Source of the DNA: Aquificales bacterium
GTDB lineage: Bacteria; Aquificota; Aquificia; Aquificales; QOAS01
DNA length: 64,000 nt
Direction of reading: 5' to 3'
Assembly (NCBI GenBank): GCA_027036735.1
Contig: JALWDU010000094.1
Coordinates: 2,326-66,325, forward strand
The position numbers and the translations under genes are program-made. The notes under the pieces were generated by a model. It worked only from the letters and a program-made list of their open reading frames with translations. It was not told the DNA's origin and searched no databases. Below, in pieces: positions 1 through 64,000 of this stretch (position 1 is its first letter; each line of letters starts with the position of its first letter).

Positions 1-702
1 GCGAGGCACGGCAAGGGGCACGCCTTCCCACCCCACCGCGTCCCCTACAGGGCAAACCTGTGGGCTCTTAAAGAACTGGGCGTTAAATACGTTCTCGGAA
101 TAAACGCCGTCGGCGGAATAAACGGACTCCTCCGCCCGGGGGACTTCGTAATAGTAGACCAATTTTTGGACTTCACAAAGTCGAGACCCCAATCCTTCTA
201 CGAGGGTAGGTTTTCTCCCGACTACACCTATGAAGGGAATGAAAAGCACAAACGCCTCTTGGCGGAAAAGAGGGTCGTCCACATCGACGTGAGCGAACCC
301 TTCTGCCCCACCCTTAGGGGGATTTTGAGGGAAGTCCTCACCGGGAAGGGGGTTAGATTTTTCGATAGGGGAACCTATGTAGCTACCGAGGGTCCCCGCT
401 TGGAGACCGCGGCGGAGATAAGAGCTTTCGCCCTCCTCGGGGGCGACGTGGTGGGGATGACCACGGTTCCCGAGGTGGTTCTCGCGAGGGAACTTGAGCT
501 CCACTATGCGGGTCTCTGCGTTGTAACCAATCCCGCCGCGGGAATAGCGGGCTACCGACTCACATCGGAAGAGGTTGTGGAGATGATGAAACAAAAGGAG
601 GAGGAGATAAAGGACATACTCCTATCGGCGGTCGAAAAGGTTTACAAAACCGCCGAGTGGAATTGCGAGTGCGAAAATACCCTCGAGGGTGCGGAGATTT
701 GA
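1..702 (+). CDS. mtnP: S-methyl-5'-thioadenosine phosphorylase / purine nucleoside phosphorylase family (5' end outside window)
   Basis: Frame 1 is open from base 1 (ARHGKGHAFPPHRVPYRANLWALKELGVKYVLGINAVGG...). MTAP/PNP-like motifs GMTTVPE and LCVVTNPAAG are present. The listed TTG start at 166 is internal. Confidence 0.85.
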   Translation, partial: ARHGKGHAFPPHRVPYRANLWALKELGVKYVLGINAVGGINGLLRPGDFVIVDQFLDFTKSRPQSFYEGRFSPDYTYEGNEKHKRLLAEKRVVHIDVSEPFCPTLRGILREVLTGKGVRFFDRGTYVATEGPRLETAAEIRAFALLGGDVVGMTTVPEVVLARELELHYAGLCVVTNPAAGIAGYRLTSEEVVEMMKQKEEEIKDILLSAVEKVYKTAEWNCECENTLEGAEI

Positions 703-743
703 AGGAAATCCCGCCGGGGTCTTCTCCTTAAACTTTCCCTCTT

Positions 744-1103
744 ATGGGAAAAAAGGCAAAGAAACTTATAGCGGACTTCTTTATGCTTATGGCGCTAACC
801 ACCTCGGTTAGCTATATAGCCCATCCGAGCATTTACGAGCTTATCACCGCGGTAACGCTAAACCTCGTGGCGACCATTCTAAAGATAGGCACGAGGGGGC
901 TGTTAAACATCGAATATCTCGCGACGAGTATAGTCGCAGACATTCACCTCATTCCAGCCCTAATAATTAGTAGCGCCGGCGACCTACCCGAGGCGGTATC
1001 CCTCGTTTGGGGTGCGGTCGTCGCCAACATTATTTCGATAGTGATAATGCTCATCGAGGCTATCCTCGGCAGTCTCGCCGAGGAGGAAGAGGAGGAGTTT
1101 TAA
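744..1103 (+). CDS. small hypothetical membrane protein with poly-Glu C-terminus
   Basis: 119-aa ORF with about 3 hydrophobic segments, ending EEEEEEF. No family recognised. Confidence 0.5.
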   Translation: MGKKAKKLIADFFMLMALTTSVSYIAHPSIYELITAVTLNLVATILKIGTRGLLNIEYLATSIVADIHLIPALIISSAGDLPEAVSLVWGAVVANIISIVIMLIEAILGSLAEEEEEEF

Positions 1104-1216
1104 CCCCCTCTCCCCTCTCATACCCTTTCCAACCGTCGTCATTAATTTTTTCTAAAGGTGACTATTTAATCCCTTAAAGGGATTTTGCAAATAATTCCCA
1201 AAAAGGAGGGAAAGCT

Positions 1217-2020
1217 ATGAAAAAACTGCTGTCGGCGCTTCTAATAGGTGGCGCAACCTTCGCCTGCGGTGTTGCGGCACCCGATACCGCCACCGCCGCA
1301 CCCGTTCAACCCGCCAACGTTCAAAACGTTTTCGTTCCCAAAATAGGCGAGAAATTCCCCCGTATGGTCGTCCAGACCACCCACGGAAAAATCGTTCTGC
1401 CCGACTACTACGTGGAACAGGGTAAGTGGTTCGTTCTCTTCTCCCACCCGGCGGACTTTACCCCCGTATGCACCACCGAGTTTGTCAGCTTTCAAAAGCA
1501 CTACAAGGACTTTAAGGCTCTAAACACCGAACTCATAGGTCTATCGGAAGACCAAGTTTGGTCCCACATGAAGTGGGTAGAGTGGATTAAAGACCACTTC
1601 GGGGTGAAGATAGAGTTTCCCATTATCGCCGACGTGGGCGGTAAGGTCGCCAAAACCCTCAACATGCTCCCCAAAAACGGCGTCGATACCGTTAGGGCTG
1701 TCTTCGTGGTGGACAACAGGGGTATCATCAGGGCGATACTCTACTATCCCCTATCCAACGGTAGGAACATACCCGAAATCGTCCGTCTGGTTAAGGCTCT
1801 TCAAACTACCGACGAATACCACGTGGCTACCCCCGCAAACTGGTATGCCGACAAGATTAAGTGGACCGGTCCCGAGGTGTTTAACGGCAAGGACTACGTG
1901 ATTATTCCTCCCCCCACCAGCGAGGAGCAGGCTAAACAGAGACTCGAAGCCGCCAAACAGGGTCTTTGGAAGTGTGCCGATTGGTGGTTCTGCTACAAAT
2001 CCCTACCCGAAGGTTTCTAA
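1217..2020 (+). CDS. peroxiredoxin (1-Cys/Prx6-like) with N-terminal signal peptide
   Basis: Peroxidatic motif [18 protein letters not shown]. Hydrophobic N-terminus [30 protein letters not shown] upstream at about 1205. Confidence 0.85.
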
Positions 2021-2118
2021 AAATATTCCTTTTCCTTTTGGGTTTTACTTTTTTTGTCCCAAAGGCGGGAACGCAAAACATTTTCTCCCCCCGGTGGAGG
2101 AATATCTTTTAACCCCTT

Positions 2119-3093
2119 ATGGAGGTTGCACTTTTTTTCGCATCCTTTGTTGGGATACTTCTGGCGGCGGAACTCTTCACAAATGCCGTTGAGGATATCG
2201 GAGACCGCCTAAACCTATCCCACGGTGTGGTGGGTAGCCTCTTGGCGGCTGTGGGAACCGCTTTGCCCGAGACACTCGTGCCCGTAGTCGCCTTGCTCTT
2301 TGGCAACCACCACGCCAAGGAGGAGATAGCCAACGGTGCGATAGTGGGCGCACCCTTTATGTTAGCCACCTTGGGATTTTTCGTAATAGGGTTAGCCGCC
2401 GCCCTGCGGCGGGATAGAGTTATAGAAACCGACACCTACCTAATAAAGAGGGATTTGACCTTTTTCACCCTGCTGTTTCCCCCCGCCATACTGCTCGCCC
2501 TCATTCCCGGCGCGCACTGGTTGAAGCTCCTGGTCGGTATATTGCTGCTAATAGGATACCTTTACTACGTCTATCACGTCTTTAGGGAAGGCGGCGAAGA
2601 GGTCGAAGCCGACGAGGGACTGCACTTTTCCAAATACCTAAAAATGCCGGAGCACCTCGCCACCTCGGTAATTCAGCTTATCTCCTCCCTCCTCGTTCTG
2701 CTCGTCTCGGTGGAAGTTTTCGTCCACAGCCTCGAAATTCTGTCGGCGTCTATGGGTATAGCCCCCCTGGTGTTCTCGTTGCTGGTCTCGCCGGTGGCTA
2801 CCGAGCTACCCGAGAAGTTCAACAGCTTCTTTTGGAGTCTGAAGGGAAAATACGAACTCGCCTTCGGAAACATCACCGGTGCCATGGTCTTTCAATCGGC
2901 TATCCCCGTTTCGATAGGTTTGATGTTTACCGATTGGGACATAGGTAGGAACGGGATAATAGCCGGATTTATAGCCCTTTTGGGGGCGCTCTTTATACTC
3001 TACCAAATAAGGTTTAAGGGAAAGGTTTTCGGTTACCTCCTGTTGGTAAACGGATTTCTTTACCTTCTCTACGCGGTACTGGTGCTTTCCTAA
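2119..3093 (+). CDS. Ca2+/cation antiporter (CaCA, YrbG-like) membrane protein
   Basis: Polytopic membrane ORF with two alpha-repeat-like motifs, GTALPETLV and VATELPEKF. Confidence 0.75.
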   Translation: MEVALFFASFVGILLAAELFTNAVEDIGDRLNLSHGVVGSLLAAVGTALPETLVPVVALLFGNHHAKEEIANGAIVGAPFMLATLGFFVIGLAAALRRDRVIETDTYLIKRDLTFFTLLFPPAILLALIPGAHWLKLLVGILLLIGYLYYVYHVFREGGEEVEADEGLHFSKYLKMPEHLATSVIQLISSLLVLLVSVEVFVHSLEILSASMGIAPLVFSLLVSPVATELPEKFNSFFWSLKGKYELAFGNITGAMVFQSAIPVSIGLMFTDWDIGRNGIIAGFIALLGALFILYQIRFKGKVFGYLLLVNGFLYLLYAVLVLS

Positions 3094-3161
3094 ACCTCCC
3101 CTTAAAGGACTTCTCCATCTTTTATTAACCCCTTTTTGGGGAAAACTAAACTATTTCCTTT

Positions 3162-4598
3162 ATGTCTAAGGAAAATTGGGAAGCCGTTATCGGTTTGGAA
3201 ATACACGTCCAGATGAAGACCAAAACCAAAATGTTCTGCTCCTGCCCGGTGGAGTTCGGGGCGGAACCGAACACCAACGTTTGTCCCGTCTGCCTCGGTA
3301 TGCCGGGGGCTCTGCCGGTGATAAACAAAAAGGCTGTCGAATACGGAATAAGGGCTTCCCTCGCCCTCAACTGCGACGTTCACAACTATTCGGTCTTTGC
3401 GAGGAAGCACTACTTTTATCCCGACCTCCCGAAGGGCTATCAAATTTCCCAATACGAGTTGCCCCTCGCCACCAACGGGTATCTGGACGTGGAGCTCGAA
3501 GACGGCACCGCAAAGAGGGTTAGAATTAGAAGACTCCACCTCGAGGAGGACGCCGGTAAGAATATCCACGAGGGGAAAAAGACCTACGTTGACCTAAACA
3601 GGGCTGGAACCCCCCTGATGGAGATAGTCACCGAACCGGATATAAACTCCCCGGAGGAGGCTAGGGTATTCCTCGAGACCTTGAGGAATGTAATGCGCTA
3701 CATAGGGGTCTCCGACGCCGATATGGAAAAGGGACAGCTCCGCTGCGATATAAACGTCTCGATTCGTCCCAAGGGCAGCAAAGAGTTCGGCACGAGGGTG
3801 GAGATTAAAAACGTAAACTCCTTTAGGTTCGTTCAGAAAGCCCTCGAATACGAGATAGAGCGGCAGATAAGGGTAAAGGAGAAGGGCGGCGAGATAGTTC
3901 AGGAGACCCGCACCTTCGACCCCTCGACCGGAAAGACCTACACCATGAGGACTAAGGAGGAAGCCGAGGACTACCGCTACTTCCCCGACCCCGACCTTTT
4001 GCCGCTGAAGGTGAGCGACGAGGAGATAAACCGCATAAGGGAAACTATGCCCGAACTCCCCCACCAGAGGTTGGAAAGGTATCTCTCCCTCGGATTGGAC
4101 AAGAAAGTTGCCAAACCCCTCGTGGACCACAAAGAGTATGGCGACTACTTTGAGGAGGTTTTAAAGCTCCACAACGACCCCAAAGCGGTTGCCAATTGGC
4201 TTTTGAACGACCTCCTCGGGAACTTAAGAGACTTCGAAATCCCTTGGGAGGAAAATCCCATAACTCCGGAAAAGCTCGCCGAACTTCTGAAGTTAATAAA
4301 AGACGGCACCATTTCGGTGAAAATCGCAAAGCAACTTCTCAAGGAGATGATACAGACCGGAAAGAGCGCCGCTCAGCTGGTGGAGGAAAAGGGTCTAAAG
4401 CAGATAACCGACGAGGGTGCCATAAAACAGGTTGTGGAAGAAGTCTTGAGGGAAAACCCCGACGCGGTGGAGAAATACAAAGCCGGACAGACGAAGGTTA
4501 TCGGTTTCCTCGTGGGACAGGTGATGAGGAAGACAAAGGGAAAGGCAAACCCCCAACTGGTGAACAAACTTCTAAGGGAACTCCTCGAGGGTGCCTAA
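3162..4598 (+). CDS. gatB: Asp/Glu-tRNA(Asn/Gln) amidotransferase subunit B
   Basis: 478 aa. N-terminus [13 protein letters not shown]...KMFCSCP...[11 protein letters not shown] and the C-terminal YqeY-like tail are typical of GatB. Confidence 0.95.
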
Positions 4599-4718
4599 TT
4601 TCCCCCTTCCCTTTTGGGGTTTTCAAAATTGTAATTCCCCAAAGGGGTCTTAACTTGACTTTACCCACCCGTTGTAAGATAATTCCCTCTCATCAAAATT
4701 TAAGGAGGAGGTAGAGCC

Positions 4719-4937
4719 ATGGGTTGCGTAAAAGTTCACATTGACAAAGACCTCTGCACCGCTTGTTCTCTCTGCTACGAAAGACTTCCCGAAGTTTTCC
4801 AAGACGAGGGTGACGGTATCGCTACCGTTGGCGAAAACAACGAAGGTTGCTTCTGCGAAAACGTAGATGAAATTAAAGAAATCGCCGACGAGTGCCCCGC
4901 ATCCTGCATCATCGTAGAAGATGTAGACGGCTGCTAA
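4719..4937 (+). CDS. small single-cluster [4Fe-4S]/[3Fe-4S] ferredoxin
   Basis: 72 aa. Cluster ligands CTACSLC ... CPASC. GGAGG RBS upstream. Confidence 0.75.
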   Translation: MGCVKVHIDKDLCTACSLCYERLPEVFQDEGDGIATVGENNEGCFCENVDEIKEIADECPASCIIVEDVDGC

Positions 4938-5003
4938 TAATTCCGTCCAAATATTTCCTTCTATCCCCCTTTCGCTTCCCCCTTTGGGGGACAATGGTTC
5001 TAT

Positions 5004-5840
5004 ATGAACCCCCTCCTGGTGGACGAACTCTTAAAAAATTACCTCAACGAGGATATAGGAAGGGCTGACCTATCGGCGGAGGGAGTATTTCGCGGCGAGC
5101 GGGTCAAAGCCATTATAAAGGCTAAAGAGGACGGAATTCTCGCCGGTCTCCCCTTTGCGGTCAGGGTTTTTAAGCTCCTCGACGGGTCTTTAAGGTTTTC
5201 CTCACCTCTGAGGGAGGGAATGGAATTTAAAAAGGGCGATATCCTCCTCGAGGTGGAGGGAAATGCAAAGGCTATCCTCATGGGGGAGAGGGTTGCCCTC
5301 AATATCCTCCAAAGGCTCAGCGGAATAGCCACAAAAACCCGCAAAATGGTCGAAAAAATAAGAGACCTACCCGTGAGGTTGTTGGATACGAGGAAGACCA
5401 CACCGGGGTTTAGGCTTTTCGAAAAATACGCCGTCAAGGTGGGAGGGGGAGAAAACCACCGCTTCGCCCTCTACGACATGGTGATGATAAAGGATAACCA
5501 CATCAAGGTCGCCGGCGGGGTGGAGGAGGCGGTAAGGCGCGTAAGGGAACTAATCCCCCCCGTCTATAAAGTCGAGGTGGAGGTTTCGAATTTCGAGGAG
5601 CTTTTAAAGGTCTTACGTTTGCCGGTCGATATCGTGATGCTCGACAACTTTTCGGTGGAAGAGGCAAGGGAGGCGATAAGGATAATCCGCGAAGCGGGAA
5701 AACCCTTTGAAATCGAGATATCGGGAGGTATAAGGGAGGACAACATAAGGGAGTATGCCCTAACGGGGGTCGATTACATTTCGAGCGGTTCGGTTATACA
5801 CTCCGCCCGTTGGCTCGACCTCTCCATGAAGGTGGTTTGA
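5004..5840 (+). CDS. nadC: nicotinate-nucleotide pyrophosphorylase (quinolinate phosphoribosyltransferase)
   Basis: 278 aa. ERVALNILQRLSGIAT, LDTRKTTPG and MIKDNH motifs. Confidence 0.9.
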   Translation: MNPLLVDELLKNYLNEDIGRADLSAEGVFRGERVKAIIKAKEDGILAGLPFAVRVFKLLDGSLRFSSPLREGMEFKKGDILLEVEGNAKAILMGERVALNILQRLSGIATKTRKMVEKIRDLPVRLLDTRKTTPGFRLFEKYAVKVGGGENHRFALYDMVMIKDNHIKVAGGVEEAVRRVRELIPPVYKVEVEVSNFEELLKVLRLPVDIVMLDNFSVEEAREAIRIIREAGKPFEIEISGGIREDNIREYALTGVDYISSGSVIHSARWLDLSMKVV

Positions 5841-6007
5841 TAGAAACCCGATTTAATTCCAACCCTTTTGAGGTTTTTCCGCTTTCAACAGTTCCTTTTA
5901 ACGGAGAGTTGATTATTTGACCTTACTCCGAAGGTGGTTTTAAACCTTTAACCCGAGACCTTTGAAGGGATTGATTTCTTAATAAACCGATTGAAGGAGA
6001 AAAAAAT

Positions 6008-6430
6008 TTAAAGACCCTCAAAGAGGAATTTCCGCAAAATCTCCGCGTGGTCGAATACCAATCTATTCCAAGGGATATCTTCGAGTTTAAAGACTTTTAC
6101 CTCCTTCGCGTCGGAGGAGGCTTTCGGTTCGCCGACGGCGTGACCGACAAAGACCACCGAAACCACGTGAAAGCGCGGGTCTCTGTCGGGGTTGGAGAAG
6201 ACCCCCAATATCCTTTCCGGTTTGAAGTCGAGATTAACCTCCTCCCTTATCTCGCGTACGACGGCGCTTTCCACCGTTTCGCCCACCTCGACAAATCCGC
6301 CGGGAAGAGCCAACCCCTTCGGGGGATTTTTTCTCTCTATGAGGACTATACCCCTAAAGTTCCCATCGGGGTCGAAGAGTTTTACAATTCCGTCCACCGC
6401 GAGGAAAGGCGTCTTAGGTTGCCACCCCAT
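6008..6430 (-). CDS. NUDIX hydrolase
   Basis: Nudix box GGFVEVGETVESAVVREIREEVNL. Confidence 0.8.
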   Translation of the reverse strand: MGWQPKTPFLAVDGIVKLFDPDGNFRGIVLIERKNPPKGLALPGGFVEVGETVESAVVREIREEVNLDFKPERILGVFSNPDRDPRFHVVSVVFVGHAVGEPKASSDAKEVKVFKLEDIPWNRLVFDHAEILRKFLFEGL

Positions 6431-6440
6431 AGGGGTTTAA

Positions 6441-8798
<2,358 letters not shown>

Positions 8799-8839
8799 AC
8801 CTTTAGGAGAAACCTTTTCCCCTTTCCTCCGTTTGGAAT

Positions 8840-9595
8840 TTAAACCGCCACAATCTCGTGACACCTTCCGAGTTTTTTAACCTTTTTGAGGGCTTTATCG
8901 ACAAACTTTTCCCCCTCGAGGAAGGCTTTTTTTAAGTCCCCGTGGAGGAGGAGGTTTGAGGCTACCGCGGAGGAGAGGAGGCAACCGGTTCCCCTCGGGT
9001 GGACATTTAACCTCTTCCTCCTATAGGTGAGGGTTTCCCCATCCTCCGTTAGGAGGTAATCCACCACCTCGTCGGGGTCTTTTGAGTGTCCCCCCTTTAG
9101 GAGGACATTTTTAAAACCCCTCTCCCCGAGGAGTTGGAGGAGTTTTAAAGGGTCTTCCTCCGCGGTGTCGGTCAAAATTTTTGCCTCCACCAGGTTTGGG
9201 GTTATCAAAAAGATTTCCCCCGCGAGGAGTTTGTAGATTTCGGTGTCGTCCACCAAAGGGGTGCCGTTTTTCGAAAACATTACGGGGTCAACGATAAAGG
9301 GGTCACCCCTAAAGGTTTCGAGAGCCCTTTTTAAAAATACCCCTTTGGCGAGCATCCCAACCTTTACAACCCCTATTTGGAAATCCTCCTTTAATGTCTC
9401 CAGTTGGAGGGCGAAGAGTTCTTCATCGGTAGGTTGCCACCCCTTAGCCCCGCAACTGTTTTGAACCGTGTTAGCCGTTATTACCCCACAGGTGTGAATT
9501 CCAAACTTGAAAAACACCTTCGTGTCCAGTAAGATACCCGCACCCCCCGAGGGGTCGAGACCGGCTATTATCAATCCCACCTTTTGAAGGGGCAT
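8840..9595 (-). CDS. thiD: hydroxymethylpyrimidine/phosphomethylpyrimidine kinase
   Basis: 251 aa. IAGLDPSGGAGI N-terminus and GTGCLLSSA C-terminal motif. Confidence 0.85.
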   Translation of the reverse strand: MPLQKVGLIIAGLDPSGGAGILLDTKVFFKFGIHTCGVITANTVQNSCGAKGWQPTDEELFALQLETLKEDFQIGVVKVGMLAKGVFLKRALETFRGDPFIVDPVMFSKNGTPLVDDTEIYKLLAGEIFLITPNLVEAKILTDTAEEDPLKLLQLLGERGFKNVLLKGGHSKDPDEVVDYLLTEDGETLTYRRKRLNVHPRGTGCLLSSAVASNLLLHGDLKKAFLEGEKFVDKALKKVKKLGRCHEIVAV

Positions 9596-9631
9596 TTTTA
9601 GACCTATTGAGTTGAGAATAGTATCATTTCA

Positions 9632-11308
9632 TTGATAATGAGTATCAACTTTTGGCATATGCAGTTGCACCCTGGCGATGAACCGGAAGCTTATCCTCCC
9701 GAGAAAATCAAGGAAATTTTGAAAAACTACGGCGTTATCGGTTTTGATATCTGGGAAGAACCCCTTAAGGAGGCAGGTTTGGATTATCTAATAGATAAAC
9801 CCTTTACGGAATGGAGTGAAAAAGAACTTAGCAAAGCTGTGGAAGCTGCTAAAAATAAAGGAACAATAAGTACTTTTAGCATTATCCATCCCTTTGTTAA
9901 TGAGATGAAACCGGGGGATATAGTTCTCGTTAGAAGGGGAAATACTCCTATAGCACTAGTAGAGGTTAAAAGTGATTACTTTATGGATAACTCTAAGGGT
10001 GAAGATGAAGAGCCGTGGTTTAGGCACCGCCGAAAGGTCAAAATTTTGGGATTTTTTGATGAGGATAAAAATAGATTAGCTTTATCTTTTAATGAATTCC
10101 CTCAAGCAAGGGGAACTCTGCAGAGGTTAACAAATTCCGAAACTCGTTCCTATAAGTTTATTAAAGAGTGGTTTAGAAAACTAATTATGGAACACTATAG
10201 ACAACAAATAAAAAAAGCTTTAGAACACCAGAAACAGGTAATATTACAGGGACCGCCTGGTAGTGGAAAAACTTTTTTGGCTAAGCAGATAAGTGAGGAA
10301 ATACTTATAAACCCTATCCCTACTAAAGTTTGGAATAGCTTTCTTAGATATATTAATGGTAAAAAGCTGAAAACAAAACAAGAAGCAGAATTTGAAGTTC
10401 AGATTACCGATAGAAATTCAATAAAAGCCGTAAACAAATCCATAACTATAACTGAGGAGAGTTTTCAAAAGTTTCTAAACAAATGTTATCAAGATATTGA
10501 AAATTGTTCTTTAGAGCCTGGGGAATCTTATCACTGGAGTGTAGCTAAGGAATTTATAAAGTGGTTTAGGGAAAATTACTTTAATAAGCTAGTAAAATTA
10601 ATCCAATTCCATCCTTCCTATACCTATGAAGACTTTGTTAGAGGAATACAAATAGACATAGAAAACGGTCATCCAAAATATAAAGCGGTAAATAAAATAT
10701 TTGCAGAGCTTTGCGAGGAAGCTTTAAAAAATCCCGAATTGAAATATATTCTCATTATCGACGAAATAAACAGAGCGAATCTTCCTGTAGTGTTGGGAGA
10801 GCTTATATATGCCCTGGAATACAGAGGTGAACCGGTTGAAACCCCTTATGAGGTTAACGGAAATAGAACCCTTATAGTTCCCGAGAATCTCTACATTATC
10901 GGGACGATGAATACCGCCGATAGGAGTATAGGACATATAGATTACGCCGTTAGGAGAAGGTTTTTCTTTATCCCCGTATGGGCTAATAAAGAGCTTATAG
11001 AAAACGACAAAGCAAGAGAGCTTTACGAGAAAACTATAGAGGAAATTTTTAAAAAGGATAACCTATCTCCGGAATTTCAGGACAAAGTGGAAGATGTAAA
11101 AATCGGTCATACCTACTTTTTGGGAGATGAAGAAAGAGTTGCCTATAAGTTTGTTTATCAAGTTATACCTCTGTTGGTCGAATATATCCAGGATGGCATC
11201 CTTAAAGGAGAAGAGGTTGTTGATGAAGTTTTTAAAAGTTTTTTTAGGGAGGGTAAAAATTGGAGAACCTTAACGGTGGAGGATGTTCTGAACAAATTAA
11301 AATCTTAG
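9632..11308 (+). CDS. mcrB: McrB-like AAA+ GTPase subunit of a McrBC-type restriction system, atypical N-terminal domain
   Basis: GPPGSGKT; FHPSYTYEDFVRG; IIDEINRAN; IIGTMNTADRS; DYAVRRRF. The ATG at 9638 may be the real start (the listed start is TTG). The segment is AT-rich. Confidence 0.8.
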   Translation: MIMSINFWHMQLHPGDEPEAYPPEKIKEILKNYGVIGFDIWEEPLKEAGLDYLIDKPFTEWSEKELSKAVEAAKNKGTISTFSIIHPFVNEMKPGDIVLVRRGNTPIALVEVKSDYFMDNSKGEDEEPWFRHRRKVKILGFFDEDKNRLALSFNEFPQARGTLQRLTNSETRSYKFIKEWFRKLIMEHYRQQIKKALEHQKQVILQGPPGSGKTFLAKQISEEILINPIPTKVWNSFLRYINGKKLKTKQEAEFEVQITDRNSIKAVNKSITITEESFQKFLNKCYQDIENCSLEPGESYHWSVAKEFIKWFRENYFNKLVKLIQFHPSYTYEDFVRGIQIDIENGHPKYKAVNKIFAELCEEALKNPELKYILIIDEINRANLPVVLGELIYALEYRGEPVETPYEVNGNRTLIVPENLYIIGTMNTADRSIGHIDYAVRRRFFFIPVWANKELIENDKARELYEKTIEEIFKKDNLSPEFQDKVEDVKIGHTYFLGDEERVAYKFVYQVIPLLVEYIQDGILKGEEVVDEVFKSFFREGKNWRTLTVEDVLNKLKS

Positions 11309-12561
11309 AGGGATTAAAGGAAAAACTGATAACCCTTAAAGAACATGAATGCATTGAAATAGATACGCAACAGTTAGATGTTTTGAGAGGTTTAGGAATA
11401 AATTTTAAAGAACCTAATTATGATGAGATAGAAAAGTTTCAATTTTTAGGTCTCTTTTTAAGGTTTGACCCTCCCAATTTTAAACTTTGCGCCCATTACT
11501 TTGTTGGTGCTTCTTGGCTAATAGAGAAGGAAATCCCCATAAGGGTTTACCCAAAGGAAAGAAATAACAAAAAACCGGATTATTTAAAAATCTTCTTAAC
11601 CCTATTGGAGGACGAGGAAATTGTTAAAAGTTCCCACTTTCAAAAGGCGTTTAAGGTTGATATAGAAAAGCCTCCTTTAAGGGTGGAGAAAGAAGACCTG
11701 TCGTTTCTTTATTTGGTGTTTTTAGCGTATTTGACACTATTAAAAGATTTGGTAAGGAAGGGGTTGAAAAAAGGGTTCCTCTGCGAGGAGCAGGTATTAA
11801 ATTCCCGTATAAAGGGCAAGTTAAACATAAAATTGACCAATCAAAGATTTTTTTATAAAGGAAAGTATACACAAACGGTGTGTAAATTTGACACGTTAAC
11901 GAAAGACATCTTGGAAAACCGTATTTTAAAAGCCGCTCTCCTACAAGTGGAAAAATTTTTAAAAAATTCCCCCTTTAAAGGAGGAAAGATCGATTCCCTT
12001 TTGGGTTATTTAAAAAATGCTTTTTTGGGAGTTTCAACAGTCAAAATTTCCGCAAAGGATTTTCTAAAGGTCAAGGAATCTCCGTTCTTTCCCGAATACA
12101 GAAATGCTCTAAGGCTTGCTCAAATAATCCTAAAAAATTTGGGAAGCGACCCTTTTGCAAGTTTTAAAGGGGGAGTGTATATAACCCCCTATGCGGTTAA
12201 TATGCCTAAGCTTTTTGAACTTTACGTTTGGAAGAAACTTAGAGAAGAATATGAACTTTCAAAGATTTTGTATCAACATTCATTTACAGGTGGGGATATT
12301 CCAGATTTTGTAATCAAAGGAGAAAACCTAATATTAGATGCGAAGTATAAGTATTTAGACCCAGGGAAGGTAAGCAAAGAAGATATAGGTCAATTGGCGA
12401 GATATGGAAGAAATATAAATATTAGACGCTCGGTGAGTGGTAACGAAGATAAGGAACCTATGCTGTGTATAGTCTATCCTACTTTCGAAGTAAGTAAAGA
12501 AAAGCCTATAGGAGATGAATATTTCAACTTTTATATGAGAGCCTTACAACTTCCCATTTAG
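11260..12561 (+). CDS. mcrC: McrC-like nuclease subunit
   Basis: Lies immediately downstream of and overlapping the mcrB-like gene. C-terminal PD-(D/E)xK-like core IPDFVI...LILDAKYKYL. The start codon is uncertain. Confidence 0.7.
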   Translation: MENLNGGGCSEQIKILEGLKEKLITLKEHECIEIDTQQLDVLRGLGINFKEPNYDEIEKFQFLGLFLRFDPPNFKLCAHYFVGASWLIEKEIPIRVYPKERNNKKPDYLKIFLTLLEDEEIVKSSHFQKAFKVDIEKPPLRVEKEDLSFLYLVFLAYLTLLKDLVRKGLKKGFLCEEQVLNSRIKGKLNIKLTNQRFFYKGKYTQTVCKFDTLTKDILENRILKAALLQVEKFLKNSPFKGGKIDSLLGYLKNAFLGVSTVKISAKDFLKVKESPFFPEYRNALRLAQIILKNLGSDPFASFKGGVYITPYAVNMPKLFELYVWKKLREEYELSKILYQHSFTGGDIPDFVIKGENLILDAKYKYLDPGKVSKEDIGQLARYGRNINIRRSVSGNEDKEPMLCIVYPTFEVSKEKPIGDEYFNFYMRALQLPI

Positions 12562-12589
12562 CTTTTGAATTCCCTTAATTAGGAAATCC

Positions 12590-14350
12590 CTAATCCTTAA
12601 ACTCCATATAGAGGGATTTCCAAAAACCCCACACCGAGGGGTAGAAGTTTTCGAAGATATCCCAAGCCGCCAAAAGCTCGTCGGGGGTGGCTATAAATAG
12701 CATCGGCTGCTGCCTGTAGATTATTTCAAACGCCTCTTGGTAGAGTTTTTTCCTCCTCTCGGGGTTTAGGGTAATTGCCGCCTCCTCGAAGAGTTTGTCA
12801 ACCTTTGCCTCCCACTCGGTGGAGGGTCTCTCTTGAAGGGGATACCACATATGGAGACTTCCCCAACTGCACCAGACATTCCGTCCAAAGTGGGGGTCGA
12901 CCGAACCGGTTAAACCGATTATCACAGCCTCCCATTTGTAGGGCGGGGTGGTTAGAAGCCTCACGAGGTTGTTAAAGTCGATGGGTTGGAAGTAGACCTT
13001 TATCCCTATTCTCTCGAGGTCTTGCCTAATTATGTCCCCTATAGCCTCCCGCTCCTTATTCCCCGCATTGGTGAGGAGGATTATCTCGAGTTTGTGCCCC
13101 TTGGGGTCTTCCAGAATCCCGTCCCCGTCGCGGTCTTTAAAACCTATCTCCTCCAAAAGGTGTTTCGCAAGTTTTGGGTCGTACCTTATGGGGGGAAAGA
13201 GTTTCGGGTCGTATATCCACTTATTGGCGGGACTTACGGGTCCGTAGAGCGGTTTTGCCAAGCCGTTGTAGACCAAATTTACAATACCCTCCCTGTCTAT
13301 AGCGTGGGAGATAGCCCAGCGGAATTTTGGGTTTCTAAACCACTCTATCTTGTATTTCGGAATTCCCGCACGGGGGTTTTGGTTGAAGACCAAAAAGTTC
13401 AAAGAGGGGGTAGCGCCGAGGTCATAGACCTTTATAGGCTCCTCCTTAGCCTTCACAAAGAGGGTTAAAAGCTCCCTCGCACCGACGCCGAGAATCTGAA
13501 TTTTACCGGCTATAAACTTCATAAGAGCTGTATCGGGGTCGGGGATTATTAAACCGACCTTTTTCCTTATATAGGGGAGTCTATGCCCTTCGGGGTCTCT
13601 TTCGTAGTAGTAGGGGTTCGCCTCCCAGACGACCCGCTCGCCCTTTACGTATTCGACCAACCTATAGGGACCCGTTCCGACAATCTCCTCCGGCGGTGTG
13701 TTTACATTCCACGCGCTCAAAAAGGTTCCCTCTTTTACAAACTTCTCCAATTTGTGTTTTGGAAGAATGGCGACCGTTAAAGTCCTCAAAAAGGGTGCGA
13801 AAGTTCCCGGTAGGACAAACCTAACGGTGTAGTTATCTATCTTCTCCACCTTAAAGGGTTTCCCGTTTACCAAAAGGGTATCCCTTACGGGGGTGGGAAT
13901 TTTTGGGTTGAAATAAACCTTGTTAAAGGTAAAAACCACATCGTCCGCCGTAAAGGGTTTCCCGTCGCTCCACCTTACCCCCTTTCGGAGGTGGAAAGTC
14001 CAAATTTTTCCGTCCTCCGAGTGTTCCCAAGATATAGCCAAATCGGGTTCCACCTTTAGGGTCTTGGGGTCTATCTTTACCAGACCGCTAAAGAGGTCGC
14101 CTATAACAGCCGAGGAAGTTGTTTCCTGAACGAGGGCGGGGTTTAAAGTCTTCGGGTCTCCCGCCAAGCGGACGACCAGCGGCTTGTTCGTAGGCTTTCC
14201 AACCTTAGGTTTGTTCGGAATTTCTACCTTTTGAAAGGAAATCTTAGCCCCTTCGGGGGAGGGGGAACGCGTCAAATAAAAAGGAATAAATGCCAGAATA
14301 GAGACGGTAACCCCCGATAGGAAGAGGAGGACTTTTTTCAAACCTCTCAC
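12590..14350 (-). CDS. ABC transporter substrate-binding protein, family 5 (peptide/nickel, OppA/DppA-like)
   Basis: 586 aa. N-terminal membrane anchor/signal and typical family-5 SBP length and motifs (DPHFGRN..W, AISHAIDR). Confidence 0.85.
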   Translation of the reverse strand: MRGLKKVLLFLSGVTVSILAFIPFYLTRSPSPEGAKISFQKVEIPNKPKVGKPTNKPLVVRLAGDPKTLNPALVQETTSSAVIGDLFSGLVKIDPKTLKVEPDLAISWEHSEDGKIWTFHLRKGVRWSDGKPFTADDVVFTFNKVYFNPKIPTPVRDTLLVNGKPFKVEKIDNYTVRFVLPGTFAPFLRTLTVAILPKHKLEKFVKEGTFLSAWNVNTPPEEIVGTGPYRLVEYVKGERVVWEANPYYYERDPEGHRLPYIRKKVGLIIPDPDTALMKFIAGKIQILGVGARELLTLFVKAKEEPIKVYDLGATPSLNFLVFNQNPRAGIPKYKIEWFRNPKFRWAISHAIDREGIVNLVYNGLAKPLYGPVSPANKWIYDPKLFPPIRYDPKLAKHLLEEIGFKDRDGDGILEDPKGHKLEIILLTNAGNKEREAIGDIIRQDLERIGIKVYFQPIDFNNLVRLLTTPPYKWEAVIIGLTGSVDPHFGRNVWCSWGSLHMWYPLQERPSTEWEAKVDKLFEEAAITLNPERRKKLYQEAFEIIYRQQPMLFIATPDELLAAWDIFENFYPSVWGFWKSLYMEFKD

Positions 14351-14407
14351 CGGTTTAATTAAGTTTAAGACCCTTGGGTGGGACTCTTATTCCAAACTAT
14401 ACCCTTT

Positions 14408-15553
14408 ATGGGGTTTTCCTATCTCATGCCCAACTACGCGAGGCTTCCGGTTAAGTTTGTCCGCGGCGAGGGTGTCTATTTATACGACGACCGAGGGAGG
14501 GAATACATAGACCTCATTTCCGGCATAGGGGTTAACTCTTTGGGATACAACCACCCAAAGTTGACAAAAGCTATCTGCGACCAGGCGAGGGAACTCATCC
14601 ACATATCCAACCTCTTCGAGGTTCCCTATCAGGAGGAATTGGCGCAAAAGTTGGTGGAAACCTCTTTCGGCGCCGAAGGGGGGAAGGTTTTTTTCTGCAA
14701 CAGCGGTGCGGAGGCGAACGAGGCGCTTATCAAGCTGATAAGGAAATATTGGAGAGACCGCGGGGAGGATAGATACGAAATAATCACCTTTAGGGGTTCC
14801 TTCCACGGGAGGACTTACGGAAGCCTGTCGGCGACGGGACAGCCCAAGCTCCACGAGGGTTTTGAACCCATGCTCGAAGGCTTCCGCTACGCGGAGTTTA
14901 ACAACATAGAGAGCGTTAAAAATTTGATAAACGATAAGACCGCCGCCGTTTTGCTGGAGGTTATACAGGGCGAGGGGGGAGTAAACCCCGCCGACGGGGA
15001 TTTTATTGAGGAGCTTTACAACTTAACCCGCGAAGCGGGGATTTTGTTTGCGATAGATGAAGTTCAGACGGGAAACGGGAGGACGGGCAGGTATTGGGGC
15101 TTTCAGCACTACGGCGTTGTTCCCGACCTCTTTTCCACGGCTAAAGGTTTGGGCGGGGGCGTTCCCGTCGGTGCGCTGGTGGCTAAAAACGAGGTTGCCG
15201 AACACTTCACGCCGGGAAGCCACGGCTCCACCTTCGGCGGCAACCCCTTGGCTATGCGGGCGGGTTTGGTCGTTTACGGGGAGCTCGAGAGCGGTCTTTT
15301 AAACCACGTCCAAAGGGTTGGCGAATACTTTAAAAGCGCCCTCGAAAGTCTCGACAAAGGTAGGGTAAAGGGTAAAGGTCTAATGCTCGGTTTGGAATTG
15401 GAAAAACCCTGTAAGGAGTTGGTTTTAAAGGGACTCGAAAAGGGTCTGGTCTTCAACTGCACCGCCCAAAGGGTTTTGAGATTTCTCCCGCCTTTGGTGA
15501 TAACGGAAAGCGAAATAGACCGCGCGGTGGAGGTGCTCGGGGAAATCCTTTAA
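14408..15553 (+). CDS. argD: acetylornithine aminotransferase (class III PLP aminotransferase)
   Basis: YLMPNYARLPVKFVRGEG..., SGAEANE, DEVQTG.GRTG and STAKGLGGG motifs. Start moved to the ATG at 14408 (the listed GTG at 14378 adds an atypical extension). Confidence 0.85.
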   Translation: MGFSYLMPNYARLPVKFVRGEGVYLYDDRGREYIDLISGIGVNSLGYNHPKLTKAICDQARELIHISNLFEVPYQEELAQKLVETSFGAEGGKVFFCNSGAEANEALIKLIRKYWRDRGEDRYEIITFRGSFHGRTYGSLSATGQPKLHEGFEPMLEGFRYAEFNNIESVKNLINDKTAAVLLEVIQGEGGVNPADGDFIEELYNLTREAGILFAIDEVQTGNGRTGRYWGFQHYGVVPDLFSTAKGLGGGVPVGALVAKNEVAEHFTPGSHGSTFGGNPLAMRAGLVVYGELESGLLNHVQRVGEYFKSALESLDKGRVKGKGLMLGLELEKPCKELVLKGLEKGLVFNCTAQRVLRFLPPLVITESEIDRAVEVLGEIL

Positions 15554-15569
15554 AATCCTCCCCTTCCCC

Positions 15570-16676
15570 ATGTCTTACAGGGTGCTTCAGGTCGTTGACG
15601 GCTTCGGTTGGGGCGGGACGAAGGAACAGGTTTATCTGACCACCCGCGAACTTGCAAAGAGGGGTGTCGATGTCGGTATTGCGCTCTCCTTCCAATACAA
15701 GGAGATGGTCGAAAGGCTCAAACCTTACGGGGTGAGAATTCACTTCTTCGAAGACCATAAGGGGAGCAAAAGCCGTTTCAATCCCCTAAACTGGTGGAGG
15801 TTAAAGAGGGTTATCGAAGACTACGGCTACGATATAGTTGTGGGAAATTCGCCCCACGCGGTGGATTACATAAGGTTTACCCTTCCCTTTTTGAGGAGAA
15901 AACCGAAGCTGGTCTTCGTCAGGAGGAGCGGAAGAGTTCCCTCACCCCTTTCGAGGAGGTTTAAGTATTCGGTTGCAGACCGCATAGTGGTGGTTTCCAA
16001 ACCGGTTTACGACCTCTTGAGGGAGAGGAATTTCTTTCCCGACCGATTGGTGTATATACCGAGCGGGATAGACCTCACGAGGTTTAGAAACTACCGCTAC
16101 CTAAAGGTGGAATTGAGAAAGAAATTAAACCTCCCGTTGGAGAAAAAAATCTTTATAAACGTCGCCAATTGGAACCCCTCCGTAAAGGGTCAGGATTTGC
16201 TTCTGGAGACCTTTAGGGAACTCAAGTGCAAAAATTGTCTGCTCCTTTTGGTGGGACTCGATACCGACCGCGGGGAGGCGAAGGAGCTTATTAAGAAACT
16301 CGGTTTGGAGGATAGGGTTATAGGGTTGGGGTTTAGGAGGGATGTCCCCGACCTGCTGAACGCCTCCGACTACTTTGTGCTTTCGTCACGACTGGAGGGC
16401 ATAGCGGGGGCTCTGCTCCAGGCTATGGCTACCGGAATGGTGGTTATTTCCACCTCGGCGGGTGGTATATCGGAATACCTCCGCGACGGGGAAAACGGCT
16501 TTTTAGTCCCCGTTGGGGATAAAGAAAAATTGCTCCGCGCAATGGAAAGGGCTCTAAACCTATCGGAGGGGGAATACTGCCTTATGGGGGAAAAGGCTAT
16601 GGAAACCGCCAAGGATTATTCGATAGAGAGAACCGCCGAGGGGTATATAAGGCTTTTTAACGAACTTTTGGGGTGA
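15570..16676 (+). CDS. glycosyltransferase family 4 (GT-B)
   Basis: C-terminal EGIAGALLQAMATGMVVISTSAGGISEYLRDGENGFLV (E-x7-E type motif). Confidence 0.8.
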   Translation: MSYRVLQVVDGFGWGGTKEQVYLTTRELAKRGVDVGIALSFQYKEMVERLKPYGVRIHFFEDHKGSKSRFNPLNWWRLKRVIEDYGYDIVVGNSPHAVDYIRFTLPFLRRKPKLVFVRRSGRVPSPLSRRFKYSVADRIVVVSKPVYDLLRERNFFPDRLVYIPSGIDLTRFRNYRYLKVELRKKLNLPLEKKIFINVANWNPSVKGQDLLLETFRELKCKNCLLLLVGLDTDRGEAKELIKKLGLEDRVIGLGFRRDVPDLLNASDYFVLSSRLEGIAGALLQAMATGMVVISTSAGGISEYLRDGENGFLVPVGDKEKLLRAMERALNLSEGEYCLMGEKAMETAKDYSIERTAEGYIRLFNELLG

Positions 16677-16725
16677 GGGTTTTTTTTCTCCTCCCTCTGC
16701 AGGGGCTCTGTTAACTTACCCATTT

Positions 16726-17955
16726 ATGGGACTGTTACCTTACGAAGAAGCCCTCGAATTGGTCTTGTCCTCCGTCACCCGCACCACGCCTGTCGAGAGA
16801 AGAGCCATAACCGAGGCGGTCGGGCGCATTCTCGCGGAAGATATAAGGGCAACCTTCAATTATCCCGTCTTCGACTACTCGGCTATGGACGGCTTCGCCG
16901 TGAGAAGCGCCGATACGAAAAATGCCTCACCCGAAAATCCCGTCGAGCTGGAGGTAATCGGGGAAATTTCGGCGGGCGAATTTGTCGAAACACCCCTCGA
17001 GAAGGGGCGGGCTTACAAGATTTTCACCGGCGCGCCCATACCCCCCGGCGCCGACGCCGTGGTTGAGATAGAAAAAACCCGCGTAGCGGGGAATAAGATT
17101 GTTCTAACCGAACCGGTCGAAGAGGGCGCCAATATCCGAAAGGCGGGCGAATACGCCAAGCTGGGCGACGTTATCGCCTCTAAAGGCGAGGAGCTAACCC
17201 CCGGGAAAATAGGGGTCTTGGCGGCTTTCGGTTACGGCTACGCAAAGGTATACGCAAAACCGAGGGTGGCGATACTTTCGACCGGTAGCGAGCTGAGGGA
17301 ACCCTGCGAACCCCTCCTCAAACCGGGGCAGATATACAACTCCAATTCCTACGGCCTCTTTGCGGCGGTGCTGCAAAACGGGGGCGATGCGGTAAACCTC
17401 GGAAGTGTCGGCGACGACTACGAACTTCTAAAGAAAACGTTGGGCGAAACCGTTAACGACTTCGACATTTACATCACCACCGGCGGCGTCTCGATGGGTG
17501 AGAAGGATTACGTGCAGCTTCTGGTGGAGGAGCTGGGATTTGATATAAAGTTTCACAAAATTAGGGTAAAACCGGGTAAACCGACCCTCTTTGCCACCTA
17601 CGACGGGGGCAAACGCCTCTTTTTCGGTCTGCCGGGTAACCCCGTTTCCGCTCTGGTGAACTTCTACCTATTGGTATATCCCGCCTTGAGGAAACTCCAA
17701 GGGGCAAAAGACCTCTTTAAGCCTAAGGTAAAGGCTATCCTCACAGAGGATTTTAGAAGAAAGGGCGCCAAGAGGAGGGAATTTATAAGGGTTAAAGTCC
17801 ACTTCGGGGAGGACGGAACGGTCTATGCAACCCCTTATTGGAACGTATCCTCGGGCGATATGCTCTCGATGGGTTTCGCAAACGGGGTGGGAATAGTTTA
17901 CGAGGGCGTCAAAGAGGTCAAAAAGGGCGAACCTATAGAGGTTATTCTTTTTTAG
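16726..17955 (+). CDS. moeA: molybdopterin molybdenumtransferase
   Basis: 409 aa. MDGFAV, TGGVSMGEKDY and GLPGNPVSA motifs. Confidence 0.9.
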   Translation: MGLLPYEEALELVLSSVTRTTPVERRAITEAVGRILAEDIRATFNYPVFDYSAMDGFAVRSADTKNASPENPVELEVIGEISAGEFVETPLEKGRAYKIFTGAPIPPGADAVVEIEKTRVAGNKIVLTEPVEEGANIRKAGEYAKLGDVIASKGEELTPGKIGVLAAFGYGYAKVYAKPRVAILSTGSELREPCEPLLKPGQIYNSNSYGLFAAVLQNGGDAVNLGSVGDDYELLKKTLGETVNDFDIYITTGGVSMGEKDYVQLLVEELGFDIKFHKIRVKPGKPTLFATYDGGKRLFFGLPGNPVSALVNFYLLVYPALRKLQGAKDLFKPKVKAILTEDFRRKGAKRREFIRVKVHFGEDGTVYATPYWNVSSGDMLSMGFANGVGIVYEGVKEVKKGEPIEVILF

Positions 17956-17970
17956 GAAAGAGGTAAATCC

Positions 17971-18342
17971 TTAAACTTTTGCAGTTTTAGGAAATTCCAC
18001 CACAATTTTTTGATAGGGGATAGAAACCTTCCATCCCTTATCCGTTTTTTCCATTTCAACAATTCCCAAGTCATGGAGAATTTGAATATCTTTCCAAACA
18101 TTGGAATAATCCCTCTTTAGGTGTTTGGCAAGTTCCCTTATAGATTTAAACTCCTTATGTTGAAGAGCCTCTATTATTTCCCATCGGGCGGGGGTTAAGG
18201 TCTTAAACATTCTTCCTACTGAAGTGAAGATTAAAACGTTTTCCACGGGAATATCTTCTCCTTTGTAAACCTTTTTTAGAACATTTAAAAGATTTTTAGA
18301 AACCCTTTGAGGTTCTTCGACCTTTATCGTTAAAATTTTCAT
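17971..18342 (-). CDS. winged-helix DNA-binding protein, putative antitoxin (TumA/HVO_A0114-like)
   Basis: 123 aa. wHTH-like SIRELAKHLKRDYSNVWKDIQILHDLGIV. 4-nt ATGA overlap with the upstream ORF. AT-rich. Confidence 0.55.
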   Translation of the reverse strand: MKILTIKVEEPQRVSKNLLNVLKKVYKGEDIPVENVLIFTSVGRMFKTLTPARWEIIEALQHKEFKSIRELAKHLKRDYSNVWKDIQILHDLGIVEMEKTDKGWKVSIPYQKIVVEFPKTAKV

Positions 18343-18725
18343 ATTTCGACCTCCCCGATAGCTTCTAAAAGTTCTAAAACCTCTTCAAAAGGTTGACCGT
18401 CTTCCTTTAATACATCTATTAATTCCTCCAAAAAGTCCTGCAATAGCCGTTTAGGGTTTTGAAAGTTATAGGGTAGTCTTTTCCCCTTTCTGTGTTTGTG
18501 TGCCCCACCGTGGGCGTTGTCGTAACGAAAATAATTCTGTTTGAGTTTTTTATCTTCTATCCAAAATGGTATATAGGCAAGGCTGTAATAATACCCGCAA
18601 GGTCTATCTTTATCCGCCTCTATACGATAGATTTTTAGAACTATTACTCCGTTTTCAATGACTATCCGTTCGTTGAATAGTTCCTCCGCTTTAGGCATAG
18701 ACTTTTTGTTTTCATACATTCCCAA
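18339..18725 (-). CDS. DUF6516/TumE-like putative toxin
   Basis: 128 aa. The motif FRYDNAHGGAHKHRKG resembles the His-rich signature I recall for the DUF6516 family. Translationally coupled to the wHTH gene. Confidence 0.5.
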   Translation of the reverse strand: MGMYENKKSMPKAEELFNERIVIENGVIVLKIYRIEADKDRPCGYYYSLAYIPFWIEDKKLKQNYFRYDNAHGGAHKHRKGKRLPYNFQNPKRLLQDFLEELIDVLKEDGQPFEEVLELLEAIGEVEI

Positions 18726-18788
18726 GATATTTGGTTATTATTTATTGTAGTTTTGTAAACCATATATTTTCATCACCAATAAAAAGAA

Positions 18789-19214
18789 TTATGGTAGTTT
18801 TCCAGATACCCACCAGTAGAGGGCAAAGAGCAAAATACCGAACCAAAGGGGGGTCAGCTTTCCGAAAATTACCCCTTTTAGGTCTTCCTTTACACCCTTT
18901 CCGCAGAGGGGAGAGTGCAGAACCCGCACCCTTTCGCTGGGTCTAATGTTTTTTGCCGTTATCCACTTTAGGGTTTCCGTTCGGTTTCCCACCTCGAGGC
19001 GGAGGGTAATTTCCTTTAGCCCCTTTGGGGGATTTTTGACACCCCAATCCCTTTGGGGGAGTTCCCTTACCTCTATCACCTCCGCGGGGATAGGCTTTCC
19101 CAAAAGCTCCAGGCAGAGGTATTTGAAACCCCTTAACACCCCCCAAAGGGTAAAGAGGAGGGCAAACGCCAAAAGGAGGTATTGAAAAATTTTCTCCGTC
19201 GGGAGATTCTCCAT
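18789..19214 (-). CDS. hypothetical membrane protein (two terminal TM helices)
   Basis: 141 aa with hydrophobic N- and C-terminal segments flanking a soluble middle. No family assigned. Confidence 0.5.
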   Translation of the reverse strand: MENLPTEKIFQYLLLAFALLFTLWGVLRGFKYLCLELLGKPIPAEVIEVRELPQRDWGVKNPPKGLKEITLRLEVGNRTETLKWITAKNIRPSERVRVLHSPLCGKGVKEDLKGVIFGKLTPLWFGILLFALYWWVSGKLP

Positions 19215-19216
19215 TT

Positions 19217-20611
19217 TTAGTCCCTAAAGAGGGAAACCGCTTCCTTTAAGACCGCATCGAGGAGTTTTTCGTCCGGTATTTCGGCGTAAATTCTTAGAAG
19301 CGGTTCGGTTCCCGAGGGTCTAACGAGTAGCCAACCGTCGTTTTCGAAAACGAGCTTCAGCCCGTCTATCGTTTTGACCTCCCTAACCTTGAGACCGCCG
19401 ACCGCCGAAGGCGGGTTTTTCTTTAATTCCTCGAGTTTCTCCTTCTCCCGCGGGTCTACCGGGAGGTCTACACGCCTGTAATAAGCCTCACCGAAGCGTT
19501 TAAAGAGCTCTTCGATTACCCCCGAAGGGGTTTTGCCCTTTAGGAAGAAAAGTTCTAGCAGGTAGAGCGCCGAGAGCAAGCCGTCCCGCTCGGGGGTGAA
19601 GTGGGGAAATCCGTAGCCGCCGCTCTCCTCCCCTCCGAAAATTACGTCGTCCCTTTCGAGGATAACCCTGTTGATGTTCTTAAACCCTACGGGGGTCTCT
19701 ATTATTTCAACCCCGAAGTGTTTCGCTATTCTATCCGCCAAATAGGTGGTCGAAACCGTTTTGACGACCGCCCCGCGCAAACCCTTGTTTTCGAGCAGGT
19801 GCAGGAGCAAAAGCGCGTAAATTAGCTGGCTGTTTACGAAATTTCCTTTTTCGTCCACCAGAGCGACGCGGTCGCCGTCGCCGTCGTTCATTATCCCGCA
19901 AAAGGCGTTCTCCGCCCTCACCTTTTCCATTAGAGTTTTTGCGTTCTTTTCAACCGGTTCGGGGGCTCTGCCGCCAAAGAGCGGGTCGCGGTAGGCGTGG
20001 ATTTCCACCACCTGGGCTTTCGTTCCCTCCAAAGCCCTCCTAAGGTATCCTATGGAGGAGCCGAACATCGGGTCGTGGACTATTTTGAAATCTTCCTCCT
20101 TAAAGAGGTCTAAGTTAATTTGCTCCTTCACGGCGGATATGTATTCTTCGGTGTAATCCTCCTCCGAGAGGTTTCCCAGTTCGAACTCCGGTTCCCTTTC
20201 GGGGGAAACCTTTCCTATCAGGGATTCCACCTTTTGGACGAATTCGGGTGTGGCGCTCCCCCCGAAGGAGTCCTTTATCTTATACCCGTTGTAGGTGGGC
20301 GGGTTGTGGCTCGCCGTTATCATTACCCCGTTGTCGAAGCCCTTATACCTCACCGCCCAGGATACGAGGGGAGTCGAAACCGCCTTCGGTGAGAGGTTCA
20401 CGTCGAACCCTTCGGATACGAAGAGGGTAGCCGCTTCGCGGGCGAAATTTTCCGACATAAAGCGGTTGTCGTAACCTATAAAGACCTTTCCTTTACCTTC
20501 CCGCCTCAAGACCTCGGCGTGTGCCAGAACCACCTTTTTGAGGTTTTCAAAGGTAAAATCGCGGGCTATTACAGCCCTCCATCCGTCGGTGCCAAACTTT
20601 ATAACAGCCAT
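19217..20611 (-). CDS. phosphoglucomutase/phosphomannomutase (alpha-D-phosphohexomutase)
   Basis: Active-site loop ITASHNPPTYNGYK, metal loop NDGDGDR, GGEESGG. The ATG at 20611 overlaps the relE-like stop by 1 nt. Confidence 0.9.
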   Translation of the reverse strand: MAVIKFGTDGWRAVIARDFTFENLKKVVLAHAEVLRREGKGKVFIGYDNRFMSENFAREAATLFVSEGFDVNLSPKAVSTPLVSWAVRYKGFDNGVMITASHNPPTYNGYKIKDSFGGSATPEFVQKVESLIGKVSPEREPEFELGNLSEEDYTEEYISAVKEQINLDLFKEEDFKIVHDPMFGSSIGYLRRALEGTKAQVVEIHAYRDPLFGGRAPEPVEKNAKTLMEKVRAENAFCGIMNDGDGDRVALVDEKGNFVNSQLIYALLLLHLLENKGLRGAVVKTVSTTYLADRIAKHFGVEIIETPVGFKNINRVILERDDVIFGGEESGGYGFPHFTPERDGLLSALYLLELFFLKGKTPSGVIEELFKRFGEAYYRRVDLPVDPREKEKLEELKKNPPSAVGGLKVREVKTIDGLKLVFENDGWLLVRPSGTEPLLRIYAEIPDEKLLDAVLKEAVSLFRD

Positions 20612-20874
20612 CAATAAATTTCCCCCCTATGTCCAATCCGAACGATTATGATAACTATTTGCTCCCTATCGAGGCGGTAAACAACCCTGTAGTTCCCCAC
20701 CCTCAAGCGGTATAGACCTTTGTATTCCCCCTTTAGGGGTTTGATATTGTTCTTTAACCTATTTGGGTCTTCGGCAAGGAGCTCCAGCTTTTCTTTAATA
20801 ATCCTTTGAACCGTCTTGTCCAGACTTTTGAACTCCTCGGCGGCTTCTTTCAGAAAGAGGAGTCTGTATTTCAT
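20611..20874 (-). CDS. RelE/ParE-family toxin
   Basis: 87 aa. The LYRLRVGNYRVVYRL...IVIIIVRIGHR pattern is typical of RelE/ParE. Overlaps the antitoxin gene by 4 nt. Confidence 0.8.
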   Translation of the reverse strand: MKYRLLFLKEAAEEFKSLDKTVQRIIKEKLELLAEDPNRLKNNIKPLKGEYKGLYRLRVGNYRVVYRLDREQIVIIIVRIGHRGEIY

Positions 20875-21092
20875 AGGTCTTTAAACACCTCCTCCGCCGG
20901 AACGATTTGGGTTTCGCCCCGTTCCAATCTCTTCAGCCGCTCCTGTGCTATTTCGGTATCCAGATAGTCGAAGTAAAAGGTTAGCGCCTTAGCTATAAGC
21001 CGACTCTTCTTCTCCCCCAGCTCTTTAGCCACCCTTTCCAATTCCAGAGCCAATTCCTCGTTGAGGGTTATGTTTAACCTCTTTACCGCCAT
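20871..21092 (-). CDS. ribbon-helix-helix (CopG-like) antitoxin
   Basis: 73 aa. N-terminal beta-strand KRLNITLNEELALELE and its position upstream of the relE-like gene. Confidence 0.75.
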   Translation of the reverse strand: MAVKRLNITLNEELALELERVAKELGEKKSRLIAKALTFYFDYLDTEIAQERLKRLERGETQIVPAEEVFKDL

Positions 21093-21120
21093 AAGGTATG
21101 TAATTTAATACACACTTCCT

Positions 21121-22128
21121 TTAGAGTCTAAACCCCTTCGCCACCTCCACGAGGTATTTAACCTTTTCGAATTCCATATCGGGGGCTAGTCCGTGCCCGA
21201 GGTTAAACACGTAAAGTGTCCTCCTATTTTCGGCAACCCTTTGGAGGAGCTTTTCAACCTCACTCTTGATGGTCTCTTTATCCGCATAGAGCACCGAGGG
21301 GTCTAAATTTCCCTGCAGAGCCCTGTCCGGGAACTCCCTTAGGGCAACCTCCACGGGGAGAGTCCAATCTATGGAAAACCCGTCGGCGGGGATTTCCTTC
21401 GCCAATCTGTATAGGTGCCCGCTGCCGCGGAAGAAGTAGATAAGCGGCACCTCGGGGTGGAGGTCTTTAATGGTGGAGACCAACCGCCTTAGGTGGGGTA
21501 GATACTCGCCGAACATTTCGGGGGACATAACGTAAGCCCAGCTGTCGAAGAGCTGCAGGGCGTCCACCCCAGCCCTCACCTGCTGTGAGAGGTAGGCAAT
21601 TAGCATATCGGTGAGCTTTTCCATCAGGAGGTGCCACCTATCTCTTTCCCTATAAAAGGTCTTTCTAACCTCCTTAAAATCCCTCGAAGTTTTCCCCTCC
21701 AATACATACGCCCCGAGGGTGAAGGGTGCACCGGCGAAACCTATTAGGGGAAGTTCCGAACGCTCCTTTACCCTCCGAATGGTTTCGAAAACGTATTCCA
21801 CCTTCGAGGGTTCGAACTCTTTCCACTCCTCCAAGGGGGGACTTTCCAAAAGGGGACCCTCTCCGGGAACGAAATTAACCTCTATCCCCAAAGGTTGAAG
21901 TGGAACCAGTATGTCGGAAAAGAGTATCAGGGCATCGACCCCCAAAAGCCTTTCGGGAAGGAGCGTTACCTCGGTAGCCAGCTCCACATTCGAACAGAAG
22001 TCTATAAAATCCCGCGCTTTCGCGCGTAAGTTTCGGTATTCGGGCATGTAGCGACCGGCTTGGCGCATCAGCCAGACGGGAAAGTGTTCCAGCGGTCTGC
22101 CTTTCAGGGCGTCCAAAAAGGGGGACAT
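21121..22128 (-). CDS. hemE: uroporphyrinogen decarboxylase
   Basis: PVWLMRQAGRYMPEY near the N-terminus. Start set at Met31 of the listed ORF, because the longer form would overlap the bamD start region. Confidence 0.9.
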   Translation of the reverse strand: MSPFLDALKGRPLEHFPVWLMRQAGRYMPEYRNLRAKARDFIDFCSNVELATEVTLLPERLLGVDALILFSDILVPLQPLGIEVNFVPGEGPLLESPPLEEWKEFEPSKVEYVFETIRRVKERSELPLIGFAGAPFTLGAYVLEGKTSRDFKEVRKTFYRERDRWHLLMEKLTDMLIAYLSQQVRAGVDALQLFDSWAYVMSPEMFGEYLPHLRRLVSTIKDLHPEVPLIYFFRGSGHLYRLAKEIPADGFSIDWTLPVEVALREFPDRALQGNLDPSVLYADKETIKSEVEKLLQRVAENRRTLYVFNLGHGLAPDMEFEKVKYLVEVAKGFRL

Positions 22129-22204
22129 ATCTCGCTTAGGATACCCCAAAGGGAGGATTGAGACCCTTTTCCGCCCAAAGGTTAGAATGTGATACCTTAC
22201 GGAG

Positions 22205-23080
22205 ATGGGTTTTTCCAAAAGAGGTTTACTCCTATTGGCGGGAGGGTTATCGATATTCCTCGCCTCCTGCGGTAAACCTACCGAAGCCGAGAAGGCGAAA
22301 GAGGCGCAAACAGCCTACGCCAAAGGTATTGAGCTTTACAGAAAGGGTGACTATGAAGGTGCCGCCGCCTATCTGCGAAAGGCTGAGGCGGGTATGGCTT
22401 ACCTCTCCCCCGAGCAGATTAGGGAACTCAAATACAAATTAGCCCTTTCCCTATACAGGGAGGGTAAATACGAGGACGCCATTCTCGAATTGGAGGATTA
22501 CATCTACTACTACCCGACCGCCCCCAACGTGGAGGAGGCTTATCTCTACCTCATAAAGGCTTATCTCAAGATTTCCCCCGACGCCTGGAGAGACCAAACC
22601 TACACCGAAAAGGCGTTAAAATTGGCGCAGGAATTCCTTCAAAAGTTCCCAAACAGCAAATATCTCCCCCAGGTGGAGGAGTTAATCGACGAGGCTAAGC
22701 GTAAATTGGCAAAGCATCAATATCTCATAGCGAAGTTTTACGAGGATTACGGCTATTATTACCCCGCCGCGGTGAGGTTCGAATACCTCCTCCTGACGTA
22801 TCCCAACTACATAAACACCCGCGATGTGCTCTTTCACTATATCAAAAACCTCTTTTTGGTGCCGAAATACGCTCAAAAGAAGGTCTCCTACTGGAGGGAG
22901 AAATACGGGGAACTCCAAAGGAGGATAGAGAACAAAGAGGTTTTAGACCCCAAGGCGGCGAAGAAACGCTTGGAGTTTTACAAAGAGCAAATCCAACGGT
23001 GGGAAAGGATTTCCGAGGAGTCGGTCAAAAAGGCGGAAGAAAATTTGAAAATTTATAAGGAACGTTTCGGTGAAGACTAA
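22205..23080 (+). CDS. bamD: outer membrane protein assembly factor BamD-like TPR lipoprotein
   Basis: Lipobox-like FLASCG. TPR-like repeats and the YxxAxxRF pattern (YYPAAVRFEYLL). Confidence 0.75.
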   Translation: MGFSKRGLLLLAGGLSIFLASCGKPTEAEKAKEAQTAYAKGIELYRKGDYEGAAAYLRKAEAGMAYLSPEQIRELKYKLALSLYREGKYEDAILELEDYIYYYPTAPNVEEAYLYLIKAYLKISPDAWRDQTYTEKALKLAQEFLQKFPNSKYLPQVEELIDEAKRKLAKHQYLIAKFYEDYGYYYPAAVRFEYLLLTYPNYINTRDVLFHYIKNLFLVPKYAQKKVSYWREKYGELQRRIENKEVLDPKAAKKRLEFYKEQIQRWERISEESVKKAEENLKIYKERFGED

Positions 23081-23091
23081 AATTGCAAAAA

Positions 23092-23137
23092 TTCCGCCAG
23101 AAAGCCCTTTGTTTTAGCTAAGGGATGAATGGCGGAA
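23092..23137. repeat. 46-nt imperfect palindrome at the left end of the TnpB element (copy 1)
   Basis: ttccgcca-N30-tggcggaa with an inner ccctt/aaggg stem. A reverse-complement copy lies at 57956-57997. Confidence 0.7.
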
Positions 23138-23182
23138 AAATTGATTTTCTCTCCTTTTGTTGATAAATAAAAACTTAAACCC

Positions 23183-24430
23183 ATGCAAATAACCCGTTTC
23201 CACATAATAACTCAGAAAATCCCCACTAAATACTATCCACTCCTAAATGAGCTTCAGTTGGAAGCGGGTAAAATTTGGTCGGATAGCCTTAACCTTTTCT
23301 TTGAACTGTTTAAACAAACAGGAAAAGCCCCTAAAAAATCTCAAATCCAAAAGCTTGTTAAATCCTCCCTTTTGCATTCACAAACCACCCAAGCCATTCA
23401 GGATAGGCTCTTTGGAGCTTTAAAAAGCTACTTCAAAAACAAAAAGCAAAATCCTTCTGCTAAACCTCCAAAACCGAGAAAGTTTTATAACCTCATCTGG
23501 AAAAACCAAGCTATCCGCTATAAAAACGGAAAAATTCTTTTGCCTCTGTCAAGAAAAAGCGGAATAACTCTGTCTATACCGCTTAGAAAGAGGAAAAGGG
23601 AGTATTTAGAGGAATTGTTAAGCTCTAGGGCTAAGATAAGACAAGCGGAAATAGTTTTTAAAGGCTTTGAATACCGGTTAATTTTGCTGGTTAAGGAAAC
23701 GGTTGAGATAAGCCCTCCCGATAGAAATAAGGTTGTAGCTCTGGATTTGGGAGAAATTCACCCATTTGTAAGCTTTGACGGGGAAGAAGTTTTAATTTGG
23801 AACGGAAGATTATTAAGGAGTTATAAACAGCTAAGGTTAAAGCTTATAGCCTTGAAACAAAAGCTATTGGCAAGAAAACAAAAAGGAAGCAGAAGGTGGA
23901 AAAAGATTAAAAGAAGCTTAGACAGACAAATAGTGAAGGTAGGGAGGAAAATAGAGGACTTAGAACACAAGCTAACGAGAGCATTTGTTAAATACTGCAA
24001 AGCCAAAGGGATAGGAACGGTGGTAATAGGGAAGTTAAAAGGAATAAGGGAAAGGGCAAAATACGGCAAGAACGCCAATCAAAAAATCCACTTAATGTGG
24101 AGGTTTAATAAGCTATTGCAAAAGTTGGGATATAAATTAGAGAACGAGGGCATAGTGGTGGTGAAAGAAGATGAGAGCTACACCACCCAACTATGTCCTA
24201 AATGTGGAAATAGACATAAGCCCAAAAACAGAAACTATGTCTGTCCTGCATGTGGCTTTAGCTACCATAGGGACGGGGTAGGTGCGATAAATCTATTTAG
24301 GAGGTTTATGGAAAAAGTATCGGGGAGCTTTAATCTCCCCGTAGATGGACTGACACGCCCTCGGGGTGTGAAATACTCCCCGAGTAGCTCAGGGTGGGTT
24401 CTACCTACCCTGAGAAACCCCCTGCTTTAG
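23183..24430 (+). mobile_element. tnpB: IS200/IS605-family TnpB (OrfB) RNA-guided nuclease gene, no tnpA
   Basis: 415 aa. RuvC-like VVALDLGEIHP (D), VVKEDESYTTQ (E), YHRDGVGAINL (D). Zn finger CPKCG...CPACG. Confidence 0.85.
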
Positions 24431-24445
24431 CGGGGGAGTGTCATA
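24290..24445 (+). ncRNA. predicted omegaRNA scaffold overlapping the tnpB 3' end / right end
   Basis: Consecutive hairpins: cggggag-N7-ctccccg, ctcgggg-N10-ccccgag, ctcagggt-N11-accctgag, ccccctgc-ttta-gcggggg. The boundaries are guesses. Confidence 0.4.
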
Positions 24446-24489
24446 AATTACTTTTAAAAATCTAAAAAAGAGGGAAGGGTAAAGCAGTC

Positions 24490-24828
24490 ATGGATAGAAA
24501 GGATTTTGTGAAGAAGATAGCAAAGATTTTGGACGACAAGAAGGCGGAAAACATTTCCGCTCTCGACGTTAGGGGGCTAACCTCCCTAGCCGATTACTTT
24601 GTGATAGCTTCGGCGGGTTCGGAAACCCACGCCCGCGCCCTCGCCGATTACGTTGAGGAGGAGATTAAAAAGCAAACCGGGGAGCTCCCCCACCACGTGG
24701 AGGGAAAGGAGTACAACCGCTGGTTGGTTCTCGACTACGGGGATGTAATAGTTCACGTAATGCTTCCGGAGGTTAGGGATTACTACGGTATAGACTGGCT
24801 TTGGGCGGATGCCAAAAAGGTGGATTGA
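24490..24828 (+). CDS. rsfS: ribosome silencing factor
   Basis: 112 aa. DYFVIASAGS..H..A, WVLLDYGDVIVHV-like motif (WLVLDYGDVIVHVM). Confidence 0.9.
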   Translation: MDRKDFVKKIAKILDDKKAENISALDVRGLTSLADYFVIASAGSETHARALADYVEEEIKKQTGELPHHVEGKEYNRWLVLDYGDVIVHVMLPEVRDYYGIDWLWADAKKVD

Positions 24829-25456
24829 GCGCCTCCTGTTCGCCGAAACATGCGCCCTATGTGGCGAACCGCTGGGCGCCTCTTCGGTCGTCTGCGACCG
24901 CTGTCTCCTATCCATCCACTCCCAACCGGAGGAAGACCTCCTATCAATCCCCTACCTGGACGGGTATAAAACCTTTACCCGCTACGGGGGGAGAGAGAAA
25001 AGACTACTCCACCTGGTGAAGTTTGAGGGTTTAAAACACCTCGCGAGGGAATTGGGTAGATTGATTTCCTCCCATTTGAGGGCTTATGTGGAACGCCTTT
25101 CACCCTCGGCGGTTGTTCCCGTTCCGACAAACCCCTTTAGGTATTGGTTTTTAAGGGGTTTCGACCCCGTTGAGGAGATGCTAAAGGAAACGGGCATTCC
25201 CTACCAAAGGTTAATAAAGAGGCGGTGGCTTTGGCGCAAACCGCTGTCGAAAGCCAAAGGGGTTGACGAACGCCGACGGCTCGTAAGGGGCGCCTTTACG
25301 TTGAAAGAGAAATACATTCCCCGCTTAAGCAGGGCTAGGATTTTGCTATTCGACGACGTTCTAACGAGCGGGGCAACCGCCTCCGAGCTGGCTTATATCC
25401 TAAAGAGTGTGGGGGTAGAGGAGGTCTACCTGTTTGCCGTCTTTAGACCCCGCTAG
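24809..25456 (+). CDS. ComF-family phosphoribosyltransferase-domain protein
   Basis: N-terminal Cys pairs CALCG...CDRC. PRTase motif LLFDDVLTSGAT. Confidence 0.75.
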   Translation: MPKRWIERLLFAETCALCGEPLGASSVVCDRCLLSIHSQPEEDLLSIPYLDGYKTFTRYGGREKRLLHLVKFEGLKHLARELGRLISSHLRAYVERLSPSAVVPVPTNPFRYWFLRGFDPVEEMLKETGIPYQRLIKRRWLWRKPLSKAKGVDERRRLVRGAFTLKEKYIPRLSRARILLFDDVLTSGATASELAYILKSVGVEEVYLFAVFRPR

Positions 25457-26318
25457 CGACTTTCCACGCCTTGTAGGAACTTCTGACCCACCTTCCAACA
25501 AAGGTGTATTTGAAACCGAGTTCCCCGGCGAGTTCCTTAATCCTTTCGAATTCCTCTTCGGTGTACTCCTTTACCACCTCCACCTGCCTTTTGGTGGGTT
25601 GGAGGTATTGACCCACCGTGAGGATATCGCACCCGGCTTCTCTAAGGTCTTCGAGCGTTTTCCTTATATCGTCCCAAGTTTCCCCCAAACCGACCATTAA
25701 ACCGCTCTTAGTCCATATATGGGGGTAGTTTTCCTTTGAATACCTCAATAGGTTTAAAGTCCACTCGTATCTCCCCCCGAGGCGGATTTTCGGATATAAC
25801 CTCTCGACGGTCTCTATGTTGCAGTTGAACACGAAGGGGTTTTCTCTCAAAACTGTATCCGCCAACCCGGTCTTTCCCCTAAAGTCAGGGGTGAGAACTT
25901 CGACCTTGGCGTCGGGAATCTCCCTTTTTATCTCCCTTATGCAGGCGGCAAAGTGGGAAGCCCCCCCGTCGGGCAGGTCGTCGCGCGTTACCGAGGTAAT
26001 CACCACATATTTAAGCCCAAGCTCCTTAACGGCTTTTGCGAGATTTTTGGGCTCCGCGGGGCTTAGGGGTTTCGGCGTTCCCTTCCTCACCGAGCAGTAG
26101 CGACACCCCCGCGTGCAGACATCCCCCATTATCAAAAAGGTGGCGGTTCGGTTGGCGAAACACTCACCTATATTGGGGCATTTGCTCTCCTCACACACCG
26201 TGTGGAGTTTTCCCCTTCTCAAGACCCTCTTTACGTCGGATAGAAGGGACAACCTTATGGGTTTCTTTTTTCTTATGGATTCCCTCGACATGGATAGGGA
26301 GATAAAGTTTAAACGCAC
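25443..26318 (-). CDS. lipA: lipoyl synthase
   Basis: CEESKCPNIGEC and radical-SAM CTRGCRYC motifs. The real start may be Met10 (26291). Confidence 0.92.
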   Translation of the reverse strand: MRLNFISLSMSRESIRKKKPIRLSLLSDVKRVLRRGKLHTVCEESKCPNIGECFANRTATFLIMGDVCTRGCRYCSVRKGTPKPLSPAEPKNLAKAVKELGLKYVVITSVTRDDLPDGGASHFAACIREIKREIPDAKVEVLTPDFRGKTGLADTVLRENPFVFNCNIETVERLYPKIRLGGRYEWTLNLLRYSKENYPHIWTKSGLMVGLGETWDDIRKTLEDLREAGCDILTVGQYLQPTKRQVEVVKEYTEEEFERIKELAGELGFKYTFVGRWVRSSYKAWKVASGV

Positions 26319-26394
26319 CCTTTTAGAGGTTCTTTAAAAGTTGCTTATCCGCCTCCGGTTTTTAAATTCCCTTAATCCAAAGGGAGGTTAAAAA

Positions 26395-26898
26395 ATGAGA
26401 CATCCCAAAAGTGTGGAACTTCTAAATAGGGCGATACAGGAGGAGGAAACCGCACTCCACCAATACATGTACTTCCACTTCGTCTTGAGCGATATGGGTT
26501 ACGAGATGCTCGCTAACCTCTTCAAAAGGATAGCTATAGAGGAGATGCGCCACGTGGAGGCTTTCGCCGAACGTATACTCTTTTTGGGCGGAGAGGTCGA
26601 ACTCGGAAAGTTGGCAAAACCGGTGCAGAGGATTACCGACCCCAAGGAGATGCTCGAGTGGGCGATGGCGAGCGAGAGCGAGGCGATAGAACTCTATTCC
26701 AAATGGGCGGTGGAAGTGGTTGCGGAGGATAGGGATATAGGGACGGAACAGCTGTTTAAAAAGGTTGTGCTGGACGAGGAGAGACATTTCGACCTATTTG
26801 AGAGGGAATTTTTAAACCTACAAAAGTTTGGAAACCAATACCTCGCCCAACAGGCTATGGAGACGAGCCGCCGATTGGGGGAAACTTCGAAGGGTTGA
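26395..26898 (+). CDS. bacterioferritin-like ferritin-family protein
   Basis: Di-iron ligand pattern E..ALHQY, EEMRHVE, E..H. 167 aa. Confidence 0.75.
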   Translation: MRHPKSVELLNRAIQEEETALHQYMYFHFVLSDMGYEMLANLFKRIAIEEMRHVEAFAERILFLGGEVELGKLAKPVQRITDPKEMLEWAMASESEAIELYSKWAVEVVAEDRDIGTEQLFKKVVLDEERHFDLFEREFLNLQKFGNQYLAQQAMETSRRLGETSKG

Positions 26899-27060
26899 AA
26901 CCCCTATTTATTCCCCCTTTCGGTCTTTATTTTCAACCCCCGTTTGGGTTGGATTTTCGGTAAAGTTCCCAAAATTGTTGTTTAAAACAAGGGTATAAAA
27001 CCCAATATTGACATAAAAACCCTTCGAAGTCCCCTTGCAGTTTTGATTTATTAGAAGCGT

Positions 27061-27384
27061 ATGAAGTTCAAACACGTTTTGGTCTGTATGGCGAGGAAAC
27101 CCAACCCTATGATGCCCTCCTGCGGTTCAAAGGGAGCCGACCAGGTTGCCATGAAATTCCAAGAGGAGCTTATGAAGAGGGGTCTGCAAAACGTTCTACT
27201 TTCGGTTACCGGTTGCCTCGGAGCCTGCGAAATGGGTCCCGTAGTCGTCGTATATCCCGACGGGGTGTGGTATGGAAATGTGAAACCGGAAGATGTTGAG
27301 GAAATTGTCGAAAAGCACATTTTGGGCGGTCAACCGGTCGAGAGGTTGAGGATTACCCACCCCATAGAGCAGATGGGCGTTTAA
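27061..27384 (+). CDS. thioredoxin-like [2Fe-2S] ferredoxin
   Basis: CGSKGA ... CLGACEMGPVVVVYPDGVWYGNV, typical of the Aquifex Fd4-type family. Confidence 0.85.
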   Translation: MKFKHVLVCMARKPNPMMPSCGSKGADQVAMKFQEELMKRGLQNVLLSVTGCLGACEMGPVVVVYPDGVWYGNVKPEDVEEIVEKHILGGQPVERLRITHPIEQMGV

Positions 27385-27424
27385 AATTTGACAGACATCC
27401 CTTTTTTGCCTTTATTTCATCTTT

Positions 27425-27961
27425 ATGAACCTCTTACTGGTCTGGGGATTGATACTCATATTGCTCGGAATTGCGGCTATAGTAGCCCCCTACTATTTCG
27501 CCGTGGGTTCGGTCTTATTTTTTGGCGCCCTGATGTTTACCGCCGGACTTATGTGGGTCTTTTACAACCTAACCAGCCGCCACAAGGGAGCCGGTGGATG
27601 GCTTAAGCCCCTGATACTGGTTATAACCGGCTTACTCTTTATGCTCTTTCCCGAACAGAGCCTGCTCGTTATGGCGGCGTTTTTGTTGGTCTATCTCCTC
27701 GTGGACGCCTTTGCAAACCTCTACCTGGGTTTGGAGTATAGGGGGAAGCTCTCCAGTTGGTTTTTGATGCTCCTAAACGGACTTTTAGACCTCGTTTTGG
27801 CGGGGATATTGCTCTACTTTATGGGTCAACCCAAACTCTTGGCTTGGTTGATAGGTATTCTCATAGGGGTTAGCCTGTTGGTGGACGGAATATTTGCCCT
27901 CTGGTTCGGCTGGCGTCTAAAGGTCTATTACGACAAATACAGGAGACTTTTGGAGGGTTAA
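27425..27961 (+). CDS. HdeD/DUF308-like membrane protein
   Basis: 178 aa, about 6 TM helices with repeated G-rich helix pattern. Confidence 0.6.
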   Translation: MNLLLVWGLILILLGIAAIVAPYYFAVGSVLFFGALMFTAGLMWVFYNLTSRHKGAGGWLKPLILVITGLLFMLFPEQSLLVMAAFLLVYLLVDAFANLYLGLEYRGKLSSWFLMLLNGLLDLVLAGILLYFMGQPKLLAWLIGILIGVSLLVDGIFALWFGWRLKVYYDKYRRLLEG

Positions 27962-27998
27962 AAGGAAGCCCGCCGCTTCGCGGCGGGGATTTTATTTC

Positions 27999-29528
27999 TT
28001 AGTGTTTGAAATGTCTCATACCGGTGAAGACCATAGCGGCGCCGTGCTCGTCGCAAGCCTCTATAACCTCTTTGTCCCTTATCGAACCGCCCGGTTGGAT
28101 AAAGGCGGTAATACCTTCGGCGGTCGCTATATCCACGCTATCGCGGAAGGGGAAGAAGGCGTCCGAAGCTACCACCGCACCCGTTAGGTCTTTTTCAAAC
28201 TCCTTAGCCTTTTGAATTGCGAGCTTTAGCGCATCGACGCGGGAGGTCAGCCCCATACCTATACCGAGGGTCTGCCCGTCCTTGGCTATAACTATCGCGT
28301 TAGATTTGACGTGCTTTACAACCCTCCACGCGAATAACAGGTCTTTCATCTCCCTCTCGGAGAGTTTCCTTTTGGTCACCACTTTGAGTTCTTTGTAAAG
28401 TTCGGTATCCTCATCTTGGAGCAAAAATCCACCGGAAACCTTTTTGAGGTCTCTCCACACGCTCCTTCCCATATAGCGGATAACCCTCAAATTCTTTTTC
28501 TTCGAGAGGATTTGCAGGGCTAAGGGGTCGTAATCGGGGGCGACGACTATCTCGAGGAAAATCTTTGTAAGCTCTTCGGCGGTTTCGGGGTCAACCTTAT
28601 CGTTGAAGGCGACAATCCCGCCGAAAGCGGAAACGGGGTCTCCCTCCAACGCCCTCAGGTATGCCTCCTTAACGCTATTTCCCACAGCCACGCCGCAGGG
28701 ATTGGTGTGCTTTATTATCGCGCAGGCGGTCTCGGGAATTTCGGACACGAGCTTGGCGGCGCTGTCGGCGTCGAGGTAGTTGTTAAAGGACATCTTTTTC
28801 CCCTGAAGAACCTCCGCCTTAACGATACCCAAATCCTCCAAGGGGTTTTCGAAAAGCCAACCCCTCTGGTGGGGGTTTTCCCCGTAGCGGAGTTCCTCTT
28901 TGAGTTTCATGGGAACGGTTTCCTCTTTGAGGTTCTCTTCGAATTCCGTTAGACCTTTAAGGGTGTTGTAAATAACGCTGTCGTAGTAGGAGGTGTGGGC
29001 GAAAGCTTTAACCGCCAAGCGGGCGCGGTCTTCTTCGGTCAACTCACCCTTCTTTAGCTTTTCGATAAACCAATCGTAGTCTTGGGGGTCGGTTAAAACA
29101 CTCACCCGGGGGAAGTTCTTAGCCGCCGCCCTTATAAGGGTGGGACCCCCTATGTCTATAAACTCCAAAAGTTCCTTTAAAGGAAGGTCTTCTTTACTCT
29201 TTTCCTCAAAGGGGTAGAGGTTTACGACCACAACCTCGATTGGTTCTATACCGAGCTCCTCCAATTGTTTTTTATCCCTTTCAACCCAATCGCGGTAGAG
29301 AATTCCTCCGTGAACCTTGGGGTGGAGGGTTTTAACCCTTCCGTCCAAAATTTCGGGAAAACCGGTTATCTCGCTCACCTCGACAACCGGAATACCCCTT
29401 TCCCTCAAAAAGCGCGCCGTTCCGCCGCTGGAGACTATCTTATAGCCCAGCCCGTGAAGTTCCTTTGCGAGTTTATCCACACCCTCTTTGTTCCAAACCG
29501 ATATAAGGGCGATACCTTTGGAGGACAT
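27999..29528 (-). CDS. purH: bifunctional AICAR transformylase / IMP cyclohydrolase
   Basis: 509 aa. [27 protein letters not shown] and IQPGGSIRD motifs. Confidence 0.95.
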
Positions 29529-29588
29529 GGAGTTTTAATTCTCCACAAAGGGGTATGAGGAGAAGGAAAAAACCCCGAAAGGGGGAAA

Positions 29589-31001
29589 TTATTTGACGAG
29601 AGAACCGAGCCTGAATATGGGTAGATACAGAGCTATTAGTATGAAACCGATAACACCACCGATAACCACTATCATAATAGGCTCTATCATCGAAATGAGA
29701 GCTTCTATTGCCGCTTTTAGCTCGTCGTCGTAAAAATCAGCCAAGCTTTCGAGCATCGCATCCAAACGACCGGTCTCCTCACCAACCCTAAGCATAGAAA
29801 CGAAGATTTTGGGAAACTTTCCCGTCTCCTGGAAGGCTTTCCACACGGGTTCACCGAAGACTATACTTGTCCTTACCGTAGCTATTGCCTCTTGATAGAT
29901 AACATTTCCAACAACTCTTGCCGATAGTTCCAAAGACCTTTCAATGGAAACACCGGAGGCAAACAGGGTTGCAAAAGTCCGCGAGAATTTAGCCAAAATA
30001 CCCTTCAGGAAAACGGGACCCAATAGGGGCAGTTTCAACTGAATCCAATGAACGGCTTTTCTAAATCCATAAACATACCTGTATAGAAAGATATAAGTTG
30101 CAACAACCACTATCACGCCCAATAGGAGCCATATAAAGTTTCTCTTTAGCCATTGGGAGGCATCTAGCACAGCCTGGGTGAGGGCGGGAAGTTCTCCACC
30201 GAATGCGTGATAAATTTCCGCAAATTTGGGAACGAGGAAGTAGAGAATACCGAGCGTTATCGCGGTAGCCGTAACGGTAACAAATGCGGGGTAAAAGGAT
30301 GCCGATTTAATCCTGTTTATAATTTCGCTAATTCCCTTGTAGTAATCCGCAATCCTACGGAGAACCAGGTCTAATTGACCCGTTTCCTCGCCAACTTCAA
30401 TCATACTTACAAAGAATTCATCCAATTTTTTTATTCTTCTTCTTAATGCCCGCGAGAGCGATACCCCACCTTTAATCTCCTCGGCAACTTTTGGAAGTTC
30501 CCTTTTAAGGTAAGGATTATCAATGGAATCCGCCACCAATTCCAAGGCTTCAACAATACCAACACCCGCCTCGATTAGAGCCGCCAACTCCCTCGCAAAA
30601 AGGGATAAATCTTTCGAAGATAATTTCTCGGAAAAAAAGCTTATAGTTAATCCCTTTCTTTCAGTGTAAGGAATAGCCTCTATTGTTGTTTCGACTATAG
30701 GCTCTTTTCGTTCCTCTGCGGCTGAAGTTTGCCGCCGGTGACCCCGCCTTTGTCGGGCAATACTTTTTCCTTCTCCTTCCCCTCCCCCTTCCTCGGAGGA
30801 TTTCTCTTCCTCTTCTTCCTTTGAAGGGGTTAAAGTAAATGTTTCCTCTTCGGGTTCCTTTATAGGGGATTCTTTTAATTCTATCACGACGAGGTCATTT
30901 TCCACTAGTTTTTTAAAAGCCTCTTTTCTATCTTTTGCCTTCAATAAACTTTTTATTCTTTTTCCCGAGGGGTCAACGGCAACAAATTCAAAGAAAGGCA
31001 T
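29589..31001 (-). CDS. pilC: type IV pilus assembly / T2SS platform protein (PilC/GspF family) with acidic-basic low-complexity insert
   Basis: Two GspF repeats (GxSLSxAL..., EETG.LD). Inserted EEEEEKSSEEGGGEGEG...RRGHRRQ segment after the first about 45 aa. Confidence 0.85.
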   Translation of the reverse strand: MPFFEFVAVDPSGKRIKSLLKAKDRKEAFKKLVENDLVVIELKESPIKEPEEETFTLTPSKEEEEEKSSEEGGGEGEGKSIARQRRGHRRQTSAAEERKEPIVETTIEAIPYTERKGLTISFFSEKLSSKDLSLFARELAALIEAGVGIVEALELVADSIDNPYLKRELPKVAEEIKGGVSLSRALRRRIKKLDEFFVSMIEVGEETGQLDLVLRRIADYYKGISEIINRIKSASFYPAFVTVTATAITLGILYFLVPKFAEIYHAFGGELPALTQAVLDASQWLKRNFIWLLLGVIVVVATYIFLYRYVYGFRKAVHWIQLKLPLLGPVFLKGILAKFSRTFATLFASGVSIERSLELSARVVGNVIYQEAIATVRTSIVFGEPVWKAFQETGKFPKIFVSMLRVGEETGRLDAMLESLADFYDDELKAAIEALISMIEPIMIVVIGGVIGFILIALYLPIFRLGSLVK

Positions 31002-31004
31002 GGA

Positions 31005-32093
31005 TTAAACCTCCCCTATTAATTTAGCCACTTGTGCTATTGGTATTCTAAGAATTTTTGCCAACTCTATGGGGTCTGGTGAATATCTAAATGCATCTTG
31101 AATAGTTATCAATCCATCTCTGTAAAGCCTGGCGAGGGATTGGTTCATCGTCTGCATACCGGTTTCCGACTGCCCACTCTGCATTAGGGCGTATACCTGC
31201 TGCAATTTGTTTTCCCTTATGAGGTTTCGAATGGCGTTATTCAGTATCAGCAATTCGTAAGCCAAAACCCTACCGCCGCCTATGCGCGGCACCAACCTCT
31301 GAGATATAACGCCGACAAGGGTAAAGGAGAGTTGAACCCTAATCTGCTCCTGCTTTTCGGAGGGAAAAACGTCGACTATACGGGTGATTGTTGATATGGC
31401 GGTATTGGTGTGGAGGGTTCCGAATACCAGGTGACCGGTTTCGGCAGCCCTTAGGGCGGTTTCTATGGTTTCGGTATCCCTCATCTCACCGACCATAATT
31501 ACGTCGGGGTCTTCGCGGAGTGCCGCCCTAAGTGCCTGGTTGAAATCGGGCGCGTCGACCCCCACCTCCCTCTGGTTGACTATTCCCTTTTTGTGGTGGA
31601 AGACGTATTCGATGGGGTCTTCGATGGTCAAAACGTGGTGTGGAAAGTTCTCGAGGATGTAGTTAATCATTGCGGCGAGGGTTGTCGATTTACCCGAACC
31701 GGTGGGACCCGTAACCAGCACCAAACCCATCGACTTGTGGCAGAGTTCTATTATGTTGTCGGGTAGACCCAACTCCCGGTGGTTGGGGATGCGGCTGGGG
31801 AGAGACCTCAAAACCCCCGCAATCGTTCCCCGTTGATAGAAGACGTTAACCCTAAACCGTCCGACGCCGGGTATACCGAAAGAGAAGTCTACCTGCCCCC
31901 GCTCCTCGAGCTCCTTACGGTAGCGTTCCTTCATTATGCCGAATAGGAGCTGTTTGGTCAGGTCGGGGGTGAGAACGGGAAAGTTCTTCAGTTCCCGAAT
32001 CATTCCGTCAACCCTAACGCGGGGGCGACTCTCCACCGTTATATGTATATCGGAAGCCCGCTGTTTCACCGCTTCCCGTAGAATATCTGTCAT
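31005..32093 (-). CDS. pilT: twitching-motility ATPase PilT
   Basis: Walker A GPTGSGKST, Asp/His boxes, MQTMNQSL. Start set at MTDILREAV by family pattern; the listed start would abut hldD by 3 nt. Confidence 0.9.
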   Translation of the reverse strand: MTDILREAVKQRASDIHITVESRPRVRVDGMIRELKNFPVLTPDLTKQLLFGIMKERYRKELEERGQVDFSFGIPGVGRFRVNVFYQRGTIAGVLRSLPSRIPNHRELGLPDNIIELCHKSMGLVLVTGPTGSGKSTTLAAMINYILENFPHHVLTIEDPIEYVFHHKKGIVNQREVGVDAPDFNQALRAALREDPDVIMVGEMRDTETIETALRAAETGHLVFGTLHTNTAISTITRIVDVFPSEKQEQIRVQLSFTLVGVISQRLVPRIGGGRVLAYELLILNNAIRNLIRENKLQQVYALMQSGQSETGMQTMNQSLARLYRDGLITIQDAFRYSPDPIELAKILRIPIAQVAKLIGEV

Positions 32094-32168
32094 AGAAACC
32101 CTATTCGTAATCATTAACCGCAGCCTCCCTCGGTAATTTACTACTGCTATTTTAAAATTTCCCATTCC

Positions 32169-33101
32169 ATGCGCATTTTGGTCACGGGCGGAGCCGGCTT
32201 TATAGGTTCAAACCTCGTGAGGAAACTCCAAAAGAGATTCCCCCAAGCGGATATAGTGGTGGTCGATAACTTCACCAGCGGGGATTTTAAAAATTTGATA
32301 GACTTCAAAGGGGAGTTTATTCCCGGCGATATTTCCGATAGGGGGTTTTGGGATTATTTGGCTTCCTCTTATAGTTTCGATGTGGTCTTCCACCAGGCGG
32401 CGATAACCGATACCACAGTCCTCGACCAGGAACTGATGACAAGGGTTAACACTCTGGGGTTTAAATACCTTCTCGATGTAGCCCTCGAGAGGTGGAACGC
32501 AAAGGTTGTTTACGCCTCTTCGGCGGCGGTCTACGGCAATTGCCCCGCCCCCATGAGGGAGGATGGCTGTTTGAAACCGGAAAACGTCTATGGATTTTCC
32601 AAACTGATGATGGATAGGCTTGCCGAAAGGTATCTAAAGCGCTTTCCCGAAGCCCGCATAGTGGGTCTTAGATACTTCAACGTCTACGGTCCCGGCGAAG
32701 CCCACAAGGGAAAATTTGCCAGTATGGTTTACCAGCTCGCCGTTAAGATGATAAGAGGCGAGCGTCCCCGTCTCTTTAAATGGGGCGAACAAAAGAGGGA
32801 TTTCGTCTACGTAAAGGATGTGGTGAAGGCAAACCTACTCGCCATGGAAAAGGACGTTTCCGGGGTGTTTAATGTAGGCTACGGAAAGGGTCGCTCTTTT
32901 AACGAACTCGTGGCTATTTTGAACAAAGTCCTCGGAACGAATTACGATATCGAATATTTCGACAACCCTTACGACTTTTACCAAAACTACACCGAGGCGG
33001 ATTTAACCAGAAGTTCCACCATTTTGGGATACAAACCCGAATGGTCTCTCGAAAGGGGGGTTGAGGATTACGTTAAAAACCATCTATTGGGAAATAAATA
33101 A
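32169..33101 (+). CDS. hldD: ADP-L-glycero-D-manno-heptose 6-epimerase
   Basis: GGAGFIGSN, YGFSK, GLRYFNVYGPGEAHKGKFASMVYQL as in HldD/RfaD. Confidence 0.85.
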   Translation: MRILVTGGAGFIGSNLVRKLQKRFPQADIVVVDNFTSGDFKNLIDFKGEFIPGDISDRGFWDYLASSYSFDVVFHQAAITDTTVLDQELMTRVNTLGFKYLLDVALERWNAKVVYASSAAVYGNCPAPMREDGCLKPENVYGFSKLMMDRLAERYLKRFPEARIVGLRYFNVYGPGEAHKGKFASMVYQLAVKMIRGERPRLFKWGEQKRDFVYVKDVVKANLLAMEKDVSGVFNVGYGKGRSFNELVAILNKVLGTNYDIEYFDNPYDFYQNYTEADLTRSSTILGYKPEWSLERGVEDYVKNHLLGNK

Positions 33102-33228
33102 CCTTCTCTAACTCTATGAGGATAAAGGAAACTTCTTTCTGATTTAGGATTTTTTTTGCATCCTTTCTTTTTTTTTAAAGTAGGAAATTAAATAGGAAAA
33201 AACTTGAATTTTATGTCAAAAAAGAAGT

Positions 33229-33901
33229 GTTCCAAACCCTTATGGAGATATGAATTGAAGTTTCATATCCTCCTTGAGGTTTTTTGTTTCCCGTTTTAAT
33301 CCTTTATGGGGATATAAAAATACTTAGCATCTAAAACCGAAAAACAGGTGCGTTTTAAGCCCCTATAGGGGCATAACAACTTTTGGAGGCAAATTTCTCT
33401 ATATCGTCAATATCGAGTTTCAATCCCTTCTAGGGACATAACAACAATCTTGGAAGATGATGGATTTACCCCCAACTATGTTGTTTCAATCCCTTATAGG
33501 AACATAACAACGTTCGTTGATATTGAAAATTCACCGCTGGGACGAAGTTTCAATCCCTTATAGGAACATAACAACAAAATCGTATTCTTAGAAGGACTCT
33601 GCTTTAGGGAGGGTTTCAATCCCTTCTAGGGACATAAAAACAAACTTCACCTACCACCCGCGGGACTGCTGTTGCTGTGTTTCAATCCCTTCTAGGGACA
33701 TAACAACCAAGGTTAAATTTAAAGAAAATGATTTAGAAAATTGTTTCAATCCCTTCTAGGGACATAACAACGAAATCAGGAAAAAGAAAATAATGTATCG
33801 AAAACAGAGTTTCAATCCCTTCTAGGGACATAAAAACTTCGAGGTTCGCCATATCCTTGGAATTATGGCTGTGTTTCAATCCCTTCTAGGGACATAAAAA
33901 C
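33229..33901 (-). CDS. placeholder
   Basis: placeholder. Confidence 0.
33229..33901 (-). CRISPR. CRISPR array: 8 conserved plus 3 decayed 29-nt repeats, 35-37-nt spacers, no adjacent cas genes
   Basis: Plus-strand repeat gtttcaatcccttctagggacataacaac at 33417, 33483, 33547, 33613, 33679, 33743, 33809 and 33873. Decayed copies at 33352 (5 mismatches), 33293 and 33229. The minus-strand reading ends GGGATTGAAAC and the decay is at the left end, so the leader is probably on the right (33902 onward). Confidence 0.93.
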
Positions 33902-34194
33902 CAAGATGAGGCCAATCTTATTAAGTTGCCAAGGAACCCAACCCTTACTTGGGTTTAAAGAATACCAAACCCACCTAAAGGAGTCAAGCAAAAATTGACT
34001 TTCTAAGTCAACCCTATATTGACATTAATTTCCTGGAGTGTACCCTTTCGTTGGAACTCTAAGACAAAACTCAATTCTGCAAAAAGTTTTTGTCAAATTT
34101 CAATCCTTAACTTGTCATTAAATCTTGAGTCTGACCTTATAAAGGTCAAAGTTATAAAATTTCTCCTCTCGCAATATCCCCGGGAGGGTTTTAA
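33902..34194. promoter_or_regulatory. AT-rich CRISPR leader / divergent nrdA promoter region with GTCAA/TTGAC palindromes
   Basis: GTCAA-N7-TTGAC at 33983-33999 and 34007-34023. Perfect TGACCTT-ata-AAGGTCA at 34132-34148, 47 nt upstream of the nrdA ATG. Confidence 0.4.
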
Positions 34195-37100
34195 ATGCTG
34201 TTTGAAGTCATAAAGAGGGACGGGCGCGTCGAGCCTTTCGATACGAAAAAGATAGAGAAGGTTATAAACGTCTGCGCCGAGGGGCTCAACATTGACCTGG
34301 AAAAGTTTTCCCAAAAGCTCGCGCTCTTTCTAAAACCTCGCATGACGACGCGGGAAATTCAGCACAACCTCATAACCGCCGCCATCTCCCTGATAGTCAC
34401 CGAGGAGAACAAGGAGGATTGGAGCAGGTTCGCCAACCGCCTCATTCTGGTCGATTTCAAAAAGGAGATGCGTGTCCGTCGGGAGCAGAAATACAACGCA
34501 AAGGTTACCCGTTACGGGTTTTTTGAAAATTTTGAGGACTTTTACAGGTTTTTAAACGAATACGTCCAAAAGGGGGTCTATTCGAAACTCTTCCTCGAAA
34601 TCCCCAAAGAGGTAATGGAGGAACTCTACTATGCCATTTTCGACAAGGATAACTTTTCCAACCCTTTGTGGAACAAAGCCAAACATATGCAAACGCAGAA
34701 GTTCATCCGCTCCTACCTTACGGAGGAAAACAACTTTCCCATAGAACTCCCGGAGGAGGTTTGGTTTCTCCAATCCCTTTTGGGGTTCCTGCCTTCGGTC
34801 AAAAACTACGGTAGGGACTGGGAGTATTACAAACAAAAGGTGCTGAAGCATTTCGAATACCTGTCGGAGTTTCTAATAATTCCCGCAACCCCGCAGATGT
34901 TAAACCTCCGCAGGGCTAGGGCAAATCTGTCTAGCTGCTTTATCCTCGATGTGAACGACAACACCGAGAGCATAGTCCACACCCAGAGCCAGATAGCCCA
35001 AATCTCGCGGAATGCGGGCGGTGTCGGTCTCTTCATAGGAAAACTACGCCCTTCGGGGAGTTGGATAAAGGGAAATAGGGGCAAAGCCAACAAGATAACC
35101 GATTGGGTCAAAATTTACGAGTCAACCGTCAACGCCTTCAACCAACAGGGTAAGCGTAAGGGTAGCATAACGGTTGCCCTTCCCGTTTGGCACAAAGATA
35201 TTTTGGACTTCCTCGAAGTTATAGACCTCGATATAGGGGAGATAACCAAAAAATCCCCCGACGTTTTCACCCAGGTGGTTATTCCCAACTTCTTCTTTAA
35301 GTTTGTAAACGAAAACCGCACCTTTTATCTGATAGACCACTACGAGATAACCCACATTTTGGGTAGAAAGGATTTAGACCTCTTAGAGGTATACGGCGAG
35401 GAAGCCGAGAGGAGATACGAGGAGATAGTCAACCTGATAGAGGAGGGTAAGGTTAAAAACTACAAGGCGGTAAACCCCCGAGAGGTCTTGAGAAAAATCT
35501 TCTACTACTGGGGTAGGAAGGGATTGCCTTACATCTTCTTTGAGGACAACGCCAATAAACCGTCGCCCTTTAAGGAGAAGATTTATTCGGCTAACCTTTG
35601 CGTGCATCCGAAAACGAAAATCCTGACCAAGGAGTACGGCTATGTGGAAATAGAGAAGGTTGCGGGTCAAATCCTCCACGTTTGGAATGGTAACGAGTGG
35701 AGCCTTTCCGCAATTTTCAAAACGGGCGAGAACTACAACAATTGGTATGAAATCGAATTTTCCAACGGTGAGAGGATTATTTGTACGGATTACCACAGGT
35801 GGTATGTAAAAAAAGACCCTAAAAAATACGGCAGGTCACCCACAGTGGTTAAGAGAACTTACCAACTGAAGGAGGGGGATATACTCGAAAAGTGGTCTCT
35901 TCCCCTTATAGAGGGCAGCGAAGAACTCCCATACGCGTACGAAAATGGGCTATTTTCTGCGGAGGGGACGGAATACGAAACATTTGATGTAATCTACCTA
36001 TACGACCGTAAAAGGAAATTAAAAGAGTTCTGCAGAGGTTTTTACAGAACTTACGAATATCCCAAAAACAAAATTTTAAAACTCTTTTACAAAAAGGGTG
36101 TGCTAAAACCCAAATTTTTTGTTCCCGACCACCGTTATACCGTTGAGAGCCGCATAAGGTGGTTGGAAGGGCTTTTCGACGGGGATGGAACCCTCGTAAG
36201 GAACGGAACCAACAAAAGCCTTCAGCTGGTTTCGGTCAATTACGAGTTCCTGTTAAAGGTTAAGAGAATGTTGGAAACCTTGGGGGTGAATACCAAAATA
36301 GTGGAGGGATACCCCGAAAGGGAAACGCTACTACCCGACCACAGAGGTGGGAAAAAACTTTATCGCTGCAAACCCTCGTGGAGGTTGTTGATACCCTCAT
36401 CCGAACTGGTGAAGTTGATAGACCTAGGTTTTTCCCCAAAAAGACTAAACGTTCGTATGGAAAAACTCCCCAACAGGAATGCCTCCCAATTCGTTCGGGT
36501 TAAATCGGTTAAAAAGTTGGAAAACTTCGTATGCGATAGCTATTGCTTCTTTGAACCCAAACTCAATAGGGGTGTTCTAAACGGTGTTTTAACGGGTAAT
36601 TGCGTCGAAAACTTTTCCCCCTTCCGCAACACCGACCCGAAAGACCTCTACTGTATCCCCGAAGAGGAGCTCGGATACATCCACACCTGCAATATAACGA
36701 ACGTAAACCTCCTAAAACTCTACGAGAAGGGTTATTTAAAAGAGACCGAGAGGTTGAAGGAATTTGTCTTCCACCTCTACGAGTATATGGATAACCTTAT
36801 CGACATCACCGACCTGCCGGTCAAAGAGAGCAAAAAGCATAACCGCCTCTTTAGAACGGTTACCGCCGGTTTTATGGGGCTCGCCGACCTCTTCGTTGCG
36901 AAATCGGTCGAAGACGGAAGGTATTACGGCTACCGCTACAGTTCGAGAAATGCCAATCCCGAAGATACCCTAAACCTTATAAGGGAAGTTTTCGGTAAAT
37001 TTTCTTTCCTCGCCGTTCTCGCCTCCACCGAGTTGGCGAAAGAGCGGGGTAAACCCCAAGGGTACGAAAAGACCAAATACCCCGATGGGGTCATTCTCGG

Positions 37101-37632
37101 AAGGTACGACCTAAAGAGGGAAAAAGATAGAGACCTCGTTAAGGACTTGATAGGAGAAAAGAACCTTAGGAGGTTGGAGGAAAATCTGTCCCTCTACGGG
37201 ATTAGGAATACGCTCCTCCTAAACTGTCCGCCCAACACCTCCACCTCCATACTCGCCGGCGTGAGCGCGGGGGTTATGCCGACCTTCTCCCTCACCCAGG
37301 TTGAAGACCAGCAAACCGGTCTGTTTGTCAATTTTGTTCCCCTATACCGCTACAAGTGGTTTTACGATACCTATACCAACTTTTCTTCCCTCTCCGACTA
37401 CGAAGACCTAACCGATATAGTCGCCGAAATTCAAAAATTTATCGACAGCGGAATTTCCTTCGAGATTACGGTAAATCACAACCACTTCGACACCGGGGAG
37501 AAGTTAACCACACTTTTCGCTCTTGTCCTCTCCGAGGCGAGGAAAAAGGGTATAAAAGCCCTCTACTATTGGAGGCATATACTCAAAGATAAAACCGTAG
37601 GGGTTGAGGAGTGCGAAAGTTGCGCCAATTAA
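34195..37632 (+). CDS. nrdA: class I ribonucleotide reductase alpha subunit, intein-containing
   Basis: N-terminal ATP-cone-like VIKRDGRVEPFD. The catalytic SANLC|VENF motif is split by a 334-aa intein. Followed by nrdB. Confidence 0.9.
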   Translation: MLFEVIKRDGRVEPFDTKKIEKVINVCAEGLNIDLEKFSQKLALFLKPRMTTREIQHNLITAAISLIVTEENKEDWSRFANRLILVDFKKEMRVRREQKYNAKVTRYGFFENFEDFYRFLNEYVQKGVYSKLFLEIPKEVMEELYYAIFDKDNFSNPLWNKAKHMQTQKFIRSYLTEENNFPIELPEEVWFLQSLLGFLPSVKNYGRDWEYYKQKVLKHFEYLSEFLIIPATPQMLNLRRARANLSSCFILDVNDNTESIVHTQSQIAQISRNAGGVGLFIGKLRPSGSWIKGNRGKANKITDWVKIYESTVNAFNQQGKRKGSITVALPVWHKDILDFLEVIDLDIGEITKKSPDVFTQVVIPNFFFKFVNENRTFYLIDHYEITHILGRKDLDLLEVYGEEAERRYEEIVNLIEEGKVKNYKAVNPREVLRKIFYYWGRKGLPYIFFEDNANKPSPFKEKIYSANLCVHPKTKILTKEYGYVEIEKVAGQILHVWNGNEWSLSAIFKTGENYNNWYEIEFSNGERIICTDYHRWYVKKDPKKYGRSPTVVKRTYQLKEGDILEKWSLPLIEGSEELPYAYENGLFSAEGTEYETFDVIYLYDRKRKLKEFCRGFYRTYEYPKNKILKLFYKKGVLKPKFFVPDHRYTVESRIRWLEGLFDGDGTLVRNGTNKSLQLVSVNYEFLLKVKRMLETLGVNTKIVEGYPERETLLPDHRGGKKLYRCKPSWRLLIPSSELVKLIDLGFSPKRLNVRMEKLPNRNASQFVRVKSVKKLENFVCDSYCFFEPKLNRGVLNGVLTGNCVENFSPFRNTDPKDLYCIPEEELGYIHTCNITNVNLLKLYEKGYLKETERLKEFVFHLYEYMDNLIDITDLPVKESKKHNRLFRTVTAGFMGLADLFVAKSVEDGRYYGYRYSSRNANPEDTLNLIREVFGKFSFLAVLASTELAKERGKPQGYEKTKYPDGVILGRYDLKREKDRDLVKDLIGEKNLRRLEENLSLYGIRNTLLLNCPPNTSTSILAGVSAGVMPTFSLTQVEDQQTGLFVNFVPLYRYKWFYDTYTNFSSLSDYEDLTDIVAEIQKFIDSGISFEITVNHNHFDTGEKLTTLFALVLSEARKKGIKALYYWRHILKDKTVGVEECESCAN
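35599..36600 (+). mobile_element. intein in NrdA (LAGLIDADG homing-endonuclease type), aa 469-802
   Basis: Starts CVHPKTKIL, block B CTDYH, LAGLIDADG-like LEGLFDGDGTL, ends VLTGN followed by +1 Cys. The exteins rejoin to SANL-CVENF. Confidence 0.85.
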
Positions 37633-37882
37633 AGGTCTATCACTTCTCCCTTTACCCCTCCTTTTGGGGAGATTTCAAAAACAACTTTTTGGGGATAAGG
37701 GATTTTTCAATCCTTTAAATGGTTTCTATAGGATTTGGAGAACCCTGGGGGGGTGTGTTATAAGATATAAACCTCGCAAGGGTGCTTTAACCACTCCCAC
37801 TTTTTAAAATGGGGGTATAAAACAAGTTAAATTTGGCAACAAAATAAGAAACAAGGCGAAAAAGCGCGCGGAGGTGTTTAAA

Positions 37883-39022
37883 ATGGAAAAAATTAACAAA
37901 GTAAAATCGCATTTATTCAACATTCTTGGCAATGATTTTAATCCGCAACTTACTCCCGTGAAATTTTTTGACAGCCCCCTAACCGAAGAACCAACGGGGC
38001 TTTTCACCATATTCCACCCGATGCACCCGGTTATATACGACTTTGTGAAACTCCAAAAGCAACGCCTGTGGAAGGCTGACGAGTATCCGATAGACCGCAC
38101 CCGCGAACAGTTCGACCAACTCGACGAGATAGACCGAAAGGTTTTCGAATACACGCTGAGCTTTTTGGCGTTCCTCGACAGCGTCCAGGTGGCGAACATC
38201 TCCGATATGGAAATCGTCTATAACATGCCCGAATACAAGATTTGGGGTGCGACCCACAAATACTTCGAGGTGGAACACTCGATAGCCTACTCCAATATCC
38301 TCTACGGACTCTTCAACCAAAACTTCGAAGAGGTTAAGCGCATTTTTTACCTCGCCAAAGACCACCCCGAACTTAGAAGACGCAACGAGCTTATAGCAAA
38401 CAACTATCAAAAGCTCTTCGACATCCTTTGGGAGGGTCTTAAAAACGTCTCCCCCCAAGAGTATGCGAGGACGCTAACCCACGTCTTTGCCGGAACCTAC
38501 GCGATGGAGTCGGTCACTTTCTACATGGGCTTTAAGACCATAGAGTTTTACCAATACAAGTATGGCGTTTTGCCTATGACAAACAAGATGATTTCCGAGA
38601 TAAAGGCGGACGAGCTTTTCCACGTTAAGGTAATGGCGACCATTATTAAGACTCTAAAACCCTACATAACCCGCTACATATCGGAGCAGGAGTTCGACGA
38701 GATAGTGGTCGGCACGCTCAAATCTTATGCCGAAGCCGACCTGCAATTCTACCAATCCATTTTGGCGCAAAATAACTTCGGAATAACCCAACAGCAGGTG
38801 GAAAATTACATTAAATTCTTAACCGATAAAAGGTTGAGATTGCTGGGATATAACCCCCTTTTCGGTGTTGAAGAAAATCCCTTTGAGGAGATAGACAGAC
38901 TTTACGGTTATCTCGACAGCCACGTAAACGAGGGTAAAAAGGAAGCCTTCTTCGAAACCAAATCCTCCGCCTATGTGACCGCCGAGCTCGACGACAAGGT
39001 TTTGTCTTCTTGGAAATTTTAA
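37883..39022 (+). CDS. nrdB: class I ribonucleotide reductase beta subunit
   Basis: Di-iron motifs FEVEHSIAY and ADELFHV. GGAGGT RBS 7 nt upstream of the ATG at 37883. Confidence 0.85.
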   Translation: MEKINKVKSHLFNILGNDFNPQLTPVKFFDSPLTEEPTGLFTIFHPMHPVIYDFVKLQKQRLWKADEYPIDRTREQFDQLDEIDRKVFEYTLSFLAFLDSVQVANISDMEIVYNMPEYKIWGATHKYFEVEHSIAYSNILYGLFNQNFEEVKRIFYLAKDHPELRRRNELIANNYQKLFDILWEGLKNVSPQEYARTLTHVFAGTYAMESVTFYMGFKTIEFYQYKYGVLPMTNKMISEIKADELFHVKVMATIIKTLKPYITRYISEQEFDEIVVGTLKSYAEADLQFYQSILAQNNFGITQQQVENYIKFLTDKRLRLLGYNPLFGVEENPFEEIDRLYGYLDSHVNEGKKEAFFETKSSAYVTAELDDKVLSSWKF

Positions 39023-39080
39023 AAATATCCCCGCGCCTAAGGGCGCGGGCTTCTATTTAAAAATAAGAAAAAGAAAAGAA

Positions 39081-40541
39081 TTAAAGAGTCCAAGGTTTGG
39101 GGTGAGCCTCCCAGTTTTCAGGCCATTCGCCGGTGGTTAGGTATTCGTGGCAATACTGCGCCGCCTTTCTTCCGTGGGCGATAGCCCTAACGACTGTGTC
39201 GCCGCCGTTGACCAGGTCACCGACAGCGAATACACCTTTCCAAGAAGTCCTAAAGTGGTCGTCAACATCGACGTTGTCCCACTTGTTGGTCTGTATCTCT
39301 TTCACACCTTCGTAGGCGGTGGTGTTAGCCGCCTGACCGACCGCAAATATTACGCTGTCAACCTCGATGATGTGCTCGCTACCCTCGATGGGTTTGGGTC
39401 TCGGTCTGCCGCCGTTCGGGTCGGGGACGAGCTCCATCTTTATACACTTTAGACCTTTAACGTTGCCGTTCTCGTCGCCTATTATCTCGAGGGGTTGGGT
39501 TAGCCAGTGTAGAATACCGCCCTCCTCCGCTATATGGTCCCACTCGACGTCCCTTGCGGAAGAGGTTTCCCTCGTCCTCCTATAGACGACGTGTGTTTCG
39601 ACACCAAGCCTAATGGCGTCGAGGGCGCAGTCAACCGCGGTAAAGCCCCCACCTATAACTGCGGTTTTCTTTCCGAGTTTGACCGGGGTTGCCGCCTCGG
39701 GGAACTTGTAGGCTTTCATCATGTTAACGCGGGTGAGGAACTCTATTGCGGTATAGACGCCGTTTAGCTCCTCGCCGGGGATACCCATCATCTTACCCTT
39801 ACCGCTACCGGTGGCGAGGATTATGGCGTCAAATTCCTTATAGAGGTTGTAGAGAGTTATCGATTTCCCCACGAGGACGCCGAGGTGGAATTTAATTCCC
39901 ATTTTGCGGAGTCTCTTTTCCTCCCACTCGAGGACGGAGCGGTCGAGCCTTTCGGGGGGTATTCCATACATCATTACGCCGCCTATATAGGGAAGTGCGT
40001 CGAATACGTGGACTTCGTGACCTTCCTTTCTGAGGTAGTAGGCGGCGGTTAGCCCTCCGGGTCCCGCACCGATGATGGCGACCTTTTTGCCGGTGTCGGG
40101 TTTTATTCCCTCGTCTATCTCTATACCGCTGAGCCTAATGGCGTCGCCTATAAACCTTTCAATAGCACCAATTCCGACAGCCAAACCTTTGTTTTTCTTC
40201 TGCCTTACGGCGTCGTAGGTCAAAATACAATGTCCTTCGCAAAGGCGCTCCTGGGGGCACACCCTACCGGTTATCGCGGGGAAGGGGTTGGTCTTTAGGA
40301 GAACCTTATAAGCCTCCACAATTTTACCCTGCTCGACGAGGTCTATGAATACCGGAATGTCGTTGTTTACGGGACACCCCGCCTTACACCTCTTGTCGTA
40401 GTCGCGGCAGAAGATACACCTGTCGCACTCGTCGAGGAGCTGGTTTACGGTGTACCCCATATCGTATTCTTTGAAGGTCTTCTTCCTAACCTCCGGCGGA
40501 AGGAGGCAGGTTTCGTTCCTATCCAACCAACGGATTGCCAT
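39081..40541 (-). CDS. nfnB: GltD-like NAD(P)H oxidoreductase large subunit (NfnB/SudA-like)
   Basis: N-terminal Cys clusters CDRCIFC...CKAGCP and CPQERLCEGHC. Two Rossmann GxGxxG motifs (IIGAGPGG, VIGGGFTA). Confidence 0.8.
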   Translation of the reverse strand: MAIRWLDRNETCLLPPEVRKKTFKEYDMGYTVNQLLDECDRCIFCRDYDKRCKAGCPVNNDIPVFIDLVEQGKIVEAYKVLLKTNPFPAITGRVCPQERLCEGHCILTYDAVRQKKNKGLAVGIGAIERFIGDAIRLSGIEIDEGIKPDTGKKVAIIGAGPGGLTAAYYLRKEGHEVHVFDALPYIGGVMMYGIPPERLDRSVLEWEEKRLRKMGIKFHLGVLVGKSITLYNLYKEFDAIILATGSGKGKMMGIPGEELNGVYTAIEFLTRVNMMKAYKFPEAATPVKLGKKTAVIGGGFTAVDCALDAIRLGVETHVVYRRTRETSSARDVEWDHIAEEGGILHWLTQPLEIIGDENGNVKGLKCIKMELVPDPNGGRPRPKPIEGSEHIIEVDSVIFAVGQAANTTAYEGVKEIQTNKWDNVDVDDHFRTSWKGVFAVGDLVNGGDTVVRAIAHGRKAAQYCHEYLTTGEWPENWEAHPKPWTL

Positions 40542-40562
40542 CTTTATACCTCCCTAAGGTGG

Positions 40563-41024
40563 TTATTTCAAAAATCCCCGCTCCTCGAGGAGTTTCCTAA
40601 AGGTTGCGTAGACCTCCTCGAGGAGCTCGGTAGCCTTTAAAGCCTCCTTGAGGTTTTTCAAAATCTTTTCGGTCTCCCAGGGGTAGGTGTGAATTATAAG
40701 GTTCCTCAAAGAGCGGAGTTGTAACCACTCCTCCGCGGAAGGTATCAAACCCAACCGTTCCAACCTGTTTAACCAATCTATAAAGGGAAGGTTTTCCACA
40801 TCCTCCTCCAACAGTTGGAGCGTAAGGGGGAAGAGTTTTTTCCCCATAGCGTCCTGCATTTTGGAAAAGCGGAAAATGAACGAGTCTATTACCGCCACTT
40901 TCTGGGGGTCTTCGAAAATTTCTTCGTCTAAAAAATCCCATTCCTCTATCTGTTTTTTGGCGTAGAGCATCCGTGCGCGGTGTCTTTCCAATTCCTCTAT
41001 AACCCTTTTGGGGTCTTTTAGCAT
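40563..41024 (-). CDS. HEPN-domain protein (putative toxin of HEPN/MNT pair)
   Basis: 153 aa. R-x4-H motif in LRSLRNLIIHTYP. Overlaps the upstream MNT gene by 7 nt. Confidence 0.7.
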   Translation of the reverse strand: MLKDPKRVIEELERHRARMLYAKKQIEEWDFLDEEIFEDPQKVAVIDSFIFRFSKMQDAMGKKLFPLTLQLLEEDVENLPFIDWLNRLERLGLIPSAEEWLQLRSLRNLIIHTYPWETEKILKNLKEALKATELLEEVYATFRKLLEERGFLK

Positions 41025-41320
41025 AGCCTCACACCCTTTGTTTTAGCCTCTAAGGCTATTTCCTTATCGCTTCCCCTTTTCTCCAAAACAACGTCTATCT
41101 TCCGCTCTCCAATTCTCAGGTAAAGCTTTGCCAGAAAGCGCGTCAATTTCTCTAAGTCGTATCCCTCTTCGGTTTCGATATAGAGGTCTATATCCCCACC
41201 CCGTTTGGTTAAATCGGTTCTCGAGCCGAAAAGCCATACACCTACCCCGTTTCCGAAAACCTCTTTGGCGCTTTTAACTATCGCCTCCACCTCTTGGGGC
41301 GATAACCTTACCCCTATCAC
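41018..41320 (-). CDS. minimal nucleotidyltransferase (MNT) putative antitoxin
   Basis: GS...DxD motif LFGSRTDLTKRGGDIDLYIE. Proposed GTG start at 41320 overlaps the nfnA-like stop (GTGA). Confidence 0.7.
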   Translation of the reverse strand: MIGVRLSPQEVEAIVKSAKEVFGNGVGVWLFGSRTDLTKRGGDIDLYIETEEGYDLEKLTRFLAKLYLRIGERKIDVVLEKRGSDKEIALEAKTKGVRLC

Positions 41321-42228
41321 TCCCCCTTTTGGGCTTTCTGCTTCTTTCTCTTTAACTTCGGTAGGAGTTTGTTGACGAAATACTCGAGGCTTTCCTTTTC
41401 CAAATCCCAATAGTAGCCGTTTCTGAAGGTTACCATCTTCCAATCGACCGCGTTTCCGTCGAGGTAGGGACCCTCCAAACAGTTTTGAACCATCTTGTCG
41501 CCCACCTTAACACGGCAGGTGAGACATAGCCCGCTGGTGCAGAGCATCATCGTGGGAACGAGGGAGATATTTTTTATTCCCTTCGCCCTGGTAACCTCGG
41601 CAACCATTTCGCCCGCCGCAGAACTACCGGCAAAGACCACAAGGTCGGGCGTTCCAACCTCGTTTATAAAGTTTTCCACCGATTGGGGAGCCCCCCCTTC
41701 CCTGCCGTATTCGTCGTCCTCGGTATAGACGAAAACCCTATCCTCTCCGAAAAGCTCCTTATACTCCTTCTCGCAGTAGATGTTTTCCCTGCTACCGCCT
41801 ACGAGGGCTACGTAAACCTCGTTTCCAGCATCGGCTAGCGCCTTTGCAACGGGGTAGTTGGCACCCGCACCCCAACCGTGTCCGACCACCAAAACGGTGC
41901 CGTATTTCTCAACGGGGAAGGGGTTGCCGCTGGGACCTTCGACGTTGAAGAGCTCCTCACCCTCGGCAAAAAGTTCGACCAGCTCGACGGTGGGGCGGTT
42001 GTAGGCTTCCACCAACACGGAGAAGGTTCCCGTTTGGGGGTCGGTGTCTACGATTTGGAGGGGTTGACGGGCGGATAGCTCGGTAGCCTGCACCGTTACG
42101 AACTGCCCGGGTTTGGCGTTATTCGCGACCAACGGGTGGTATATCTCCAAGAAATACCCCCTGGGGGACACCTGTTTCTTTCCAACCACTTTGGGCTTTT
42201 GGAGTAGTTCAATCACACTTTTGGTCAT
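41317..42228 (-). CDS. nfnA: FAD/[2Fe-2S] oxidoreductase small subunit (NfnA/SudB-like)
   Basis: 303 aa. Ferredoxin-reductase-like fold pattern and C-terminal cluster CTSGLCLTCRV...C. Confidence 0.75.
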   Translation of the reverse strand: MTKSVIELLQKPKVVGKKQVSPRGYFLEIYHPLVANNAKPGQFVTVQATELSARQPLQIVDTDPQTGTFSVLVEAYNRPTVELVELFAEGEELFNVEGPSGNPFPVEKYGTVLVVGHGWGAGANYPVAKALADAGNEVYVALVGGSRENIYCEKEYKELFGEDRVFVYTEDDEYGREGGAPQSVENFINEVGTPDLVVFAGSSAAGEMVAEVTRAKGIKNISLVPTMMLCTSGLCLTCRVKVGDKMVQNCLEGPYLDGNAVDWKMVTFRNGYYWDLEKESLEYFVNKLLPKLKRKKQKAQKGE

Positions 42229-42330
42229 AGGGTTTCGACCTCCCCTCGAAAGTTTTTGTTAAATAATACCAGAACGGCGTCGGGTTAATCCCCCGAAGGG
42301 CTAAAGACTATTGATTAAAATCCTCATATA

Positions 42331-42798
42331 ATGAGGTTGGCACTTCTCACACCCATTTTTGTGGCGGTAGCCTTTTCCTGTCCCTCCCCCCAAGCGGTGT
42401 TGGAGACAGCCGTTAGGCTGAATATCCCCGTTAAAGAGGTTTTGAAGGTTGAGCCTTTTAAGAAAATTCCCAGTCTCTGCCGCGCCGAGGCTGTAGTCGA
42501 AAAGGACGGCTTCAACGCCACGGTAGACCTCTTTACCACCGCCGATGGGAAATTTTTTATACCCTTTGTGGGGAAGGTTGTATACGAACCAAGCGGCGAG
42601 GAGGGTGTTAAAAAGGTCACCATTGTGAGTATAAGAAATTCGACGACCTCCTTTACCCTCGGCTTCGTTACCAACGATTTAAAGTATTACTTCCCCGCGA
42701 TGATACCGATGGAAACCGCCCAAAGGGGCAAACATAAAACCGGAAACAAGACTTCCACCGGTTCGAACTATTCCAACGCAACGGGGGGAGGGCGATAA
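42331..42798 (+). CDS. hypothetical secreted protein
   Basis: 155 aa with hydrophobic N-terminus MRLALLTPIFVAVAF. No family recognised. Confidence 0.45.
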   Translation: MRLALLTPIFVAVAFSCPSPQAVLETAVRLNIPVKEVLKVEPFKKIPSLCRAEAVVEKDGFNATVDLFTTADGKFFIPFVGKVVYEPSGEEGVKKVTIVSIRNSTTSFTLGFVTNDLKYYFPAMIPMETAQRGKHKTGNKTSTGSNYSNATGGGR

Positions 42799-42844
42799 GG
42801 CTTTGAAAACCTTTTGGGTTTTCGCTTAACCTATTCCACTCTTG

Positions 42845-43447
42845 ATGGAGGTAATCCTCGCCTCTTCCTCCCCGAGGAGAAGGCAAATTTTGAACCTCAT
42901 AGGGTTAAAGGATTTCAAAGTGGTTCCCCCCAAAGGGAGGGAGGTAAAGGTTAGGAAACCCTCGGATGTGAGGAAAAACGCCCTCCTAAAGGGGGAATCG
43001 GTCTTAAAGGGACTACCCAAAGTGGGTAAGTATCTCGTTATAGCCTCCGATACGGCGGTCTTTATAAACGGACGCTTTTTGGGAAAACCCTCCTCTCCCC
43101 AAGAGGCGAGGGAGATGCTAAAAACCCTTTCGGGAAATTGGCACACCGTCTATACCTCCATAGGGGTCTTTCTGAAAGAGGGTTCCCGCGTGAGGAAAAA
43201 ACTAATTCTCGACCGCGCGAGGGTGAAGTTTAAGAAGCTCTCCGATGGGGAGATAGATTGGTACATCTCGACCGGCGAACCGCTCGACAAGGCGGGCGCC
43301 TACGGCATACAGGGTTACGGGGCGATTTTTGTCGAAAAAATCGTCGGCGATTACTTCACCGTTATGGGGATGTCCCCGAACAAACTTTACAGGTTATTGG
43401 TGGAATTGTTGGGAGAGGAAAGGGTTTTGAAACTCTTAAACGGCTAG
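42845..43447 (+). CDS. maf: Maf-like nucleoside triphosphate pyrophosphatase
   Basis: ILASSSPRRRQIL, DKAGAYGIQG motifs. Confidence 0.9.
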   Translation: MEVILASSSPRRRQILNLIGLKDFKVVPPKGREVKVRKPSDVRKNALLKGESVLKGLPKVGKYLVIASDTAVFINGRFLGKPSSPQEAREMLKTLSGNWHTVYTSIGVFLKEGSRVRKKLILDRARVKFKKLSDGEIDWYISTGEPLDKAGAYGIQGYGAIFVEKIVGDYFTVMGMSPNKLYRLLVELLGEERVLKLLNG

Positions 43448-43867
43448 AGGTTCGTAAACCTCTTCCTTGTCGAGGTCGTAAATCCTCAAAATGGTCGTAT
43501 CCTCGAGACACCTCGAGTAGGCGAGAACGGGTTTTTCCCAAATGGTTTCGCTCTCTATTAGGTTCACCAACCTCTCCAGCCCCTCTTCGTCGCTGAGGGG
43601 ATAGCTGTTTTCGATGTCGTAAATGAGAACGCCCGCCTTCTCTATACCCAATTTGGACTTTAGCTCTTTAAAGAGCCTTTTAACGGCTGTGTAGTGGTCG
43701 AGCACCTCCAAGGGGTTTTCAACCCTTTCGACCAACTCGCGGACGAAGTTTGTAAATTCCCTCTCCCCCTCTTTGGAGAGGAGTTTTTCGGCACCCTCAC
43801 AGGTTTTGAGGATTACCAGAAGATTTTTTTTGTTAGAATAGGCGACTACAGCCCCCTTATCCCTCAT
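43436..43867 (-). CDS. hypothetical protein
   Basis: 143-aa ORF with native-looking composition. Its 3' end overlaps the maf 3' end by 12 nt. No family recognised. Confidence 0.45.
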   Translation of the reverse strand: MRDKGAVVAYSNKKNLLVILKTCEGAEKLLSKEGEREFTNFVRELVERVENPLEVLDHYTAVKRLFKELKSKLGIEKAGVLIYDIENSYPLSDEEGLERLVNLIESETIWEKPVLAYSRCLEDTTILRIYDLDKEEVYEPLAV

Positions 43868-43944
43868 CGCTTTTCCTCCTTTTCTTTGCTTTTTATTTCA
43901 AGGATAAAAATTAGGCTGTTAAGAAAGGGTTAATATGCCCCAGG

Positions 43945-44592
43945 TCAAACGGGTGGGCGGAAATAGACCGGTTCGACTTCGAAGATATTAGCCGCCGCTC
44001 CGCGGCGGGATTTTTCGTAGGCTATAACGGCGCCTACCTCCGAAAGACCCCTAAGCGGCAGGACGAGTTTCTCCCTTATCGAAAGCCGCTTTTCAACAGC
44101 CTCGAACTCCTCCGCAAAGTGGTAGGGAATAATTAGGTTCAACCTTTTCCCCAAAAGGGATTCTATAGCCTCCTCGTCCAACACCGATGGTTTTACCCTC
44201 TCCCTCCAACCCTCGAAGGTCTTTTCCCATATACCGTAAACCCAATAGCGGGAGACCTTTATTACGGTTAGGTATTCCCCTTCGGAGGTTGCAAACTTCG
44301 TAAACCCCTCAAAGGTGGTGTAGGTGTAAAGGGGTTTACCCAAAACCTGGGCGTAAGTTTTAAAAGATGCAACCCCAACCCTCAAGCCGGTCGAATACCC
44401 GGGACCCAAATTCACCGCAAAGGCGTCGACACTTTTAACGTCCACCTTTAGGTCTTCGAAAATCCTGGGGAACACTTCGAGGAACTTCCTACCCCTCTCC
44501 TCCCCGTAGTGGAGCACCGAAACCCTCTTTTCCCCATCCCAAAGGGTGAAGTTGTGATAGGAGTAAGAGCTGTCGAGGCTTAGGATGAGCAT
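43945..44592 (-). CDS. tsaB: tRNA t6A biosynthesis protein TsaB (YeaZ family)
   Basis: ILSLDSS start and VNLGPGYSTGLRVGVA motif. Confidence 0.8.
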   Translation of the reverse strand: MLILSLDSSYSYHNFTLWDGEKRVSVLHYGEERGRKFLEVFPRIFEDLKVDVKSVDAFAVNLGPGYSTGLRVGVASFKTYAQVLGKPLYTYTTFEGFTKFATSEGEYLTVIKVSRYWVYGIWEKTFEGWRERVKPSVLDEEAIESLLGKRLNLIIPYHFAEEFEAVEKRLSIREKLVLPLRGLSEVGAVIAYEKSRRGAAANIFEVEPVYFRPPV

Positions 44593-44614
44593 GGCGAAAG
44601 TAGAATTTTAGAGT

Positions 44615-45007
44615 ATGCGAAAAAGACTGCTCTCAGCCCTCGCCCTGCCGCTTTTGACCTTCGCAATGGGCGAAAGGGCGGTTCCCCAAAACTTAGTGCC
44701 GGCGAAGATAGTCGACAAACGGGGTGTGGCTCACGAGGTTTCCGCCCTGGTCTGCGACGGAAAAACCTACTTTACCTTTGAAGACGGGTCGGTCTACCTA
44801 AAGGTGCCTTTCGAAAACTTAAAGAAACTCGTCGTGGTGGGTAAGAAGGGGGATAAACTTTTGGTGGAGGCTTACTTTACCAACGGTGGGAGGAAAAAAC
44901 TTCTGATAGACCCCGATGTGGAGTGTGTGGGACCCACCCCCTACGGGACTTTGGACGCTTTCCTCTCCCAAATTAAGGAGATAGTTTTTGAAACAAAAAG
45001 GGGTTAA
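44615..45007 (+). CDS. hypothetical secreted protein
   Basis: 130 aa with signal-like MRKRLLSALALPLLTFA. Confidence 0.5.
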   Translation: MRKRLLSALALPLLTFAMGERAVPQNLVPAKIVDKRGVAHEVSALVCDGKTYFTFEDGSVYLKVPFENLKKLVVVGKKGDKLLVEAYFTNGGRKKLLIDPDVECVGPTPYGTLDAFLSQIKEIVFETKRG

Positions 45008-45016
45008 GGGTAAAAA

Positions 45017-46258
45017 TCACCTCCCCAAGAGGTAGTCCAATTCCGCCTTTAACTCACCCCACTTGTAGACGCTCGTCCGGTAATCGGACAGCGCTTGGTA
45101 GTATAGGGTTTCCGCCTTTAAGAGGTTGTATATGTCGCTCTTTCCGGTTTGGTATTTCTCTTTTTCCACCCTATAGGCTTCCTTTGCAAACTCCAAGCGT
45201 TTCCTATTAGCCTCTATAACCTCCAATTGGCTGTTTAGTTTCTTCACAGCCGTAAGCAGGTCTTCCAATACCTTTTTATGCACCAATTTTCTAAGCTCTT
45301 CGACCCTTTTCTCCTCGTGAGAAGCCTTGAGGTAGTTGAAAACCCTATTTCCGAAGTCAAATATTGGAAAGCTCACGCTTATGGTGTAAGTCCAATCGGA
45401 AACCTTTCTACCCGCGAATACATACCGTTGGTTGGTATAGGAAAAATCCACTTTGGGAGAAAATTGGGAGAGGGCTACCCTCCTATAGTCGTCAACTATT
45501 TTTTTCTGCTTGGAAACCACTTTCAGGTCGGGGTTTCTTGCCAACAAAAGGGGGATTAGATTTTTCACTTCAAACCTACGGGGGGAGACCCTTATATCCT
45601 CTACCTCTACGGGTTTATCGGTGTTTAGCAACACCTTGAGGTTATTTAAAATCGCGCTGTAATTCGCCTTTGCCGTTGCTATAGCCGCATCGACATTTTT
45701 CAATTCCGCCTTCACGTTGAGCAGGTCCAAGAGAGAACGCTTTCCAACCTCGTAGGCGGTCTTTACTATTCGGTAGAGGCTTTCAACCTCTTTTTTCCTC
45801 TCCCTTAAGGTCTCTATTTGAGCCTTTACCGCCAAAGCGGAGAAGTAGAGCTTTTTAACATCCCTCCTTACCTCTTGGGAAATTTTTTCTAAGTTTAACC
45901 TCTCCAATCCCGCCGTATCACCCTTAGCCTTTATAAGGAAAAATTGCCCGCATCCGTCAAAAAGCCTAACCCCGTAGCGGAAGCCGTAAACCCTAATCTG
46001 GTCGTCAAGCGCCGACGTGGGCGGGAATAGCGGGGCTACCACCCTCCCATATTTGTATTGGGTATATCTCCAAAAGATATCCACCTCTCCAAACCTTTTG
46101 GCTATCTGGGCGTAGAAATCATTTTTTGCCGCTTTATAGCGGTGGTATTGAGCCTTTATCTGAAGGTTATTCTCAATTGCCCGTTCCAATGCGCTTTGCA
46201 AAGAAAGGGAAAAGGATACTCCCCCCAAAAGGGGAAATAGCAGTATTTTCCGCAGCAT
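45017..46258 (-). CDS. TolC-family outer membrane efflux protein
   Basis: 413 aa with signal peptide. Two coiled-coil/beta repeats and a LSLQSALERAIENN-type start typical of the OMF family. Confidence 0.8.
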   Translation of the reverse strand: MLRKILLFPLLGGVSFSLSLQSALERAIENNLQIKAQYHRYKAAKNDFYAQIAKRFGEVDIFWRYTQYKYGRVVAPLFPPTSALDDQIRVYGFRYGVRLFDGCGQFFLIKAKGDTAGLERLNLEKISQEVRRDVKKLYFSALAVKAQIETLRERKKEVESLYRIVKTAYEVGKRSLLDLLNVKAELKNVDAAIATAKANYSAILNNLKVLLNTDKPVEVEDIRVSPRRFEVKNLIPLLLARNPDLKVVSKQKKIVDDYRRVALSQFSPKVDFSYTNQRYVFAGRKVSDWTYTISVSFPIFDFGNRVFNYLKASHEEKRVEELRKLVHKKVLEDLLTAVKKLNSQLEVIEANRKRLEFAKEAYRVEKEKYQTGKSDIYNLLKAETLYYQALSDYRTSVYKWGELKAELDYLLGR

Positions 46259-46290
46259 TAACCAATCAATTTTAGAACCCGCTTCGCGGA

Positions 46291-46557
46291 TTACTCCTCC
46301 TCGCCAAATAGGTAGTTTTCCAACTCCTTGACCGCCTCACCCGCCTGTTCCGGGGGCACTATTGCGGGAAAAATAGCCACTTGAACGTTGGGGTCTTTGA
46401 AGAGCTTTGAAGCCAAAAACTGCTGTATCTCCTCCAGCTCCTCGGCGGATAGGTCGGTGCGCACCACCTCGTCAACCGATTTGTCGGTTGCGAAAAAACC
46501 GACTAAGGCAAAGGGAATCGCTACCGGTTCTCTTTTTTCCATAACACAACCTCCCAA
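46291..46557 (-). CDS. hypothetical acidic protein
   Basis: 88-aa ORF. No family recognised and the start is uncertain. Confidence 0.4.
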   Translation of the reverse strand: MGGCVMEKREPVAIPFALVGFFATDKSVDEVVRTDLSAEELEEIQQFLASKLFKDPNVQVAIFPAIVPPEQAGEAVKELENYLFGEEE

Positions 46558-46624
46558 GGTGGTTGGGATTATACAACCTATCCCTTTCGAGGGGATATCT
46601 CCTAAACCATAAATCCCCTTTTGG

Positions 46625-47554
46625 TCAGGTTTCGAGCATTATCTCCACCGTTCGGGGCACCAATCTCTTTAACACGTCGAGGTTGTATCCACCCTCGAGG
46701 GAAAACAAAACGGGGATACTTAACTCCTTAGCCAACCCGCAAATGGTCTCGACTATAAACTCGACCCCCTTGTCGGAAACCTCCAAACCGGTTAAGGGGT
46801 CTTCCGCGTGGAGGTCGTATCCCGCCGAAACGAGGAGAAACTGCGGCTTGTAACCCTTTACCGCGCTTACCAAAACCTCGCCGTAGGCGTGGCGGTAGAG
46901 CTCATCCCCCGCACCCGCCGGCATCGGTATGTTTAGGGTTGTTCCGTAACCCTCCTTTGCTCCCCTCTCCTCCGCCGAGCCGGTTCCGGGATAGAAGGGG
47001 TATTGGTGGGTCGAGAAGTAAAAAACCCGTGGCTCCTCGTAAAAGGCGTGCTGGGTGCCGTTTCCGTGGTGGGCATCGAAATCGACTATAAACACCCTCT
47101 CGAAACCCTTTTGTAGGAGGTATCTAGCCCCTATTGCAACGTTGTTGAAGATGCAAAAGCCCATAGCCTTGGCGTATTCGGCGTGATGACCGGGAGGTCT
47201 GACAGCGCAGAAAGCCCCTTCGATATTCCCGTCGAGAATTTCGTTTATCGCCCCCACAACCCCGCCGACCGCGAGGGAGGCGGCTAAAAATGTGTATTCG
47301 TTGTAGTAGGTGTCGGGGTCGAACCAACCCTCACCCGAGCGGGAGGAGTATATCACCTCTTCTATATATTGGGGGTCGTGGTTTAACGCTATCAGCTCCG
47401 CATCTGCCTCGAAGGGCTTTATAAGCTCCACCTTGGAAAAGAGTCCCCTCTCCGCCATACCCTCGGTGATAGCCTCGAGGCGGTATCTGTTCTCCGGATG
47501 CCCCTCCCTGTGGTGGAGCAGATATCTATCGTCGTAAACGAAACCGACCTTCAT
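46625..47554 (-). CDS. histone deacetylase-family amidohydrolase (AcuC/Hda-like)
   Basis: RPPGHHA, DFDAHHGNGTQ and GGYN motifs. Start set at MKVGFVYDD. Confidence 0.85.
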   Translation of the reverse strand: MKVGFVYDDRYLLHHREGHPENRYRLEAITEGMAERGLFSKVELIKPFEADAELIALNHDPQYIEEVIYSSRSGEGWFDPDTYYNEYTFLAASLAVGGVVGAINEILDGNIEGAFCAVRPPGHHAEYAKAMGFCIFNNVAIGARYLLQKGFERVFIVDFDAHHGNGTQHAFYEEPRVFYFSTHQYPFYPGTGSAEERGAKEGYGTTLNIPMPAGAGDELYRHAYGEVLVSAVKGYKPQFLLVSAGYDLHAEDPLTGLEVSDKGVEFIVETICGLAKELSIPVLFSLEGGYNLDVLKRLVPRTVEIMLET

Positions 47555-47583
47555 AGGTGAATAGTCTAAATTTCTACCCTTTG

Positions 47584-47985
47584 ATGGAAGGCGAATACAT
47601 AGTTGACCTCGAAGGGTTAAAAAAGCTGGCAAAAGACCTCGCGAGGGAACTCAAGGGAAACGAGGTTATATTCCTCATAGGGGATTTGGGAGCGGGAAAG
47701 ACTACCTTTACGAGGTTTTTAGTCGAAGCTTTAAAACCCAAAGGGGAGGTAAACGTTACCAGTCCCACCTTTGCGGTTATGAACGTCTATCCGACCGAAA
47801 GGGGGGAAGTTTACCACGCCGACCTATACAGGGTTAAAAACTTCGACTTTACCGACTTCGAGGGGTCGGGAATATTGGTTGTCGAGTGGGCTGATTACCT
47901 AAAGGATTTGAAACCGGATATAGTGGTGGAATTCGAACACCTCGACGAAAATAGGAGGAGGGTGAGGATAAGGAGAACCCATTAA
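47584..47985 (+). CDS. tsaE: tRNA t6A biosynthesis ATPase TsaE
   Basis: P-loop GDLGAGKTTFTR, HADLYR motif. ATG at 47584 preferred over the listed GTG at 47557. Confidence 0.85.
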   Translation: MEGEYIVDLEGLKKLAKDLARELKGNEVIFLIGDLGAGKTTFTRFLVEALKPKGEVNVTSPTFAVMNVYPTERGEVYHADLYRVKNFDFTDFEGSGILVVEWADYLKDLKPDIVVEFEHLDENRRRVRIRRTH

Positions 47986-47991
47986 GGGGTA

Positions 47992-50900
47992 TTAGAGGTT
48001 TTCCCCTCCCTCGAGGATTTCCACCAATTTACCCAATTTGGTCTTTAGCAGGTTTAGGTTGTTGGCGTTGGGCAAAACCCAATACTCCTTTCCGAGTTCT
48101 ATTTCGTATAAGTCCCCTTCCCCCGTAAGGAGTTTTATATAGGTTGGGGTACCCTCGTAGGGGTCGGAAAGTTTTTTCAAAAACTTTCGGAGTTTTTCTA
48201 AAGTTTCGTCCCTAACGTGGGTTTCCTTGAGTTTTATAACCACTTTTAGTGTTTTTTCTACATCTTCGGGCGTTAACACCCTCCGGACGATGAGTTTTTT
48301 GCGCTCCGTTTCGAAATCGGTGGTGAGGTCTCCCTCAATCACCACAACTTTATCCTCTCCGAGTTTGTCTTTAACAACTTCATAAACATCGGGGAAAACT
48401 ACGCACTCGACAATACCGGTTTTGTCGATTAGGTTGAATACGGCCATATATTTCCCCGCGCGGGTTCTCTTCTCCTCAAAGTCGACCACCACGCCGGGGA
48501 TTTTCAAATCGTTCGCACTTTCAACCTCTTCGAGGTCTTCAATTCTCGTTCTATACCTCTCCAAGAGGTGGGGATATTTGTCGAGAGGGTGACCGCTGAT
48601 GTAGAAACCCAAAAGTTCCCTCTCCCTCCTCAAGCGTTCGAGAAAATCCTCCACACTTTCGGTGTTTACGTTTCCATTTTTTCCTTTTGGGGTTCCGAAA
48701 AGGGAATTCTGTCCCACCGCGAGGGAGGGTTTACCCTCCGCCTGAACCTTTTTGAGGAGTTCCTCCCTACTCTCACCGGTAAAGTCAAACGCCCCCGCTT
48801 GAATGAGGGCTTCGATAACCTTTTTATTCACCTTACGCTTGTCAACCTTCCTAACGAAGTCGGCAAGGGATTTGAAACTTCCGAATTTCTTCTTAGCCTC
48901 TTGGATAGCTTTAGCCGCCTCCTCCCCGACACCCTTAATCTTCGCCAGACCATACCTTATATAGGTCTTTCCGTTTTTCTCCTCCAACGAAAAGTGGATG
49001 TCGGATTTGTTAATATCCGGCGGTAGGAGTTCGAAACCGAAGAGCTTTGCATCCTTTATAAGGGATATGAATTTGTTTTCGTTCTTTTCCGTCGAGAGTT
49101 TTACCGCAAAAAAGACACCCGTGTAGTGGGTTTTGAAAAATGCGGTCCAATAGGAGATATAGGCGTAGGCTGTCGAGTGGGATTTATTGAAGGAATAGGA
49201 TGCGAATTTCTCTATGCTAGCCCAAAGCTCCTCTATCTTTTTGCGGTCGAAGCCCCTCTTAACCGCCCCCTCGATGAACTTTTCGCGCATTTTTTGGATA
49301 AGGTCGGAGTTGTGGACTATCACACAATTGGCTATAAAGTTGGAATTTTCCACCGTAAGGTCATAAGTTTCTTCCACTCCAATAGGTTCTATGTTCTCTA
49401 TGTAATCCCAAAATATGTCGCCGTTACAGAGGTTTAAAAGTTCCTCATCCTCGAGGACAGCGGCGAATTTTTGTAACCTGTTGGGCGTAATATTTAGGGA
49501 GGTATTTATTCCACCATATTCACCGACCTTTGCCGAGAGCTTAGCCAAAGTCAATTCCTTTTCCTCCGCTTTTCGCTGAATTTTTAACCATACCTCTTTT
49601 GGTAGTGTTTCTTTTTTGAAATTGGTTGTTTTTTGTTTCAACTTATCGATTAACCCCTTAAGTTTTTTCTTCTTTCTTCCCACGACATGGTTTTGAATTA
49701 GCTTCAAAAACTTAAGTAGGTTTTCCCTACCCCTAACCTCAACGCGGTAATAAGTTCTTTTTTGACCTTTATAGGTTACTTTTTTCTCCTTTACCGCCGC
49801 GTTAATGCCGAATCTCCTTAGTAAAAGCAAAATTTGCAAAGCCAAGCGGTGCGATTTGGTAAGAAACTCGGAATACTCGTAGTTTTTGGTTATTACAAAG
49901 CTTCCATCGGTAGTCCACAAAGCGCCCAAAAAGGCAGAAATAACTTCCTTTGGAGCGGACATTATTTGATTGGGAATAAATTTATCCTCCGCTTTTTGGT
50001 TGTAGAGTCCCAACGAACGCAAAAAGTTTTTAATATCCCTTCTTTGGGAGGTTTTATTTTTTTGATAGATGTAAACCGCTTTAACATTTCGCGGATTAGT
50101 GTAAACCTTTATCTCGCTTTGGGGAAATTCTCGGCTTACCAACTCTATAAAGTCCTTAATCACTTCTTCGTCGGAGGAATAGAACATAACACTTTTTAGG
50201 TTTCCGTCCCCCAAAAGGTATCCAACTATTTTTGCCCTTTCGGGGGAAGTTGTTGAATGTTCCTTCACATTTATAGTTAAAGGCGTGGCTATCCTTTCCC
50301 CTTTTATGAGTTTCTTTAAAGGTTTCCATCCGTTTACGGTTAAAAATAGGTGAGAAGCCGTTGCCTTAATAGTTCCCGAATAGCGGAGTTTCACCCGATA
50401 GACCAAATCCTTCCCATTTCTGTGGACCTCTACAATTTTTGAGGGCTCGCTGTGGAAGTTTTTATTTACGGAAGCAACCTTTAGAGGAGAGTTTATTAAG
50501 TTAACCGTAAAGGTTTTCTTACAATCTTTGCAGTATACGGAAACTTTATTGTTTCTTTTTCCATTAATGTATGTATTTTCGGAATTGCAATAGCGGCATT
50601 TTACTTTGCCCCTGTTTCTATATTCGTAGTTCTCTATTAACGTTAAAAGTTCGACTGTGGAACCGTCGGCAAGGGTTACCAACGTATCGGCGGTTAAGCA
50701 ACGCTTCTTTCCTATTCCTTTCCTCAGGGTATCCGCCTCACCCGGCGTGAAACCGGATAGCACTTGGGACATCTTCATTATCTGCTCTTGATAGATACAG
50801 TTATGGCAGACGATATTGTTTCCTATAAAGTTGTGGTACTTTTCGATTTCAAGGTCGTAAACGTGCTCTTTTCCTACAAAAGTAATTCCTTTTACCGGGA

Positions 50901-53900
50901 TAAAGGAAACTTTTCCCCTTTCGGGAACAGCCACCAAATCTTTACCCACTTGGAGGTCTTTCAATTCCTTCCAACCTTCGGGGGTCAAAAATTTGTGGTC
51001 TTTTGTAGCCTTTATTTTTGCACCGTTGGAAAGAACGAGTTCGTAAACCTCTTTAACCCCGTTGTCGAAAACTTTGGAAATTTTACCCTTTACGGGTTTA
51101 TTCGTCTCCGTATCCACCGAAAGGACTTCCAAACCCGTTAACTTCCTCTCGACGATTTCCCTCAATTTCAAACTCCTACCGTCGTAGAGGGTTATTTCCG
51201 TATCCCCCGTAAGACAGAGTCCGTAAGTCTCCTTCAAGATAGGTTCGAGTTGGGGAAATTCGTATTCGATGGGCTCCTCGCCGTGCTTTCTCCTTACAAA
51301 GCTATCGACTAGACCCGATTTGAGGGGTCCCGGGCGGTAAAGCGCCAAAACCGCGATTAGGTCGTCGAAGCGGTCGGGTTTTAACCTAACGAGGAGCTGC
51401 TGCATACCCCTACTTTCGAGCTGGAATACCCCCGTAGTCCTTCCGCTCTTTAAGAGGTCGTAAACCTTCGGGTCTTCGTAGTTAAGGGAGAGTAAATCTA
51501 TATCTTCCCCGTAGAGGTCTTTAACCATCTTCTTCATGTGGTCTAACTCTGTGAGGGTCTTAAGTCCGAGAAAGTCCATCTTGAGGAGTCCTATCTCTTC
51601 AAGGACTCCCATGTCGTATTGGGTTGCAACGATAAACTTCTCCTGTTTTGTTTCCTTATCCTTTTCCTTCCTCGCGTATAGGGGAACGAGCTCTATAAGG
51701 GGTTTGGGGGCTATAACCACACCCGCCGCGTGGAAACCGGTATGTCTGGTAAGCCCGTCGAGTTTTTTCGCTATATCGACAGCCCTTTTTAGGGAGGGGT
51801 CGGAATTTACCATTTGACGGAACTTAATAACGGCGTCCTCTATGTCCGGTCTCTCCCCATATTTTTCCTTCAGTTGGTCTATACTCCAATCGGTCATCTC
51901 CTCCAGGGAGAGTTGGGAACCTTGGGTTTCCCCTTGGGGGATAAGTTTGGCGAGCCTATCCGCCTTCTCGAGGGGAATGCCGAGCGCACGGCAGACGTCC
52001 CTGATAACCGATTTGGACTTCAGGACATTGTAGGTAATAATCTGGCTGACGTTGTCCCTTCCGTATTTGCGCCTAACGTAATCTATAACGTCGTCCCTCC
52101 TATCCTGACAGAAATCGACGTCTATGTCGGGCATAGACACCCTTTCGGGGTTTAGAAAACGCTCAAAGAGCAGGTCGTGCTTTATAGGGTCTATATCGGT
52201 AATCCCGAGGGCGTAGGCGACCAGCGAACCGCCGGCGGAGTTGTGTATCGCCACCGTCGAGGTGGTATAGGAGTGGTCGAATGGAACGGTAATGTCGTAA
52301 ACCTCACCCTTATAGGGGACTTTTTCAACACCCCTAACCTTCACGTAGATAAACCTTTCATCGACAAAGAAGGAATCGTTTCGGAAAAACTTTTGACTGG
52401 GCAACTTAATGGGAAATTCTTCAAAGGTTTCGTTCCACCTGAGGAGCTGTTTTCCCGAAAGTTTAACCTTGTATTCGGTATTCCAATTTTCCCTTTTCCT
52501 TTCCCCCTTTATTACGCTCGCCCAAAAGCCGAAGCGTGCCAAAAGCAGGCGAAGCTGATAAGCCAAAGTCTGTGAAGTAGTGGAGTAGATAATAGACGCC
52601 GTTTTGGAGCTTCTGCCGTCGTAGCCGTCCCCCCTAAAGAGGTAGGCGATTAGCGTTTTCACATATTCGTCCTCCCCGTGAAGAACGACCTCGGTCGGTA
52701 TCCTCTTGTTTTTAGCCCTATCCCCGCAAAGGTTTCTCAAAAATTGGGCTACTATTTTGGTCTTAAATTCAACCTTTAAAGCCCTTCTGGTGGAGGACTT
52801 AAAAATTTTTCCCTCTACGTTGAAAACCTCTTTAAACAATCTCAAGAGTTCTTCGGCGTATTTCCGCTCCCACTCGGCGAAACCGAAACCTACAACCCCA
52901 CCGTGTTCGTCAATCTTTGTATAACCCTCGGAGATGAAATAACCGAGAATTTTCGCCAATTTGTGGTCTAACTTTACAAATCTCGGAACCTTTGCGGTTT
53001 GGAGTCTATTGCTTCCCCTCTCGTAGTATAGGGAATTCTTGTCCCACCTTAGGGCTTTACCCTTTTCCACATACCTTAGGAGGTCGAAAACCACACCCTT
53101 TTGGGTCGATTTTTGCCTCGGGAAGACCAAAAAGTCGTCCTTTTTCAACTCCTCTGCGGGTATCCACCTTAACTTGTACTTCTCGTAAGGTTTATCTTTG
53201 CAATACCTATTGCAGGTAGGTTTACAAACCGTTTCCTTTACGGATTTAACCTTGCACTTTTCCGTTTGCAGTGCTAAAACTTTGTGGTCTCCCGTAAGGG
53301 TTAGTTTTTCCCCTCCGATTTCGACCTCTACGAGTTCCTCATTAACTTCATACCTATAGGTGTTTAAAACGGGTAAAACGGCACCCCTGTGGGTTAAAAC
53401 GAAATCCCCGACCGAAACCTCCTTTATGGGTTTGATTTCACCGCTTCCGAGCATTACCGGTGTATCGGGCAAAACGCAACCCCTTCCGGGACCCACCGGG
53501 ATATCGTTCTTTTTAGCCCAGTTGATAAAGTCCTGAACTATGAGGAAATAGCCGGGGAAACCCATTTGGGAGATAACGTCGAGTTCGTATTCCAAACGTT
53601 TCCAATAGGTTTCGTTGTCCTTAGCCTGTCCCCTCTCTATGCGTTTTTTTAGACCCTCCTTTGCCAGTTTACGGAAGTAACTTTCGAGGTCTTCCCCTTC
53701 GGGGACTTCGTAAACCGGCATTTTGTATTCTTTGTTTTCGAAATACTCCAATCGGTCGGATACCTTTTCGGCCACCTCAAGGGTGTTTAAGAGAGCCTTT
53801 TCCCAACCCTCAAAGCGGTTTTCGAATTTCCTCCAAACCTCTTCGGGTGATGCGAAGTGTAGTTCCAACTGCTGGAGTTTTTGCCCGTGAGGGGTTTGGA

Positions 53901-54624
53901 TTAACTCCTGATAGGTGGTTTTCATCTGGAGGGCGGTCAGTATCATATGGGCGACCTTGTCCTCGGGCTTGAGGTAGTGAACGTCGCAGGTGGCTATTAG
54001 CTTAAGGTCGTGCTTTTTGGCGAGTTCTACAAGGATGCGGTTTGCAGTTATCTGCTCCTCTATATCGTGGGGTTGAAGTTCCACATATAGGTCATCTTTT
54101 CCAAATATCTCGACCAACTTTAGGAGCCACTTTTCAGCCTCTCTCTCCTCACCTCGGGAGGCGTAATATGTGGGTAACCCTTTGAGGCAAGCCGTTAAAC
54201 ATATAAGACCCTCTCGGTGTTCGTTTAAAACCTCCAAATCTATCCTCGGTTTGTAGTGAAAGCCCTCCAAAAAGCCTATTGAGGAGAGTTTCATAAGGTT
54301 TTTCAGCCCAACGTCGTTTTTCGCTATAAGCACTATGTGGTGGTTTTGTGTGTCGGTGTAGTTGTCCTCCTTGCCCTTACCCCTCTTGTCGAAGCGGGAA
54401 CCCTTTGTTATGTAAGCCTCCATTCCGATAATCGGCTTTAGACCCTTGTCCTTCAGGGCGTGGTAAAACTTGTAAGACCCGAACAGGTTCCCGTGGTCGG
54501 TCATCGCGACCGCCTTGTAGCCTAGCCTTTCCGCATACTCGGGAAGTTCCTTTATCTTTATAGCCCCGTCGAGGAGCGAAAACTGTGTGTGCAGGTGGAG
54601 GTGAACGAATTCCCTTTTACCCAT
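47992..54624 (-). CDS. dnaE: DNA polymerase III alpha subunit interrupted by three inteins
   Basis: 2210 aa. PHP domain (FVHLHLHTQFSLLDG), GPGRG|SAGGSLVAYALGIT, FNKSHSTAYA, OB fold. After removing 413+139+464 aa the extein is 1194 aa. Confidence 0.95.
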   Translation of the reverse strand: MGKREFVHLHLHTQFSLLDGAIKIKELPEYAERLGYKAVAMTDHGNLFGSYKFYHALKDKGLKPIIGMEAYITKGSRFDKRGKGKEDNYTDTQNHHIVLIAKNDVGLKNLMKLSSIGFLEGFHYKPRIDLEVLNEHREGLICLTACLKGLPTYYASRGEEREAEKWLLKLVEIFGKDDLYVELQPHDIEEQITANRILVELAKKHDLKLIATCDVHYLKPEDKVAHMILTALQMKTTYQELIQTPHGQKLQQLELHFASPEEVWRKFENRFEGWEKALLNTLEVAEKVSDRLEYFENKEYKMPVYEVPEGEDLESYFRKLAKEGLKKRIERGQAKDNETYWKRLEYELDVISQMGFPGYFLIVQDFINWAKKNDIPVGPGRGCVLPDTPVMLGSGEIKPIKEVSVGDFVLTHRGAVLPVLNTYRYEVNEELVEVEIGGEKLTLTGDHKVLALQTEKCKVKSVKETVCKPTCNRYCKDKPYEKYKLRWIPAEELKKDDFLVFPRQKSTQKGVVFDLLRYVEKGKALRWDKNSLYYERGSNRLQTAKVPRFVKLDHKLAKILGYFISEGYTKIDEHGGVVGFGFAEWERKYAEELLRLFKEVFNVEGKIFKSSTRRALKVEFKTKIVAQFLRNLCGDRAKNKRIPTEVVLHGEDEYVKTLIAYLFRGDGYDGRSSKTASIIYSTTSQTLAYQLRLLLARFGFWASVIKGERKRENWNTEYKVKLSGKQLLRWNETFEEFPIKLPSQKFFRNDSFFVDERFIYVKVRGVEKVPYKGEVYDITVPFDHSYTTSTVAIHNSAGGSLVAYALGITDIDPIKHDLLFERFLNPERVSMPDIDVDFCQDRRDDVIDYVRRKYGRDNVSQIITYNVLKSKSVIRDVCRALGIPLEKADRLAKLIPQGETQGSQLSLEEMTDWSIDQLKEKYGERPDIEDAVIKFRQMVNSDPSLKRAVDIAKKLDGLTRHTGFHAAGVVIAPKPLIELVPLYARKEKDKETKQEKFIVATQYDMGVLEEIGLLKMDFLGLKTLTELDHMKKMVKDLYGEDIDLLSLNYEDPKVYDLLKSGRTTGVFQLESRGMQQLLVRLKPDRFDDLIAVLALYRPGPLKSGLVDSFVRRKHGEEPIEYEFPQLEPILKETYGLCLTGDTEITLYDGRSLKLREIVERKLTGLEVLSVDTETNKPVKGKISKVFDNGVKEVYELVLSNGAKIKATKDHKFLTPEGWKELKDLQVGKDLVAVPERGKVSFIPVKGITFVGKEHVYDLEIEKYHNFIGNNIVCHNCIYQEQIMKMSQVLSGFTPGEADTLRKGIGKKRCLTADTLVTLADGSTVELLTLIENYEYRNRGKVKCRYCNSENTYINGKRNNKVSVYCKDCKKTFTVNLINSPLKVASVNKNFHSEPSKIVEVHRNGKDLVYRVKLRYSGTIKATASHLFLTVNGWKPLKKLIKGERIATPLTINVKEHSTTSPERAKIVGYLLGDGNLKSVMFYSSDEEVIKDFIELVSREFPQSEIKVYTNPRNVKAVYIYQKNKTSQRRDIKNFLRSLGLYNQKAEDKFIPNQIMSAPKEVISAFLGALWTTDGSFVITKNYEYSEFLTKSHRLALQILLLLRRFGINAAVKEKKVTYKGQKRTYYRVEVRGRENLLKFLKLIQNHVVGRKKKKLKGLIDKLKQKTTNFKKETLPKEVWLKIQRKAEEKELTLAKLSAKVGEYGGINTSLNITPNRLQKFAAVLEDEELLNLCNGDIFWDYIENIEPIGVEETYDLTVENSNFIANCVIVHNSDLIQKMREKFIEGAVKRGFDRKKIEELWASIEKFASYSFNKSHSTAYAYISYWTAFFKTHYTGVFFAVKLSTEKNENKFISLIKDAKLFGFELLPPDINKSDIHFSLEEKNGKTYIRYGLAKIKGVGEEAAKAIQEAKKKFGSFKSLADFVRKVDKRKVNKKVIEALIQAGAFDFTGESREELLKKVQAEGKPSLAVGQNSLFGTPKGKNGNVNTESVEDFLERLRRERELLGFYISGHPLDKYPHLLERYRTRIEDLEEVESANDLKIPGVVVDFEEKRTRAGKYMAVFNLIDKTGIVECVVFPDVYEVVKDKLGEDKVVVIEGDLTTDFETERKKLIVRRVLTPEDVEKTLKVVIKLKETHVRDETLEKLRKFLKKLSDPYEGTPTYIKLLTGEGDLYEIELGKEYWVLPNANNLNLLKTKLGKLVEILEGGENL
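49309..50700 (-). mobile_element. DnaE intein 3 (aa 1309-1772, LAGLIDADG endonuclease plus CxxC..CxxC insert)
   Basis: CLTADTLVTL..., block B TASHLF, IVGYLLGDGNL and LGALWTTDGSF, ends VIVHN|S. Splits GIGKKR|SDLIQK. Confidence 0.9.
50800..51216 (-). mobile_element. DnaE intein 2 (aa 1137-1275, mini-intein)
   Basis: CLTGDTEITL..., block B TKDHKF, ends IVCHN|C. Splits ETYGL|CIYQEQ. 139 aa with no endonuclease domain. Confidence 0.9.
52240..53478 (-). mobile_element. DnaE intein 1 (aa 383-795, LAGLIDADG endonuclease-containing)
   Basis: CVLPDTPVML..., block B TGDHKV, LAGLIDADG-like ILGYFISEGY and LIAYLFRGDGY, ends VAIHN|S. Splits GPGRG|SAGGS. Boundary codons verified on DNA. Confidence 0.9.
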
Positions 54625-54742
54625 CGGCGGAATTTAAAAATTAGCAAAACCATTTATGGGTTTTAATCGGGTGGAAAAGCCATTAATGTGGGTAAAGGAG
54701 AACAAATTACCTTTTAAAGGAGGTTAAATATTTTATACACCA

Positions 54743-55019
54743 ATGAAAGATAAAATCCTCTGCTCCCGCAAGGGGAAATTTTTGTTTGTGATAATTCCCG
54801 ATAAACCCGAAATAGGAGCCTATGCCTGGAAAATCGATACCGAAACGGGGGAAAATTTACGAATACGCCGACGAAAGCGAAGAGAGGTATAGCGAACTAC
54901 AGGGGACGGTAGAAATCCACAAGGAACTTTGTCGGGAAGTTTGGAGAGTCGATGAAACCTCTTGGAGGGAATGTTTCGAAGAGGAACTCAAACTCTTAAA
55001 GGAAATAGGTTTAGTTTAA
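54743..55019 (+). pseudogene. small ORF split by a +1 frameshift at a G5A4 tract
   Basis: ORF a 54743-54892 (MKDKILCSRKGKFLFVIIPDKPEIGAYAWKIDTETG...) and ORF b 54822-55019 fuse into one ~91-aa reading frame if one base of gggggaaaa (54847-54855) is removed. Confidence 0.3.
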
Positions 55020-55375
55020 CCGTATTTCAGGTGGTTTTACATTTTTTGAAATCCCTTGAAGTTTTTTAAAAAATCCCGTGATTGCAGTAGGCTGGAACCC
55101 CCTTATAGGCTAAAAACTACAAAGGATTATATTAATTTAACATCGGAGAATCTAAAAAGGGTTATTTTATGTCGGAGAATTACCTTAACGGAGACAATAT
55201 AAGGTAAAATACTCCTAAAAGAGGTTTTATTTTCCCAACTTTTGTTGGATTATAGAACTGATAACTTCATATGGTTTCTATATTGGTTTCTCACCTTCTG
55301 GGGGTTTTGATTTTTGGGAAAGCTTCCCCTGAGAGGGGACGCCATAAATCTGCTCCTTTCGGAGGATATACCCCT

Positions 55376-55407
55376 GTTTTTCCTATCCCGCTTTGGGAAT
55401 TTGAAAG
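55376..55407 (+). repeat. CRISPR-repeat-like solitary unit
   Basis: gtttttcctaTCCCgctttGGGAatTTGAAAg compared with the array repeat in its minus-strand reading GTTTTTATGTCCCTAGAAGGGATTGAAAC. They share the 5' GTTTTT, the TCCC/GGGA stem and the TTGAAA tail. Confidence 0.4.
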
Positions 55408-55999
55408 GAATGCTCCTATCGGAGTTTTTACCGAGCAATAACAACGCCCGTTTGGAGCAATTTAGACTTTTTTTCTAATACGTTAGAAGTGTCAGAATTT
55501 AAAGTCCCTTATCGTTTGTTATTGATGTTGCTATTGGTGCCATCTTTTATCTGCGGTTTAAAACTGTCCAAAGCCGGAATACCTGTAACTTTTACGGTAA
55601 CGAGTGGTAAATATTGATAACAATCACAATAAATGTTTCTTTATAAACTAAAGAAGTAAAACAAATTTATATTACCACTAAAAGTGATATCTCTCCTAAA
55701 GAGACTATGTGTATTTGTTTAAATTGAAACCACGATATGAAAAACTTCCGAAGGATGGGCGGATAAAAGGACTCGCTTATTTCCTATATTTATCATCAAT
55801 CTACCGTACAAGTTTTATCCAAATTATCTTAAAAGGGAAATTTCTTTAAACCACTCAACTTTGAAGCTAAAAAGGGGGGATACTCTTATAGCCTTTCAAA
55901 TTTATCCAAGACCTAAAGAGGGACAAATTTTTCCATTGAGGAATTAAAAGAGATCTTAAATAAGGAAAAGTATACTTTTTGAAAAGTAGAGGTTTTAAG

Positions 56000-57748
56000 T
56001 TAATTATTGAATTTAAAATCATTCAAGATAAATTCCTTAATCTTTTCTTTAAATTTATCGTTATACTTCAAATATAAAGTTCCATTTTTAAGAAAAAATT
56101 TTGTTATACAATCTTCAGTCCCCAAGTGAGCTAAGAAATTTCTTTTCTCTTTCTCAAGATAACTTTCTATATTTATATTGTTAATTTGACAATTCTTGTT
56201 TTTAGATATAGCTAGCTCTTGGGGCTCAGAAGATGCTATATTTTTTAACTCATTAATTCTTTTATCCTTCCATTCCCTATCTATAAAGACTTCATTTAAA
56301 TCTAAATTATACTTTCTAAACAGTTCCTTAAAATTTTTCTTTACTTTTTCTATAGGTAAAGCCTCTTCCGAAAACTCTAAATATCTAACACTTTCATTAT
56401 AAAATCCTTTAAAGGAAGCCCAGAAGTTTTGGGTCAAGTTTACTCCCAACATAATTAGATAAGTTAAGTTTCTAAAATATAAGGCATTAAGTTCTTTAGG
56501 ATTTATATTAATTTCTATTATCTTATCATTAACTTTTATGGAAGTTTTGGAAAATATTTGTCTTCTGATGTTGAAAAGTTTACCCAATCCTTGTATTATT
56601 TCATCGGGCTTTAAAAGTTTCTTTTGAAGAACCAAACCTAAAATAATACCTTTTTCTAAACTATTAAACAATAGTATACTTTGATTAACAACTTCTTCAA
56701 AATCCAAACCCGATAAACCCTTAAAATTTAAAGTTCTGGAGAATTTTTTAAAATCCTCACTTTTCATTTTTTCCTTCGTTAAAGGCTTAGAGAAAAATGC
56801 TATTCTTTTTATTTCCTCTACGGAAAAATGTTTTATATCCTCTTTTTGGGGAATTCCCATTACCGGTTCCGCGGATATAAGATAAAATTCTCCTTTATTT
56901 TCTTTTTTTCCGAGAAAGAAAAAATTCCAAAAGACTACAGAGTTATAAAAACTTTCCAAAAGTTCAACTACAGAGGCATTTAAACCGGTTGAAACATCAA
57001 GGTAGCATTGGAAGTTTAGATTTTTATTACCTATTTGGTTTAATTTTTTAATAAAATCGGAAATGAATAAAATATAGAAATATAGAGTTCTATCCTGAAA
57101 TTGTCCGTTAAATTTTAAAATCTTACCCCTTTTCTTATAAAAACCTATAGACGGTATAATTTCATAGTCTATGCTATCCTGTAACAACTTCTTCCACTTT
57201 AAATCTTCTTCCCCCAAAATTTTGAATACTTTAGACTTATTTAAAAATGGTGTTAATTCTTCTTTGCAAAAATCTTGTAAATCCTCCTTTTCGGCAATTA
57301 ATTTATTAAAGATTTCGTCTAGTCCCTGCCACTCTAAATCTTCTTTGAAAAAAGAAACAAAAGCTTTAATTTCATCATAAATTTTTTGGCTTTCTTTTAC
57401 ACTTATGCCTGGTTTTTCAAATCTTTCTAATAGACTTTTTAATTTCTTAGTATAAAAATTTTCGAAATCTTCTTTAAATTTATTTATCAAACTCTTAAAT
57501 TCCGTATCGTTATTTTTACTTTCAGCTTCTATTTCATCAATTTCGAAAATGCTTAAAGGAATTAAAATATTTAACTTAACATTTTGATGTTTATATTCCT
57601 TTAAATACCTGAAGAGTGCCAAAGAGGGTGTTGGGGCTACTATCTTTTTAGTATCGTTGTTTTCACCATTAAATTCCCAAGTAACCAACTTATAGGCTTT
57701 ACTAAAAAAATTTCCTGCAAGGGAATATATCACATTTTCAATAGGCAT
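56000..57748 (-). CDS. csx1: stand-alone Csx1-like CARF/HEPN CRISPR ancillary protein (582 aa)
   Basis: N-terminus VIYSLAGN..YKLVTWEF...APTPSLALFRYL...VKLNILIP fits the CARF/Csx1 pattern. DxTHG-like LDVSTGLN. C-terminal HEPN R-x4-H KRNFLAHLG. Very AT-rich. Confidence 0.6.
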   Translation of the reverse strand: MPIENVIYSLAGNFFSKAYKLVTWEFNGENNDTKKIVAPTPSLALFRYLKEYKHQNVKLNILIPLSIFEIDEIEAESKNNDTEFKSLINKFKEDFENFYTKKLKSLLERFEKPGISVKESQKIYDEIKAFVSFFKEDLEWQGLDEIFNKLIAEKEDLQDFCKEELTPFLNKSKVFKILGEEDLKWKKLLQDSIDYEIIPSIGFYKKRGKILKFNGQFQDRTLYFYILFISDFIKKLNQIGNKNLNFQCYLDVSTGLNASVVELLESFYNSVVFWNFFFLGKKENKGEFYLISAEPVMGIPQKEDIKHFSVEEIKRIAFFSKPLTKEKMKSEDFKKFSRTLNFKGLSGLDFEEVVNQSILLFNSLEKGIILGLVLQKKLLKPDEIIQGLGKLFNIRRQIFSKTSIKVNDKIIEININPKELNALYFRNLTYLIMLGVNLTQNFWASFKGFYNESVRYLEFSEEALPIEKVKKNFKELFRKYNLDLNEVFIDREWKDKRINELKNIASSEPQELAISKNKNCQINNINIESYLEKEKRNFLAHLGTEDCITKFFLKNGTLYLKYNDKFKEKIKEFILNDFKFNN

Positions 57749-57955
57749 TTAAGTATCAATTTTAGAAAACTTTAAAACTTTCCCAAGTTTCGTAAATATA
57801 ATTCTCAACCCACAACCCATTCAAGTTTTTCAACGATATAAATTTGAACTCTATCCTTTTTGGGATTCACAATCCCTTTTATTCTCTATATAAGCCTTTC
57901 CAATTCATATCTCCCTATGAGAGAGACATGGAAAATACTTAACTGATATCTATAG

Positions 57956-57997
57956 CCGCCATTCATCCTTTAGCCAAAGCAAAGGACTTTCTGGCGG
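57956..57997. repeat. imperfect palindrome, reverse-complement copy of the TnpB left-end palindrome (copy 2)
   Basis: ccgcca-ttcatcctttagccaaagcaaaggactttc-tggcgg. The outer stems are identical to 23092-23137, and the 30-nt interior matches the reverse complement of copy 1 at 26/30 positions. Confidence 0.7.
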
Positions 57998-58140
57998 AGG
58001 TTTTGTAAAAAGACTCCCCTTTCATAAGCGCAAGGTAAAATACATAATGTCTTCATAGAAAACGTTCGCTGGAAACCCTCTATCTGTGATAGGGGGAGGA
58101 AAGCGACCAAAGGAGAAAAATGCTTGTAAACTCCAAAAGT

Positions 58141-58400
58141 TTGTTTATAATAAACAAGGTAGGTTGGTTCTTTGGAAACACAAGGGGGAATAGGTGAGTT
58201 TCCTATTCCCCAACCCGCAAGGTTAAAAACAAAAATAAAAATAACAATGTTTAAAAACCTTGTGGGTTAGCCTAAAACAAGAATAAGCCCCTTGTGAGGG
58301 GATTGGGCTAACAACCCGCCTTGGTGGTGGCTATCTCCTTTTGGAGTAGCCACTGCCTAAAGTCAAGCCCCGCTGCTCATAGCGGGGTGGTTGAATTTTT
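58141..58400 (+). ncRNA. candidate structured RNA or cis-regulatory leader of unknown class, ending in a hairpin plus T-tract
   Basis: Stems: 58141-47/58151-57; 58185-94/58202-11 (10 bp); 58213-24/58256-67 (12 bp, A-rich 31-nt loop); 58266-72/58306-12; 58288-92/58297-301; 58327-38/58343-53; 58368-74/58381-87 followed by ...gaattttt. Confidence 0.35.
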
Positions 58401-58446
58401 AAGAAACATATGGAATTTTGGATTATCAACATTAAATTCCCTACAT

Positions 58447-59130
58447 ATGAAACTAAAAAAATTTGCAAAAACCCTACCGGGGATACTTTTTGCCCTTTTC
58501 CCCCTAACGGGGTTTGGGATAAATAACTTCCACTCCTACGGGGGGATATATCACTACGGAACACCTTACGGTCTCTATTACGTCGAAAACCTACCCAAAC
58601 ATAGGTTGAGTGAAAAGGAGAAAGAGGAACTCCTCTATATGAGGGAGGAGGAAAAACTGGCGAGGGATGTCTATTTGACCCTATACCGCAAGTGGAGGCT
58701 TCCAATCTTTAGAAATATCGCCCGCTCCGAGCAGAGACATATGGATATGGTCGGCGTCCTGATAAAAAAATACGGACTGAAAAACCCGGTAATAGACCGC
58801 GTGGGTGTATTTACCAACAAACACATTCGGGAGTTATACAACAAATTGGTCGCCGAAGGGGAAAAATCCCTCATCGACGCCCTGAAAGTGGGGGCGCTTA
58901 TAGAGGAGCTGGACATTACCGACCTCAAAAAGGCTATGGCGAATACCGACAACCGCGATATACGCATAGTTTACGCCAACCTGATGAAGGGCTCCAGAAA
59001 CCACCTTAGGGCTTTTGTCCGCCTTTTGAGACGCTTCGGCTACGACTACATCCCCAAATACCTACCTAAGGAGGGGTTCGAAAAAATAGTTTCCACACCT
59101 ATAGAGAGGGGTTTTATCCGAAACCCCTAA
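58447..59130 (+). CDS. DUF2202 ferritin-like protein with signal peptide
   Basis: MKLKKFAKTLPGILFALFPLTGFG, then LLYMREEEKLARDVY...ARSEQRHMD (ferritin-like E..H). The listed start at 58321 runs through the structured non-coding region. Confidence 0.7.
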   Translation: MKLKKFAKTLPGILFALFPLTGFGINNFHSYGGIYHYGTPYGLYYVENLPKHRLSEKEKEELLYMREEEKLARDVYLTLYRKWRLPIFRNIARSEQRHMDMVGVLIKKYGLKNPVIDRVGVFTNKHIRELYNKLVAEGEKSLIDALKVGALIEELDITDLKKAMANTDNRDIRIVYANLMKGSRNHLRAFVRLLRRFGYDYIPKYLPKEGFEKIVSTPIERGFIRNP

Positions 59131-59281
59131 GGGTTTTTTCCACCTCTCTTTAAGGACGTTTTGAGGAACAGTGATAAAAACACCTCCCTTGCAAACGCTT
59201 CCTTCCCGTTCCACAAAAGGGTTATCGGTTGCGAGCCTATCCGCAAAAGGTATTTGGAAGGGGGAATGTAGCCCTTCGGGA

Positions 59282-60133
59282 TTACTCGATATTGGCAACC
59301 TGCTGTCTCAGCTTGTCTATCGCCGTTTTCATCTCCACATTGAGGGGAAATAGGTCGGGTAATTTGTTCCCCATGGTGTTGACCTCTCGGAGCATCTCCT
59401 GCGTGATGAATTCGAGTTTTTTCCCTATGGGGAACCCCTTATTCAGTTCCTGCTTGAATAGGTTTATGTGGCTTTTCAGACGTTGGATTTCCTCGTTTAT
59501 ATCCGCTTTCTCGAGAAGGAGTTTTAGTTCGTTGACGACCAAACCGCTGTCGGTGTTGTTTAGCAACTCTTTAGCCCTCGAAAGGAGCTTCCTCTTGTAG
59601 TTTTCCACCAAAAGTGGCGCCCTCTTTTCCACCTCCTTCAGCAACCTCTCGAGGGTGCCGAGCTGATTTTCTATATCCTTTAGGAGGTGTTTGCCCTCCT
59701 CTTCCTTACTCCTAACGAAGTCGAGAAGGGCTTTTTCGAATACCTCGAAGAGGAGCCTTTTGAATTCCTCGCTCTCGATGTAGCTCTCCTCCGACGCGGC
59801 GGGGTTGTAAAATTTCATAGCCAGCTGGAGGGTGAGGTCGTCGGAGATATTCAAACCCAACCTTTTTGTGGCGGATAAAATCTCTTCGACCACCTCCGCC
59901 AGGTCGGATATTTTTACGGTGGGCTTAATCTTGAAAAACTCGAGCTGAACCGAAACCGATACATTTCCCCTGTAAACGGTATCCTTTAGTCTATTTCTCA
60001 ATTCCTTTTCGTAAATTACCAACTCCTTGGGGGTTCTAACCGATATTTCCAAACCTTTGCCGTTTACCGACCTTATTAGAACGACGAGTTTTAGGCGGTC
60101 ATCCCTGTAGTAGGCTTTCCCGAAACCGGTCAT
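59282..60133 (-). CDS. yicC: YicC-family stress-induced protein
   Basis: MTGFGKA start and C-terminal EFITQEMLREVNTMGNK motif. Confidence 0.85.
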   Translation of the reverse strand: MTGFGKAYYRDDRLKLVVLIRSVNGKGLEISVRTPKELVIYEKELRNRLKDTVYRGNVSVSVQLEFFKIKPTVKISDLAEVVEEILSATKRLGLNISDDLTLQLAMKFYNPAASEESYIESEEFKRLLFEVFEKALLDFVRSKEEEGKHLLKDIENQLGTLERLLKEVEKRAPLLVENYKRKLLSRAKELLNNTDSGLVVNELKLLLEKADINEEIQRLKSHINLFKQELNKGFPIGKKLEFITQEMLREVNTMGNKLPDLFPLNVEMKTAIDKLRQQVANIE

Positions 60134-60290
60134 ACTGCGAACGGTGTTTCCCATTAAGGAGTAAAATAGGCATCTTTCCCGCTTTGGGGTAGGCGCTTGA
60201 AATTTTGTTCCCGATAAGTCTCCCTGAAAAAAAAGCCCTCTCGGGTATCATTAATAAAGTTCAAAACAACAAAAACGGAGGTAAAAGATT

Positions 60291-60584
60291 ATGCCTTTCA
60301 AATTGCAGGAAACCTTTTTGAACACCGCGAGGAAACAGAGAATTAGGGTTTCCATCTATTTGGTAAACGGTATCAGACTTCAGGGTAGAATCCGTTCTTT
60401 CGACACCTACACCATTTTGCTCGACGACGGCAGAAACCAAACCCTCGTTTTCAAACACGCCATAACCACCATAATCCCCTCCGAGAGGATAGAGTTCAAA
60501 TTCCTCGGCGGTGGGGAAGAGCAGCAGGGTGCCGAAGCGGGTACCCAAACCGCCGAAGGAGAAATAGACCCCAACGCCCTTTAA
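60291..60584 (+). CDS. hfq: RNA chaperone Hfq
   Basis: Sm motifs LQETFLNTARKQRIRVSIYLVNGIRLQGRIRSFDTYTILL...VFKHAITTIIP. Confidence 0.95.
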   Translation: MPFKLQETFLNTARKQRIRVSIYLVNGIRLQGRIRSFDTYTILLDDGRNQTLVFKHAITTIIPSERIEFKFLGGGEEQQGAEAGTQTAEGEIDPNAL

Positions 60585-60590
60585 TCCCCG

Positions 60591-61058
60591 ATGTCCTTTA
60601 GACTTCTCCTTCTCCTCCTATCCCTATCGATTTGGATAGCCAACGGGTTTTATGCCGTATATTTCAACAAACTGCGCTTGGAGCAATACAAGCTTTTACG
60701 GGAGCTCAGGGAATTGAGGAGGGAAAATAACGAACTCTATTGGCGTATATCCCGCACTTTGAACTTTAAAAGGGGATTGGGATACGCCCAAAAGGAGGGA
60801 TTTAAAGCGGTAAAACCCTACAGGGTTTACAACTTTAAACCTTACTTGGAGGGGAAACCTCTAATAGATTTCTACTTCGTTTGGTTTGGAGACTATCCCA
60901 TAAAGGTTGCCAAAAAATTGGGTATCCCCCTAAAGGTTTTGGAGAGGTATAACCCCTCTTTGAGGTGGGGTTATCTTATTCCCGGTCAGAGGTTGATTTA
61001 TCCCGTATCCTCACCCTGTTTCGGTTTTGGAAAACCCCTTCCAGACCAACAAAAGTAA
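60591..61058 (+). CDS. LysM-domain protein with N-terminal TM helix and coiled coil
   Basis: TM LLLLLLSLSIWIANGFYAVYF. LysM-like YPIKVAKKLGIPLKVLERYNP...LIPGQRLIYP. Confidence 0.7.
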   Translation: MSFRLLLLLLSLSIWIANGFYAVYFNKLRLEQYKLLRELRELRRENNELYWRISRTLNFKRGLGYAQKEGFKAVKPYRVYNFKPYLEGKPLIDFYFVWFGDYPIKVAKKLGIPLKVLERYNPSLRWGYLIPGQRLIYPVSSPCFGFGKPLPDQQK

Positions 61059-61760
61059 TCCGAGCGAAATCATTACCAAACACACGATTTGGTTCCAGGT
61101 TAAACCCAAACCGGGAATGGGTGGGGTTACACCCCTTATAAACTCCAGGAGGAACCTTTCCGTTCCATACCACAGCAGGTATAGGGCGGCTATAAATCCG
61201 TCGAAGGGTTTGTTTCTGTAAAACCACCTAAGGAGGAGAAAGCCAATAAAGTTTCCGGTAGCCTCCATTAGTTGGGTTGGGTACAGGGGTATCCCCGAAG
61301 GGGCTACCGCTCCGGGCGGAAAAACCACTCCTATCGGGAGGTCGGTGGGCTTTCCGTAACAGCAGCCGGCGAGCCAGCACGAAAGCCTGCCCACCGAGTG
61401 GGCTAGCAACACCGATATACCCGCCACATCGGCGACCTTCCAAAAGGGAAGTCGGTAAAGTTTTATGACTACGCCCACGGCGACGGCGGCGAAGACCAAT
61501 GCCCCCAAAAAGTCCAGTCCGCCTTCCCAGATACGTATAAACTCGCCCGGGGATAGGTGGTGTTCCACCGCGTAAAAGAGTCTGGCGCCCAGAAGTGCGG
61601 ATACGAATGCTACGGCGAAGAGATTTTCAACCTTCTCCCGTTCGATGCCTTCTCTCCGGGAAAAGTGTATCGCGGAGAGGTAGGCGGTAAATACCGCGAG
61701 GAGTAGCATAACCCCGTAGGCGGGGATTTTCAAACCGAAGAGGTGGATAAAGGGGTGCAT
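61011..61760 (-). CDS. lgt: prolipoprotein diacylglyceryl transferase
   Basis: 249 aa, polytopic. GARL.Y, GGLDFLGA and YPTQLMEA motifs. Confidence 0.9.
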   Translation of the reverse strand: MHPFIHLFGLKIPAYGVMLLLAVFTAYLSAIHFSRREGIEREKVENLFAVAFVSALLGARLFYAVEHHLSPGEFIRIWEGGLDFLGALVFAAVAVGVVIKLYRLPFWKVADVAGISVLLAHSVGRLSCWLAGCCYGKPTDLPIGVVFPPGAVAPSGIPLYPTQLMEATGNFIGFLLLRWFYRNKPFDGFIAALYLLWYGTERFLLEFIRGVTPPIPGLGLTWNQIVCLVMISLGLLLLVWKGFSKTETG

Positions 61761-61771
61761 CTGAACTTATG

Positions 61772-62560
61772 TTAAGCCGCCTCCAAAAGACCGGCTTTTA
61801 TTTCCCCGACGGCTTCCCTCAAAGCGGTTAAATCTCCCTTTCCGGCGAGCTTTACGAAGTGGCTCCCCACCACTATGCCGTCGGCGATGGAACCTATAAC
61901 CCTCGCGTGCTCCCTCTTGGATATTCCAAACCCCACAACCACCTTTTTGTCGCAAAGGGAACGGTAAAGCCTTATCCTCTCCGAAAGTTGTCCGACGGGC
62001 AGCCTTTCCCTCTCCCCGGTGATACCGGTTACCGAAACGTAATAGGTGAACACGTCGGTATTGTCGCAAATCAGCCTTAGCCTTTCCGGCGTGGATGTGG
62101 GGGCGGCTAGCATAATCAAAGCCAACCCAAATCTTTCCGTTACCCCCCTTAGGGGTGCGCTCTCCTCGGGGGGGAGGTCGGGGACGATGAAGCCGTCTAT
62201 GCCCGCTTCTGCGAAAGCGGCTACAAATCTCCCCAAACCTATTTTAAAAATGGGATTGTAGTAGGTCATGAGTATAAGGGGGGTTTCGGGATAGCGCCCC
62301 CTAAGTTCGGATACAACCTTTAAAACATCCGCGAAACGGACGCCGTTTTCCAACGCCCTTTCGTGGGCAACCTGTATCGTGGAACCGTCCGCCACCGGGT
62401 CGGAAAAGGGGTAACCTATTTCGACTATATCGCTTCCGCCCTCTATGAGGGTTTTGAAGGCTTCCACCGATGTGGGGAGGTCGGGATAACCGACCATCAT
62501 ATAGGATACGAGAACCTTTTTTTTCCGCACGAAGGTTTCCTTTAACCTTTCCGACATCAA
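61772..62560 (-). CDS. trpA: tryptophan synthase alpha chain
   Basis: VEIGYPFSDPVADGSTIQ, YYNPIF and GFGIS motifs. Confidence 0.92.
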   Translation of the reverse strand: MMSERLKETFVRKKKVLVSYMMVGYPDLPTSVEAFKTLIEGGSDIVEIGYPFSDPVADGSTIQVAHERALENGVRFADVLKVVSELRGRYPETPLILMTYYNPIFKIGLGRFVAAFAEAGIDGFIVPDLPPEESAPLRGVTERFGLALIMLAAPTSTPERLRLICDNTDVFTYYVSVTGITGERERLPVGQLSERIRLYRSLCDKKVVVGFGISKREHARVIGSIADGIVVGSHFVKLAGKGDLTALREAVGEIKAGLLEAA

Positions 62561-62584
62561 AGGTTAAAAGGATAAGGGAGGGGG

Positions 62585-63754
62585 TTAACCTCCTTTGGGT
62601 TTGGATGGGATTAGCAATTTCACCAGGAGGGGAAAGATGACGCTACTCAAAATGGTTAGCAGAATTACCGTCCCGAAATCGGTTGAGTTCCAAATCCCCT
62701 TTTCGTGGAGGATTTTTCCAACCGCTATGAGAACCGTAAAGGGGAACGAAAATAGGAGGGCGGCGGCGAAGACCTCCTTGAGGCTAAAACCTAATAATTT
62801 CAACCAGAGGGAGGAGAGTAGTTTCACCGCAAAAATTCCAAAGGTCAGCAGTAGGGTGAGCGAAACGAACAGCGGCGAGAGGGCTGAAAAGTCGAAGGAT
62901 AACCCCACCTGGATAAAGAAGAAGGGAATGAGAAAGCCGTAACCGAAAGCCGAAAGCCTCCCCTCGAAGTGCTCCTTATCCCTGAATATAAAGCCCAAAA
63001 GGGTGCCGGCTATAAAGGCGCCCAAAATGGGTTCCACGTGTATGAGGGAGGTAAACGCCATAAATAGGAGCATGAGGGCGAAGCTCGCCCTTATATCCAC
63101 CGCCGCTTTGGTCTCCTCAACCACCAGGGCGGCGAAACGCTCGGGAAAATACCAAACCAGGAGTTTTAACAGCTTTAGCAGGAGGACAAAGATTAACCCG
63201 AAAAAACCTATAAGGGCTAGGTGGATGTAGAAGGAAACCCCCAGGTGGAAGGATAGGTATAGGTCGTAAACCGTTAGGAGGAGTAATGTCAAAACTTCTC
63301 CCAAACTTCCGGTGATGAGCACTATCTGAACGAAGTAGGGGGGTAAATCCAACTCCCTCAAAACGGTCAGCATCAAACCAATCCCCATAGAGGATAGGAG
63401 CAATCCAACCGAGGGGGGGAAGTTTAGGAGTTTCACAACCAGTAGGGAGAGGAGAAAGTTTGTAACCACCACGAGGGTTATTACGAATTTCTCCTTCGGT
63501 TTTAGGGTTTCGAGTCTGTTCCAGTCTATTTCCAAACCGGCGAGGAACATTAAGAGCGAAAAACCCAAAAAGGCGAGGAAATCTATGTAAACGAAAGCCT
63601 CCTCCCCTATGCGGAACCTCTCGAAGGTGTAGAGTAGAACCATCCCGTAGAGGAGTTCCCCCACCGCGACGGGTAACCTCAAAAGGGGTGCCAGAAAGGG
63701 TATTACAAATACCCCTAAGGTTATGAGGATTAAAACCAGCAGTTGGGTTTCCAT
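62585..63754 (-). CDS. cation:proton antiporter (CPA2/Kef-like) membrane protein
   Basis: 389 aa, about 11-12 TM helices. Sodium/hydrogen-exchanger-family pattern (FLAGLEID). Confidence 0.8.
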   Translation of the reverse strand: METQLLVLILITLGVFVIPFLAPLLRLPVAVGELLYGMVLLYTFERFRIGEEAFVYIDFLAFLGFSLLMFLAGLEIDWNRLETLKPKEKFVITLVVVTNFLLSLLVVKLLNFPPSVGLLLSSMGIGLMLTVLRELDLPPYFVQIVLITGSLGEVLTLLLLTVYDLYLSFHLGVSFYIHLALIGFFGLIFVLLLKLLKLLVWYFPERFAALVVEETKAAVDIRASFALMLLFMAFTSLIHVEPILGAFIAGTLLGFIFRDKEHFEGRLSAFGYGFLIPFFFIQVGLSFDFSALSPLFVSLTLLLTFGIFAVKLLSSLWLKLLGFSLKEVFAAALLFSFPFTVLIAVGKILHEKGIWNSTDFGTVILLTILSSVIFPLLVKLLIPSKPKGG

Positions 63755-63755
63755 A

Positions 63756-64000
63756 TCACTCCTCCGCCCTCTCGGTGGGAATTCCCAAAACCGATTTCGG
63801 GGAGTCCTTCGCCAGTAGGTAGGGGGGGTAGGGGTCGAAGAAGCCTATACCGTGGGGAACGTATCCGACGACCAGGAGGTCGTGGTTTTCGAGGAGTTTA
63901 AGGGTTTTGCGCTTCGGATTGCCCTCCTTCCGAACGATTTCCACCTTTTTACGCAAGCCGTAGAGTTTGCCGTATTCGTCTATTAGCTTAAAGGTCCTTT
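63756..64000 (-). CDS. hypothetical protein, C-terminal fragment (5' end outside window)
   Basis: The frame stays open to the window edge (…RTFKLIDEYGKLYGLRKKVEIV...). The stop lies 1 nt upstream of the antiporter start. The listed TTG start is internal. Confidence 0.4.
   Translation of the reverse strand, partial: RTFKLIDEYGKLYGLRKKVEIVRKEGNPKRKTLKLLENHDLLVVGYVPHGIGFFDPYPPYLLAKDSPKSVLGIPTERAEE

Follow-up and report, generated by a model that had tools for sequence, protein, structure and literature searches.

CRISPR arrays that are dispersed over a genome in many copies and share a common leader have long been known in thermophiles, among them Methanocaldococcus jannaschii, Pyrococcus furiosus and Aquifex. 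Namely, M. jannaschii carries dispersed arrays that comprise long-repeat plus short-repeat units, and P. furiosus has seven arrays with one repeat and an 8-nt AUUGAAAG tag; in organisms such as the latter, repeats ending in ATTGAAAC/G are common to type I and type III complexes. The array analyzed here lies in a stretch of 64,000 nt of DNA from an Aquificales bacterium (hereafter, the window), and it has much in common with these multi-array genomes. In particular, arrays of its family occupy many housekeeping sites, with the same repeat, the same leader of approximately 250 nt and cas genes elsewhere, and a single MAG holds ten of them. It differs in that the host is a bacterium and in that its repeat and leader are, as far as tested, unrelated to those of the two archaeal genera.

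Another described counterpart is the type I-B system of Aquificota (Hydrogenobacter, Persephonella, Sulfurihydrogenibium), with which the window array shares the 29-nt repeat, the short GC hairpin, the 3' ATTGAAAC and the spacers of 35-37 nt. What is more, the cas genes that accompany this repeat and leader in relatives score above the cutoff of every type I-B model. There are two differences: the window is without cas genes of this system, the membership of its array being by homology of repeat and leader only, and the cas locus of the relatives is split, with an array and a tnpB gene between the cas3-4-1-2 and the cas6/cas8b-7-5 blocks. True orphan arrays are alike in having no cas operon within 30 kb on either side; however, the window array has an intact leader and intact repeats, turnover at its leader end and cognate cas genes in the same assembly, which is unexpected for a stranded array. 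Finally, the window differs from type III systems in that cas10, csm and cmr are absent from its ORFs of at least ~107 aa, as judged with Pfam. We propose, with a probability of roughly 0.78, that the window contains a distal array which is read from the minus strand, has its own leader, is one copy of a dispersed cassette and is served in trans by type I-B cas genes. The array itself consists of eight intact repeats, eight non-fossil spacers, a decayed trailer of three repeats and a leader of ~255 nt, and, judging by homology, a clade of Aquificales from deep-sea vents has the cassette of leader plus array in many intergenic places that are unrelated to one another.

The array and its decayed trailer

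The array sits where a preceding reading of the DNA, made without database searches (the sequence-only reading), had placed it. On its left is hldD, encoding ADP-glyceromanno-heptose 6-epimerase (32169..33101, plus strand; TIGR02197, 352 bits against a cutoff of 275), and on its right is nrdA with a LAGLIDADG intein (34195..37632, plus strand; Pfam Ribonuc_red_lgC, LAGLIDADG_3 and ATP-cone; TIGR02506, 337 bits), followed by nrdB. The feature is a genuine CRISPR array. A pattern search with up to 3 mismatches finds the 29-mer GTTTCAATCCCTTCTAGGGACATAACAAC exactly eight times, always on the plus strand (starts at 33417, 33483, 33547, 33613, 33679, 33743, 33809 and 33873), the expectation by chance from 100 shuffles being 0. 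The copies have at most two mismatches to the commonest allele, all differences being confined to three positions, they recur with a start-to-start period of 64-66 nt, and the seven spacers between them are unique, 35-37 nt long and of 17-57% GC. In other words, the interval 33417..33901 (minus strand; crRNA-sense repeat GTTGTTATGTCCCTAGAAGGGATTGAAAC) answers to the generic description of a CRISPR array, namely at least three near-identical direct repeats of 23-47 nt with unique spacers of similar length, and search, shuffles and spacing all bear out the eight repeats that had been read there.

The repeats fall into three alleles, at exactly the positions listed previously: one ends in AACAAC (33417, 33679, 33743), one in AAAAAC (33613, 33809, 33873) and one in TTATAGGAACATAACAAC (33483, 33547). 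There is nothing special to the window array in this, as the same polymorphisms are common to arrays across the whole repeat family, including those linked to cas genes. The TCCCT/AGGGA stem, which had also been pointed out, is predicted to form a UCCCU/AGGGA hairpin of 5-6 bp at -6.6 kcal/mol (z = -2.1), the 3' base of which abuts the 8-nt ATTGAAAC at the repeat end. In two of the window's repeats the allele forms a weaker hairpin (-3.7 vs -6.6 kcal/mol), and this, like the shortness of the array, we count against our main reading. At the gathering threshold, Rfam yields no match in the whole 64-kb window. When an E-value threshold is used, the best-scoring family for 8/8 repeats is CRISPR-DR2 (RF01315), aligned over the full model (1-30) with 24.8-31 bits, which is below the gathering score of 37 and does not amount to membership by the Rfam criterion.

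Does the array extend beyond these eight copies? To the right of 33901, a local alignment scan finds no repeat-like segment above chance. A candidate at approximately 33935 is in phase and by eye matches 15/24 positions of the repeat core, but its score stays below what chance produces, and chance level is also all that TTTCAATCC (34098) attains; we reject a further repeat here as unsupported, although both segments are conserved parts of the leader. To the left, on the other hand, the three increasingly degenerate repeats of the sequence-only reading are confirmed by a position weight matrix (PWM), by phase and by conservation in a relative. The first (33352..33380, minus strand) agrees at 24/29 positions, with 28.7 bits and 71% identity in the repeat family, the second (33293..33321, minus strand) at 22/29 with 21.4 bits, and the third, terminal and most decayed one (33229..33257, minus strand) at 18/29 positions of the consensus. 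The matrix, built from the eight intact copies and run over the whole 64 kb, picks out only the first two beyond the intact copies themselves. The repeat at 33229 is weak if taken alone, because 22 other places in 62.9 kb have a local alignment score as high as its own (22). Its phase of 64 nt and its strand do fit the array, however, and all three degenerate repeats are conserved jointly in a relative.

The relative in question is represented by contig JYMV01036277 (L016), on which synteny is preserved and the purH and hldD proteins are 98.4% and 97.5% identical to those of the window. The two share the junction between hldD and the array, including the fossil part with its three repeats and two spacers: the 35-nt spacer at 33258..33292 (minus strand) is identical at 26/27 aligned bases to L016 10117-10143, and the 30-nt spacer at 33322..33351 (minus strand) at 27/29 bases to 10181-10209. 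Homology ends at the right edge of the 33352 repeat, the boundary between the fossil and the live parts of the array. Past it, only one spacer, of unrelated sequence, and one intact repeat separate the fossil part of L016 from its leader, and the window has eight spacers unrelated to L016, the oldest of which (33381..33416, minus strand, 36 nt) is wholly different from the L016 spacer in the same position. Since the trailer is common to the two and the leader end differs, the trailer is ancestral. In this single comparison, spacer variation between relatives is thus concentrated at the leader end, and the leader-proximal part has turned over since the two lineages split, as is characteristic of a polarised gain or loss of spacers.

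The leader and its candidate promoter

The ~255 nt to the right of the array (33902..34156, minus strand) have homologues in the leaders of more than 15 arrays, with 75-96% identity. These homologues (L001-L018, L021, L023, L025 and L026) stem from related vent metagenomes and MAGs; namely, when one genome per species was scanned for exact matches to the repeat pattern, 12 loci were returned, 10 of which belong to the single Aquificales MAG JALVTI01, and a scan of metagenomes added 6 more. Judging by its name, JALVTI01 comes from the series of MAGs from deep-sea vent deposits by Zhou et al. 2022 (PMC9793634). Its arrays mostly have housekeeping genes on both sides (icd/acn, metE/ahcY, uvrD/gatA, an opp permease, a tRNA methyltransferase), and the setting of the window array is hence the norm in the clade. 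Two loci, L006 and L010 (JALVUY01), have an Aquificales repeat and leader at approximately 1.3-1.4x coverage in a MAG bin of Methanocaldococcaceae and are probably misbinned. In nearly all related loci, about 250 nt homologous to window positions 33873-34150 directly follow the terminal repeat, with 75-90% identity in general and 95.8% in the L016 fragment, and it is for this reason that we take 33902-34156 to be the leader. The homology extends to all ten JALVTI01 arrays and to arrays in five further sources, always on the same side, and degenerate repeats are always found at the leader-distal end; the left flank shows no conservation among arrays. A leader on one side and degenerate terminal repeats on the other is what one expects of a CRISPR array, and the leader that had been placed at 33902 onward on the basis of decay polarity and repeat tag is thus upheld by homology and by decay at the opposite end. 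It should also be noted that the L016 leader fragment, at 95.8% identity, compares with 85-92% for the neighbouring coding DNA.

Within the leader, a promoter scan together with an alignment of 16 leaders points to a candidate sigma-70-type promoter for pre-crRNA (33959..33987, minus strand) that matches the consensus. It combines a -35 element TTGACT (33987-33982), a spacer of 17 nt and an extended -10 element TGgTATTCT ending at 33959, and its predicted start is approximately 50 nt upstream of the first repeat. In the motif TTGAC-17-TGnTATnnT on the minus strand, TTGAC is invariant in 16/16 aligned leaders, as are the T-A-T and the final T of the -10 element, and the preceding TGn is kept in 14/16. 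In the scan of the region as such, there are 5 consensus matches where 3.2 are expected, and that the promoter is no more than such a match counts against our main reading.

At its distal edge, the leader contains a conserved inverted repeat, GACCTT-TAT-AAGGTC (34133..34147; alignment columns 9-23), which is possibly a protein-binding site. The same stretch overlaps a promoter-like sequence on the plus strand, CTGACC-18-TAAAAT (34131-34160), that points at nrdA. Given this site, and a distance of only 39 nt from the leader to the nrdA start codon, the cassette may contain the promoter of nrdA. We also considered the leader as a structured RNA, and RNAalifold on the 16 leaders gave a covariation contribution of only -0.66 kcal/mol with 3 weakly compensated pairs; we reject this reading, and the leader is consequently conserved as DNA.

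Type I-B genes in relatives and in the same assembly

Which cas genes could serve such an array? On one MAG contig of a relative (L012/L023), cas3-cas4-cas1b-cas2 are followed by leader and array, three unknown ORFs, cas6, tnpB, cas8b, cas7 and cas5. By the curated cutoffs of NCBIfam, its Cas1b scores 428 bits against 304 (TIGR03641), Cas6 124 against 59 (TIGR01877), Cas8b 217 against 157 (TIGR02556), Cas7/Csh2 293 against 172 (TIGR02590) and Cas5b 128 against 97 (TIGR02592). Signature genes of type I-B accompany arrays with the same repeat completely in this locus and partially in L021, L026 and L027, every retrieved cas-adjacent array of the repeat family adjoins type I-B genes, and the nearest named Cas1b homologues are those of Aquificota, at 58-61% identity. 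Judging from this linkage, the window array most probably belongs to a type I-B multi-array system. The repeat had earlier been assigned to the Cas6-processed class of types I and III, and it is the type I part of that assignment that is borne out, the linked set in relatives being a complete type I-B one with Cas6. The tnpB gene between cas6 and cas8b (L023 6998-8362) is of the IS200/605 kind, and in a sister sample (L024 2910-4684) tnpA and tnpB of IS200/605 directly follow cas3, so that cas loci in this clade do get disrupted.

In the window, scans with Pfam and NCBIfam of the larger ORFs, taken as likely genes (at least ~107 aa), reveal no intact cas gene or cas operon, and tblastn with Cas3, Cas4 and Cas1b of the relatives finds no homologue there. 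The sequence-only reading had likewise seen no Cas ORF within about 20 kb and a Csx1-like gene 22 kb away, and both statements stand. Its further claim that this gene is the sole CRISPR-associated candidate does not, because a cas1 pseudogene fragment is present as well. The fragment, from the N-terminal part of the gene (~55271-55478, plus strand), matches Pfam Cas_Cas1 with an E-value of 1.2e-3 as a single ORF, and after a hand-made frameshift repair with 3.6e-6 and 26.8 bits against a gathering score of 22.3, over profile positions 29-90 of 283. It lies in an ORF-poor gap of 1.4 kb (54625-56000) that separates dnaE from the Csx1-like gene, fragment and gene being 21-22 kb from the array. 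It bears no relation to the Cas1 that belongs to the type I-B loci of relatives and suggests a trace of a second, decayed cas locus.

The array had been called an orphan, and this holds within the window and probably fails beyond it. Namely, the Csx1-like protein of the window is found in identical form on an NCBI contig of 76.1 kb and in the ENA assembly ERZ23491132 (sample SAMN10217879), in which one contig (L019) is 99.9% identical to window positions 54042-64000. The same assembly contains a contig (L026) with a leader, four repeats, a small ORF, cas3, cas4 and cas1, the last being cut by the contig end. Its leader is 87% identical to that of the window, two of its four repeats are identical to the window's main allele, and its Cas3 is identical at 785/785 positions to a protein on an NCBI contig of 80.8 kb. 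Look-ups of exact proteins gave no match for hldD and none for P0127 of the 80.8-kb contig, and there is therefore no direct tie of the window to that contig. Because the assembly that holds the window also holds a matching cas contig, the array is probably an orphan locally only. The simplest reading is that the organism has its cognate type I-B locus elsewhere in the same genome and that the array is a distal one; the rest of the genome probably does include cas genes, the support being circumstantial. Distance as such would be no obstacle: arrays with identical repeats are reported to gain spacers about equally fast, be they near the cas locus or far from it (PMC12814883).

Could the array nonetheless be a true orphan, that is, a non-functional remnant whose cognate cas genes were lost and which decays slowly from the hldD side? 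The 64 kb without a cas operon would fit such a history, as would the cas1 fragment beside the Csx1-like gene if taken as a sign of cas decay in this genome, the insertion sequence that interrupts the cas locus in the sister sample, and the array's mere eight spacers, mixed repeat alleles and 0 protospacer matches. However, the eight repeats vary at only three positions, and arrays linked to cas genes also make use of each of the three alleles. The leader exceeds the neighbouring genes in conservation and retains its promoter motif, the content of the leader end is unlike that of the close relative, the cas1 fragment has no relation to the Cas1 of type I-B, and an intact cas3-cas4-cas1 contig with an identical repeat allele is present in the same assembly. 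We thus regard this explanation as unlikely.

A second alternative is that the cassette spreads as a unit to new intergenic sites, or that the organism lost its type I-B genes and keeps the array for some other use. At least 10 sites are occupied in one MAG, and there are two possible footprints, namely a duplicated unit of one repeat plus the first ~125 nt of the leader (L011 6879-7003 and 7106-7382) and a solitary repeat about 200 nt past the distal end of the leader (L003 6210-6238), both of which may also stem from recombination between leader-array cassettes. If the cassette does spread, the distal leader block with GACCTT-TAT-AAGGTC would be a recognition site for the copying machinery and not an element of transcription or integration. 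We find this improbable.

Finally, the main user of the array might be a type III effector, in which case the Csx1-like protein, of CARF/HEPN type, would be its accessory nuclease. That protein (56000-57748, minus strand, 582 aa) is encoded by an intact gene and matches TIGR01897 with an E-value of 1e-10; its C-terminal RNFLAH is an R-X4-H motif of HEPN type, and the repeat ending is one that type I and type III complexes share. It has six homologues among 5.8 billion proteins, with 34-100% identity, all from metagenomes or MAGs (NCBI, JGI, ENA, Logan). Yet its match, at 41 bits, is far under the curated cutoff of 110, no cas10, csm or cmr was seen among the larger ORFs of the window or in any fetched locus, and cas-adjacent arrays of the family are, as said, all beside type I-B genes, so that we consider such a role highly improbable.

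Strand, proposed mechanism and genomic setting

That the array is probably read from the minus strand, as had been concluded from decay polarity and repeat tag, is supported by four lines of evidence. The candidate promoter and the decay at the leader-distal end have been described above. In addition, the order cas2, leader, repeats is found in four loci (L023, L021, L022 and L027), and in the direction of the cas genes the repeats of four cas-adjacent loci read GTT...ATTGAAAC (also GTT...GGGATTGAAAC), which corresponds to the minus strand in window coordinates. Lastly, 29/135 repeat copies have a changed stem base, and G.U pairing is kept only in the minus-strand RNA in 25 of these 29 copies (10 of 14 distinct variants), among them the window's TTATAGGAA allele, and only in the plus-strand RNA in the other 4. 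This asymmetry is suggestive only, given that the copies are not independent events and that a strand-biased C-to-T mutation could mimic it; double compensatory changes in the repeat hairpin number 0, and the signal is confined to one-sided G.U replacement. Transcription along the plus strand from the hldD side, with the conserved right block as a trailer, can appeal to sub-threshold CRISPR-DR2 matches on that strand (Rfam DR models not being reliably oriented) and to a hairpin equally stable on both strands, but it can practically be dismissed, as degenerate repeats lie at the hldD end in all arrays, the left flank is unconserved among arrays, the conserved block sits between cas2 and an array with repeats reading ...ATTGAAAC in the cas direction in four loci, and the stem variants disrupt the hairpin in plus-strand RNA.

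Returning to the distal array served in trans, one can outline how it would work. The leader promoter (-35 at 33987-33982, extended -10 ending at 33959) would drive a minus-strand pre-crRNA. Cas6 would then cleave every repeat of this transcript where the UCCCU/AGGGA hairpin has its 3' base, giving crRNAs with the 8-nt 5' handle AUUGAAAC. The sequence prerequisites for this processing are present, namely the 3' ATTGAAAC and a hairpin of 5-6 bp that ends at the predicted cut site. The crRNAs would presumably be loaded into a type I-B Cascade (Cas8b-Cas7-Cas5), which would recruit Cas3 for interference, and Cas1b-Cas2-Cas4 would insert new spacers at the leader-repeat junction 33901/33902, all of these proteins acting in trans from a locus outside the window.

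What the spacers are directed against is a separate matter. The central 22-mers of six spacers have 0 exact matches in IMG/VR, a blastn search with the array in collections of 50,697 phage and 72,556 plasmid records returns only chance matches to the AT-rich spacer, there are no self-targets in the window, and no spacer is common to other loci except the two fossil ones in L016. The lack of protospacers is uninformative, because viruses of vent Aquificales are poorly sampled and the IMG/VR scan was one for exact matches.

Taken by itself, the array is real but ordinary, one of many copies of a leader-plus-repeat cassette in vent Aquificales, and it has little significance beyond annotation: strand, leader, candidate promoter and a probable subtype, I-B, for an array of an uncultured vent Aquificales organism. 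Also, an array that seems orphaned when only 64 kb are in view is best interpreted as belonging to a multi-array system with many distal members. For gathering the arrays of this clade from vent metagenomes, the conserved leader is well suited as a probe, and the 8 live spacers, together with roughly a hundred in related loci, offer a means of connecting vent viruses with their Aquificales hosts, given better viromes.

The other genes of the window are ordinary chromosomal ones: ligA, gatB, purH, a pilus/secretion ATPase and platform, hemE, bamD, a multi-intein dnaE, trpA and lgt. A lone TnpB (23183-24430), with no tnpA beside it, was considered as a partner of the array and rejected; it lies at a distance of 9 kb, shows no relation to the TnpBs in the cas loci of the relatives and is without a link to the array. 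A 50-nt element occurs twice with 88% identity (23086-23135, plus strand, and 57956-58005, minus strand), approximately 50 nt upstream of tnpB and 210 nt upstream of the Csx1-like gene in the same relative orientation, and it may be an IS200/605 end or a MITE. The genome is rich in inteins, as dnaE (47992-54624, minus strand), encoding 2210 aa, contains three intein-splicing stretches and two LAGLIDADG domains in addition to the one LAGLIDADG intein of nrdA. Genes of defence or addiction are found at 9632-12561, 17971-18725 and 20611-20874, and they comprise a McrB-like AAA_5 protein with McrC, a TumE toxin with an HTH partner of the HVO_A0114 type, and a ParE toxin.

Follow-up and report, generated by a model that had tools for sequence, protein, structure and literature searches.

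A csx1-like gene beside a solo IS605-family left end and the probable remains of a transferred CRISPR accessory module

How a csx1-like gene came to lie next to a transposon end, between dnaE and a DUF2202 gene, is the question raised by a strain-specific patch (the "island", 3.35 kb) in the window, by which we mean the whole 64-kb stretch of DNA that was analysed. An earlier note had proposed that inverted copies of the palindrome of a TnpB element bracket this gene, as IS200/IS605-type ends around non-transposase cargo, or else that such elements had repeatedly inserted and decayed in a former CRISPR-Cas locus. That observation is borne out in part, and so is its interpretation. The reading that we favour, with a probability of roughly 0.7, is that the island, placed at a variable junction, combines a transferred, eroded type III accessory fragment with an IS scar and does not consist of IS ends flanking cargo. 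The features on which this reading is built are collected in Table 1.

Table 1. Features of the island, its right-hand border and the reference transposable element (window coordinates).
Feature	Position	Strand	Remarks
Island (strain-specific patch)	55066-58411	none	host sequence common to relatives on either side
Left flanking segment, 471 nt	55066-55536	none	GC 0.37; unstructured, fold z-score -0.78
Pseudogene of a 581-aa protein with a C-terminal STIV_B116-like (DUF1874 = Crn2/AcrIII-1) domain	55537-56000	+	tblastn with the L003 protein
csx1-like gene, intact	56000-57748	-	582 aa; CARF + HEPN; long-form Csx1 subfamily; GC 0.27
cas2 pseudogene	57765-57957	-	codons 26-87 only; tblastn, L003 DNA alignment, translation
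Solo left end (LE), IS605-family element	57956-58008	-	GC 0.47
Strongly structured 0.4-kb segment	58009-58411	none	seven GC-rich hairpins; GC 0.42
23-nt stretch just upstream of DUF2202	58415-58437	+	ATTTTGGATTATCAACATTAAAT
Reference tnpB-only IS605-family element	23083-24444	+	TnpB 188 bits
Reference LE hairpin	23093-23135	+	
Reference tnpB	23183-24430	+	
Reference right end	finishes at 24444	+	ends ...GGGGGAGTGTCAT

One transposon end and its look-alikes

The inverted copy of the TnpB-element palindrome upstream of the csx1-like gene is real. Read from 58008 to 57956, it matches 23083-23135 of the reference element with 87% identity over 53 nt (7/53 positions differ; 0 such matches are expected by chance). 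Its minus strand reads TTAC-AAAACCT-CCGCCAGAAAG...GGATGAATGGCGG, that is, TTAC followed by 7 nt and a hairpin of the layout CCGCCA-GAAAG-stem/loop-ATGAA-TGGCGG. Elsewhere, TTAC and the hairpin precede a Y1 tnpA and tnpB (L023), and the motif precedes tnpB in the reference element and in four other loci (L010, L011, L012, L019); Y1 tnpA genes were found in related elements L021-L024. The palindrome is therefore a genuine left end of IS200/IS605 type, as the earlier note had supposed; its linkage is to tnpB and tnpA, and it is not a generic REP-like or terminator element. The inner stem of the hairpin covaries (96% paired; 0/500 shuffles). The consensus is now well defined: TTAC, 7-8 nt and CCGCCAGAAAG-stem-GGATGAATGGCGG, the inner stem covarying. 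Bacterial as well as archaeal MAGs contain the element lineage with this left end. Variants of the family include a gene-less mini-element (L006; LE at 111-152, right end at 251-398, 80 bits) and an element whose LE hairpin is likewise rearranged, half of it being deleted (L020).

None of the other proposed element parts was recovered. The plus-strand stretch at 55741-55768, taken earlier for an internally deleted copy of the palindrome, resembles it at chance level: with gaps of free length it scores 34, a value reached or exceeded by 73/4264 other tiles of the window, and it is homologous to ring-nuclease coding sequence of L003 (GAAAAACTTCCAGAAGATGAAAAGATAAATGG, aa 395-412); what it contains is a coding remnant, EKLPKDGRIKG, from the ring-nuclease pseudogene. 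For the right end, the boundary was set by comparing 9 related elements, in which the flanking sequences part ways after GTCAT, and a covariance model (R1) was made of the right end/omega-RNA of the window's tnpB-element family, ending ...GAGTGTCAT. R1 recovers the right end of the mini-element L006, on which it was not trained, at 79.9 bits; neither R1 nor blastn found a right end on the minus strand downstream of the csx1-like gene. The hairpin at 58368-58387, likened in the earlier note to the terminal hairpin of the TnpB element, stays at noise level by both measures, with 13.7 bits from R1 (E ~0.03, a rough value) versus 13.1, 12.4 and 12.0 at unrelated places and an alignment score of 22 versus 23, 23 and 22 at three unrelated sites in the window. 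By tblastn with the window's TnpB and the L023 TnpA, there is no remnant of either protein in 54.6-58.5 kb, and the window holds no tnpA. The csx1-like gene is accordingly not bracketed: only one palindrome is present, and right end, tnpA and tnpB are all missing. Presence/absence junctions at element ends were not seen; the breakpoints of the island (55065 and ~58412) miss both 58004-58008 and any right end, and the island is therefore not a case of IS ends flanking cargo.

Fragments derived from CRISPR repeats, also suspected in the island, dissolved in the same manner. An nhmmer profile of 9 host CRISPR repeats reaches a maximum of 4.9 bits there, equal to random places, and full-length repeat matches of 17-18/29 occur at the expected background rate (Hamming distance). 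One repeat-like fragment, at 55045, sits in host sequence common to relatives; another, at 57860-57890, is cas2 coding sequence by alignment with L003 (AAAATTGTGAATCCCAAAGAAG). We note that an orphan CRISPR array lies at 33.3-33.9 kb, 21 kb from the island.

An intact csx1-like gene between two pseudogenes

The csx1-like gene itself is present as announced and encodes a CARF and HEPN protein. PADLOC matches it to CARF9--CARF_HEPN (2e-21) and to Csx1/Csm6 (6e-17, covering residues 6-573); TIGR01897 covers residues 152-569 at 1e-10 with 41 bits, under its cutoff of 110, and PF09455 (2e-4) is also under its cutoff. The HEPN motif R536-N-F-L-A-H541 (Rx4-6H type) is invariant in 6/6 homologues and aligns to KRNFFAH of the canonical Csx1 of L015, and the CARF motif DVSxGLN is invariant in 6 homologues. 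The best 10 Foldseek matches in the PDB are all Csx1/Csm6, from a structure model that is poor (pLDDT 57). In a profile search, 12 representatives (50% identity) lie below 1e-30, and the number rises to 170 at 1e-3. Csx1-like is the only intact gene of the module and, with a dN/dS of 0.12 relative to L003, a value averaged over the whole divergence and not for the host branch alone, appears to have evolved under purifying selection. From what is known of the family, its product is predicted to be a cyclic-oligoadenylate-activated HEPN RNase, which would be useful only with a Cas10-type cyclase elsewhere in the genome. Neither cas10 nor other cas genes were found within the 64-kb window, be it beside the island or beside the CRISPR array, and csx1-like may have its Cas10-type association elsewhere in the genome.

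Homology to the three relatives with context (L003, L004, L005) extends over 55777-57958 at 71-77% nucleotide identity and runs past the csx1-like gene into both of its neighbours. In all three, csx1-like is kept as a pair with a convergent B116-like gene, the order in these donor-type loci being cas2 (where present), csx1-like and the convergent gene of a ring nuclease with a Crn2 (DUF1874) domain. DUF1874 proteins form a family of ring nucleases (10.1101/778746). The intact homologues match PF08960 at 4e-23 (L003, aa 470-566) and 1e-22 (L004). In the window the partner, still convergent with csx1-like, survives as pieces corresponding to aa 318-336, 374-390, 395-412 and 506-581 (tblastn, three-frame translation), the last of which aligns to the L003 protein in overlap with its PF08960 match; ~93 codons are lost at 55777, several frameshifts and stops have accumulated, and the pieces lie in three frames. 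The csx1-like protein would now be without its cognate ring-nuclease off-switch.

On the other side, the cas2 remnant is 5'-truncated and interrupted by an in-frame stop; a 7-nt duplication shifts its frame, and tblastn matches it in two frames, at 72% and 88% identity. It includes the 57860-57890 hairpin and two promoter-like sites on the minus strand (57824-57795 and 57786-57759, promoter scan), from which csx1-like is probably transcribed. With an intact csx1-like gene lying between the pseudogenes of cas2 and of a Crn2-type ring nuclease, the suspicion of an eroded CRISPR accessory module is borne out.

A variable junction and the history of the island

Host sequence in L030, L031 and L032 matches the window up to 55065 and diverges beyond; on the right, the match resumes at 58412 in L015 and at 58431-58433 in L013, L014, L028 and L029. 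The contents thus delimited are lineage-specific, in contrast to the identical boundaries and content in all relatives that would have spoken against the earlier proposal. Three relatives (87-97% identity) have an empty site in which a hydantoinase gene, 53 nt and the DUF2202 gene follow one another, with nothing related to CRISPR between them. L015 carries at the same site, upstream of DUF2202, a different and canonical csx1, unrelated to that of the window (28% identity over 64 aa only) and itself an insertion with a GC content of 36.5%. The left neighbour in the window is dnaE where the relatives have the hydantoinase gene, and a rearrangement was therefore involved. The site is a variable junction that is also a synteny breakpoint, and the patch is a lineage-specific mosaic. 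The GC profile confirms that the segment between dnaE and DUF2202 is richer in AT than its surroundings, with GC falling to 25-30% across 55.6-57.8 kb as against 47% in the whole window; the core (55537-57957) has 27-32% versus 47% in the host, similar to the 0.26-0.32 of the donor loci.

Two further segments flank this core. For the one at the left (55066-55536), neither the donor loci nor any other compared locus gives a significant match, and its short ORFs have no Pfam matches. Folding of the structured segment at the right gives z-scores of -7.5 (+) and -7.4 (-). On its plus strand, a scan placed a sigma70-like promoter at 58124-58151 and, further right (58367-58388), a terminator-like hairpin; the segment has no Rfam match, no copy elsewhere and no TnpB remnant, and its 0.35-kb portion at 58040-58400 is extremely structured and has promoter-like and terminator-like signals of its own. 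Beyond it, the first 18 nt of the 23-nt stretch (58415-58432, ATTTTGGATTAYCAACAT) recur at the right end of L015's unrelated csx1 insertion and are absent from the empty-site relatives; the last 5 nt (58433-58437) belong to sequence that these relatives share. Two unrelated csx1 genes are thus found upstream of DUF2202 in sister lineages, both insertions ending in ATTTTGGATTAYCAACAT.

The junction between the transposon end and the module is sharp. The inner foot of the LE is joined to cas2 codon 26 across 3 nt of microhomology (CGG); in the L003 alignment, IS-internal homology ends exactly at GGCGG and cas2 homology begins at the shared CGG. Because truncated cas2 occupies its inner side, the LE of the island is a scar and not an element. 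The most likely history is one in which the core, as part of a type III CRISPR ancillary module, would have been transferred horizontally from a low-GC donor lineage to a junction where an IS, or a gene-less mini-IS, of the same family as the 23.1-24.4 kb tnpB element may have sat. Microhomology-mediated illegitimate recombination at the hairpin base may then have joined this IS to the foreign fragment, or deleted across, removing the interior of the IS and its right end, so that the LE would be left as a scar and not as a functional terminus for csx1-like. No relative with an intact IS at the island site was found.

Among the alternatives, the one that fares best, if still unlikely, is that the LE came along with the foreign fragment: an IS605-family element would already have cut cas2 short in the donor, or in an intermediate host, and the transfer would have brought in the finished junction. 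The seven differences between the island LE and the resident copy, the clean LE-cas2 junction and the adjoining 58009-58411 segment, also foreign to the relatives, would all suit such an origin. However, the GC contents of the LE and of this segment (Table 1) are host-like and not donor-like (0.27), and the closest LE variants (GCTTTRGCTAA loop) occur on vent MAG contigs with host-like TnpB. TnpA cuts at TTAC, as in IS608, and not at the inner hairpin foot; truncation of cas2 at that foot is therefore not the product of an IS insertion in either host.

It is improbable, too, that a formerly resident CRISPR-Cas locus decayed in place while IS elements inserted into it and eroded it. The company of cas2, csx1 and ring-nuclease remnants, the canonical csx1 of L015 at the same site and the orphan array in the window could be read in this way, but the empty site of the three relatives, the donor-like GC of the core (27%), the unrelated and itself inserted csx1 of L015 and the lack of repeat remnants in the search with the host-repeat profile all weigh against it, and the earlier suggestion of a former resident locus finds no support.

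We regard it as equally doubtful that the LE hairpin, the structured 0.4-kb segment or both were exapted, for example as a transcriptional insulator or terminator, as an RNA that regulates csx1 or DUF2202, or as an orphan guide-like RNA. The extreme predicted structure, the promoter-like and terminator-like sites on the plus strand and the good preservation of an LE whose partner parts are gone would favour such a role; against it, the segment has neither a homologue nor an Rfam match, palindromic hairpins fold equally well on either strand, and the preservation of the LE may simply reflect a recent origin. Hardly more credible is a related conjecture, in which the site upstream of DUF2202 would serve specifically to capture stand-alone CARF-HEPN genes and 58040-58400 would be an undescribed RNA of the capture or regulation system, or an orphan guide-type RNA from an unsampled transposon family.

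Least probable of all, and already largely refuted, is csx1 as non-transposase cargo between IS200/IS605-type ends mobilisable by TnpA in trans, since one genuine LE oriented as it is upstream of tnpB, the Y1 tnpA of related elements and the gene-less mini-element of the same family are set against a second "palindrome" made of chance similarity and coding sequence, a right end that is missing although the model finds an untrained one, sequence inside the LE that begins in mid-series of cas2 codons instead of being IS-internal, island breakpoints away from the TTAC/LE boundary and a window without tnpA.

The favoured reading, a transferred module fragment with an IS scar, is mostly the result of a clean-up: the tempting picture of transposon ends carrying a CRISPR accessory gene dissolves on testing and leaves a single real IS605 left end and some look-alikes in coding sequence, and the island is a fairly ordinary genome scar. 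Modestly useful are a small long-form Csx1 subfamily whose native loci always have a convergent DUF1874 (Crn2-type) gene, an RNase effector apparently kept under selection while cas2 and the ring-nuclease off-switch would have decayed after transfer, and a conserved junction with independent acquisitions of different csx1 genes.

Comparison with known systems

The island LE has the architecture of IS608-like, TTAC-targeting IS200/IS605 elements (Y1 TnpA plus TnpB, or tnpB-only IS1341-type derivatives), with which it shares TTAC, a short spacer and an imperfect subterminal hairpin; unlike them, it stands alone, without right end/omega-RNA, tnpA or tnpB. It resembles PATEs and other gene-less IS200/IS605 mini-derivatives in having an LE hairpin and no transposase gene, whereas these keep both ends close together, as L006 exemplifies, and the island has no right end. 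The site upstream of DUF2202, empty in three relatives and occupied by a csx1 in L015 and by the island in the window, is reminiscent of variable defence-gene hotspots, but neither an integrase nor att repeats nor recognised hotspot machinery was found, and the change of left neighbour in the window, from hydantoinase to dnaE, sets it apart.

The nearest known relatives of the csx1-like product are the Csx1/Csm6 cOA-activated RNases (P. furiosus Csx1, 4EOG; T. onnurineus Csm6, 6O6S; SSO1389, 2I71), to which it is alike in its Rx4H motif (RNFLAH), its D-V-S-x-G-x-N CARF motif, its end-to-end matches to the PADLOC and NCBIfam Csx1 profiles and its best fold matches. It differs from them in its length, which exceeds theirs by ~100-150 aa, in a confident helical insertion at about residues 70-190, in scoring under curated cutoffs, in belonging to a small subfamily and in standing alone, without cas10 within 64 kb. 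The Csx1-Crn2 fusion of Marinitoga is a known pairing of effector and ring nuclease (PMC7293037, PMC11317161). Csx1-like is likewise always found beside a gene with a C-terminal DUF1874 domain in L003, L004 and L005, a partner that is a pseudogene in the window; in place of a fusion, the donor-type loci have two separate convergent genes, and their 581-aa ring-nuclease protein carries an extra N-terminal region that is weakly SAVED-like.

A window-specific patch between dnaE and the DUF2202 gene

The segment between dnaE and the DUF2202 gene had been described as far more AT-rich than its surroundings, which is borne out by a GC content of 0.25-0.30 across 55.6-57.8 kb as compared to 0.47 in the whole window. 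On its left, three relatives (L030-L032) align with the window through dnaE and a 65-aa ORF to 55065 and differ beyond that point, where HPPK, UDP-glucose dehydrogenase and other genes come next in L030. On its right, L013, L028 and L029, three relatives that share 87-97% identity with the window across the DUF2202 region, differ from it left of 58433 and show the arrangement of an empty site (hydantoinase, 53 nt, DUF2202); a fourth relative, L014, carries yet another sequence upstream of DUF2202. Together, the points of divergence delimit a window-specific patch (the island) at 55066-58411, at the point where two neighbourhoods that are otherwise separate have become joined. An inversion between two inverted IS copies was rejected as the cause of the altered synteny because neither the hydantoinase gene nor the right-hand genes of L030 are found anywhere in the window. 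Pfam returned nothing for the island's small ORFs, nor for the upstream ORF in L014. We note that the window dnaE inteins (49306-51220 and 52241-53479; Hint/LAGLIDADG matches) are both absent from the otherwise 92-96% identical dnaE of L030, and are thus polymorphic for presence or absence.

The island core (55537-57957) has a GC content of 27-32%, akin to that of donor-type loci carrying a csx1-like gene (26-32%) and unlike that of the host (47%), and is therefore foreign DNA that came from a low-GC lineage. The two outer segments, 55066-55536 (GC 0.37; unstructured, fold z = -0.8) and 58009-58411 (GC 0.42), have no homologues in the fetched loci, plasmids or phages.

Coordinates of features in the window and, for the mini-element, in locus L006
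Feature	Position	Strand	Remarks
CRISPR array	33293-33905		9-10 repeats GTTTCAATCCCTTCTAGGGACATAACAAC, spacing 64-66
dnaE	47992-54624	minus	two inteins
Ring-nuclease remnant	55537-56000	+	aa 318-336, 374-390, 395-412, 506-581
csx1-like ORF	56000-57748	minus	582 aa, CARF+HEPN of Csx1 kind
cas2 remnant	57957-57765		residues 26-87 only; in-frame stop; 7-nt duplication causing a frameshift
Promoter-like site, sigma70-like	58124-58151	+	TTGTAA-16-TATAAT
Terminator-like hairpin	58367-58388	+	
DUF2202 gene	58447-59130		right of island
L006 mini-element	111-398 (L006)		LE hairpin 111-152, right end/omega-RNA 251-398; abuts leuB 3' end

An intact csx1-like gene between decayed neighbours

The presence of a csx1-like gene in the island was confirmed: its product matches the PADLOC profiles CARF_HEPN (2e-21) and Csx1/Csm6 (6e-17, residues 6-573), as well as TIGR01897 (1e-10) and PF09455 (2e-4), the latter two under their curated cutoffs. 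The protein retains the invariant RNFLAH HEPN motif and the DVSxGLN CARF motif, and comparison with its homologue at locus L003 (75% amino acid identity) yielded a dN/dS of 0.12 at a dS of 1.16. The ten best PDB matches of an AlphaFold model built from a 6-sequence alignment are Csx1/Csm6 structures only, the model being poor (pLDDT 57) and used solely for coarse fold ranking. Close homologues are limited to six in a collection of 5.8 billion proteins; a profile search returned 12 representatives below 1e-30 that shade into typical Csx1 proteins 430-480 aa long, and neither relatives of the protein nor the IS left-end motif were found in viral contigs. Promoter-like sites occur on the csx1 strand at 57824-57795 and 57786-57759. 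The protein is predicted to be a cOA-activated HEPN RNase that would depend on a Cas10 cyclase encoded outside the 64-kb window, which contains none, and that has probably lost its cognate ring nuclease.

The csx1-like neighbourhood is conserved in the contigs of three homologues (L003, L004 and L005). L003 displays the order cas2, unknown gene, cas2, csx1-like, followed by a convergent gene shared with L004 and L005 whose product ends in a C-terminal STIV_B116-like domain (PF08960, 4e-23 and 1e-22). This family (DUF1874) has been identified as the cA4-degrading ring nuclease AcrIII-1/Crn2 (10.1101/778746), and Csx1-Crn2 fusions exist (PMC7293037). In the L003 partner (3715-5460, 581 aa), the DUF1874 match is confined to the last ~100 residues and the N-terminal 470 residues display only a weak, sub-threshold SAVED-like match; a sensor may thus be fused here to a ring nuclease in an architecture not described before. 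L004 and L005 come from one assembly (GCA_054017155.1) that harbours two paralogous pairs of a csx1-like gene and a convergent Crn2-domain gene, both preceded by the same 226-aa gene and showing, between copies, a dS of 0.42 and a dN/dS of 0.29.

Nucleotide homology between the window and the donor-type loci extends from 57958 to 55777, far past csx1 on both sides, and comparison at the protein level resolved these flanks into remnants of cas2 and of the ring-nuclease gene, the latter spread over three frames with stops and a ~93-codon deletion at 55777. Both genes are dead, unlike csx1, which is full length. The view of the island as an eroded CRISPR accessory module holds: these remnants surround an intact csx1, and the island contains a transferred cas2'-csx1-crn2' fragment.

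The same remnants account for two further items of the earlier note. The supposed internally deleted palindrome at 55741-55768 is a codon string, EKLPKDGRIKG, whose counterpart in L003 is EKLPEDEKING (GAAAAACTTCCAGAAGATGAAAAGATAAATGG); gapped and free-gap alignments to the TnpB left end scored at chance level, and with long gaps free the score was 34, a value that 73 of the 4264 other window tiles matched or surpassed. At 57860-57890, the repeat-like hairpin is part of the coding sequence of cas2, where L003 reads AAAATTGTGAATCCCAAAGAAG. Nor did the proposed CRISPR-repeat fragments stand out, as an nhmmer profile built from the window's own array reached at most 4.9 bits in the island, a value equalled at dozens of random sites, and full-length Hamming matches to the repeat occurred in the island at background rate only. 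The array itself lies among housekeeping genes, with no cas genes nearby; its neighbours encode an epimerase on one side and, on the other, a ribonucleotide reductase that contains an intein (34195-37632).

A solo left end of an IS605-family element

One inverted copy of the palindrome was recovered as claimed: 58008-57956(-) is 87% identical over 53 nt to 23083-23135(+), the left end of the resident tnpB element, and shuffled sequence yielded no such match. A scan for CCGCCAGAAAG-N17-25-GGATGAATGGCGG across prokaryotes, with each species represented by a single genome, returned seven loci in widely differing MAGs, namely a vent "Gammaproteobacteria" MAG (two contigs), Promethearchaeota, Bathyarchaeota, Limnoraphis, Deinococcus and an unclassified bacterium. 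The nine copies compared do not vary in the outer stem or in the GAAAG/ATGAA internal loop, a constancy partly forced by the pattern searched for. Their inner stem shows covariation, with 5 of 8 pairs changed on both sides and 96% of cells paired, a level reached by none of 500 shuffles. In seven copies, TTAC precedes the outer stem by 7-8 nt. The motif is followed by tnpB in L010, L011 and L012, as at 23183 in the window. In nine close TnpB relatives from vent metagenomes (79-93% identity), the right end stops at ...GGGGGAGTGTCAT, past which the flanks differ; in four, L021-L024, tnpB is immediately preceded by a Y1 transposase gene (PF01797, 2e-43), and the left end upstream of tnpA in L023 reads ATTAC, then AAAAAATTCGCCAGAAAG...ATGAATGGCGG. 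This association with tnpB and tnpA rules out a generic REP or terminator sequence and identifies the palindrome as a true left end, that of an IS605-family element of the TTAC type.

Contigs of Promethearchaeota, Bathyarchaeota, cyanobacteria and Deinococcus (L007, L009, L010, L011) share the left-end core CCGCCAGAAAG...GGATGAATGGCGG, with its covarying inner stem and upstream TTAC, so that the IS lineage crosses domains. The flank of the resident tnpB element (23079-23092) reads TTGC in place of the TTAC seen in 7/9 left-end copies compared, a difference that points to a mutated target/TAM and perhaps to a copy that can no longer move. Insertions of 30-42 nt (extra hairpins) are tolerated inside the left-end hairpin structure in L019 and L023.

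All close family members continue from the hairpin into AAAAA(C)TTGATTT. In the island copy, IS homology ends exactly at ...ATGGCGG, after which the sequence reads CTATAGATATCAG, that is, cas2 from codon 27 onward; L003 reads ...TTACGG, then TTATAGATACCAA at this junction, so that the two partners share three bases, CGG. The TnpA of IS608 cuts at TTAC, on the opposite side of the hairpin, and the junction of left end and cas2 is therefore not a transposition product. It probably arose when illegitimate recombination, mediated by this microhomology, joined the two sequences or deleted DNA at the base of the hairpin, an event that would also have eliminated the interior of the IS together with its right end. 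The left end of L020, another member of the family, is likewise broken within the hairpin, suggesting that such hairpins are fragile; the left half of the L020 hairpin, 137 nt upstream of tnpB, is replaced by unrelated sequence.

The proposal that IS ends bracket csx1 as cargo was weighed against this reading. Gene-less mini-elements of the family do exist, as L006 combines a left and a right end: a covariance model of the family's right end/omega-RNA recovered the untrained L006 right end at 79.9 bits, ~100 nt downstream of its left end. In the island, the same model gave only 13.7 bits (58248-58395), a score no different in kind from those of unrelated matches at 13.1 and 12.4. The hairpin at 58368-58387, earlier likened to the TnpB right end, aligned to that end with a score of 22, and scores of 22-23 were also obtained at three unrelated sites of the window. 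No right end, tnpA or tnpB remnant was found in or adjoining the island, and tblastn for TnpB or TnpA remnants within it returned nothing. Instead of a 55.7-58.0 kb unit with precise junctions, the breakpoints relative to relatives fall at 55065 and 58412/58433. The cargo proposal does not hold, which leaves the earlier observation confirmed, and its interpretation supported, in part; the island carries one solo IS605 left end.

The DUF2202 junction and comparison with known systems

A different insertion occupies the DUF2202 junction in another relative, L015, where 1635 nt of 36.5% GC (L015 581-2215; compare L013 2231-2250) separate hydantoinase from DUF2202 and encode a canonical 503-aa Csx1 (PF22230 + PF09455) unrelated to the window protein apart from the surroundings of the HEPN motif. 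The 18 nt ATTTTGGATTAYCAACAT (58415-58432, part of window 58415-58437) are common to the right edge of both insertions and missing from empty sites. Different csx1 genes have reached the same junction repeatedly and independently. Next to it, 0.35 kb at 58040-58400 contain seven GC-rich hairpins, with a predicted fold far more stable than that of shuffles (z = -7.5 on the plus and -7.4 on the minus strand), and include the promoter-like site and terminator-like hairpin tabulated above. This segment was not met again in the window or in the fetched loci and is absent from all relatives; Rfam searches at permissive thresholds of the island, 57940-58450 and the tnpB element gave nothing credible. 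The repeated arrival of csx1 at one junction and this structured segment are the least ordinary points of the locus.

Otherwise, the island is made of known kinds of parts in ordinary decay. Of the four features that define an IS200/IS605 unit, it lacks three: a right end, a gene for the transposase or TnpB, and a polymorphism with precise junctions. Compared to Csx1, its 582-aa protein displays the sequence-level features of the family.

Follow-up and report, generated by a model that had tools for sequence, protein, structure and literature searches.

The architecture of Csx1 proteins has been given as CARF-HTH-HEPN (PMC9704534), and Csx1 proteins generally, among them that of S. islandicus, are activated by cyclic tetra-adenylate (cA4) (PMC9704534, PMC8284326). 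Close described counterparts of the protein analysed here are P. furiosus Csx1 (PfuCsx1; 4EOG), Saccharolobus solfataricus Sso1389 (2I71) and Thermococcus onnurineus Csm6 (ToCsm6; 6O6S, with the cA4 complex 6O6Z), the last of which is activated by cA4 (PMC8284326). Two further systems bear on its surroundings: the Marinitoga Csx1-Crn2 fusion (8Y7G; PMC7293037, PMC11317161), which joins a Csx1 RNase to a ring-nuclease domain of the DUF1874/Crn2 type, and the SAVED-Lon protease CalpL (10.1101/2021.12.06.471393, PMC11417357). SAVED domains of the CalpL type and DUF1874/Crn2 domains are both cA4-specific modules (PMC12409355).

We analysed a csx1-like gene in a 64-kb stretch of DNA, hereafter the window. 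The predicted protein shares with PfuCsx1 and Sso1389 the order of CARF, middle helical domain and HEPN, a GN loop after strand 1, a D-x-[TS]-x-G-x-N sequence after the fourth core strand, and RNF[IL]AH as its R-x4-H motif. Foldseek E-values were 1e-12 against 4EOG and 6e-10 against 2I71, although identity in the structural alignments was only 12-14% and TM-scores only 0.4-0.6. The protein is about 100 residues longer than either because of an expanded helical insert in its CARF domain, and the TH of their DxTHG is replaced by S-T. The likeness extends to the type III-B association of its subfamily, but this copy of the gene has no type III operon nearby. ToCsm6 shares the overall fold (Foldseek E 1e-12; target-normalised TM 0.6), but at 440 aa it is the smaller protein and has no long CARF insert. 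Its motif FDSTHGLN aligns with LDVSTGLN, and the depositors of 6O6T mutated its H132, the counterpart of T254.

The Marinitoga fusion is a more distant match (8Y7G; Foldseek E 2e-3). In the long-form subfamily described below, coupling to a Crn2-type domain is by conserved gene adjacency and not by fusion to Csx1: unlike in Marinitoga, the B116/Crn2-type domain is fused to the SAVED-Lon protease encoded by a convergent neighbour, which is a pseudogene in the window. The likeness to CalpL concerns this decayed neighbour only. Its intact counterpart in the metagenomic relative L003 matches the PADLOC models SAVED_LON (4e-37) and CRISPR-Lon (2e-29), as a CalpL-like protein, and differs from CalpL in an extra C-terminal B116/Csx16-like domain. 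No CalpT/CalpS homologue was recognised beside the L003 SAVED-Lon gene, where the adjacent 292-aa protein had no family match; in the window, in contrast to CalpL, only fragments of the SAVED-Lon gene survive.

A divergent, long-form Csx1 predicted from profiles and structure

The csx1-like gene lies in an AT-rich core with a GC content of 22-32%, compared to a background of about 50%, and the chance of an open frame of 582 codons at the base composition of this core is about 3e-26. The preliminary description had reported an intact 582-aa reading frame carrying several family-typical peptides, and we found all of these at the expected positions: VIYSLAGN at residues 6-13, YKLVTWEF at 19-26, APTPSLALFRYL at 38-49, VKLNILIPLS at 57-66, LDVSTGLN at 250-257 and KRNFLAHLG at 535-543. 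Coordinates of the gene, its domains and the neighbouring features are collected in Table 1.

Assignment of the product to the Csx1/Csm6 family, as originally proposed, was borne out by profiles, an AlphaFold2 (AF2) model and Foldseek. The PADLOC model CARF9--CARF_HEPN matched the protein at 2e-21 over residues 146-398, and the PADLOC Csx1/Csm6 model matched at 5.9e-17 over residues 6-573. NCBIfam TIGR01897 (cas_MJ1666, "CRISPR-associated CARF protein Csx1"), which together with CARF9--CARF_HEPN is the best-matching curated model, aligned to residues 152-569 with 41.4 bits against a curated cut-off of 110; the alignments of these two models leave the N-terminal ~150 residues, including the insert, unmodelled. 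Since subfamily members that adjoin Cmr operons score equally low against TIGR01897 (43-48 bits), the shortfall is a property of the subfamily, and the protein is a relative of this equivalog (MJ1666-type Csx1) that is not filed as an equivalog itself. Pfam PF09455 (Csx1_HEPN) matched residues 497-563 with 21.9 bits (E 2.3e-4), narrowly under the gathering threshold of 23; among 40 relatives, 38 passed Pfam Csx1_HEPN and 22 passed Csx1_CARF. A family profile matched PfuCsx1 (4EOG) at 1.8e-17 and Sso1389 (2I71) at 9.5e-13, with both motifs aligned.

An AF2 model built on an alignment of 40 sequences reached a pLDDT of 93.9 and a pTM of 0.92, and all 11 of the PDB matches found with Foldseek at E<=1e-3 were Csx1/Csm6 proteins, PfuCsx1 and ToCsm6 ranking best. 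One might argue that an AT-rich, low-complexity reading frame resembles a CARF/HEPN protein by chance: the Pfam and NCBIfam scores of the single sequence fall short of curated cut-offs, a phmmer search of PDB sequences with that sequence alone gave no match, and an AF2 run on a 6-sequence alignment gave an unusable model beyond residue 200. We give this reading virtually no weight, as it is refuted by the family profile matches, the AF2 model and the Foldseek results; the profile and structure matches are strong and mutually consistent, the motifs are invariant over 40 homologues, and the genes of the relatives sit in cas context. Taken together, the sequence profiles and the model identify the predicted product as a real, divergent, long-form member of the Csx1/Csm6 CARF-HEPN family.

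Conserved motifs and a subfamily-specific CARF insert

In an alignment of relatives, G12 of motif I is invariant; the counterparts of G12-N13 are WGN in PfuCsx1 and IGN in Sso1389. In motif II, D251 and S253 are at least 90% conserved over 40 sequences while G255 and N257 are invariant, and the motif aligns with YLDLTHGIN of 4EOG, FIDTTHGIN of 2I71 and FDSTHGLN of 6O6S. The conservation of the HEPN residues, proposed earlier as a check, was found to hold: R536 and H541 are invariant, N537, F538 and A540 are at least 90% conserved in the same 40 sequences, and the region aligns with RNFIAHSGFE of PfuCsx1. The middle helical domain can be aligned with the central part of both PfuCsx1 and Sso1389.

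A literal D-x-T-H-G signature is absent, the protein reading D-V-S-T-G instead, and these alignments show that LDVSTGLN does occupy the homologous position, as had been suggested. The variant is not, however, a special mark of this protein: in the clade of 40 sequences the His of DxTHG occurs in 0 members and a third-position Thr in place of Ser in only two, so DxSxGxN is the typical form, including in members that adjoin Cmr operons. The protein is indeed longer than the Csx1 norm, but the extra length, previously placed between the domains, lies in a single helical insert of ~125 residues inside the CARF domain. Its helices span residues 70-189 with pLDDT >90 in the AF2 model, and its content of K, E and N is 37%, compared to 30% in the remainder of the protein. 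Members of the long form have 112-127 residues in this segment, and short relatives have 12-55. The large sensor-domain insert and the DxSxGxN motif define a long-form Csx1 subfamily; the insert is a subfamily trait that might, as a guess, act as a lid on the ligand pocket or as an oligomerisation surface.

Table 1. Positions in the window of the csx1-like gene, the domains and motifs of its product, and other features
Feature	Position	Strand	Details
csx1-like gene, intact	56000..57748	-	ATG start; 582 aa; 1749 nt
Csx1-like protein, domain order	56000..57748	-	CARF with helical insert, middle helical domain, HEPN
CARF N-terminal strands, residues 1-66	57551..57748	-	AF2 strands 3-10, 22-27, 33-38, 56-64
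Motif I, G12-N13	57710-57715	-	Within CARF N-terminal strands
CARF helical insert, residues ~67-192	57173..57550	-	Seven helices; K/E-rich; subfamily-specific
CARF C-terminal part, residues ~193-320	56789..57172	-	
Motif II, D251-V-S-T-G-L-N257	56978-56998	-	Within CARF C-terminal part
Middle helical domain, residues ~321-446	56411..56788	-	AF2 secondary structure; boundaries approximate
HEPN domain, residues ~447-582	56003..56410	-	
R-x4-H motif, R536-NFLA-H541	56126-56143	-	Within HEPN domain
cas2 pseudogene remnant	57765..57957	-	Codons 1-25 lost; one in-frame stop; +7 nt frame-breaking insertion
SAVED-Lon/B116-Crn2 pseudogene, fragmented, convergent	55531..56000	+	tblastn with the L003 581-aa protein
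CRISPR array, ~10 repeats	33293-33901	-	~22 kb from csx1; reverse complement ends in ATTGAAAC
Conserved leader of CRISPR array	33902-34150	-	Array and leader together 33293..34150

A decayed cassette with csx1 as its only intact gene

Comparison with the metagenomic relative L003 (75% identical) showed the AT-rich core, at about 55.53-57.96 kb, to be the decayed version of a cassette that is intact there and consists of cas2, csx1 and a convergent gene for a SAVED-Lon protease with a B116/Crn2-type (STIV_B116) domain. With blastn, L003 positions 1754-3941 aligned to window positions 57958-55777 at 77% identity. The cas2 remnant matched the L003 Cas2 protein by tblastn in two pieces, one in frame -3 that covers residues 26-75 (72% identity, with the stop) and one in frame -1 that covers residues 72-87 (87.5%), its 7-nt insertion lying at about 57806. 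Of the 581-aa SAVED-Lon protein, residues 316-336, 374-390, 393-412 and 506-581 survive, distributed among three reading frames and interrupted by stop codons and by indels of -1 and +1, and residues 1-315 and 413-505 are missing from the window. The convergent SAVED-Lon/B116 neighbour recurs in two further relatives (L005 and L006).

The earlier view of csx1 as the only intact gene of the island was thus upheld, its flanks being a broken cas2 and broken SAVED-Lon/B116 remnants. The retained flanks (663 nt) carry at least 8 small lesions in addition to large deletions, compared to no net frame-breaking lesion in the 1749 nt of csx1, where all gaps are compensated and the frame is kept. Nucleotide identity to L003 is about the same in the flanking remnants (78-80%) and in csx1 itself (80%), so the decay is recent, and the intactness of csx1 may partly reflect the short time elapsed. 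Promoter-like matches upstream of csx1 were weak and not enriched over shuffled sequences, and the deletion upstream probably removed the promoter of the original operon. We found no tRNA, Rfam element or flanking terminal repeats marking a mobile island, and no degenerate CRISPR repeats beside csx1 when up to 9 mismatches were allowed. Accordingly, csx1 came by horizontal transfer in a low-GC cas2/csx1/SAVED-Lon-B116 cassette, of which every other member is truncated or frameshifted here. The locus offers a clean example of a type III accessory gene orphaned by decay of the cassette around it.

Distribution and neighbourhoods of the subfamily

The long-form subfamily is rare, with about a dozen clusters at 50% identity among 1.8 billion representatives. 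One member (P0011) follows a complete Cmr operon; partial genes adjoining csx1 in three others (L007, L009 and L027) match the Cmr6 C-terminus, and cas6 adjoins csx1 in L008 and L010. P0012, on an 18-kb contig, has only cas6 alongside. P0014, seen in two assemblies, sits between housekeeping genes, and cas genes are absent from the 10 kb upstream and from the 6.5 kb covered downstream. Overall, the neighbours are type III-B operons, cas6, cas2 with SAVED-Lon, or nothing. Scans of genome contigs and of metagenome contigs with the subfamily alignment returned no locus.

In the window, PADLOC profiles found no cas10, csm or cmr gene among the 55 ORFs, so that a complete type III system is absent, and tblastn with Cmr1-6, Cas10 and Cas6 of L011 gave no match in the 64 kb; the lack of these genes in the window had been correctly noted. 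The 3.7 kb past the right end of the window likewise contain no type III genes, which brings the coverage to about 68 kb in all. The description of the gene as stand-alone needs qualifying, as this state is secondary: csx1 is what remains of a decayed cassette, and its subfamily is associated with type III-B elsewhere. Another suggestion, that it is a mobile signalling nuclease, found no support, as no subfamily relatives were found in viral contigs, BFVD, or phage or plasmid records. Of the three options raised in the preliminary description, service to a distant type III system fits best.

Proposed function and competing explanations

By homology to characterised Csx1 proteins, a homodimer would bind cA4 in a pocket that its two CARF domains form, using motif I (G12-N13) as well as motif II (D251-x-S253-x-G255-x-N257). 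This would bring together the two HEPN R536-x4-H541 motifs into a composite site for non-specific cleavage of single-stranded RNA. We consider cA4 the likely ligand because it is the published activator of Csx1 and because the conserved neighbour carries cA4-specific modules; the protein is presumably a cA4-activated type III accessory RNase. If it is functional, it would have to receive its cA4 in trans, from a Cas10 complex whose genes lie beyond the 64 kb of the window. We favour, with a probability of about 0.72, a divergent Csx1 RNase that was orphaned by cassette decay, is still selected, and is fed with cA4 in trans by a Cas10 located elsewhere. As an accessory gene of the ordinary type III sort, csx1 has become an orphan and does not represent a new stand-alone system; no new kind of system is present here, and the consequence for annotation is that a gene without a name in public sources can be called a divergent Csx1-family CARF-HEPN RNase.

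The gene might instead be a non-functional relic, part of a dying cassette in which csx1 has merely not yet been struck by an inactivating mutation. Both retained neighbours are pseudogenes and the remainder of the cassette is deleted, type III genes are absent within about 68 kb, the upstream operon context has gone, probably together with its promoter, and the substitution divergence of the flanks is no greater than that of csx1, so that the decay is recent. Even so, we regard this as unlikely. The lesion density of the flanks (at least 8 in 663 nt) predicts about 20 lesions in 1749 nt, and csx1 has none; its catalytic and ligand-binding motifs are all intact. The dN/dS ratio of csx1 against its relatives is 0.11-0.17, and a value of about 0.11 also speaks against a relic, although it averages over the whole divergence. 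The gene is probably still under purifying selection.

Retention of a selected gene could also mean that the protein acts independently of Cas10, either sensing a nucleotide signal of other origin, such as a second cyclase or an invader, or working as a constitutive or otherwise regulated RNase. Solitary placement does recur in the subfamily (P0014 among housekeeping genes, P0012 beside cas6 only), the sensor domain carries a large subfamily-specific insert, and the His of DxTHG is replaced clade-wide. Yet Cmr operons directly adjoin the genes of members that share these motifs and this insert, the conserved neighbour is a cA4-signalling module, and none of the window ORFs was found to belong to another cyclase family. 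Moreover, because orphan type III accessory genes are already known (PMC13148439) and cyclic oligoadenylate (cOA) is diffusible, action in trans is the simpler reading, and we judge independence from Cas10 to be highly improbable. It is a similarly speculative idea, to which we would attach little credence, that solitary long-form Csx1 proteins (here after loss of the neighbours, and in L025 among housekeeping genes) have a role without a resident Cas10, with the insert and the His-less motif II perhaps retuning ligand specificity; in such a role the ligand might be cA4 or some other nucleotide, produced by an invader or by a cyclase other than Cas10. Should the host prove to lack Cas10, selective retention of csx1 would raise the question of a Cas10-independent use of CARF effectors.

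Other CRISPR-related matches in the window

Two further candidates were rejected. A second Csx1 at 23183..24430 (PADLOC PDLC01039, "Csx1 found elsewhere", 9e-32) proved to be a TnpB/IS605 OrfB gene, and a putative Csa3/CasR cA4 sensor at 17971..18725 resolved with Pfam into a TumE toxin and an HVO_A0114 wHTH protein, the CasR/Csa3 matches being due to the wHTH alone. The nearest CRISPR array does lie about 22 kb from csx1, as first described, and no cas genes adjoin it. Its leader shares 81-87% identity with those of an Aquificales MAG, in which the arrays stand next to type I-B genes.

An orphan Csx1 of a long-form subfamily

The csx1 open reading frame singled out in the preliminary description, which a model had made from the sequence alone, exists, and all peptides cited from it lie at the expected positions (features are listed in the table). 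The frame has 27% GC, the DNA around it ~50%; at 27% GC stop codons are expected about once in ten codons, and the chance probability of an equally long open frame is near 3e-26. Single-sequence scans of the protein were significant, yet under curated thresholds (Pfam Csx1_HEPN, 21.9 bits, cut-off 23; NCBIfam TIGR01897 (Csx1), 41 bits, cut-off 110), and two PADLOC models that have no curated cut-off matched at E 2e-21 (CARF9--CARF_HEPN) and 5.9e-17 (Csx1/Csm6, residues 6-573). Only six clusters (34-100% identity) came out of a word-indexed search covering 5.8 billion proteins. Exhaustive HMMER searching of 1.84 billion representatives returned 170 matches, 12 of which, full-length forms of 524-637 aa and fragments, had E<1e-30; the others grade into ordinary ~440-480-aa proteins aligned only from query position ~150-190.

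In a 40-sequence alignment, G255, N257, P295, R536, H541 and G543 were invariant and D251, S253, N537, F538 and A540 at least 90% conserved; Pfam Csx1_HEPN was passed by 38 of the 40 members and Csx1_CARF by 22. The resulting family profile matched Pyrococcus furiosus Csx1 (PfuCsx1, 4EOG, 1.8e-17), Saccharolobus solfataricus Sso1389 (2I71, 9.5e-13) and Thermococcus onnurineus Csm6 (ToCsm6, 3e-7), aligning the family motif II yLDiStGlN with YLDLTHGIN, FIDTTHGIN and FDSTHGLN, and the HEPN motif RNFlAHsGFE with PfuCsx1 RNFIAHSGFE. ToCsm6 H132, the His of DxTHG that is mutated in PDB 6O6T, corresponds to T254. The variant DxTHG motif described earlier is thus present, but the DxSxGxN form is common to the entire clade and not special to this protein.

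An AlphaFold2 (AF2) model based on the 40-sequence alignment, a 6-sequence alignment being insufficient, reached a pLDDT of 93.9 and a pTM of 0.92. At E<=1e-3, Foldseek retrieved from the PDB only Csx1/Csm6 structures (PfuCsx1, ToCsm6 with and without cA4, Sso1389 and SisCsx1); the Marinitoga Csx1-Crn2 fusion came next, beyond this cut-off (2e-3). Profiles, model and Foldseek support the proposed CARF/HEPN/Csx1 assignment: similarity to both folds was found, and the HEPN R and H are conserved. The segment from the end of strand 4 to the IIPSIG strand spans 112-127 residues in long-form members and 12-55 in short relatives. Therefore the extra length, previously ascribed to segments between domains, is one expanded insert within the sensor domain, not a linker. 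Taken together, csx1 is an orphan of a rare long-form subfamily within a decayed cassette, and a further member of the already known Csx1 family.

Features of the window, of related contigs and of the csx1 protein
Feature	Position	Strand	Details
McrBC restriction system	9632-12561	+	McrB-like AAA_5 ATPase and McrC pair; 35% GC pocket
TumE-toxin and HVO_A0114-type wHTH genes	17971-18725	-	4-nt overlap
TnpB/IS605 OrfB gene	23183-24430	+	37% GC pocket
CRISPR array	33293-33901		~10 copies of GTTTCAATCCCTTCTAGGGACATAACAAC
Array leader	33902-34150		~250 bp
DnaE-like ORF	47992-54624	-	2210 aa
Lon gene remnant	55531-56000	+	downstream of csx1; keeps residues 316-336, 374-390, 393-412, 506-581 of 581
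csx1	56000-57748	-	582 codons, ATG start
cas2 remnant	57765-57957		upstream of csx1; codons 1-25 lost, in-frame stop, 7-nt insertion
Non-coding stretch	57958-58446		~490 bp, up to DUF2202 gene; GC-rich hairpins, e.g. 58185-58211, 58367-58388
Two cas2 genes flanking 256-aa gene	L003 648-1943
581-aa gene	L003 3715-5460	-
292-aa gene	L003 5460-6338
P0014 csx1	L025 10001-11680		GC 0.38, flanks 0.41
CARF, first four strands	residues 3-64		AF2 model
Helical insert	residues 70-189		AF2 model; seven helices
CARF remainder	residues 193-313		AF2 model; motif II immediately after strand 245-251
Middle helical domain	residues ~325-445		AF2 model
HEPN	residues ~447-575		AF2 model; R536-x4-H541

A decayed accessory cassette

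The closest relative with genomic context (P0002, 75% identity) lies on a 6.4-kb metagenomic contig, L003, in the order cas2, 256-aa gene, cas2, csx1, convergent 581-aa gene, 292-aa gene; the 3' ends of csx1 and the 581-aa gene overlap. The 256-aa gene has no family match, and cas1 is absent from this contig. Window DNA at 55777-57958 is 77% identical to L003, and this homologous segment coincides with the AT-rich core of the window; the contigs of all relatives are likewise low in GC (25-33%). The Lon remnant lacks residues 1-315 and 413-505, and its fragments occupy three reading frames with -1 and +1 indels and stops. The AT-rich island is a decayed piece of a cas accessory cassette that was acquired horizontally. 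Viewing csx1 as stand-alone and possibly independent or mobile is only partly supported: it is an orphan in this cassette. Several hairpins occur in the non-coding stretch beyond the cas2 remnant, which gave no Rfam match.

The 581-aa protein is a SAVED-Lon (CalpL-type) protease (PADLOC 3.9e-37; CRISPR-Lon 1.9e-29) with a C-terminal STIV_B116/DUF1874 domain (Pfam 4.2e-23, plus a Csx16 model match); this C-terminus is 87% conserved in L005 and L006. It has been reported that CalpL is a protease activated by cA4 and that DUF1874 corresponds to Crn2/AcrIII-1, a family of ring nucleases acting on cA4 (PMC12409355). The protein would be a self-limiting fusion of protease and ring nuclease, for which we found no description in the literature examined. 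The adjacent 292-aa gene has no family match; its product could be the substrate.

Csx1/Csm6 proteins have been described as homodimers with CARF and HEPN domains in which cOA binding leads to ssRNA cleavage by HEPN (PMC9704534), the two R-x4-6-H motifs converging when cA4 binds (PMC11317161). By homology, the csx1 protein would form a homodimer, bind cOA at CARF and cut ssRNA with HEPN, its two R536-x4-H541 motifs being brought together by cA4. cA4 is the likely ligand because it activates published Csx1 proteins, including ToCsm6 and SisCsx1 (PMC9704534, PMC8284326), and because the conserved neighbour unites two cA4-specific modules.

Neighbourhoods of other members

P0011 (L011/L012) follows SAVED, Cas6, Cmr1, Cas10/Cmr2 and Cmr3-6 with one unannotated 321-aa gene intervening, and type I-B genes come next. 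In L007 (P0005, 52% identical), L009 and L027 a truncated gene beside csx1 matches the Cmr6 C-terminus; cas6 adjoins csx1 in L008 and L010, and L005 and L006 share the Lon-B116 neighbour. In two assemblies P0014 (L025/L026) stands alone amid housekeeping genes, between IF-2B-family/BioW and aminotransferase genes, with no cas genes in the 10 kb upstream or 6.5 kb downstream examined; its GC is just a little lower than in the flanking DNA. From these neighbourhoods, the subfamily is a type III-B accessory group with occasional detached members; orphaned accessory genes of type III systems have been documented previously (PMC13148439).

Evidence on function of the window copy

Function is favoured by a dN/dS of 0.11-0.17 against four relatives, by intact motifs, and by gaps relative to L003 that are all compensated within a few codons, so that the reading frame is retained; in contrast, the retained 663-nt flank carries at least eight small disabling lesions. 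Against function, flanks and csx1 have kept much the same similarity to L003 (78-80% and 80%), which makes the decay recent; the upstream operon has been lost, and no enrichment of promoter-like matches was found for csx1. As noted before, type III effector genes are missing nearby: neither the 64-kb window nor the 3.7 kb past its right end (L001) holds a Cas10, Csm or Cmr gene.

Other elements of the window

The array 22 kb from csx1 is real, and we found no link between the two. Among the related loci (L013-L024), at least ten arrays of an Aquificales MAG (JALVTI01) have leaders 81-87% identical to the one in the window; arrays in this MAG adjoin type I-B cas3b, cas1b and cas6b, which ties the array family to type I-B in that relative. 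Two contigs of very low coverage that were binned as Methanocaldococcaceae (L018, L022) carry the window's repeat and leader as well, probably through mis-binning.

An McrBC system is also present. The TumE and wHTH genes look like a toxin-antitoxin pair; PADLOC matches of the second gene to CasR/Csa3 were due only to its wHTH, and we rejected that identity. The PADLOC PDLC01039 match ("Csx1 found elsewhere", 9e-32) of the TnpB/IS605 OrfB gene is likewise a misleading label. The DnaE-like ORF appears to carry three putative inteins, blocks that in translation begin with Cys and end with HN and that coincide with an AT-richer stretch at 49-51 kb.
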